IMG/VR virus record: IMGVR_UViG_3300048836_000122
DNA: 20,000 nt
Strand: one strand, 5' to 3'
Origin: an uncultured virus (IMG/VR IMGVR_UViG_3300048836_000122)
Lineage: Duplodnaviria; Heunggongvirae; Uroviricota; Caudoviricetes
Both the position numbers and the translations under genes were made by a program. Numbering within the stretch: the first letter of the stretch is position 1; each line of letters opens with the position of its first letter. The notes below the pieces were generated by a model, which had not been told where the DNA came from, did no database searches, and was given only the letters and a program-made list of their open reading frames with translations. Below are positions 1-20,000 of this stretch, one piece after another.

Positions 1-80
1 GGTTAGGTAGTGGTAAAAGTAAAGAGCGTTCAGTAACTTACCAGGGGATTGCTGATGCTATTGCGGAACAATGGACGTAG
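1..80 (+). CDS. 3' end of a phage DNA cytosine methyltransferase-like protein (partial; cassette 1 of the array)
   Basis: Frame from nt 3 reads LGSGKSKERSVTYQGIADAIAEQWT* (TAG 78-80), resembling the C-terminal RSxTxxGIAxAxAEQW motif of small phage methyltransferase-like proteins. Only 25 codons are visible. Confidence 0.55.
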   Translation, partial: LGSGKSKERSVTYQGIADAIAEQWT

Positions 81-86
81 TATTAT

Positions 87-218
87 GGCTAACGTTTCGC
101 ATATTGCCGAAGGTGGCAATTTCGGAGCAGAAAACTTGAAACTTAAATAAATGTTTAACCGAAGCAAAAATGTTCACTTAACCACAGACCTGCCACTTTT
201 GGCAATATGCTGTTATGT
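87..218. repeat. attC-like hairpin site 1
   Basis: GGCTAAC (87-93); left arm GCATATTGCCGAAGGTGGCA (99-118) pairs with right arm TGCCACTTTTGGCAATATGC (191-210) with 2 G.T pairs; GTTATGT at 212-218. Confidence 0.8.
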
Positions 219-245
219 GCCGTTTTTCTTCACAAATTAATAAAT

Positions 246-503
246 ATGAACTGGAAAAGATACCGTTTAAAAACTTATGCTGTTAGCGACAACAGACCGT
301 TAATCTTCAATCCTAAATATCCTTGGTGGTGTTCAGGTTATGGTGAAGATGAAAAAGGCGAATACTCTGTAATAATTGCGTATTTACCAAAGGATGAAGA
401 TTTATTAAAGTATTGGGATGATGCTTTTGATGTGGAATTTACAGAAGAAGAAAGCATAAGTTTTTCTGATAGATTTCCGAAACCGAGTTACTTCGTGTCT
501 TAA
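246..503 (+). CDS. hypothetical protein (cassette 2)
   Basis: 85-aa ORF from ATG 246 after an AT-rich leader; alternative in-frame ATG at 207 in the hairpin arm; the stop overlaps the cassette terminal inverted repeat. Confidence 0.8.
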   Translation: MNWKRYRLKTYAVSDNRPLIFNPKYPWWCSGYGEDEKGEYSVIIAYLPKDEDLLKYWDDAFDVEFTEEESISFSDRFPKPSYFVS

Positions 504-506
504 AAT

Positions 507-604
507 GGCACATAACGTTTTGCGGCTTGGCGAAGGCTGCCTAACGATATTTTTAATATTCGCACGAATTTCATGGCAGCTTTTGCCAAACCGCTGTTAT
601 GTGC
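507..604. repeat. attC-like hairpin site 2
   Basis: GGCACATAAC (507-516); left arm GCGGCTTGGCGAAGGCTGCC (522-541) pairs with right arm GGCAGCTTTTGCCAAACCGC (575-594); GTTATGTGC at 596-604. Confidence 0.8.
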
Positions 605-660
605 TTCAAGAATACAAGCAATGGTTAATTGATAAACGTCTGGTTAAGGAGGTTCAGTAG
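598..660 (+). pseudogene. remnant 3' end of a cassette gene (deleted cassette 3)
   Basis: Reads YVLQEYKQWLIDKRLVKEVQ* with TAG directly before the next AAC site, as in the intact cassettes. The cassette is only ~78 bp and its two ends are not complementary. Confidence 0.45.
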
Positions 661-664
661 CCTT

Positions 665-781
665 GCAGGTAACGTTTAGTATAAAAAACAATAAACTTTC
701 GGATATGACAAACGATAATAAAAAACAAAAACTTTCGGACAGCACGGACACCGCTATTGACGGTTATACATTGTTACCTGC
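665..781. repeat. degenerate attC-like site 3
   Basis: GCAGGTAAC (665-673) ... GTTACCTGC (773-781); only GTATAA (679-684)/TTATAC (764-769) of the inner stem pairs, and the CGAAGG/CTTTTG motif is missing. Confidence 0.6.
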
Positions 782-980
782 CGTTTTTTGTCACAGGATT
801 AGAGCAGGAAAGTATTATGTCAAAATTGGCGAACACGAATACGAAATTTACAATCACGGGTATTATCCACCTGATAAATGTATTTGGTGGGAAGCGACAA
901 ACTTGAAAACGAATGAAGCTGATTTTCACGAACACACCAAATTTCAACTATTAGAAACTATGAAACGTGAACTGTCTTAA
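705..980 (+). CDS. hypothetical protein (cassette 4), start codon inside site 3
   Basis: 91-aa ORF MTNDNKKQK...TMKRELS; the only in-frame ATG within the cassette body is near the C-terminus; stop abuts the terminal inverted repeat. Confidence 0.7.
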   Translation: MTNDNKKQKLSDSTDTAIDGYTLLPAVFCHRIRAGKYYVKIGEHEYEIYNHGYYPPDKCIWWEATNLKTNEADFHEHTKFQLLETMKRELS

Positions 981-983
981 AAT

Positions 984-1118
984 GGCAGGTAACGGCTGAC
1001 GCTATACGAAGGCAGGGGTTAAGATGCACTCCCTTTCAGCCTTGCATAAATGATAAAAGATGCACACCGCTCACTTTAGCAGTACGCCCCTGCTTTTGTA
1101 TAGCGTATGTTATAGGGC
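984..1118. repeat. attC-like hairpin site 4
   Basis: GGCAGGTAAC (984-993); left arm ACGCTATACGAAGGCAGGGG (999-1018) pairs with right arm CCCCTGCTTTTGTATAGCGT (1087-1106) with 2 G.T pairs; GTTATAGGGC at 1109-1118. Confidence 0.8.
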
Positions 1119-1134
1119 GTTTTATTTTAATTGT

Positions 1135-1356
1135 ATGGAATTTTACGGAAGTATCAGAATAAAAAAAGCTGCCACTTTACAAAGTTGGATTGATAAGGGA
1201 TGGTATCAAAAAGAGATTGATAAGGGATATACATTTGCACCTGCTTGTGGTAGATTTCGTATTGGCAAGTGCGAATGTTCAAGATGTCAAAGACCTAACG
1301 GTGGATGGGAGAAGAAAGCTGTTTTGGAGCGTAACGGTCTTTTAAATGCCCTATAA
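1135..1356 (+). CDS. small Cys-rich hypothetical protein (cassette 5)
   Basis: 73-aa ORF with C-x7-CxCxxC, a possible metal site; upstream in-frame ATG at 1060 in the site 4 loop; TAA stop lies within the terminal ...CCCTATAAC. Confidence 0.7.
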   Translation: MEFYGSIRIKKAATLQSWIDKGWYQKEIDKGYTFAPACGRFRIGKCECSRCQRPNGGWEKKAVLERNGLLNAL

Positions 1357-1408
1357 CTCCTATATGTATCAAACCCTCACAATTTATTATAAACCAAACA
1401 ATTGCATT

Positions 1409-1633
1409 ATGAATATCGGAAAGTATGTACAACAGTATTCCGAAGACCTTCGGCTCAAGAATTACGCTGAGAATACCATCAGGAATTATGCCGCGCAGGT
1501 GGATTCCTTTCTTAGACATTTCCAGTCGGTGGCTACCAAACCCAGCGAAATATCTGAGCGACAGATCAAAGCATGGTTGGCTAAGACAATTAATACGCGT
1601 AAACATCGCTTATCAGTATTGGAAAGGTGTTAA
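1409..1633 (+). pseudogene. truncated tyrosine recombinase (N-terminal SAM-like domain only)
   Basis: MNIGKYVQQYSEDLRLKNYAENTIRNYAAQVDSFLRHF...PSEISERQIKAWL fits the LRxxxYSxxTIxxY...FL...P..I...I..WL pattern of integron/phage integrase N-terminal SAM-like domains. It stops after 74 aa and I see no catalytic domain downstream. Confidence 0.75.
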
Positions 1634-1696
1634 AGATGCGATTTCGTCTTTTTAGCATTTCCGATAACTTTCTAAACAGTTCAAAAAATTGAACCA

Positions 1697-2104
1697 ATGA
1701 AAGCAATACTAATTAGTATAATTTTCCTACCAATACTCGGATATGGACAGATGATGGACGATTTTAGACGTTACATCCGGGCAGATACGGTGAAGTTTGA
1801 CACTATAAGGTATTTAGAGGATATGGTTCGAGAGTCATGGTGTGATTCATCAGCAGATATAAGATATGATTTAGAGGATTTGATTATTATTGACAAGTGC
1901 GAAATAAGAGGCCATGTATGGACACCCCACTATGTTACTGACTTAGTGTATTATCCAAACGAGGCAAGACTGGTTGATTCCGATAGCATGACAGTAATGA
2001 TTTACCCTGCAAAATACTCGTTTGAGAAGTGTGTGAGGTGTGGGGAAATCAAAAAAACGAAGGAAAGTGATGAAATTCACAAATTACTTTGGAGGAAAAA
2101 GTAG
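1697..2104 (+). CDS. exported hypothetical protein with signal peptide
   Basis: MKAILISIIFLPILGYG|Q looks like an SPI signal followed by Gln; C...GHVW...CVRCG suggests a zinc site; DTV/DTI/DSM motifs. Confidence 0.7.
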   Translation: MKAILISIIFLPILGYGQMMDDFRRYIRADTVKFDTIRYLEDMVRESWCDSSADIRYDLEDLIIIDKCEIRGHVWTPHYVTDLVYYPNEARLVDSDSMTVMIYPAKYSFEKCVRCGEIKKTKESDEIHKLLWRKK

Positions 2105-2154
2105 TATCTTTGAGTACGCAACCATAACGAGTTTAGAATAGGAAAATAAGAAGC

Positions 2155-3351
2155 ATGATTAAGTCACACGTCATAAAACTACACCCCACAAAGGGGCAGG
2201 AGGCTTTCTTCCGAAAGTCCTCTGGCGTGTCACGTTTTGCCTACAACTGGGCTTTACAGCGATGGAAAGAGATTTACGAAGAAACAGGAAAGGGTACATC
2301 GGCTTATAGCCTGATTAAGGAGTTGAATAGTATAAAGCGAGAGGAGTTTCCATGGATGATGGAGGTTGGGAAGTGTGCGCCACAATATGCAATTCATAAC
2401 TTGGAAAGTGCATTTAAGCGATTCTTCAAGAAAAACGCCAAGTACCCTGTATTCAAGAAGAAGGGTCGGAAAGATTCTTTTGTGGCGGTTGAGAATAAAG
2501 AGCAATTCAAGCAGTCTGGACTAAAATTATGGATACCAAGATTGGGATGGGTGAGATGTGCGGAGGAGTTACGATTTAATGGGAAGGTAAATAACATGAC
2601 GGTGAAGCGCATAGCAAATATGTGGTTTGCCGTGGTAAACGTAGATACCCAGGTACAACCTACAGTATGTGAGAACCAAACTGTTGTAGGCGTGGACTTG
2701 GGTATTAAATATATGGCTGTGTGTAGCGATGGACGAGTATTCGAGAACCCCAAATCTCTTTCTAAGAGATTAGAGGCGTTGCGGACAGCGCAGCGAAAGT
2801 TGAGCCGGAAGCAGAAAGGTTCCTCCAATTGGAAAAAGCAGGTAGCACGAGTTGGCAGGATTCACTACAAAGTGACTTGCGCTCGAAAGAATGCAATACA
2901 CCAAGCAACGTCAGAGATAGTAAAATCGGCAGGCGTAATCGTATTGGAGGACTTAAATGTTAAGGGAATGGCCCGAAACAAAAAGTTGGCCAGAGCGGTT
3001 AGCGATGCAGGGATGGGTGAATTTCGCAGACAGATCGAGTACAAAGCATCATGGGCCGGAGTAGAGGTAGTAATTGTAGATCGGTGGTTTCCATCATCTC
3101 AATTAGACCACAAGACCGGAGAGCGACACAGCATCACACTAAAAGACCGAATGATATATCATTCGGATGGAACAAGTACATGCCGGGACTTAAATGCGGC
3201 AATGAACTTAAAGAACTACTATACCGGGAAAGTCTCGGGAATAAACGCCTCCGGAGTTGATGTAAGACCTGTTTTACAGGCAAGCGACGATGAACGAGGA
3301 ATTGGATTTGTTAACAATAAAATCTTAAAACTTTGGCTAAGATCATCTTAA
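2155..3351 (+). CDS. tnpB: RNA-guided endonuclease TnpB (IS200/IS605/IS607 family), no tnpA in window
   Basis: N-terminal IKLHPT...SRFAYNWAL, PVFKKK, RuvC motifs VGVDLG, VLEDLNV and RDLNAAMNL with all three acidic residues present. Confidence 0.95.
   Translation: MIKSHVIKLHPTKGQEAFFRKSSGVSRFAYNWALQRWKEIYEETGKGTSAYSLIKELNSIKREEFPWMMEVGKCAPQYAIHNLESAFKRFFKKNAKYPVFKKKGRKDSFVAVENKEQFKQSGLKLWIPRLGWVRCAEELRFNGKVNNMTVKRIANMWFAVVNVDTQVQPTVCENQTVVGVDLGIKYMAVCSDGRVFENPKSLSKRLEALRTAQRKLSRKQKGSSNWKKQVARVGRIHYKVTCARKNAIHQATSEIVKSAGVIVLEDLNVKGMARNKKLARAVSDAGMGEFRRQIEYKASWAGVEVVIVDRWFPSSQLDHKTGERHSITLKDRMIYHSDGTSTCRDLNAAMNLKNYYTGKVSGINASGVDVRPVLQASDDERGIGFVNNKILKLWLRSS
3220..3312 (+). ncRNA. probable omegaRNA scaffold / element right end overlapping the tnpB 3' end (boundaries approximate)
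   Basis: Hairpins CCGGGA-aag-TCTCGG (3224-3238) and CCTGT-ttt-ACAGG (3268-3280), CCTC (3248-3251)/GAGG (3296-3299) pairing, and an ACGCCT.GGAG...GTAAGACC...TGAAnnAGGAA layout typical of tnpB 3' ends. Confidence 0.6.
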
Positions 3352-3935
3352 ACGCAGGTCACGGAGGGATTACTTTAAAGAAAGGCTATGTAACGCCTGG
3401 GAAAAGAGGCCCACTTGGACACCGAGGACAAATCTTTGAAGGCATGAGCAACCGAGGCTTAGTACATGAGCTGGCGTATTTTCTTTCCTTAAAAGGCCAT
3501 ACAGTAGAAGTAATAAGTCACAGCACTCTTGATACATCAGTTGGATCAAGAGGTCGCTATGCCCAAGAAATCAAAGGAGACTTACTGTTGGACTTTCACT
3601 CGAATGCCATATCAGATGTAGAGTTCAGAGACTATACAGGCTTTGAACTATGGACAACCGAAGGAGAAACGCCAAGTGATCACTTTGCAAAGCACATAGC
3701 CAAGGGATTAAAATCATCCTATCCTCATGTAAGATGGCGGCATGGTCCGGGGATGGAGGACGACAAGGAAAAGAACTTTTCGTTAATTTACATGGCCGAA
3801 AAAGTCGGCACGAAAGCCGTCTTAGTAGAAACCTTGTTTATGGACGGAGTTCAGGACTACAATTATTTGACGGACGCTATGTGGAGGGCGAAGTATGTAG
3901 AGAATTTTTGCAACATAATTCACAAATACCAATGA
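3333..3935 (+). CDS. N-acetylmuramoyl-L-alanine amidase (Amidase_3), probable endolysin
   Basis: IILNAGHGG, E in IFEGMSN, DFHSNA and AVLVETLFMD are the Zn-ligand and catalytic motifs of Amidase_3; TTG start. Confidence 0.9.
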   Translation: MAKIILNAGHGGITLKKGYVTPGKRGPLGHRGQIFEGMSNRGLVHELAYFLSLKGHTVEVISHSTLDTSVGSRGRYAQEIKGDLLLDFHSNAISDVEFRDYTGFELWTTEGETPSDHFAKHIAKGLKSSYPHVRWRHGPGMEDDKEKNFSLIYMAEKVGTKAVLVETLFMDGVQDYNYLTDAMWRAKYVENFCNIIHKYQ

Positions 3936-3978
3936 AAACACTAATCCTATTCGTCCAAGCATCTGCAAAGCGAGTGAA

Positions 3979-4536
3979 ATGACGGCGGGTATTAATTATG
4001 TCCTTATCGAACCGGACCCGGATAATACCGATTTACATGGAGTGCGCATGAGTGGCGAATTTGACCAAGAACGAATGTGGTCGGTTTATGGCACGGTAAA
4101 AGCACTGCCATCAAAGCTGTGGTTTCATCCACTTACCGGCAACCTGGAAATTGATCGCTGGATCACCGACAAGAGTTTGGAATGGGAAACGGACATGGAA
4201 CTCAAAATAGGCGACCGAGTGCTATTCAGGTACAATGCCTGGATGGACGAAGAAGGCCTAAGCACCTCCGGCATGATGGTAAAATACGATGCGATATATG
4301 CCAAGCTGGATCCAGTTACTCCTTTAAACGGATATGTATTCGTAGATGACGAAGGGAATGTCAAGTATAAGGGAGGGTTAAACAAAAGGTATCTTCACTA
4401 TCCAGAAAGGGAAGATGGGGAAATCGGAACTAAAATATATCCTGTGAGGCGTAGCGTTCGCATGGAAGCAGACGAGTTTGCTAAAATGGGGTTACGCAGG
4501 ATGCAACGAAAAGAAATTTTGTGTTATGAAAAGTAA
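3979..4536 (+). CDS. GroES-like phage protein
   Basis: NYVLIEP...GTVKALP...ELKIGDRVLF...VKYDAIYA resembles a GroES fold, followed by a second partial repeat (PLNGYVFV). Confidence 0.6.
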   Translation: MTAGINYVLIEPDPDNTDLHGVRMSGEFDQERMWSVYGTVKALPSKLWFHPLTGNLEIDRWITDKSLEWETDMELKIGDRVLFRYNAWMDEEGLSTSGMMVKYDAIYAKLDPVTPLNGYVFVDDEGNVKYKGGLNKRYLHYPEREDGEIGTKIYPVRRSVRMEADEFAKMGLRRMQRKEILCYEK

Positions 4537-4762
4537 AAACGAAAGCTGGCCGACAGCAAAACCGACAATTGGAGAAGAAAGAGTACGGACGGACTTCAAC
4601 CCCTTAAAGAACGGCAGGATTGATGAAATTAAGCAAAAGACCGCTGAATTGATTAATTTGTGCGAAGAATTAAAGGCGAGGGACGGTCGATTAGCTTCAT
4701 TGGCTCAAACAGCTTATGAGGAGGCGGCAATGTGGGCGGTAAAAGCGACTTCAACCCCTTAA
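4526..4762 (+). CDS. small helical-hairpin protein, Acb2/Tad1-like candidate
   Basis: 78 aa; IDEIKQKTAELINLCEEL...RLASLAQTAYEEAAMWAVKA resembles the RxxxxAxTxxExAxMWxxKA hairpin of Acb2/Tad1-like phage proteins. Confidence 0.5.
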   Translation: MKSKNESWPTAKPTIGEERVRTDFNPLKNGRIDEIKQKTAELINLCEELKARDGRLASLAQTAYEEAAMWAVKATSTP

Positions 4763-4775
4763 AGGACGGCACGAT
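4592..4775 (+). repeat. 29-bp direct repeat (4592-4620 and 4747-4775)
   Basis: GACTTCAACCCCTTAAAGaACGGCAgGAT versus GACTTCAACCCCTTAAAGgACGGCAcGAT, 27/29 identical. Confidence 0.9.
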
Positions 4776-4829
4776 CAAGATACAAGAATTAAGATGAACT
4801 TATTTCTCCCGTGGATTACGAGAGAGCGG

Positions 4830-4863
4830 AGGGGATAGTCTGAGCAGCTATCCCCTTTTTTTT
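4830..4863 (+). terminator. intrinsic terminator
   Basis: AGGGGATAG (4830-4838)/CTATCCCCT (4848-4856) stem followed by a T run. Confidence 0.8.
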
Positions 4864-4893
4864 GCTATGTATGAAATAATATATATATCTTTG
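4861..4893 (+). promoter_or_regulatory. Bacteroidota primary-sigma promoter
   Basis: TTTG (4861-4864), 21 nt spacer, TATCTTTG (4886-4893) matches the TTTG-N19-21-TAnnTTTG consensus. Confidence 0.7.
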
Positions 4894-4897
4894 TACG

Positions 4898-5455
4898 GTG
4901 AAGTACCCAATAGTAAACGGAATGGCAAAGGCATATCCTGAACTTCAACCGTTACAGGACTACTACATGCGCGACATGTCTGCTAAAGAAGCAGATGGGT
5001 TGCTAAAATACTTCTCAGTCCTAACGGACAGAGAGAACAAAGAAAGGACAATCAAAGGGAGAGAAAACCTGGCGCTGAAAGCATCACCGGGAATTGAGAT
5101 CATCGTAAACGGATCCAGAGAACAAGGAGAAGCAAAGTACTCAAACAAGTACAATGAATATCTGACTTCATGGTTCAAAATCGTTTACGATATCAAATTA
5201 AGTATATGGTTTGGGCTCAAGACAGCACTACACAACCAGGTCAATTACTTATTACAACCATTGGACCAGACCGATGTAAATCGAGAGGCCGAAGGACGTA
5301 AGAAAATTGCAAAAGAAATCGAAGACCTGCAAGCCCGTGTAGAGCGAATGGAGCGAGACCTGTTTAATCCCGAACAGAAAAAGATTGTCAATGAAACTTT
5401 GGAGAAACATAGTTTTGCTGGTTATAGCGAGCTTTTTGCTATCAACCGTAACTAA
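4898..5455 (+). CDS. hypothetical helical protein (possible terminase small subunit, weak)
   Basis: 185-aa ORF, GTG start, C-terminal coiled coil; first gene after the promoter. The TerS idea rests on size and position only. Confidence 0.6.
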   Translation: MKYPIVNGMAKAYPELQPLQDYYMRDMSAKEADGLLKYFSVLTDRENKERTIKGRENLALKASPGIEIIVNGSREQGEAKYSNKYNEYLTSWFKIVYDIKLSIWFGLKTALHNQVNYLLQPLDQTDVNREAEGRKKIAKEIEDLQARVERMERDLFNPEQKKIVNETLEKHSFAGYSELFAINRN

Positions 5456-8400
5456 AGGTCAAGAACTGATTAAAATAAATGACACGCTCTATCGTGCCAC
5501 TAAAGACGTACCGATTATCATATCGGTAAACAGCACCTCCGTATATTTAGAAACCACAAATTTCGGCAGAGAACAGGCCAATGTTCCGCTGGACACAATC
5601 CTCGCAAGAGCATGCACTAAATATTTCAAGGCAACCCTTCAAGACGGAAGGGTTTATGCATTTAATAAAGACTTTGTGAGGCGAGTAGCATCCCGGACCA
5701 ACAACCGGTCGTATGTGTATATGATACACACTCCCACAAGGTATGACATTATAGAAAGCGTATCCGTATTGGCACAGCGAATGGCATTATGCGGAGGCGT
5801 AGATGTGTTTGAGTATCAAGAACTGTACTTACAAGGCGATTCATTATACATAACCAACGGAAACGGTGTACCATTGGATAGCATGCTCGAAGGAATAAGC
5901 TACACCGCCGGAACAGGGATAGACATTACCGCTAACCGGATTACAAACACCGGAGACACTAATCCGCTGGATGACGTGCTAAAGACCACAAACCACGACG
6001 GAGACGTAACCGGAGTATATAATATGCTGGTCGTTAAAGATGGGGCTATTACGATAAATAAGCTGGACAGTCTAAACGTGCTTACATGGATCATCGATAA
6101 TTTCCCACTGATTGATTCAACAAGGTTCGACACTACAAACATTCTCACATGGATATACAACCACGTAGATACAACGGATTTAGACGAGCAAACCTTATAC
6201 ATTCAAGGCGATTCGCTCTACATAACCAATGGCAACGGTATTCCATTAGATTCCATCAGAAGTGGCGAACTGCCTGGTGGTGAAAGAGGAGAGACTTTAT
6301 GGTACGATGGAACTGATTGGATTGTAGATAGCTCGATTTACAACGATGGCGCTCAAGTAGGCGTACATGCACCGTTGATATGGCCTGGAACGATGACGGT
6401 CTATGGAGACACGATCATGACATTTTCGGGAGACACGACCTACATGCGAGTGATCACGAAAGGAAACAATATCTGGTTTGACTACAAAGGCGAATGGTTT
6501 ATAATTAAGGATTCTACTGAACTCACGGGAGGTTTTGGAGTCCGAAGTGGAACGCTAAAGCCACGGTACGAAGTAGCTATTCCAGGTCGAATAACCATTG
6601 GAGGCATCCACGACAACTCTACAGGAGAATCAAATGCGATGTTCTTTGGCCAAGATGCCATGACAGGGTCTATTTTAGATGCCGCTCCAACAGGAACATC
6701 TACGTACAACACGATCAAAATAGCTGGACAAATCAACCAGTTCAGCGGAACAGGCGTAACGAGGGGAATTCTAATCCAACCAGCTATCAACGGAGCCGCA
6801 GATTATAGAGGTATAGAAATCGCCAACAGTTCAGGTATAGGCATAAGACAGTCCGGAGAACTTGTCACCAATAGAATATTTGGGAAAACATCATTTGGAT
6901 CACTACTAACCCCAGCGAGAGCAGTACACAACTATGGACAGACCCGGCTACAAACACCGGTCACCGGAGCCGATGGACTTGCCGGGATTCACCTGGCTAA
7001 CGGAGACGTAGCACACGTTGCGTTAGGAGGAGGTCTGTACATGAGTGGAGACACCTTGTATAGCACAGCATTTGGCGACGATGGCTTAAACGGAGAAGGA
7101 GTACCGAATTACCTTGCAAAATGGACCCCGGATTCAACATCACTTGGGATAAGTCAGTTTTATGACAACGGTACCAACATGGGTCTGAACAACACTGCGC
7201 CGGTGCGAAAACTTGATGTAACCGGTGACATGCGAGTAAGTGGATCGGTAGATACGGCATCCGCATCAAAGGTATGGGTCGGAAATGCAGCCGGAGACTT
7301 GCGGAAAGTGAACATGGGCTCAGACTTAATTGTCCAAGGTGATTCCATAAAAGTAGTAGGCGGAGTGGCCGGAGATGGAAGTCCATACTACCTGGCACGA
7401 TGGGCACCAGACTCCACCACTCTGAATACATCCACGGTATATGACAGTTTCAGAGTAGGGATAAACACGAAAGTGCCGGATGCCGCATTAGAAGTGCGAG
7501 GAGACGCAAACGATGTCAATCTATTCAGAATAGCCAGACAAGAAGGAGATAAACTGTACGAAGTGGACAGCACAGGCGCCATGTTCATCGGAAACGCCAG
7601 TACAAGGTCATATATTTACCCATACGGAGGGTCTTCAACGCCAAACATCAACAATAGAGGGATTGGTTTTTATTCAAGATCCACAGTTACGTTGGGGCAT
7701 TATTTCGGAGGAATCAATGTAGGTAATTCAGCCGGAACATATCCATCAATACTTGCAGAAAGGACATGGAACCCGGCATCAGGATCAGGAACATTCAAAT
7801 TACTTGAACTAAAACCTACCATAAACCAAGGCGGCAGCGCAACCGGGCGATCCTATGGATTGTATATCGAGCCAGTGCTTACAAGTTCAGCAGAATGGAT
7901 AGGAGCCTATACAACCGGGACAGACGGCACCGGATTCCTGCAAGAAGGGTCATCCCAGACAAACCGATTTGAAGGGAACACAACCATTGGTTCCGCAATT
8001 GCAGGAGTAAGAACAGGGCAGATTACCGGAGATTTCCGAGTAACAGAGGATGTAGATACTGCAACGGTATCAAACCTTTGGGGGGCGAATACACTTGGCG
8101 ACTTCAATAAAGTATTAATTGGGTCAGGCTTAGACGTGACAGGAGACAGCATCTCCGCAAGTTATTATTGGTCATTGGAAGATGGAGCAGAAGCCACGTC
8201 ATTTTTGGAGGGTGATGTGTTGACAGTACTTGGAACAGGAAGCGTAACAGCTACTTTGGACACAGCAACCAAGACCCTAACTATAAACGGAGCAGGACCG
8301 GCCGGAGATGGAGGAGAAACGAACTTGGGGCTAAATGTTGGCCCGGGTGAAGAAATTTATAAAGGGAAAACCGACACTACGCTGTTGTTTAGGACATTGG

Positions 8401-9947
8401 TGGACCAAGGTATTGCAGAGGTCAACCAGGTTGGAGATTCAGTCATTATAAATGTACCGGCTCAAACATTGTCGGTTAGTAATGATTCAATTTTCATAAG
8501 TTTAGGAAATGGCGTAAAGGTGCCAAATGTTCCGGCAAATGGCACGGTTTTGAATTCGACATTAAGATGGAGCGGATCGGCATGGGTTGAAAACGATTCT
8601 CTATTGGTGAATGCAGACGGAGAAGCCGCAGCCGGGGGAGCAGCGATAAATACAGCAAGGAGCATAGTCACGACCAAGGATGTAGAAATAAATACGATAA
8701 GAGTAGGAACAGGAAACAGCAGTGTTCCAGGTAATACGGCCGTAGGCGTAAGGGCGCTGAACGTGATTGGTGCTTTGGGAGGAGATAATACAGCAATTGG
8801 ATACGAAACATTGCAAGGATTAACAGGAAATGCTTCAAGGAATACAGCTGTGGGCATGGAAGCGCTGAGAACGGCGAATTCCGGCGGTGCCAACACAGCC
8901 ATAGGTCGCCAAGCATTAAGAAGCTCCACAAACGCCTCCGAGAATACAGCATTGGGAGGACTTGCACTATTCTCTACATCAACGAGCGGATCAAATGTTG
9001 GAGTAGGATACGAAGCCGGGCGCACATTGTCGGGAGCAGGGAGGACATTTAATACAGTCATGGGGCATAATGTTGGGCGCAATGGATTGTATGCAAATTC
9101 CACCTTTTTAGGAGCCGCAGCGGGATTCAATTCCAGTTCAAGTAATAGCGTATTTATCGGAAGAAATGCCGGGTTTAGCGTAAACAAGGACTCGACCTTA
9201 CTTATTGACGTGACCAGCGATACTGTTGCGACCATCGTAGGCGATTTCAGAGGCAGAAAAGTAGGTATTAACCGCAACCCTTTCGGGATTGCTCGAAGGC
9301 TGGATGTAGGCGGTGACTTGCGGGTTCGGGATGACGTTGATAGCACCACGGTCACGCAGTTTTGGGCAGGGAACTTGGAAGGCGATTTAAAAAGAATGTA
9401 TATTGGAGATGGTCTTGGAATTGTTGGCGATACGATTAAGGTGACGTATGTTGAGCAGCCTCCAAGTCCATATATTCTAGCACAGAACGAAAGTATATCG
9501 CCATATACAGATACGATTGCAAGTAACAATTCCAAGAATATACGATTTCCAAATATTGGTCCTTCGCAAGATTGGGTGCTGTCAGCCAATCAAATTGAAT
9601 ACCAAGGTTTAGACTCACTTATGTCAAAAATACATGTAGAGGTTGACTTATCTGCATCAAACGGTACCTTGATAGAGTTTCGATTAAGAGCAAACGTATT
9701 TGGAGGCACCTCAATGGACGTGATACATCGCAGAAGAATAAGCCTAAACGGAGATATTACTAATATTTCGTTGGATTATTTGTATGGGGTAGCACCTGAT
9801 GGTCTATTTTGCCCTAGCTCAGGTGCGGCCAGTTTGTTTGATGTCGAGATAACCAATGTGTCCGGAGATCAACGAACATTTACCATTTACACAGCGAGTA
9901 TATCCAATATAAAGGTTGGAGAATACGAACCTACCTGCCCACTTTAA
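5391..9947 (+). CDS. large fibre/adhesin-like protein with signal peptide
   Basis: MKLWRNIVLLVIASFLLSTVTKG|Q signal; QxLxxxGDSLYITNGNG repeats; GINTxxP/LDVxGD fibre motifs; about 10 NTAxGxxAL (YadA-head-like) repeats near 8730-9190; Gly/Thr/Ser rich. Confidence 0.8.
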   Translation: MKLWRNIVLLVIASFLLSTVTKGQELIKINDTLYRATKDVPIIISVNSTSVYLETTNFGREQANVPLDTILARACTKYFKATLQDGRVYAFNKDFVRRVASRTNNRSYVYMIHTPTRYDIIESVSVLAQRMALCGGVDVFEYQELYLQGDSLYITNGNGVPLDSMLEGISYTAGTGIDITANRITNTGDTNPLDDVLKTTNHDGDVTGVYNMLVVKDGAITINKLDSLNVLTWIIDNFPLIDSTRFDTTNILTWIYNHVDTTDLDEQTLYIQGDSLYITNGNGIPLDSIRSGELPGGERGETLWYDGTDWIVDSSIYNDGAQVGVHAPLIWPGTMTVYGDTIMTFSGDTTYMRVITKGNNIWFDYKGEWFIIKDSTELTGGFGVRSGTLKPRYEVAIPGRITIGGIHDNSTGESNAMFFGQDAMTGSILDAAPTGTSTYNTIKIAGQINQFSGTGVTRGILIQPAINGAADYRGIEIANSSGIGIRQSGELVTNRIFGKTSFGSLLTPARAVHNYGQTRLQTPVTGADGLAGIHLANGDVAHVALGGGLYMSGDTLYSTAFGDDGLNGEGVPNYLAKWTPDSTSLGISQFYDNGTNMGLNNTAPVRKLDVTGDMRVSGSVDTASASKVWVGNAAGDLRKVNMGSDLIVQGDSIKVVGGVAGDGSPYYLARWAPDSTTLNTSTVYDSFRVGINTKVPDAALEVRGDANDVNLFRIARQEGDKLYEVDSTGAMFIGNASTRSYIYPYGGSSTPNINNRGIGFYSRSTVTLGHYFGGINVGNSAGTYPSILAERTWNPASGSGTFKLLELKPTINQGGSATGRSYGLYIEPVLTSSAEWIGAYTTGTDGTGFLQEGSSQTNRFEGNTTIGSAIAGVRTGQITGDFRVTEDVDTATVSNLWGANTLGDFNKVLIGSGLDVTGDSISASYYWSLEDGAEATSFLEGDVLTVLGTGSVTATLDTATKTLTINGAGPAGDGGETNLGLNVGPGEEIYKGKTDTTLLFRTLVDQGIAEVNQVGDSVIINVPAQTLSVSNDSIFISLGNGVKVPNVPANGTVLNSTLRWSGSAWVENDSLLVNADGEAAAGGAAINTARSIVTTKDVEINTIRVGTGNSSVPGNTAVGVRALNVIGALGGDNTAIGYETLQGLTGNASRNTAVGMEALRTANSGGANTAIGRQALRSSTNASENTALGGLALFSTSTSGSNVGVGYEAGRTLSGAGRTFNTVMGHNVGRNGLYANSTFLGAAAGFNSSSSNSVFIGRNAGFSVNKDSTLLIDVTSDTVATIVGDFRGRKVGINRNPFGIARRLDVGGDLRVRDDVDSTTVTQFWAGNLEGDLKRMYIGDGLGIVGDTIKVTYVEQPPSPYILAQNESISPYTDTIASNNSKNIRFPNIGPSQDWVLSANQIEYQGLDSLMSKIHVEVDLSASNGTLIEFRLRANVFGGTSMDVIHRRRISLNGDITNISLDYLYGVAPDGLFCPSSGAASLFDVEITNVSGDQRTFTIYTASISNIKVGEYEPTCPL

Positions 9948-9957
9948 ACAACAAAAC

Positions 9958-10308
9958 ATGAAGTACTTATTTTTAATTATCGCATTATTTGGAGCATTCG
10001 GACTAACAGCACAAGTCACGGACGCATCACCAATTGACACCGCCTATGTTCTTGTAGAAACAGGCGAAGTTGAATCAGAACTGTACAGTAGGTTAAACTA
10101 CGTCACAGTATCCGGGGGCTACATAACCCAGGAGCGGACACCTCCGGAGTTAGCCACACCATTTATGGTCCGGCTACTGGCAGATCAAGCGCAATGGGGA
10201 CAAGCAATAACAAACATCGATGCAGAGATAGCGGCATTACAAGAGAAAAAAGCTATCTATGAAGGGATAAAGGGAGTTATTGACGCAACCATAACCAGTC
10301 TCGAATGA
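9958..10308 (+). CDS. exported protein with signal peptide and C-terminal coiled coil
   Basis: MKYLFLIIALFGAFGLTA|Q; ITNIDAEIAALQEKKAIYEGIK heptad pattern. Confidence 0.75.
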   Translation: MKYLFLIIALFGAFGLTAQVTDASPIDTAYVLVETGEVESELYSRLNYVTVSGGYITQERTPPELATPFMVRLLADQAQWGQAITNIDAEIAALQEKKAIYEGIKGVIDATITSLE

Positions 10309-10826
10309 AGTGGTATCAGTTTGAAGATGGGATGCTGCTAAAATTGGCCGCAGCAATAACCGCAGTAGGCGTAATGTTGCGTCCGCTAAAGACAGTGTTC
10401 ACTTATTTGTGGAACACCAAAGAGCGAGTGGATAAGTTGGATGAAATCCACAGGGAGGTTACCGCTGATGGTGGCATGACCAAGCGGCACCAAGAGCTAA
10501 CAGAATCCGTTAGGCACATAGAAGCCTTAACGGTAGCTCAAATGGATTTTCAGACGCTCCCACAGTTTATATGCGATAACACCGGCAGAAACTATTATGT
10601 AAACCATGCCTATGCAAAACTATTTGGAGTATCCAAGGATGCGTTAATGGATTATTCATGGAAAGACTACATCTATACACCCGAATACATGGAATATGTA
10701 GAGACACGCATGAGCGAAGGGAGGCATATTAATTATGAATTCGAAAAATACCTGGTGTCGATGATACCTATCATTTTAAAAACAGGCAAACCCGGATATG
10801 TCGGGACTATTGAAATTAAAAACTAA
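10305..10826 (+). CDS. membrane-anchored PAS-domain protein
   Basis: N-terminal hydrophobic helix, helical linker, then PQFICDNTGRNYYVNHAYAKLFGVSKDALMDYSW, a PAS signature; no output domain. Confidence 0.75.
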   Translation: MKWYQFEDGMLLKLAAAITAVGVMLRPLKTVFTYLWNTKERVDKLDEIHREVTADGGMTKRHQELTESVRHIEALTVAQMDFQTLPQFICDNTGRNYYVNHAYAKLFGVSKDALMDYSWKDYIYTPEYMEYVETRMSEGRHINYEFEKYLVSMIPIILKTGKPGYVGTIEIKN

Positions 10827-10836
10827 ATCACTTATC

Positions 10837-11232
10837 ATGAAAGTAAAATCACTTAACATTTGGACGACAATTATTTCGATCATCATCGGACTACTGTTTA
10901 CATCTCAAGGAATTGAGGTTGACCTGGATCCGGAAAGCATTGCAACAGCCGTGACAACGAAAGAAGGCATGGCATTGATGTTGTATTTGGCAATGAACCT
11001 TGGAACACCCTTAATCAAGACGATCCAGCGTATCAGGACTAAAGGATATGATTGGAGGGCGGCCATTCTGAGCTCAAACTTGATTGCGCACTTAACCACC
11101 GCACTGGCTTTGATATTGTCGATGTGGTTAGATGCAGAAACAACCGGACTTATTATTGGTGTAGTAATTCAAACGGGGAACTATCTGTATCACCGATTTG
11201 GAGGGAAGCCATTACATAAGGCCATAGAGTAA
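10837..11232 (+). CDS. multi-pass membrane protein, holin-like
   Basis: 131 aa with about 4 hydrophobic segments and a basic C-terminal tail. Confidence 0.55.
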   Translation: MKVKSLNIWTTIISIIIGLLFTSQGIEVDLDPESIATAVTTKEGMALMLYLAMNLGTPLIKTIQRIRTKGYDWRAAILSSNLIAHLTTALALILSMWLDAETTGLIIGVVIQTGNYLYHRFGGKPLHKAIE

Positions 11233-11253
11233 GCCTCCTTTGTCCTGTCCTTG

Positions 11254-11284
11254 GCCCGTAGTGCGAAAGCGCTGCGGGCTTTTT
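11254..11284 (+). terminator. intrinsic terminator-like hairpin just upstream of terL
   Basis: GCCCGTAGTGC-GAAA-GCGCTGCGGGC (11-bp stem with 2 G.U, GNRA loop) followed by TTTTT. Confidence 0.75.
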
Positions 11285-11291
11285 GAGAATT

Positions 11292-13379
11292 ATGGAAGTA
11301 CGATATAAAATACCAGAGCATCCTATTTTAGACGATAGCCAATACGTATTGGACTACCGTGGTAAGTCCTATATGACAATCGGAGAGTATAAATGTATCA
11401 TTCCAAGGATGCCGGCTGAGAAGCACTTTTTAAATGCTGGGAGGAAAACTAAAGATCAGAAATTTGAACATACAATTATTCCAACAGGACTGAGAAGATC
11501 CTTTGATGAAGAAAAAATAGTACGCAGGGAGTATCATAGAAGATATCATGGCGTATGGATTATGCTAAACGGATCACCGTACTATATAACAGGCAGAGCA
11601 TACCACTTTTTTAATTACTGGACAACGACTAATGGAAAGCGTCCGGACTTTAGAATGGAAGCCGTAGAGTTCTATACTTTATGGGATGACATTTATATGG
11701 ACTTGGACTGTTATGGGCTTTTGGACATTAAATGCAGACGTTTAGGCGACACCGAAAAAGGACTGCACCTGGCATACGAAGAAATGACCCGTATGCGCAA
11801 CACCACGGTGGGGATGCAGCACATGAAAGAAGACGATGCTCAAAAGAACTATTTAAGGCTTGTCAATGGCCATAAATACATGGCATACTTCTTCCGGCCA
11901 CAATCAAGAGGTTCTACGGCCCCACAAAAGAAATTAGAGCTGCTATATCCAAGCCAAGCAATTACCGCTAAAAATGCCAAGGAAAAAGACTTGTTTGAAG
12001 ATGACCATGTACTCCCTTCATTAGGATCGTCTTGCGACTATGAAGTAACCAAGGTAAGGGCCTATGACGGTCAGAGGATTGAGTTCTATTTCGGAGACGA
12101 GTATGGTAAAATCGATCCCAAGGTAATGAACCAGCTTGAGCAATTGGGTGTGATCAGAAGGTGTATGAGTCTTAATAATGGCCGGGATATTATTGGAAAA
12201 GGCTACTTACCAACAACGGTCGAGGACGTATCGAATGGCACATCAGTAGAAATGATGCAAAAGCTATGGGATTACTCTGCTCCCGTCGAGGAAGGCAGAA
12301 CGATATCTGGACTTCGCAGAATATTCAGAGGATTCCAATTAGCCGCTGAATGCGATGAATACGGATTCCACAAAGTAAAAGAAGCCGAAGAATGGCGGGA
12401 TGAAGAAATACAAAAACTATTGGATGTAGGTGACTTTGCGGAAGTAATTAACTTGCAAAGAAAGCAACCCAAGGACGTTCATGAAGCCCTGCAGATTGCA
12501 GCAAGTGACTGTACCTTGAATCCTCACTTATTAGACCTCCGGTTGATGGAGATTAAAAAAGACCCACCGATCATCCAGGTAGGAAACTTGGAATGGACAG
12601 AAGGATTGGGATCAAATGTAGAATTCATTGCCCATCCAAAAGGCAAGTGGAGGATATCGCAGTTCCCATTAATTAAAAACAAGCGAGTTACTACTGACTA
12701 TGGATATGGACCAGGTAGCGGCCATGTATATGCCGCAGGAGGTGACCCTATTGATTCCAAAGCGAAAAAAGGATCAGAAGGAGCATTGGCCATATATCGA
12801 AAAATGAATATGGCCGCTGAGAGCAAGTGCGAAATCGACGTACATGGCAACATCATTGACACCGAGAACATGGTGACCAATCAGTTCGTATGTACATACC
12901 GCCACCGCCCAGACAACCCGGAGGACTACTTCCAAGACGCTCTCAAAACAGCTATATTCTACGGGGTACCGATCTTCTTTGAATTACAGAAGCCTTATGT
13001 AGTCAATAAATTCCGTGATGCCGGGTTTAACTCTTACCTGGCCAAAAGACCACGAGAAACAATATCAAACGTCAGAGAAAAAAACAACGCTTCAAGACAA
13101 GAAGGCGCAGCGGCTACTGGACCGATCATCAGTCTGTATGTAGATGCCCTCAAAGTGCATATTTCAAAAATGTGGAGGGCCTACAAAGACATTGACCAGC
13201 TAAGGGATTTTCGTAAATTCAACACAGACAACAGAGGGGAGCGAGATTTAACCGTTGCGTCCGGGTATGCTTTATTGTCCGGAATGGACTCAAGGATGAA
13301 AACAGAAATCGAGGACATGGCTAACAGATGGAATGAAGTTCCTTTCAAAAAAATCCCCAATAAACCGGTTCACGCATGA
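11292..13379 (+). CDS. terL: terminase large subunit
   Basis: YYITGxxYxFxNY, Walker A-like KCRRLGDT, Walker B FYFGDEYGK, nuclease motifs AGGDPID, FFELQK and DLTVASGYAL; directly upstream of a portal-sized gene. Confidence 0.9.
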   Translation: MEVRYKIPEHPILDDSQYVLDYRGKSYMTIGEYKCIIPRMPAEKHFLNAGRKTKDQKFEHTIIPTGLRRSFDEEKIVRREYHRRYHGVWIMLNGSPYYITGRAYHFFNYWTTTNGKRPDFRMEAVEFYTLWDDIYMDLDCYGLLDIKCRRLGDTEKGLHLAYEEMTRMRNTTVGMQHMKEDDAQKNYLRLVNGHKYMAYFFRPQSRGSTAPQKKLELLYPSQAITAKNAKEKDLFEDDHVLPSLGSSCDYEVTKVRAYDGQRIEFYFGDEYGKIDPKVMNQLEQLGVIRRCMSLNNGRDIIGKGYLPTTVEDVSNGTSVEMMQKLWDYSAPVEEGRTISGLRRIFRGFQLAAECDEYGFHKVKEAEEWRDEEIQKLLDVGDFAEVINLQRKQPKDVHEALQIAASDCTLNPHLLDLRLMEIKKDPPIIQVGNLEWTEGLGSNVEFIAHPKGKWRISQFPLIKNKRVTTDYGYGPGSGHVYAAGGDPIDSKAKKGSEGALAIYRKMNMAAESKCEIDVHGNIIDTENMVTNQFVCTYRHRPDNPEDYFQDALKTAIFYGVPIFFELQKPYVVNKFRDAGFNSYLAKRPRETISNVREKNNASRQEGAAATGPIISLYVDALKVHISKMWRAYKDIDQLRDFRKFNTDNRGERDLTVASGYALLSGMDSRMKTEIEDMANRWNEVPFKKIPNKPVHA

Positions 13380-15583
13380 AGACATTAAATCAAGATAATT
13401 ACAAAAACGACTACAATAAAGGCAAGCTAAAGCAGCCTAATTGGAATGAGGAAAAAGACGATGCGTTTTTCCTGAAATACGCTCAATGGATATGGGGGCA
13501 GTATTTGGGCGGTGTATGTGGCGTTCTTCCTGATGGTGTAGTGTACAACAAATCAATATCAACACTTCGTGCCTATGGCCGGGGGATGCAGTCGCCGCAA
13601 GTTTACCAGGATTATTTGGACCCGGTAGATAAGAAAGGTGAGCGCCTCATGAATATTTCATGGGATACAGAGAAGATTCTTCCAAACCTACGGGCTGCGA
13701 TAAAGGAGATGGTTCACGAAATCAACCTGGAACCGGATATTGAGGCTGTGGACGAAAGAAGCAAGAGCCGAAAGAAACGTCAGATCACCTACATGAAAAC
13801 TTTGACCGATCCAAAGATCAAGGCCATGGTTCAAAATGTAGGCATTGACCCGGCAGAACTATTACCTGAAGGAGCCTCAAGCGAATTCGACATAGACTTC
13901 ATTGACAAAATGGGCGGTTTTAAGCTCATTGAGGAAATGGAAATAAAGGACATGATCGATAAAACCTTAGAAAGAGGTGGCTGGGATGCGTTAAAAGACA
14001 TGATTGCAGACGACCTGGTTGATGGTCATACGATTGCAATCCACTTGAGAAATATCGGCACCGCATTGATTCCTGAATACGTTGATATCGCCAAAATTAT
14101 AGCCAGGCGATCAAAGTACTTAGACTACCGAGATTCTGATTACATGGGCTTTTGGCAGTCTGTCACATTAAGCGAACTTCGGGAAATGGGCGTTGACGAG
14201 GAAAAATTAACGATGATCGCCAAGAAGTACGCCGGCACGAATAAAAGCGAACACTTAAATTGGGACACAACATATCGAGAAAACTATCTAAGACAAAACG
14301 GCAATCTATGGTACGATGGATTCACGATAGATGTAATGACGTGCTATTTTCTTTGCAAGGATGCAGAAAAATACATTGTCGGTCGTCACAGGAATGGAAA
14401 TGAAATCTACGACAAAGTAAAGCGAGATTCAAAACTTGACGAAAAAGACATAAAGAGGGGCAAGCGATTCGAGGAGCAAGTCAGCACCAAAATGTATCGA
14501 GTAAATTGGGTCATTGGCACCGACTGTGTATTCCTTAGTGGAGAAAACACAAACAACGTATTGGATGAAAACAACACACCGTTGATGCCTATTATAATGG
14601 TAACCGGTGACGGCCCATCCCCGGTAGAGAAAGCAATTTCATTGGTTGACGACATTCACCTGGCTCTTTACAAAATGAGGCATGTGTTATCGAAACTCCC
14701 ACCCGGTCCACGGATGATGTTTGACAAGTCAAAGATGCGCAACGGAGTAAGTTTTGGACAAGAGCAGTTTTCCATGAAGGAGATGCTTGAAATGTATCCA
14801 AAAACCGGTGTATTTTTCTATGAAACAATTGCCGATTGGAGTGATCAATCACTTGGTGGCCAATCAAATCCAATTCAATTCCTTCCATCCGGCATAGCCG
14901 AGGACATTCAAATTTTAGGTCAAGAAATCATGACCAAAACAGAACGATTAAGAACTGTAATGGGCGTGAATGCATTAATGGATGGCAGTTCCAGGCAGCC
15001 CAACATGCTCAAGGGCGTAATGGAAGGACTGGTAAGTTCAGCGAACACAATAAACCGGCCATACAGCAGATTAATGATGACCTTCTTTAGACGGGTTGTC
15101 AGTTTTATAGGGAACTACTGGCGAAACGCCATTGTTTATGGAGAAGACTCAGGCTTTCCACCAGAAGTATTGGAACGCCTGAACAAGTCACAATACAGGT
15201 ACGAGGTCAAATTTGGCATGAATGAAATGGATCGTGAGCTCATGCTCCAGGATTTGATTGCCAAAAGAGACCAAGCGTTGGTGACACCAGACGCATTTAT
15301 CGTAATCTACAACATGATCAAGCGAGGCGACATAGCAAAGGCCCAACTGTACTATGTAAAAGCCGTGAGAGAAGCGGAAGAGAAGGCGCATGCACGACAA
15401 AAAGAACTCATAGAAGTTCAGGCACAAGGCAACCAGCAAGCCGGACAAGCTGTTGAAGAAGCCCGGATAGCAAACGAGCGAGAAATACACGGAATGACCA
15501 TTGATAAGATTGCCAAACAAGCAGATGCAGATATTCGTGTATATCAACAAACAAAAGGCGCCGAAATAGAAAATAATATATAA
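13376..15583 (+). CDS. portal protein
   Basis: 735 aa, ATGA-coupled to terL; LRAYGRGMQS...MNISWD and LRTVMGVNALMDGS resemble portals of crAss-like/flavobacterial phages; helical C-terminus. Confidence 0.8.
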   Translation: MKTLNQDNYKNDYNKGKLKQPNWNEEKDDAFFLKYAQWIWGQYLGGVCGVLPDGVVYNKSISTLRAYGRGMQSPQVYQDYLDPVDKKGERLMNISWDTEKILPNLRAAIKEMVHEINLEPDIEAVDERSKSRKKRQITYMKTLTDPKIKAMVQNVGIDPAELLPEGASSEFDIDFIDKMGGFKLIEEMEIKDMIDKTLERGGWDALKDMIADDLVDGHTIAIHLRNIGTALIPEYVDIAKIIARRSKYLDYRDSDYMGFWQSVTLSELREMGVDEEKLTMIAKKYAGTNKSEHLNWDTTYRENYLRQNGNLWYDGFTIDVMTCYFLCKDAEKYIVGRHRNGNEIYDKVKRDSKLDEKDIKRGKRFEEQVSTKMYRVNWVIGTDCVFLSGENTNNVLDENNTPLMPIIMVTGDGPSPVEKAISLVDDIHLALYKMRHVLSKLPPGPRMMFDKSKMRNGVSFGQEQFSMKEMLEMYPKTGVFFYETIADWSDQSLGGQSNPIQFLPSGIAEDIQILGQEIMTKTERLRTVMGVNALMDGSSRQPNMLKGVMEGLVSSANTINRPYSRLMMTFFRRVVSFIGNYWRNAIVYGEDSGFPPEVLERLNKSQYRYEVKFGMNEMDRELMLQDLIAKRDQALVTPDAFIVIYNMIKRGDIAKAQLYYVKAVREAEEKAHARQKELIEVQAQGNQQAGQAVEEARIANEREIHGMTIDKIAKQADADIRVYQQTKGAEIENNI

Positions 15584-15590
15584 CTTTGTA
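15571..15590 (+). promoter_or_regulatory. putative promoter (-7 box) for the scaffold-capsid genes
   Basis: AAATAATATA-TAACTTTG-TA with TAnnTTTG at 15581-15588 and the same context as 4874-4895; no TTTG -33 box seen. Confidence 0.5.
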
Positions 15591-15592
15591 AT

Positions 15593-16480
15593 ATGGAACA
15601 GAACTTGGAAGGATTATTAGATTCAATCGAAGAAGTAAATCCGACACCAACCGGGGAGGCCCCTGTTGAGAAGAAGGACAATTCCGAAATTGAAATACCA
15701 AAGCGAGAAGTATCCGGGGAGGCCCCGATTGCACCACAATACGCAAATGAAGTTGCCCGGCAGGTTGACGACATGTACCGTAAAGGAGCTACGACCGCAG
15801 AGGTGAACAACTTTTTGAGGCTTCATGCTGTGGACATCAGCACAATGAAGACAGAAGAACTCGTCAAGGAAGGTCTCAAATTAGAGTACCCAAACCTTAG
15901 TGCGGCTGACCTGGATGAACTATACGAAGAAACGTATGGAGAAACCACGGCAGCGTCCAAGGCCAGGCGAGAAAAAGATGCATCTGACTTCCGCAAAAAG
16001 ATAGCGGAAATGCAGTCAAATGCAAAAATGCCAGCTAAAGAGCAGGACCGATTAGTGAGTGAAGCAAGGCAGAAACAGTTAGCCCAAGATTGGACCGCTG
16101 TATCAGAGGCCGTTGTTGAACGTCAACTAAAGGAAGTTAGCTTTGATTTTTCCGATGATGGAGGGAAACATAGTTTTTCCTTTCCAGTAGATGACGGAGT
16201 CAAGGCAGCGTTGGTCGAAGCTGGCCGAGAGTTTGCATTAGCCCACAACCTAAAATTGGACAAGGCAAGCATCCCTCAAATACAAGAGCACATGAAACGT
16301 GTAGCTTTTTATTTGAAAGGACCAGAGATAGCCGAAGCAGCTATACGGGATGCCGTTGCAAAAGGGTTAAAGCTGGGTTTAAAGCAAAGGATCAATCCGC
16401 AGGCACCTCAGAATCAAAATCCGAGAGGTCAGCAAGAAGCTAATGGAATGGACAAAGTGAGGGCGAATCCATTTTCATAA
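15593..16480 (+). CDS. probable capsid scaffolding protein
   Basis: Acidic low-complexity N-terminus, helical, YPNLSAADLDEL motif; lies between portal and capsid genes. Confidence 0.6.
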   Translation: MEQNLEGLLDSIEEVNPTPTGEAPVEKKDNSEIEIPKREVSGEAPIAPQYANEVARQVDDMYRKGATTAEVNNFLRLHAVDISTMKTEELVKEGLKLEYPNLSAADLDELYEETYGETTAASKARREKDASDFRKKIAEMQSNAKMPAKEQDRLVSEARQKQLAQDWTAVSEAVVERQLKEVSFDFSDDGGKHSFSFPVDDGVKAALVEAGREFALAHNLKLDKASIPQIQEHMKRVAFYLKGPEIAEAAIRDAVAKGLKLGLKQRINPQAPQNQNPRGQQEANGMDKVRANPFS

Positions 16481-16499
16481 CTTCTAAACTAATACAAAA

Positions 16500-17996
16500 A
16501 TGGGATATACTCCTTATGCGGCACCGGCAAACCGGCCGCAAGACCTTAATCCAAACTCCTTCTCAGGAGTTGGCGGTGGTGTAATGAACAACGTTGTAAT
16601 GACGAATTACGACATTTATGCCCCTGCTGAATGGCCCCTCGTTATGGAGCGGCACAACATGGTACCCGGATTTGGAGCGATAATCAGAGCCATGGGCTTT
16701 GGTAAAGGCTGTTCAAATCCATCTACCGGACACTACGAATATCCATGGCAGGACAACCTCCTGAAAGTGGACACGATTGAAACCGCAGCCGCAGGTGCAG
16801 GAAACCCAATTGTTGTCAATCTGACAGCAGATTCAATGTATGACTCCGGTGTAACCGTAGCTGGTGCCGCACGTCAAGCATCATACCCACGTATCGGACA
16901 AATCATTAAGACACCATCAGGTGTAAAAGCCTATGTGTCTGACAAGACCGTATCTGTAACGCCGCACCGTATTACGTTGACCCCAACGGACCAAACTGTT
17001 GACTTGGATGCTCACGTATTGGCTGGTGGAGAATACTTCTTCTCTGACAATGCATGGGGCGAAGGTACTGGACTACCTGACGGCGTAACGCCACGGGTAA
17101 TGAAGTACACCAACGAATTCCAGATCACTAAGGAATCTGTTGCCACTTCAGGAACGGAACTGACCAACCATACGTGGTTCGAGCCAGTAGACGGACAGCC
17201 TGGATCATTCTTCCTCAAGGCCAAAAAAGACACTTACGAGCGTTTTGAAAAATCCAAGGATGGAATACTGCTATGGGGCGAGACGATTGACAACATCAAT
17301 GTCGCCAGTCAAGTAGGTCACGATGTACCTGTAAAAGGTTCAGAAGGCTTGGTGAGTTTTGCAGAAACGAATGCCGGAACCAAAGGTTATACGACCAATG
17401 CGTTCGCCATGAGTGACTTTGATGAAATCGCAGACCTGTTCGAAGACGAGCGACTTGGCACCCGTGATATTATGTCACTCGAAGGTCGCAGGATTTACAC
17501 CGAGCGTGAGAATGTATTACAAGCGCTCTTGAATGGCGATGCCTCAGCATACTTCACTAAGAAGTACATGAGCAAAGACATCGGCGCAGAGTGGCAGCCA
17601 GCCACGGACAGCGACCATGCCGCCATGATTGGATTCACAGCAGTAAAGAAAAACGGTTACACGTTCAACTTCTACCAACTGCATGACTTCAACTACATCA
17701 TGGGAGCCGGTGCTGAAGGTTATGATTGGCCTCATGTGGCAATCATGATGCCGGTTGGATACACCAACGACAAGAAGACTGGTGAAAACCGATCCTTGTT
17801 CGGATATGAGTACAAAGAGTCAAACGGTTATTCTCGTGAAAACGTAATCGACCAAATTGACGGTCTTGGTACCGGTGGATCAGGAACTGGCAATCGTGCA
17901 GTAAACGAGTACGATATCCGCAAACTTGGGTTCTTGTCAGAAATGGCAGGTCACTATGCTTGCGCAAACAGTATTGTTTTGGTTAGACCAAATTAA
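16500..17996 (+). CDS. major capsid protein
   Basis: 498 aa; WGEGTGLP, YTNEFQITKES..TSGT, E...LLWGE and GSEGL fit crAss-like HK97-fold capsid proteins; followed by a terminator. Confidence 0.85.
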   Translation: MGYTPYAAPANRPQDLNPNSFSGVGGGVMNNVVMTNYDIYAPAEWPLVMERHNMVPGFGAIIRAMGFGKGCSNPSTGHYEYPWQDNLLKVDTIETAAAGAGNPIVVNLTADSMYDSGVTVAGAARQASYPRIGQIIKTPSGVKAYVSDKTVSVTPHRITLTPTDQTVDLDAHVLAGGEYFFSDNAWGEGTGLPDGVTPRVMKYTNEFQITKESVATSGTELTNHTWFEPVDGQPGSFFLKAKKDTYERFEKSKDGILLWGETIDNINVASQVGHDVPVKGSEGLVSFAETNAGTKGYTTNAFAMSDFDEIADLFEDERLGTRDIMSLEGRRIYTERENVLQALLNGDASAYFTKKYMSKDIGAEWQPATDSDHAAMIGFTAVKKNGYTFNFYQLHDFNYIMGAGAEGYDWPHVAIMMPVGYTNDKKTGENRSLFGYEYKESNGYSRENVIDQIDGLGTGGSGTGNRAVNEYDIRKLGFLSEMAGHYACANSIVLVRPN

Positions 17997-18002
17997 ATAA
18001 CC

Positions 18003-18030
18003 GGAGGGGGGCATTGCTCCCCTCCTTTTT
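18003..18030 (+). terminator. intrinsic terminator after the capsid gene
   Basis: GGAGGGGGGC-ATT-GCTCCCCTCC followed by TTTTT. Confidence 0.8.
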
Positions 18031-18044
18031 AAAATCATGAACGT

Positions 18045-19235
18045 ATGTTTTTAGTTACAGGAACATTTGGAGACAAGTATGTAGTCAATAAGGATATGAC
18101 TGCAAAAGAATTAGCCGACCTATTCAACTTAGACTTGAGTGGGTCTATTGAGTTTGAGTACACAGCCCAGCGCAAAGTCAGGGACCGTTTAAACAATGCC
18201 GATAAAAAGCCAAGGCGCTTAATGCCTGGTCCGATTATCACAGGCACTTACAATGGATCGATGGTGACGATTGAGCACTATGCAGGCAAGACTACTTTGG
18301 CAGAAGGCAAGATTATCTACCGTAGAGATCGGATGACCTTCCGTGAAGGCACCACAACTGCAGCAGAGAACATTGACAAGCTGGTGTATTTTATGCTTCA
18401 TCCGTGGAATGAAAGTTCACCAATACAAGGCCGGAGTGCAGCGAAGTATTTCTATGTGAGAAACCGTGCCGAAGAAAGCAAGGTTAAAATGGGTCTCTAC
18501 GAGAGAATATCCAGCGTTCGAGAAGAAATTTTGGCAATGGCAAAGGATCGATCAAAGATGCACTTGTTAAGAAGGAAGGCAAAAGGCCTGTTGATTGGAC
18601 GGCAGCGCATTCAAATTGCCACACACGCATCCGATTCAGAGATTGCAGTAATGCTGATCGAAATGATGGAGAAGCACAAGTCAGAATTTTTGGAGGCATG
18701 GGATTCACCGGACACAACGATCCGTGGACTTATTCAAACTGCCATAGACCGCAACATCATCGTGTTACGCCGGGTAGGAGAAAACAATGCAGCATACATG
18801 GGCCAGAATATCCTGTGTCGGTATTCTGTTGGTGCAGATCCGTTAACGGCACTCACGAATCATTTGCTGAACAATGAATCATTGATTCCTGAAATAAAGA
18901 ATCAGATAGACGGTATCTCAATCAAAGAAAAAGCCAAAGCAATGGCGGCAGTGATTGAAGGCACCGAACAGGGAGAACCAGACTTGAGCATGATCAACAA
19001 CATGGTTGATGCAGCGATCGGACAAGGAGTTATTACATTCTTCCCTGAATCCAATACAGTAGAGTGGACAGACGGAGGCGACAAAAGGCGGCCAATTGTA
19101 AAGAATGTGAATGACGTAGAGGGTGACCCTATGAATTTCCGTGAACAAATTGGAGCGACCTTATTGAATAATCGTTCTTACCGAGAGCGTATTCAAAAAC
19201 AAATCAAAGGATATTCGCCAACAATAAAATCTTAA
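18045..19235 (+). CDS. hypothetical protein downstream of the capsid gene
   Basis: 396-aa ORF; position and FMLHPWN motif recall the gene that follows the capsid gene in crAss-like head modules. Confidence 0.65.
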   Translation: MFLVTGTFGDKYVVNKDMTAKELADLFNLDLSGSIEFEYTAQRKVRDRLNNADKKPRRLMPGPIITGTYNGSMVTIEHYAGKTTLAEGKIIYRRDRMTFREGTTTAAENIDKLVYFMLHPWNESSPIQGRSAAKYFYVRNRAEESKVKMGLYERISSVREEILAMAKDRSKMHLLRRKAKGLLIGRQRIQIATHASDSEIAVMLIEMMEKHKSEFLEAWDSPDTTIRGLIQTAIDRNIIVLRRVGENNAAYMGQNILCRYSVGADPLTALTNHLLNNESLIPEIKNQIDGISIKEKAKAMAAVIEGTEQGEPDLSMINNMVDAAIGQGVITFFPESNTVEWTDGGDKRRPIVKNVNDVEGDPMNFREQIGATLLNNRSYRERIQKQIKGYSPTIKS

Positions 19236-19238
19236 ACT

Positions 19239-20000
19239 TTGGAACACACAATCACATTCGAGAACCGGACAGGAAACATTAATGTGGGCAAGATTATCAT
19301 GTCCATGTATAATGACGGAGATACCGATGGGATTACAGACGATACAGCCGTGAACATCCACGTCCGGGTCACGGCACCTACCGGGGTAATATATGACACG
19401 ATTACAGCGCTTTCAGCAACATCGTTGATTGCCTTGGACGGAACGGATACAAGAACCATAAGCATTCCTATGTTTGGCGGTCACTATGTATCAGGTTCCT
19501 ATATATTTGAAATAAGAGTATCCGAAGGAGCCAACACGAATACGTTGACCTTAGAGTATGAGTACTGCATTGAAAACAAGGCAGCACTTACCTTTTTGGG
19601 TAATTGTCAAGGACCATCACTTCGATTGTCAGACAGTTCATCCTTAGCAGGGTATCAGTTACTTGCCAGGGTAATGACATTGGTTCATCCAACGATTGAA
19701 GGCTCACAGATTGACAATACAGTCACGAGCGGACTATTTTTGTCCGTAGTGCCCACACACAACAACGTATCCTATACAGGGCTACTTAGTTTGGAAGTTC
19801 AGAAAACTGCAACCGTAACCGGCACACATGACCAAGATGGAACTGCTGATGCCGACTTCATTGCAAACTTTACCTGGACGACGACAAAGCTATTTCAGTT
19901 CATCTGTAACACATCATTGAATGCTATTTCAAAGTGCTACGAGGAGAAAATTGCTTTAATAGAAGCCAAAGCTTGTGCGGTAGGAGGATACCAAGCCTTG
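19239..20000 (+). CDS. probable structural protein (partial, runs off the window)
   Basis: Hand-translated from TTG 19239: MEHTITFENRTGNINVGKIIMSMY...ACAVGGYQAL, 254 codons with no stop; beta-rich composition. It is absent from the ORF track, presumably because it lacks a stop. Confidence 0.8.
   Translation, partial: MEHTITFENRTGNINVGKIIMSMYNDGDTDGITDDTAVNIHVRVTAPTGVIYDTITALSATSLIALDGTDTRTISIPMFGGHYVSGSYIFEIRVSEGANTNTLTLEYEYCIENKAALTFLGNCQGPSLRLSDSSSLAGYQLLARVMTLVHPTIEGSQIDNTVTSGLFLSVVPTHNNVSYTGLLSLEVQKTATVTGTHDQDGTADADFIANFTWTTTKLFQFICNTSLNAISKCYEEKIALIEAKACAVGGYQAL

Follow-up and report, generated by a model that had tools for sequence, protein, structure and literature searches.

The 20,000-nt stretch of DNA analyzed here, from an uncultured caudoviricete virus (IMG/VR IMGVR_UViG_3300048836_000122) and referred to below as the window, opens with a row of small open reading frames (ORFs) separated by hairpin-forming sequences, downstream of which lie phage genes for a terminase, a portal protein, and an endolysin. 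It raises the question of whether these ORFs are gene cassettes that move as units, where each such unit begins and ends, and which enzyme would move it. We found that positions 1 to 1357 form the terminal part of a phage-borne, integron-like cassette array. The likeness to integrons, put forward in an earlier note made from the window alone, holds for the structured sites with their AAC and GTT arms, for the pairing between the two ends of one cassette, and for the presence of an attI-like stretch. With a probability of roughly 80%, we take this region to be the integrase-proximal end of a phage-borne array whose cassettes are moved by an Xer-like enzyme via the folded coding strand at that attI-like site.

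The observation from which this reading starts is the complementarity of cassette ends. Three inverted-repeat pairs had been described, and all three were re-found, at 212-226/502-516, 773-787/979-993, and 1109-1122/1344-1357. In the first of them, GTTATGTGCCGTTTT (212-226) pairs with AAAATGGCACATAAC (502-516), and each pair is, as claimed, fully complementary apart from a single G.T, which lies at position 11 counted from the GTT/AAC end. The statement that the outer flanks of a single site do not match each other was likewise correct (GGCTAAC versus GTTATGT at site 1 and GCAGGTAAC versus GTTATAGGG at site 4). An anchored count of GTT and AAC triplets at distances of 150 to 1500 nt, a minimum of 10 of the 11 further positions having to pair, gave four pairs in positions 1 to 1400, namely, the three above at 11/11 and 212/993 at 10/11, the last of these owing to a resemblance between the arms of cassettes 2 and 4. 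No such pair occurs in positions 1401 to 20000, and 300 mononucleotide shuffles of positions 1 to 1400 gave a mean of 0.09 (maximum, 2). Since 100 shuffles of the whole 20 kb had a mean of 2.3, what goes beyond chance is the placement of the pairs around each ORF and not their score alone.

The same rule governs related arrays. Our set of relatives comprised 24 related viral loci together with the window and four additional loci (L001, L026, L028, and L037), with the sites defined by a covariance model, R1. The two ends of one cassette pair at 9/9 positions in 51 of 81 cassettes and at 7/9 or more in 75 of them, versus 9/9 pairing of the two arms within one site in only 1 of 82 cases and of arms compared all against all in 93 of 6724. 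This difference (51/81 versus 1/82) bears out the proposal that the outer stem, mismatched in the array, is complete only if a cassette's own two ends are joined. With an earlier detector, own-end pairing at 9/9 had been seen in 36 of 67 cassettes. Truncation of a cassette, sites that were missed, and a remnant of attI-like sequence may account for the six of 81 cassettes that pair at fewer than 7/9 positions.

The borders of the units turned out to differ from those first drawn, which ran from GTT to AAC (212 to 516 and 1109 to 1357) and came with the expectation that cassettes elsewhere would break at the GTT/AAC core. Units common to several loci instead start and stop at the AAC arm, within TAAC; the break is seen at the AAC arm on either side and in no case shown at GTT, with the crossover in AAC only and on the coding strand, the border data confining it to TAAC without telling the exact bond. 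That both borders of a shared cassette fall at the AAC arm points to a cassette composed, in this order, of a site center, a GTT arm, an ORF, and an AAC arm. Furthermore, in the window and in all 24 relatives (24/24), the last cassette ends in TAAC directly at the attI-like stretch, without a site center, which argues that a site center belongs to the ORF downstream of it. Assignment of the center to the cassette of the upstream ORF, as in the classical drawing (+ strand), is contradicted both by the TAAC at the attI end and by the shared units. Outside the attI region, eight of nine similarities between arrays begin no more than 17 nt from an AAC end, and the remaining one begins 42 nt before AAC. 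The similarities between three pairs of loci (L011/L025, L024/L025, and L011/L024) span a site center found in cassettes whose cargo differs, and GTTAT is the end point of two of these similarities; such centers could reflect exchange at the GTT arm too or could constitute a conserved family only.

That these units have moved, which the earlier note had proposed to check by looking for the same cassettes with other neighbors, is supported by the recurrence of window positions 990 to 1357, with 0 differences and both flanks different, in two contigs from one study, one of 29,267 nt (run X1) and the other of 443 nt (run X4). Likewise, a 1027-nt cassette is 92.9% identical between L012 (3002 to 4028) and L025 (4922 to 5948); it is internal in the former, where its TAAC is followed by a site center, and attI proximal in the latter, where its TAAC is followed by the attI-like stretch. 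A homolog of cassette 1 in another locus (L111) retains the arm TATTATGGCTAAC and then runs into a different site center, with divergence setting in about 10 nt past AAC. In contigs, a kind of data that cannot show rare forms, from four sequencing runs of a set with small shares (0.06 to 0.11), a search for circle junctions gave no back-joined form, all of the joints listed being of the "skip" type.

Drawn by this rule, the window (all features on the + strand) begins in cassette 1, of which the 3' end is present (1 to 93), with the last 25 codons of a methyltransferase-like gene, a stop codon at 78 to 80, and an AAC arm at 81 to 93. Its product is probably a DNA methyltransferase, as judged by homology. 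Full-length relatives of the gene, retrieved with a degenerate DNA pattern derived from the peptide, lie outside arrays (L106 to L110), and the homolog in L110 matches phrog_757, "DNA methyltransferase" (E = 1e-59); a Pfam search with this homolog gave no match. The L111 homolog, retrieved with a second pattern, shows 88.8% identity over 98 nt and ends in the identical arm, its contig beginning within the methyltransferase-like gene. Exact 45-mer scans of viral and metagenome contigs recovered no contig extending the window upstream to the start of cassette 1. By the family rule, that start should read roughly GTTAGCCATA-G-TA, with the wobble at position 11, versus position 8 as predicted earlier.

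In recombination site 1 (79 to 226), the AAC arm contributed by cassette 1 is separated by a 5-nt spacer from an inner stem of 20 bp, which encloses a loop of 72 nt and is followed, after a spacer of 1 nt, by the GTT arm of cassette 2. The halves of its inner stem (99-118/191-210; repeat I2) are 90% complementary and contain a GAAG/TTTT wobble block, and the site scores 103 bits (E = 2.7e-20) with R1, of which it is a training sequence. Cassette 2, redefined as 94 to 516 with borders placed by analogy with the cassettes common to several loci, takes in the site 1 center (94 to 211), the GTT arm (212 to 226), an ORF (246 to 503) encoding 85 aa from 246 or else starting at 207, and the AAC arm (502 to 516); its own arms pair at 9/9. 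Site 2 (502 to 610) is of a short type, with a 79-nt center (68 bits, E = 2.2e-12; also a training sequence), and shows 83% identity over 101 nt with positions 5741 to 5841 of L001, a 642-kb phage record (LR756502.1). The same record holds the full counterpart of the 5'-truncated cassette 3 (517 to 673), which in the window consists of the site 2 center, an ORF reduced to its last ~70 nt, and an AAC arm (665 to 673). The counterpart runs from GTTACCTGC (5833) to GCAGGTAAC (6077) and encodes a 61-aa ORF; window positions 597 to 673 are 97.4% identical to its positions 6001 to 6077, and the joint in the window, at TTATGT, falls within this ORF. The low own-end pairing of cassette 3 (5/9) is expected because the unit is truncated.

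Site 3 (659 to 787) is degenerate, with a short inner stem and a 20-nt direct repeat in the loop (D10; 684-703/720-739), and scores 33 bits (E = 1.8e-4) with R1, from whose training set it is absent. The ORF of cassette 4 (674 to 993) begins in the loop of this site and reads across the GTT arm; the cassette comprises the site 3 center, the GTT arm (773 to 787), the 91-aa ORF (705 to 980), and an AAC arm (979 to 993), its end repeat (I7) being 15 nt long and 93% complementary. Site 4 (979 to 1123; 84.8 bits, E = 3.6e-16, a training sequence) has an inner stem (999-1018/1087-1106; repeat I3) that is 90% complementary. Cassette 5 (994 to 1357), which adjoins the attI-like stretch, contains the site 4 center, a GTT arm (1109 to 1122), an ORF (1135 to 1356) encoding 73 aa with four cysteines, and an AAC arm (1344 to 1357).

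The ORFs of cassettes 2, 4, and 5 matched no Pfam or PHROG family, the window contains 0 Rfam families at gathering thresholds, and promoter and terminator scans of positions 1 to 3400 gave counts close to the shuffle expectation. The cargo of the proposed shared pool would include DNA methyltransferases, Mom, a TET-associated glycosyltransferase, and Acb2/Tad1 sponges. In a synteny comparison, in which all loci were searched by tblastn with 19 window proteins, matches were confined to the recombinase fragment, one TnpB relative, and one Acb2-like gene; the array module occurs in unrelated phage backbones.

The sites that separate the cassettes are conserved in structure and not in sequence. 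In a MAFFT alignment of 37 sites, which we used for a pairing test, AAC and GTT are invariant (37/37), and 96.1% of the cells in the tested pairs are paired, versus 36 to 52% when the partners are slid. Changes on both sides were seen in 12 of 14 inner-stem pairs, and the number of double-change cells, 185, compares with 63.7 ± 6.2 in shuffles, 0 of 500 of which reach that value. Arrays contain up to 12 or more sites per locus, and R1 matches lie without exception on the strand of the recombinase gene and upstream of it (86/86, including 49 outside the training set).

Several features set the two strands apart. At outer-stem position 11, 39 of 47 pairs are G.T and 0 are Watson-Crick, a count that is unbiased and concerns the outer stem only, and 36 of 37 sites share a G.U in one column of the inner stem. 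DNA folding favors the + strand in 30 of 36 sites in the array form and in 35 of 36 in the circle form, these 36 sites having been picked with G.T allowed on the + strand, which is a bias; for 35 of the 36, stability is higher in the circle form than in the array form. Within 39,640 nt of arrays, 101 ORFs (31,203 nt) lie on the + strand versus 26 (4,869 nt) on the − strand. The coding strand is the one predicted to fold, and the genes consequently face the attI-like site, the reverse of the arrangement in classical integrons. The aligned stems showed no conserved bulged (extrahelical) bases. The asymmetry resides in a spacer of 5 nt versus one of 1 to 2 nt and in the two fixed G.T wobbles, which may serve in place of extrahelical bases.

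The array end, at 1357, abuts the attI-like stretch (1358 to 1408, + strand; TCCTATATGTA...), which separates the last AAC from the start codon of a truncated tyrosine recombinase gene (1409 to 1633, + strand). Its motif, TAAC followed by T-CTAT-TGTA..., lies about 50 nt before the ATG in 24/24 related viral loci and also in L026, L029, and L037. The truncated gene encodes residues 1 to 74 of a 278-aa Xer-like enzyme (Pfam Phage_int_SAM_4, E = 4.8e-10) and is 93% identical to residues 1 to 74 of the family member P0002; the rest of the protein was found nowhere in the window. With its recombinase gene cut to 74 codons, the array would be mobile only if the enzyme comes from elsewhere, and the window as such does not show current activity.

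Relatives of the enzyme number 386, those listed being mostly 267 to 279 aa long, and an alignment of 14 members shows no variation in the catalytic columns R, K, H, R, H, and Y. The enzyme can be aligned end to end with XerA (4a8e), whereas P0002 aligns with VchIntIA (2a3v) in two pieces, with query residues 180 to 197 (18 residues) opposite residues 182 to 242 of the chain (61 residues). By these comparisons, the full-length family is Xer-like and devoid of the IntI-specific insertion (the I2 helix region). Its identification as IntI was rejected on account of the scores (TIGR02249, 157.6 bits against a cutoff of 265; PRK15417, 97 against 435) and the absent insertion. Neither is it an equivalog of XerA, XerD, or XerC, which are its nearest neighbors in sequence (XerA_Arch, the best NCBIfam match, 192.4 against 220; XerD, 164 against 330; XerC, 154 against 335). 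Among the INPHARED phages, the best relative is 33% identical, and a scan of genome contigs gave mostly relatives of ~40% identity, which appear to form a different subfamily.

Building on the established own-end rule, site anatomy, AAC borders, strand asymmetry, and link to the recombinase family, we propose the following mechanism. Each site in the array is a hybrid, with the AAC arm contributed by the upstream cassette and the center and GTT arm by the downstream one, for which reason the outer arms of one site mismatch and the arms around each ORF match. A circle would be released when two sites recombine within their TAAC; in this circle, the cassette's AAC arm would meet its own center and GTT arm and form an outer stem of 14 to 15 bp with the fixed G.T at position 11. 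The coding (+) strand would fold as a single strand, and an Xer-like tyrosine recombinase without the IntI insertion would exchange it with the attI-like site beside its own gene, so that new cassettes would arrive directly upstream of the recombinase gene. Resolution would be by replication. The genes point at the attI-like site and are read together with other phage genes.

Much of this scheme is shared with classical integrons, in which single-gene cassettes also stand in a row, split by imperfect palindromes conserved in structure and not in sequence; the cores are AAC/GTT, with the crossover in AAC on the strand that folds better via G:T pairs, the ends of a cassette match each other in the circle form, and the insertion site lies beside the recombinase gene. 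The first bases of an integron cassette are said to match its own inverse core, as reportedly noted by Hall in 1991 and Stokes in 1997. Truncation of a cassette by secondary-site events is possible in both systems, a secondary site inside blaVEB-1 being on record for classical integrons (PMC3518468). In contrast to the classical systems, the recombinase here lacks the IntI insertion and scores below the NCBIfam integron integrase cutoff (157.6 versus 265), and the cassette genes lie on the folding strand, directed toward the attI-like site and the recombinase gene. Whereas classical cassette genes lead away from attI, with a promoter at attI/intI, the array genes here lie upstream of the recombinase gene on the same strand. 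No extrahelical bases were seen, spacers of 5 nt versus 1 to 2 nt and two fixed G.T pairs being present instead; the outer stem measures 14 to 15 bp and not 7; and the carrier is a phage.

Our literature search found no paper on this phage system, although phage attC clusters (CALINs) are already published. In the study of Qi et al. (2023; PMC9892861), which employed IntegronFinder and HattCI, tested sites with IntI1, and lists 17 CALINs, some of which may be further members of the present kind, attC-like sites lie between small accessory genes of virulent phages, with DNA methyltransferases among the cargo. The sites described here might be ordinary attC sites in a CALIN (an attC cluster without an integrase) derived from, or serviced by, a host IntI, with the Xer-like gene as a bystander, e.g., a phage integration enzyme. 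The TAAC/GTTA cores do conform to RYYYAAC/GTTRRRY, the cassette-end logic is classical, and for one site of Polaribacter phage P12002L, IntI1-mediated insertion into attI1 was obtained in Escherichia coli (Qi et al., 2023). In that phage, from which the recombinase family is absent, R1 gave six weak matches with E below 0.01 in the region of the methyltransferase and Mom genes, in a filter-free search of 11.5 kb only; with default filters, it gave none. The recombined site and these weak matches together imply that a classical integrase could use such sites. In the one P12002L cassette that was checked, the own-end rule failed. What weighs against the bystander role is that the arrays stop exactly at the conserved stretch ~50 nt before the Xer-like start codon in all 24 viral loci and that all 86 R1 matches lie upstream of that gene on its strand. 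The parts of the paper of Qi et al. drawn on here report no dedicated Xer-like recombinase, no such attI-like site, and no reversed orientation, and according to Nivina (2016), promoter-facing cassettes have never been seen in integrons. Complete integrons are described as very rare in Bacteroidetes in the IntegronFinder 2.0 paper. We consider a CALIN of this kind unlikely.

The remaining alternatives are less probable still. If the structures acted only in RNA, as sense-strand G.U hairpins for processing, stabilizing, or terminating transcripts between phage genes, the placement of every site on the transcribed strand would be accounted for, and the two fixed wobbles would be G.U in RNA. Left unexplained would be the identical cassettes that break at AAC in different contexts, the attI-like stretch, and the recombinase; Rfam gave no match, and the terminator-like scan of positions 1 to 3400 gave 5 candidates against 2.3 ± 1.7 expected, with one on the + strand, within a site loop. 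An exclusive RNA function is thus very improbable, although an RNA role may exist alongside recombination. Even less credence can be given to the view of each ORF with its repeats as a MITE-like transposon unit that inserts into a hairpin target, with the repeats as transposase ends. It takes its appeal from the inverted repeats of 14 to 15 nt, starting with GTT and ending with AAC, around the ORFs and from the TnpB gene near the array (2155 to 3351). The shared mobile units, however, start from the AAC of the site before them, upstream center included, rather than from the GTT repeat, and the repeats differ from cassette to cassette, with changes on one arm compensated on the other, as expected of a structure rather than of a transposase binding site. 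Besides, a tyrosine recombinase accompanies the arrays and no transposase does. As for chance matches in AT-rich intergenic DNA, the ~2.3 anchored pairs at 10/11 expected from whole-window shuffles give this idea its only foothold; four pairs in positions 1 to 1400 against 0 in the other 18.6 kb, a mean of 0.09 in shuffles of the former, and adherence to the rule (at least 7/9) in 75 of 81 cassettes across loci refute it.

Two other kinds of systems invite comparison with the recombinase-driven array that we favor. PeSL (promoter-early stem-loop) cassettes, reportedly described by Arbiol et al. in 2010 from the hyperplastic regions of T4-type phages, are similar in that small phage accessory genes lie between repeated stem-loop motifs and are shuffled between related phages. 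The PeSL motifs consist of a promoter plus a hairpin, are believed to undergo homologous recombination, and are not known to have a dedicated recombinase, AAC/GTT cores, or own-end complementarity. With the Xer systems, the arrays share an enzyme nearest XerA, XerD, and XerC, and AAC arms such as ATGGCGCATAAC presumably resemble the XerC arm of E. coli dif. Unlike Xer/dif, in which one double-stranded site per replicon serves dimer resolution, they have long hairpin sites arrayed beside the enzyme's own gene. The flanking sites of pdif modules stand in alternating or opposite orientation, in contrast to the single orientation shared by 86/86 sites here. Such Xer-dependent modules are reported from Acinetobacter plasmids (PMC7399989).

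Own-end complementarity is the classical footprint of integron cassettes, and the significance of the present case lies in its place of occurrence. Standard integron finders would report such an array as no more than an orphan attC cluster; the analysis supplies, for this array, sequence-level proof of cassette mobility along with the correct definition of a cassette. The AAC-to-AAC rule, together with the covariance model, also makes it practicable to excise cassettes as units from metagenomes. If the adjacent Xer-like enzyme drives the array, single-strand hairpin recombination would be possible without the IntI insertion, which would bear on the origin of integrons from Xer-type enzymes, an origin for which the I2 helix is treated as the innovation in an eLife paper of 2020 (PMC7790495). 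On balance, we think it rather probable that phages of Bacteroidota-type hosts carry an integron-like gene capture system of their own, which evolved, or has persisted, without the IntI insertion that is regarded as the key to single-strand recombination; in it, a plain Xer-like enzyme would act on coding-strand hairpins, the G.T wobbles and the asymmetric spacer would serve as the strand selector in place of extrahelical bases, and exchangeable accessory and antidefense cargo would enter upstream of, and facing, the recombinase gene. If the Xer-like enzyme is indeed the driver, phages would also maintain exchangeable stores of counterdefense genes, a mirror image of the bacterial integrons reported as stores of defense genes (bioRxiv 10.1101/2024.07.02.601686).

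The inverted repeats described in the earlier note as bounding each intact cassette are present at 212-226/502-516, 773-787/979-993, and 1109-1122/1344-1357, as confirmed by re-reading the sequence. All positions in each pair are complementary except for a single G.T at position 11 counted from the GTT/AAC end, and the claimed mismatch between the two arms of one site was likewise borne out. A count anchored on GTT...AAC pairs with a separation of 150-1500 nt and at least 10/11 further positions paired recovered four pairs in 1-1400, namely, these three (11/11) and 212/993 (10/11), the last because the arms of cassettes 2 and 4 are alike; it recovered none in 1401-20000. Shuffled versions of 1-1400 (n = 300) gave a mean of 0.09 such pairs and a maximum of 2. 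Since shuffles of the entire window already yield 2.3 pairs, what goes beyond chance is their placement around each ORF.

The recombinase family associated with these sites comprises 386 detected proteins, those listed being mostly 267-279 aa long; relatives are named from Flavobacterium and from assemblies that are mostly of Bacteroidota. Intact members are encoded on 24 viral contigs (IMG/VR), and in 24/24 of these, as in the window, a conserved stretch of ~50 nt (T-CTAT-TGTA...), here termed attI-like, precedes the recombinase start codon and is itself directly preceded by an arm ending in TAAC. Upstream of the recombinase gene, on the same strand, the relatives have rows of window-type sites with the layout AAC, ~5-nt spacer, stem, loop, stem, 1-2 nt, and GTT. 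A covariance model trained on 37 of these sites was used to search both strands of 31 sources (310,801 bases). At E <=0.01, its E-values being rough, it retrieved 86 sites, 49 of them outside the training set, and all 86 lie on the recombinase strand upstream of the recombinase gene. Those in the 20-kb window are at 79-226, 502-610, and 979-1123, together with a degenerate one at 659-787; the model found no further sites there. With sites so defined, the pairing of the GTT arm before an ORF with the AAC arm after the same ORF holds generally in the related arrays: beyond the core, it is 9/9 in 51 of 81 cassettes and at least 7 in 75 of 81, as against 9/9 in 1 of 82 for the two arms within one site and in 93 of 6724 for all-against-all arm pairs. 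We interpret the six exceptions as including the truncated window cassette 3, two cases of missed sites, and, in the 642-kb phage record LR756502.1 (L001), a remnant resembling attI. A cruder earlier site detector gave own-end pairing in 36 of 67.

In a MAFFT alignment of 37 sites whose rows were chosen by a stem detector, 96.1% of the cells of the tested pairs are paired, versus 36-52% with the partners slid, a comparison that is partly circular given the choice of rows. The variety of pair types is free of this circularity: both sides change in 12 of 14 inner-stem pairs, with 185 double-change cells versus 63.7 +/- 6.2 in shuffles, none of 500 of which reach 185. Two wobbles are fixed, namely, a G.U in one inner-stem column (36 of 37 sites) and the G.T at outer-stem position 11, which is found in 39 of 47 pairs with Watson-Crick pairing in none, the pairs having been picked by strict Watson-Crick pairing elsewhere. 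Both become C.A mismatches on the opposite strand. For 36 sites, a set biased by having been chosen with G.T allowed, DNA folding prefers the + strand in 30 as the array form and in 35 as the circle form; in 35 of the 36, the circle form has the greater stability of the two. No circle junction was seen among the contigs compared from other runs. The + strand appears to behave like the bottom strand of classical integron sites, yet it is also the coding strand, with 101 array ORFs on the site strand versus 26 on the other in 39,640 nt of arrays. As the folding-type strand is also coding, the genes are oriented toward both the attI-like site and the gene for the recombinase.

Five lines of sequence evidence place the crossover at the AAC arm for either end of the cassette. 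Window positions 990-1357 recur without a single difference in two contigs of one study, one of 29,267 nt (run X1) and one of 443 nt (run X4), with flanks that differ from the window before 990 and behind 1357. Two viral relatives share a 1027-nt unit (L012 3002-4028 and L025 4922-5948; 92.9%) that ends in TAAC in both; what comes next is a site centre in L012 but the attI-like stretch in L025. Window site 2 with cassette 3 matches L001 5741-6077, with different neighbours on either side. In the metagenome contig L111, the cassette-1 homologue retains TATTATGGCTAAC and is followed by a different centre. Finally, in every case the attI-like stretch directly follows the AAC arm of the last cassette, with no centre between them. 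A cassette therefore consists of centre, GTT arm, ORF, and AAC arm, and, judged by the borders of shared cassettes, the starts proposed in the earlier note lie one site centre too late. Against AAC borders, one of nine inter-array similarities begins 42 nt before AAC, and several span just a site centre common to cassettes with different cargo, two of these stopping at GTTAT. In our reading, these common centres form a conserved family, by analogy with chromosomal integrons, but exchange at the GTT arm may also occur.

Cassette 1 is probably the end of a DNA methyltransferase gene; a full-length relative matches phrog_757 (E 1e-59) and has no match in Pfam. The ORFs of cassettes 2, 4, and 5 matched no family. 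Cassette 3 (517-673) is the 3' remnant of one that L001 carries in full, with ends GTTACCTGC...GCAGGTAAC; the junction of the window copy lies at TTATGT, within the ORF, and looks like the product of a secondary-site event such as that described for IntI1 within blaVEB-1 (PMC3518468). The loop of the degenerate site 3 contains a 20-nt direct repeat (684-703 and 720-739; 85% identical), and the cassette 4 ORF (705-980) starts within this loop and continues through the GTT arm. In contigs from other runs, near-identical cassette-2-like arms (211-231 and 497-516) flank a different 223-nt interior (joint 231->497), and a 311-nt cassette lies between site-1-like and site-2-like flanks (joint 112->508). 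These interiors are either divergent alleles or different cargo between the same arms.

By sequence, the enzyme is Xer-like and not an IntI. Its alignments with archaeal XerA (4a8e) and XerD run over the full length; the alignment with VchIntIA (2a3v) falls into two pieces with 18 residues opposite 61. Its NCBIfam scores reach none of the cut-offs (192 against 220 for XerA and 158 against 265 for integron integrase). Across 14 aligned members, the catalytic columns R, K, H, R, H, and Y show no variation. One family protein, P0102 (292 aa), has the first ~100 recombinase residues followed by a NUMOD4/HNH_3 homing-endonuclease-like protein, which suggests a nuclease gene inserted in the recombinase gene. 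L001 carries a mini-array of three sites without any recombinase gene, with two copies (5689-5754 and 6078-6147) of a 66-70-nt attI-like unit ending in ATGGCGCATAAC, each copy with AAC arms at its borders. They resemble cassettes without an ORF, composed of an attI remnant and the initial bases of a recombinase gene that has been lost. Recombinases of ~40% identity with an apparent N-terminal extension occur on Chitinophaga, Sediminibacterium, and Flavobacterium contigs (L047, L071, L080, L090, and L104), where 3-7 AAC...GTT stem sites, scoring on both strands, follow downstream of the recombinase gene. They may represent a chromosomal system that is related but arranged differently.

Full-text searches of open-access papers turned up no account of phage arrays associated with this Xer-like enzyme. 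Clusters of attC sites in phages, including Polaribacter phage P12002L, one site of which was recombined by IntI1, are described by Qi et al. (2023; PMC9892861). With default filters, our covariance model finds no match in P12002L; with filters off, it gives six weak ones (E 7.5e-7 to 2.9e-3), all intergenic, on the coding strand, and beside methyltransferase and Mom genes. P12002L is without this recombinase family, and the one cassette checked does not obey the own-end rule.

Judging from its genes, the window is phage DNA, with a large terminase (11283-13376), a portal-like protein and virion proteins, and an amidase endolysin (3333-3935). The last AAC ends at 1357, and 51 nt further on begins a fragment with the first 74 codons of the tyrosine recombinase (1409-1633; Pfam Phage_int_SAM_4), 93% identical to its closest full-length relative. 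With that relative as the query, tblastn recovers residues 1-74 only and no remainder anywhere in the 20 kb, indicating that the gene is truncated. Behind the fragment are an ORF of 135 aa with a hydrophobic N terminus and no assigned function (1697-2104) and a TnpB/OrfB_IS605 gene (2155-3351; phrog_506, E 9e-108); a TnpB with 34% identity to it is encoded at 10033-10971 of locus L026. This insertion may have caused the truncation. Because of the truncation, the window array is probably static unless the enzyme is supplied from elsewhere.

Of the 101 array ORFs on the + strand, the four in the window were scanned separately; among the remaining 97, a Pfam scan (E <=0.001) gave matches for 14, two of them under Pfam's own cut-offs, and none for the other 83. 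The matches include N6_N4 DNA methylase, Mom, TET-associated glycosyltransferase, Acb2/Tad1, HAD_SAK_2, GNAT, and dATP/dGTP pyrophosphohydrolase. L111 (1-1178), a short contig, has two DNA methyltransferase cassettes in tandem, the cassette-1 homologue and an N6_N4 methylase (Pfam, 111.6 bits) with its own ends GTTAGCCAT...GTGGCTAAC, separated by short sites with a GTTTTAAT loop that is also found in P12002L. The Acb2/Tad1-like gene of the window (4478-4762) lies outside the array; a stretch with 71% identity (63 aa) is found just upstream of the recombinase gene in L029 (7704-7892), and in the viral relative L017 the last cassette holds an ORF with an Acb2/Tad1 domain (5605-5895). This anti-defence gene is therefore found in two settings, as cassette cargo and among the ordinary genes of a phage.

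Follow-up and report, generated by a model that had tools for sequence, protein, structure and literature searches.

The hairpins near the start of a 20,000-nt stretch of DNA from an uncultured virus (IMG/VR IMGVR_UViG_3300048836_000122; this whole stretch is hereafter the window) belong to a large family of DNA sites that fold and that lie between exchangeable gene cassettes. We conclude that they are probably the attC-like sites of an integron-like cassette system in Bacteroidota phages, in which an Xer-like recombinase would act on a folded + strand.

A family of folding sites and their strand asymmetry

The following members of the family are found in the window; the scores are those of a covariance model derived from other sites of this kind.

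77..228 (+): site 1, long class; left box up to AAC 91–93; G94 opposite T211, forming a pair; bulge 95–98; 5′ arm 99–118; loop 119–190; 3′ arm 191–210; GTT 212–214; right box ending at ~224; core CGAAGG 108–113 and CTTTTG 196–201, with the invariant G.T at G112/T197; 122.7 bits, E 8e-25
500..612 (+): site 2, short class, type A; AAC 514–516; G517 opposite T595, forming a pair; bulge 518–521; arms 522–541 and 575–594, with a mismatch at C526/A590; GTT 596–598; core CGAAGG 531–536 and CTTTTG 580–585; 69.0 bits
657..789 (+): site 3, a decayed member; AAC 671–673; GTT 773–775; 49.4 bits, E 1e-8
977..1125 (+): site 4, long class; AAC 991–993; arms 999–1018 and 1087–1106; GTT 1109–1111; core CGAAGG 1007–1012 and CTTTTG 1093–1098; 89.0 bits

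A pattern search located AAC, CGAAGG, CTTTTG and GTT of sites 1, 2 and 4 at the positions given by a first-pass annotation of this DNA; in each of them CTTTTG ends exactly 10 nt ahead of GTT, as that annotation had also reported. The arm pairs of these sites are the three best inverted repeats returned by an inverted-repeat search of window 1–1700 (complementarity of 90% at site 4, 90% at site 1 and 85% at site 2), and 20/20, 19/20 and 20/20 arm positions are paired in sites 1, 2 and 4, respectively, when G.T pairs are included. The arms differ in sequence and still pair, as had been claimed, and they are continuous, in agreement with the earlier statement that they contain no bulged base. A scan for AAC..GTT stems on the + strand recovered sites 1, 2 and 4 plus 8424–8502, a likely false match, and found 0 matches on the − strand of the window; shuffled windows yielded 0.15 matches per 20 kb strand. 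Together, this shuffle rate and the covariance-model scores (E between 8e-25 and 6e-13 for sites 1, 2 and 4) rule out a chance origin of the three sites. Site 3 does not fold stably (z +0.28), and its stem is broken at the expected core position. Compared by eye with the consensus of Bacteroidota-type promoter motifs, the loops and arms contained no convincing match.

Sites of this family occur on more than 123 viral contigs, often in co-oriented arrays that reach 12 sites per 10 kb. The carriers are phages of Bacteroidota (flavobacteria-type hosts), and also a few host or MAG contigs. Along the + strand, the consensus order is a left box (TTGC NNN TAAC), a G.T pair, a bulge, a 19–21 bp stem, a loop of either ~33 or ~70 nt and a right box (GTTA NNN GC..), where the stem sequence is free except for an invariant T-A pair and an invariant G.T pair.

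Our main alignment comprises 93 long-class sites. Pairing in their stem amounts to 94.9%, and compensatory changes on both sides are seen at 17 of its 19 pairs, giving a covariation score of 0.563, compared with 0.154 for shuffled alignments (0/500 shuffles reach 0.563) and 0.066–0.128 when partners are slid. These results support the proposal of the first-pass annotation that the sites are selected for intramolecular pairing. AAC and GTT are invariant (93/93 sites), the G.T pair adjoining them (AACG/TGTT) is present in 89/93 sites, and one G.T wobble and one T-A pair within the stem are found in 92/93 and 93/93 sites. The CGAAGG/CTTTTG core had been described as fixed, which is true of sites 1, 2 and 4 but not of the family: both motifs occur together in 18/93 sites, the invariant part is the inner G.T alone, and the second core wobble is replaced by G-C in 19/93 sites and in 49/94 sites of a recombinase-anchored sample. 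This sample of 94 sites was drawn from loci found via the recombinase alone and shows G.U in 94/94 sites, U-A in 93/94 and covariation at 18/19 pairs, although it is partly circular because its alignment was fitted to the covariance model, which rewards the wobble.

The two strands of a site are unlike. Wobbles carry their G in the 5′ arm (270 G.T versus 6 T.G), G.T outnumbers A.C by 36 to 5 outside one special column, and the + strand fold is the more stable one in 88/93 sites, by a mean of 2.9 kcal/mol. The suggested folding of both strands gave the same direction in the window, with DNA folding energies on the + and − strands of −21.6 and −20.2 kcal/mol for site 1, −26.3 and −22.0 kcal/mol for site 2 and −23.9 and −19.1 kcal/mol for site 4. 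A T-rich bulge of 3–5 nt (4 nt in 75/93 sites) is located in the 5′ arm only. The first-pass annotation had described this end of the stem as a loop of 5 nt against 1–2 nt; the asymmetry stands, but it is better read as the AACG/TGTT wobble followed by the 5′-arm bulge. Its view that the conserved mismatches are G.T on the + strand holds overall, with the exception of C526/A590 in site 2, a + strand C.A mismatch that recurs in 35/93 family members. Combined with cassette borders at the left AAC (see below), this polarity supports the + strand as the folding substrate, as had been proposed.

An Xer-like recombinase at the end of the arrays

Arrays end at an Xer-like tyrosine recombinase of 267–278 aa, encoded downstream on the same strand. 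Across 52 loci fetched by protein, 108 of the 112 model matches were on the recombinase strand and 108/108 were upstream of the gene; a strict scan around the recombinase found 66 sites upstream and 4 downstream. Every one of the 47 loci with enough upstream DNA contains the junction motif AAC NNN (T/C)AT N T (G/A) T ahead of the recombinase start; the distance is 50–53 nt in 45 of these loci and 111 nt in the other 2.

The recombinase is collinear with XerA from end to end (profile 6–268), and its matching structures are 5HXY, 4A8E and 1A0P (XerA/XerD). In contrast, IntI4 (2A3V) aligns in two pieces, residues 12–178 on 11–180 and 197–273 on 242–318, and the gap between them spans 18 residues in the recombinase versus 61 in IntI4; the IntI-specific insertion (I2 helix region) is absent. 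The protein scores below every NCBIfam cut-off (157.6 bits for TIGR02249, in two stretches, against a cut-off of 265). Residues R133, K158, H223, R226, H249 and Y258 are invariant in 34 recombinase sequences, and we read these R/K/H/R/H/Y columns as the putative catalytic residues. A search of 400 genomes across the phylum of G001, with scoring limited to 6 first-look candidates per genome, did not find the recombinase at E up to 1e-100.

Plasmid modules can be flanked by Xer (dif) sites, and the present sites might act in the same way, as duplex DNA or extruded cruciforms with equivalent strands. The boxes and the junction (TTGC NNN TAAC TAC TATATGTAAA) do resemble dif, but we consider this reading very unlikely. 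The two boxes of a site are 85–125 nt apart, which makes one duplex core site impossible; 17–18 stem pairs covary, though duplex recognition does not need them; and the placement of G in the 5′ arm, together with the one-sided bulge, makes the strands unlike. An Xer/dif site is a duplex in which two arms of ~11 bp surround a 6-bp centre. The resemblance of the junction consensus (TTGC NNN TAA / C TAC TA / TATGTAAA) to Vibrio cholerae dif1, which is listed as AGTGCGTATTA TGTATG TTATGTTAAAT (Table I of PMC3089051), was judged by eye only.

Cassettes, exchanged boxes and borders

The cassettes and neighbouring genes of the window are as follows.

246..503 (+): cassette ORF of 85 aa, without known family
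599..670 (+): cassette ORF remnant, 3′ end only; the complete gene is at 6098–6336 of locus L001
816..980 (+): cassette ORF, without known family; start at ATG 816 or ATG 705, either in frame with 663–980
990..1357 (+): whole mobile cassette, containing site 4, an ORF at 1135–1356 and the left box GCCCTATAAC (1348–1357)
1358..1408 (+): attI-like junction, AAC then TCC TATATGTATC, 51 nt ahead of the recombinase start
1409..1633 (+): truncated tyrosine recombinase of 74 aa, N-terminal SAM-like domain only (PF13495, E 2.7e-10)
2155–3351: TnpB gene, 0.5 kb from the array

Pfam and PHROGs gave no match for the window's three cassette ORFs. The truncated recombinase is 93% identical to the 278-aa protein P0001, and its likeness to full-length relatives stops near codon 70, with tblastn aligning residues 1–74 only. 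Because the gene has been cut to 74 codons, the window's cassette array is probably frozen and nothing there need be active. Window 990–1357 is present with 0 differences in a 29,267-nt contig of run X1, where both flanks are unlike; position 1357 is also a stop point in contigs of runs X5, X9 and X24, and contigs of run X5 begin at window position 990. Each of the 24 listed sequencing runs contains at most 9% of the window's words, as contigs; four of them were compared with the window and supplied contig borders, with neither excision circles nor signs of transcription, and joints that stem from related sites were left out of the analysis. The 642-kb phage LR756502.1 has site 2 (89% identical) and the next cassette in common with the window; it contains just one exact-pattern site, and its whole record has no PF00589 match.

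The nearby TnpB gene brings in the possibility that the hairpins are the ends, or REP-like relics, of an IS200/IS605-type element. Such elements use single-stranded hairpins, and TnpB is 0.5 kb from the array. However, only 1 of the 189 fetched loci contains a TnpB relative, the window showed no Y1 transposase and the arrays go with the tyrosine recombinase, so that this origin is disfavoured and, in our estimate, extremely improbable.

Boxes are matched between neighbouring sites. In the window, the right-box start GTTATGTGCC (212–221) and the left box GGCACATAAC (507–516), which flank ORF 246..503, are perfectly complementary, and neighbour boxes 1→2, 3→4 and 4→5 match at 10/10 positions. 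Across the family, we compared the 9 nt that follow GTTA of one site with the complement of the 9 nt that precede TAAC of the next. On average, 5.85 of the 9 positions agree, and 42/124 pairs agree at 8 or more; in the controls, the averages are 3.25 for boxes within one site (where 1/248 reaches 8) and 2.98 for pairs drawn at random. Of 117 cassettes, 76 have their ORF on the strand of the site and 2 have it on the other strand. In some flavobacterial phages, DNA methyltransferase genes adjoin such sites.

Judged from segments common to different loci, the cassette borders are at the left-box AAC. Upstream ends of common segments fall 1–2 nt before AAC in 593 of 1041 cases and at GTT in 23, where many of the pile-ups starting at AAC represent a conserved hairpin-plus-leader module and not whole cassettes. 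Loci L053 and L077 have in common a stretch that runs from the upstream TAAC through the hairpin and ORF up to the next left box. In L026 and L042, the common stretch extends only from GTT to the next AAC and both hairpins differ; consequently, right-box exchange, or homologous exchange in conserved leaders, occurs too. We asked whether the hairpin travels with its gene by comparing 157 inter-site segments, which provided 8 homologous cassette pairs from different loci. The upstream hairpin was at least 99% identical, with an unlike downstream hairpin, in 2 of the 8 pairs, and neither hairpin was conserved in the other 6, which are uninformative.

The same arrangement could arise if the hairpins were RNA processing, stabilising or terminator elements and the cassettes were shuffled by homologous recombination between these repeats. 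Such shuffling has been proposed for the PeSL promoter–terminator stem-loops of T4-type phages, which are repeated, flank small variable genes in hyperplastic regions and are linked to modular exchange (PMC2839356). An RNA function is in keeping with the co-orientation of ORFs and sites (76 versus 2), with conserved non-Watson–Crick pairs that are G.U on the coding strand, with the conservation of loops and a 45-nt leader in 20/23 type A sites, and with the presence of TTTT within 20 nt 3′ of 64/231 sites. We nevertheless find the explanation unlikely: a T run at only 28% of sites, borders placed exactly at AAC without scatter inside the repeats, box complementarity that passes to the neighbouring site, a dedicated recombinase at a fixed distance from a conserved dif-like junction in 47/47 loci and the lack of an Rfam family match (window 1–4000, E up to 1) all argue against it. 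The PeSL model differs further in that homologous recombination acts there on regulatory repeats, and it includes no dedicated recombinase, AAC/GTT boxes or box swapping. The hairpins may have an extra RNA role besides recombination.

An Xer-type monomer cuts the strand that bears its arm 5′ of the cut. With this chemistry, the borders and the recombinase-proximal junction at the left-box AAC point to a cut in the + strand. The − strand could instead be the substrate if the enzyme read the conserved C.A mismatches as helix distortions, and every conserved + strand G.T is indeed a C.A on the − strand; classical attC sites are, moreover, recombined on the strand carrying the imperfections (PMC3458562), and one border is at GTT (L026/L042). 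We judge a − strand substrate to be improbable, since recombinase-side array ends and cassette borders are both at the left AAC, the Xer-type cut strand at the left box is the + strand and the − strand folds more weakly in 88/93 sites.

A proposed mechanism and its relation to known systems

Returning to recombination of a folded + strand, we propose that the single-stranded + strand folds so that both boxes together would form one Xer-type arm, the C, G and bulge would form an unpaired 'central region' and the base of the stem would form the second arm. The recombinase would cut after TAA in the 5′ arm and exchange one strand, either with the site adjoining the recombinase gene (insertion) or with a second folded site (excision), and replication would resolve the junction, as in integrons and CTXphi. 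With such a + strand cut after the left-box TAA, each cassette would consist of a hairpin and the gene that follows it. The strands are distinguished by the invariant wobble, by that of AACG/TGTT and by the bulge confined to one arm, and these features would determine strand choice and orientation. The first-pass annotation suggested that wobble pairs may replace the extrahelical bases of classical attC; the T-rich 3–5 nt bulge in one arm could equally serve that role. As a whole, the proposal that a simple Xer-like recombinase lacking the I2 helix uses folded single strands, oriented by wobbles and bulge and with the hairpin before the gene, and that phages trade genes in this way, has in our view about an even chance of being correct.

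Much of this anatomy is also that of integrons, which have small promoter-poor genes in arrays, imperfect inverted repeats with AAC...GTT ends, outer boxes that swap between neighbours and box halves that belong to the next cassette. In both systems, an Xer-clade tyrosine recombinase adjoins a double-stranded insertion site (a putative one here), its coding strand is the strand proposed to fold, exchange of one strand would be expected and the structure of the site is conserved above its sequence (17/19 stem pairs covary here). In contrast, IntI has an insertion with the I2 helix, credited with the move to single-strand recombination (PMC7790495), which is missing from the present recombinase; attC has single extrahelical bases, whereas the present sites have the invariant G.T, the G.T beside AAC/GTT and the T-rich bulge; and the integron integrase is divergent from the cassette genes, whose promoter is at the integrase end, whereas here the recombinase is downstream on the same strand. 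As the hairpin precedes its gene, the cassette genes face the recombinase, the reverse of the integron orientation. The present system is also mostly phage-borne.

Xer-type action on a folded single strand, as proposed here, has a counterpart in CTXphi attP(+), where inverted dif-like halves ~90 nt apart pair into a XerC/XerD site, one strand pair is exchanged with duplex dif and the host resolves the junction (PMC3089051). There, a whole phage genome integrates once via host enzymes; here, one dedicated recombinase is accompanied by many arrayed cassette sites with free, covarying stems.

The closest described systems are rAID-1 and phage CALINs. In Bacteroidales, rAID-1 elements have a XerD-family recombinase beside co-oriented small genes, with repetitive intergenic sequences 'reminiscent of integrons' (Ross et al., bioRxiv 10.1101/471110), and their hosts are likewise Bacteroidota. 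Their definition asks for a XerD-like recombinase at the 5′ end, with more than 44% identity to that of Bacteroides fragilis, and co-directional low-GC genes after it; this gene order sets them apart, because the recombinase is here at the 3′ end of the array. As described there, the cargo consists of immunity genes on gut bacterial chromosomes, and the passages on these clusters give no site anatomy, covariation or strand logic. Phage CALINs were reported by Qi et al. 2023 (PMC9892861), who took the sites as ordinary attC, tested them with IntI1 and described no Xer-like partner or family. Their Polaribacter phage P12002L contains 4–5 sites of our family by covariance model. The P12002L_attC1 oligo, the sole site without verified recombinants with IntI1 (their section 3.4), matches an AACG...TGTTA hairpin near position 30058 (− strand) of locus L126 and received no covariance-model score at E up to 1. 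The rAID-1 supplementary figures, which may show the repeat motif, aside, our literature search found no published description of the present system.

The prevailing view of integrons is that IntI needed its I2 helix, and attC its extrahelical bases, for cassettes to be recombined as single strands. If our reading is true, a widespread cassette system without either feature would be a natural test of these requirements, and it points to a possible origin of integrons from Xer/dif recombination. As simple features that can be mutated, the invariant wobble and the bulge make the question of strand choice directly testable. Current integron finders, which require the IntI insertion, overlook this whole pool of mobile genes, and the system offers a mechanism by which blocks of small variable genes in flavobacterial phages could arise. 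Nature would then have solved integron-type gene capture a second time, with identical cassettes moving between platforms.

Hairpin sites and their family

The window is phage-like in gene content, and its first 1357 nt hold a series of small ORFs on the + strand, none of a known family, divided by four AAC..GTT hairpins (sites 1-4).

Features of the window
AAC 91, CGAAGG 108, CTTTTG 196, GTT 212 (+): site 1
AAC 514, CGAAGG 531, CTTTTG 580, GTT 596 (+): site 2
AAC 671 (+): site 3, a decayed member
AAC 991, CGAAGG 1007, CTTTTG 1093, GTT 1109 (+): site 4
1348-1357: fifth left box, without a hairpin behind it
From 51 nt past the fifth left box: tyrosine recombinase stump, 74 codons (PF13495)
1697-2104: 135-aa ORF with a signal-like N-terminus, after the recombinase frame
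2155-3351: TnpB gene, without TnpA
3333-3935: amidase
4478-4762: Acb2/Tad1 hairpin-domain ORF (PF24729, E 8e-14), probably a sponge for nucleotides of defence signalling
Fibre-like ORF, 1520 aa
Portal, weak match

Sequence reading and regular expressions place every motif of sites 1, 2 and 4 where the first-pass annotation had put it, with CTTTTG exactly 10 nt before GTT in all three. The 20-bp pairing that it had described is also found: 20, 19 and 20 of 20 positions pair when G.T is counted, and the best three inverted repeats of window 1-1700 are these arm pairs (20 nt each; 90, 85 and 90% complementary). A scan designed for such sites (AAC..GTT with 20-nt arms and 17 or more pairs) returned sites 1, 2 and 4 and one likely false match on the + strand and nothing on the - strand of the window, compared to 0.15 matches per strand in shuffled windows. 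When both strands were folded as DNA, the + strand reached -21.6, -26.3 and -23.9 kcal/mol and the - strand -20.2, -22.0 and -19.1 kcal/mol (sites 1, 2 and 4).

An exact-pattern scan of viral contigs matched at least 123 stretches. A generic scan of the loci among the matches listed found 231 distinct sites, which fall into two length classes (~85 nt and ~122-125 nt), in co-oriented arrays of up to 12 sites per 10 kb. The 134 sites that differ from the original search pattern keep T -15, A -7 and T -1 from GTT, and the G after AAC, at 95-98%. Across 93 aligned long-class sites, 94.9% of stem cells are paired and, under the stated structure, 17 of 19 stem pairs change on both sides, bearing out the covarying stem proposed earlier; the covariation score is 0.563, compared to 0.154 after shuffling (none of 500 shuffles attains 0.563) and 0.066-0.128 when the partners are slid. 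Recognition of the sites as duplex DNA is at odds with this stem covariation. A covariance model built from the alignment recovered sites 1-4 with no match on the - strand of the window, and matched three sites in the 642-kb phage LR756502.1 and 4-5 in the cultured Polaribacter phage P12002L. A second sample, 94 sites from loci fetched through the recombinase protein and aligned to the model, has the G.U in 94/94, the U-A in 93/94 and 18/19 pairs covarying.

The CGAAGG/CTTTTG core, described as fixed, holds for sites 1, 2 and 4 but not for the family: only 18 of the 93 aligned sites have both hexamers. The invariant features are instead a U-A pair (93/93), a G.U wobble (92/93) and the AACG/UGUU G.U (89/93); at the second wobble position of the core, 59 of the 93 have G.U and 19 have G-C. 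Of 276 wobbles, 270 have their G in the 5′ arm. C.A, assigned earlier to the - strand, also occurs on the + strand, in one column (35/93), outside of which G.T and A.C number 36 vs 5, in keeping with the claimed bias of G.T to the + strand. That column (alignment positions 28/142; window C526/A590) adjoins the invariant T-A pair and is the sole + strand place for A.C-type mismatches. The asymmetric loop beside AAC/GTT is retained as an asymmetric spacer after AACG, a T-rich bulge (4 nt in 75/93), and is reread with the AACG/UGUU G.U paired. In 88 of 93 sites the + strand gives the more stable fold.

The ~70-nt loops of long-class sites (for example, L039 3752-3874 and L020 5392-5514) repeat an 18-19 nt motif like GCACAAATGTTnAAT two or three times, and short-class loops contain it once or twice; consequently, the loops are not free 'variable' structures. 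A conserved 45-nt leader (GCTGGGCGGTTTATCAG..) lies downstream of 20 of 23 type A sites, a subset including site 2 (e.g. L013 5088-5135), and, together with the right box, makes a small hairpin covarying with the box's three variable letters.

Cassette borders

A 29-kb contig of one sequencing run contains window 990-1357 with 0 differences, between flanks unlike the window on both sides and followed by junction-like sequence, and contigs of three more runs end at 1357 or begin at 990 or 513. L053 and L077 have in common a stretch that opens at TAAC, takes in the hairpin and its gene and closes at the following left box; past it, their hairpins differ. Among 1041 starts of segments common to different loci, 593 lie 1-2 nt ahead of AAC and 23 at GTT, although many AAC-side starts reflect a conserved hairpin-plus-leader module. 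Together, the contig, the locus pair and the segment starts indicate that a cassette is a hairpin plus the gene downstream. L026/L042 is a counter-case, having only the GTT-to-next-AAC stretch in common. A reading with the - strand as substrate, recognized through C.A distortions, conflicts with these borders.

The right box (GTTA NNN GC..) and the next site's left box (TTGC NNN TAAC) are exact complements at 10/10 positions for 1->2, 3->4 and 4->5, and at 7/10 for 2->3. The cassette behind site 2 is truncated, its right box GTTATGTGCT fused straight to TCAAG (596-610), and the complete gene in LR756502.1 has a look-alike, CTTATGTACTTCAAG, within its ORF (L001 6262-6276), which suggests exchange at a secondary site.

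An RNA role for the hairpins fits the co-orientation of the cassettes (76 vs 2 opposed) and is suited by the G.U pairs, but it leaves the exact borders, box swapping and dedicated recombinase without explanation, and a T run is found in only 64 of the 231 sites among the matches listed. That the hairpins are ends of an IS605 element is very unlikely, with TnpB in 1 of the 189 loci fetched.

Recombinase and array architecture

Likeness of the window's recombinase frame to its relatives ends near codon 70; the gene may have been destroyed by an IS605-type insertion or by a deletion. Full-length relatives (267-278 aa) fall below all curated NCBIfam cut-offs and can be aligned over their full length with XerA and XerD. 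Their alignment to IntI4 is broken, with 18 residues where IntI4 has 61; therefore, the integron-integrase insertion is absent.

The recombinase protein alone fetched 52 loci, 47 viral and 5 genomic (including Flavobacterium urumqiense). Here, 108 of 112 covariance model matches lie on the recombinase strand, all 108 upstream of the gene, and the 4 opposite-strand matches all come from L169; under a strict scan, 66 sites fell upstream of the gene and 4 downstream of it. All 47 loci whose upstream DNA is long enough close the array with a left box whose AAC is followed by NNN (T/C)AT N T (G/A) T; the distance from there to the recombinase start codon is 50-53 nt in 45 loci and 111 nt in two. 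The junction consensus, TTGC NNN TAAC TAC TATATGTAAA, resembles by eye dif1 as printed in PMC3089051. Several loci (L146, L154, L165 and others) have a second TGTAAA ~12 nt past the first, behind the junction core (TATATGTAAAAACCATCTGTAAAC), recalling the direct repeats of attI1. L169, with four sites opposite in strand to and downstream of a partial recombinase gene, and L074, where an extra N-terminal recombinase fragment directly precedes the full gene, are rearranged platforms.

Known systems and a proposed strand-specific mechanism

We found no published account of a hairpin-cassette and Xer-like recombinase system in the literature searched. Ross et al. describe rAID-1 arrays beside an XerD-like recombinase as 'reminiscent of integrons', with the recombinase at the 5′ end, whereas here it lies downstream of the array. 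For P12002L, Qi et al. (PMC9892861) list a CALIN, whose attC1 is the sole site without verified recombinants with IntI1; this attC1 resembles a short relative of the hairpin family. In this cultured lytic phage, with no recombinase annotated, family sites on the - strand are found around small ORFs and genes for a Mom-like protein and a DNA methyltransferase (37305-39480). LR756502.1 carries two copies of a ~70-nt module that begins directly after AAC, ends in a left box and hairpin and is homologous to window junction region 1358-1405 (L001 5937-6012 and 6337-6412); no tyrosine recombinase was found in the record searched. The CTXphi passages of PMC3089051 describe Xer enzymes able to use folded single strands.

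In integrons, as here, the recombinase coding strand is the + strand of the sites; only the cassette genes are reversed here. Of the two strands, an Xer-type monomer cuts the one that carries its own arm 5′ of the cut. Combined with exchange between TAA and C of the left box, this rule would place the cut on the + strand, the 5′ arm of the fold, which is the geometry of the recombined strand of classical attC. With such a cut, the site can be read as a folded pseudo-dif. Its arm 1 would be the two boxes, its centre the C, G and bulge, and its arm 2 the stem base, with the strand probably marked by the wobbles and the bulge. We infer that the sites act as single-stranded DNA.
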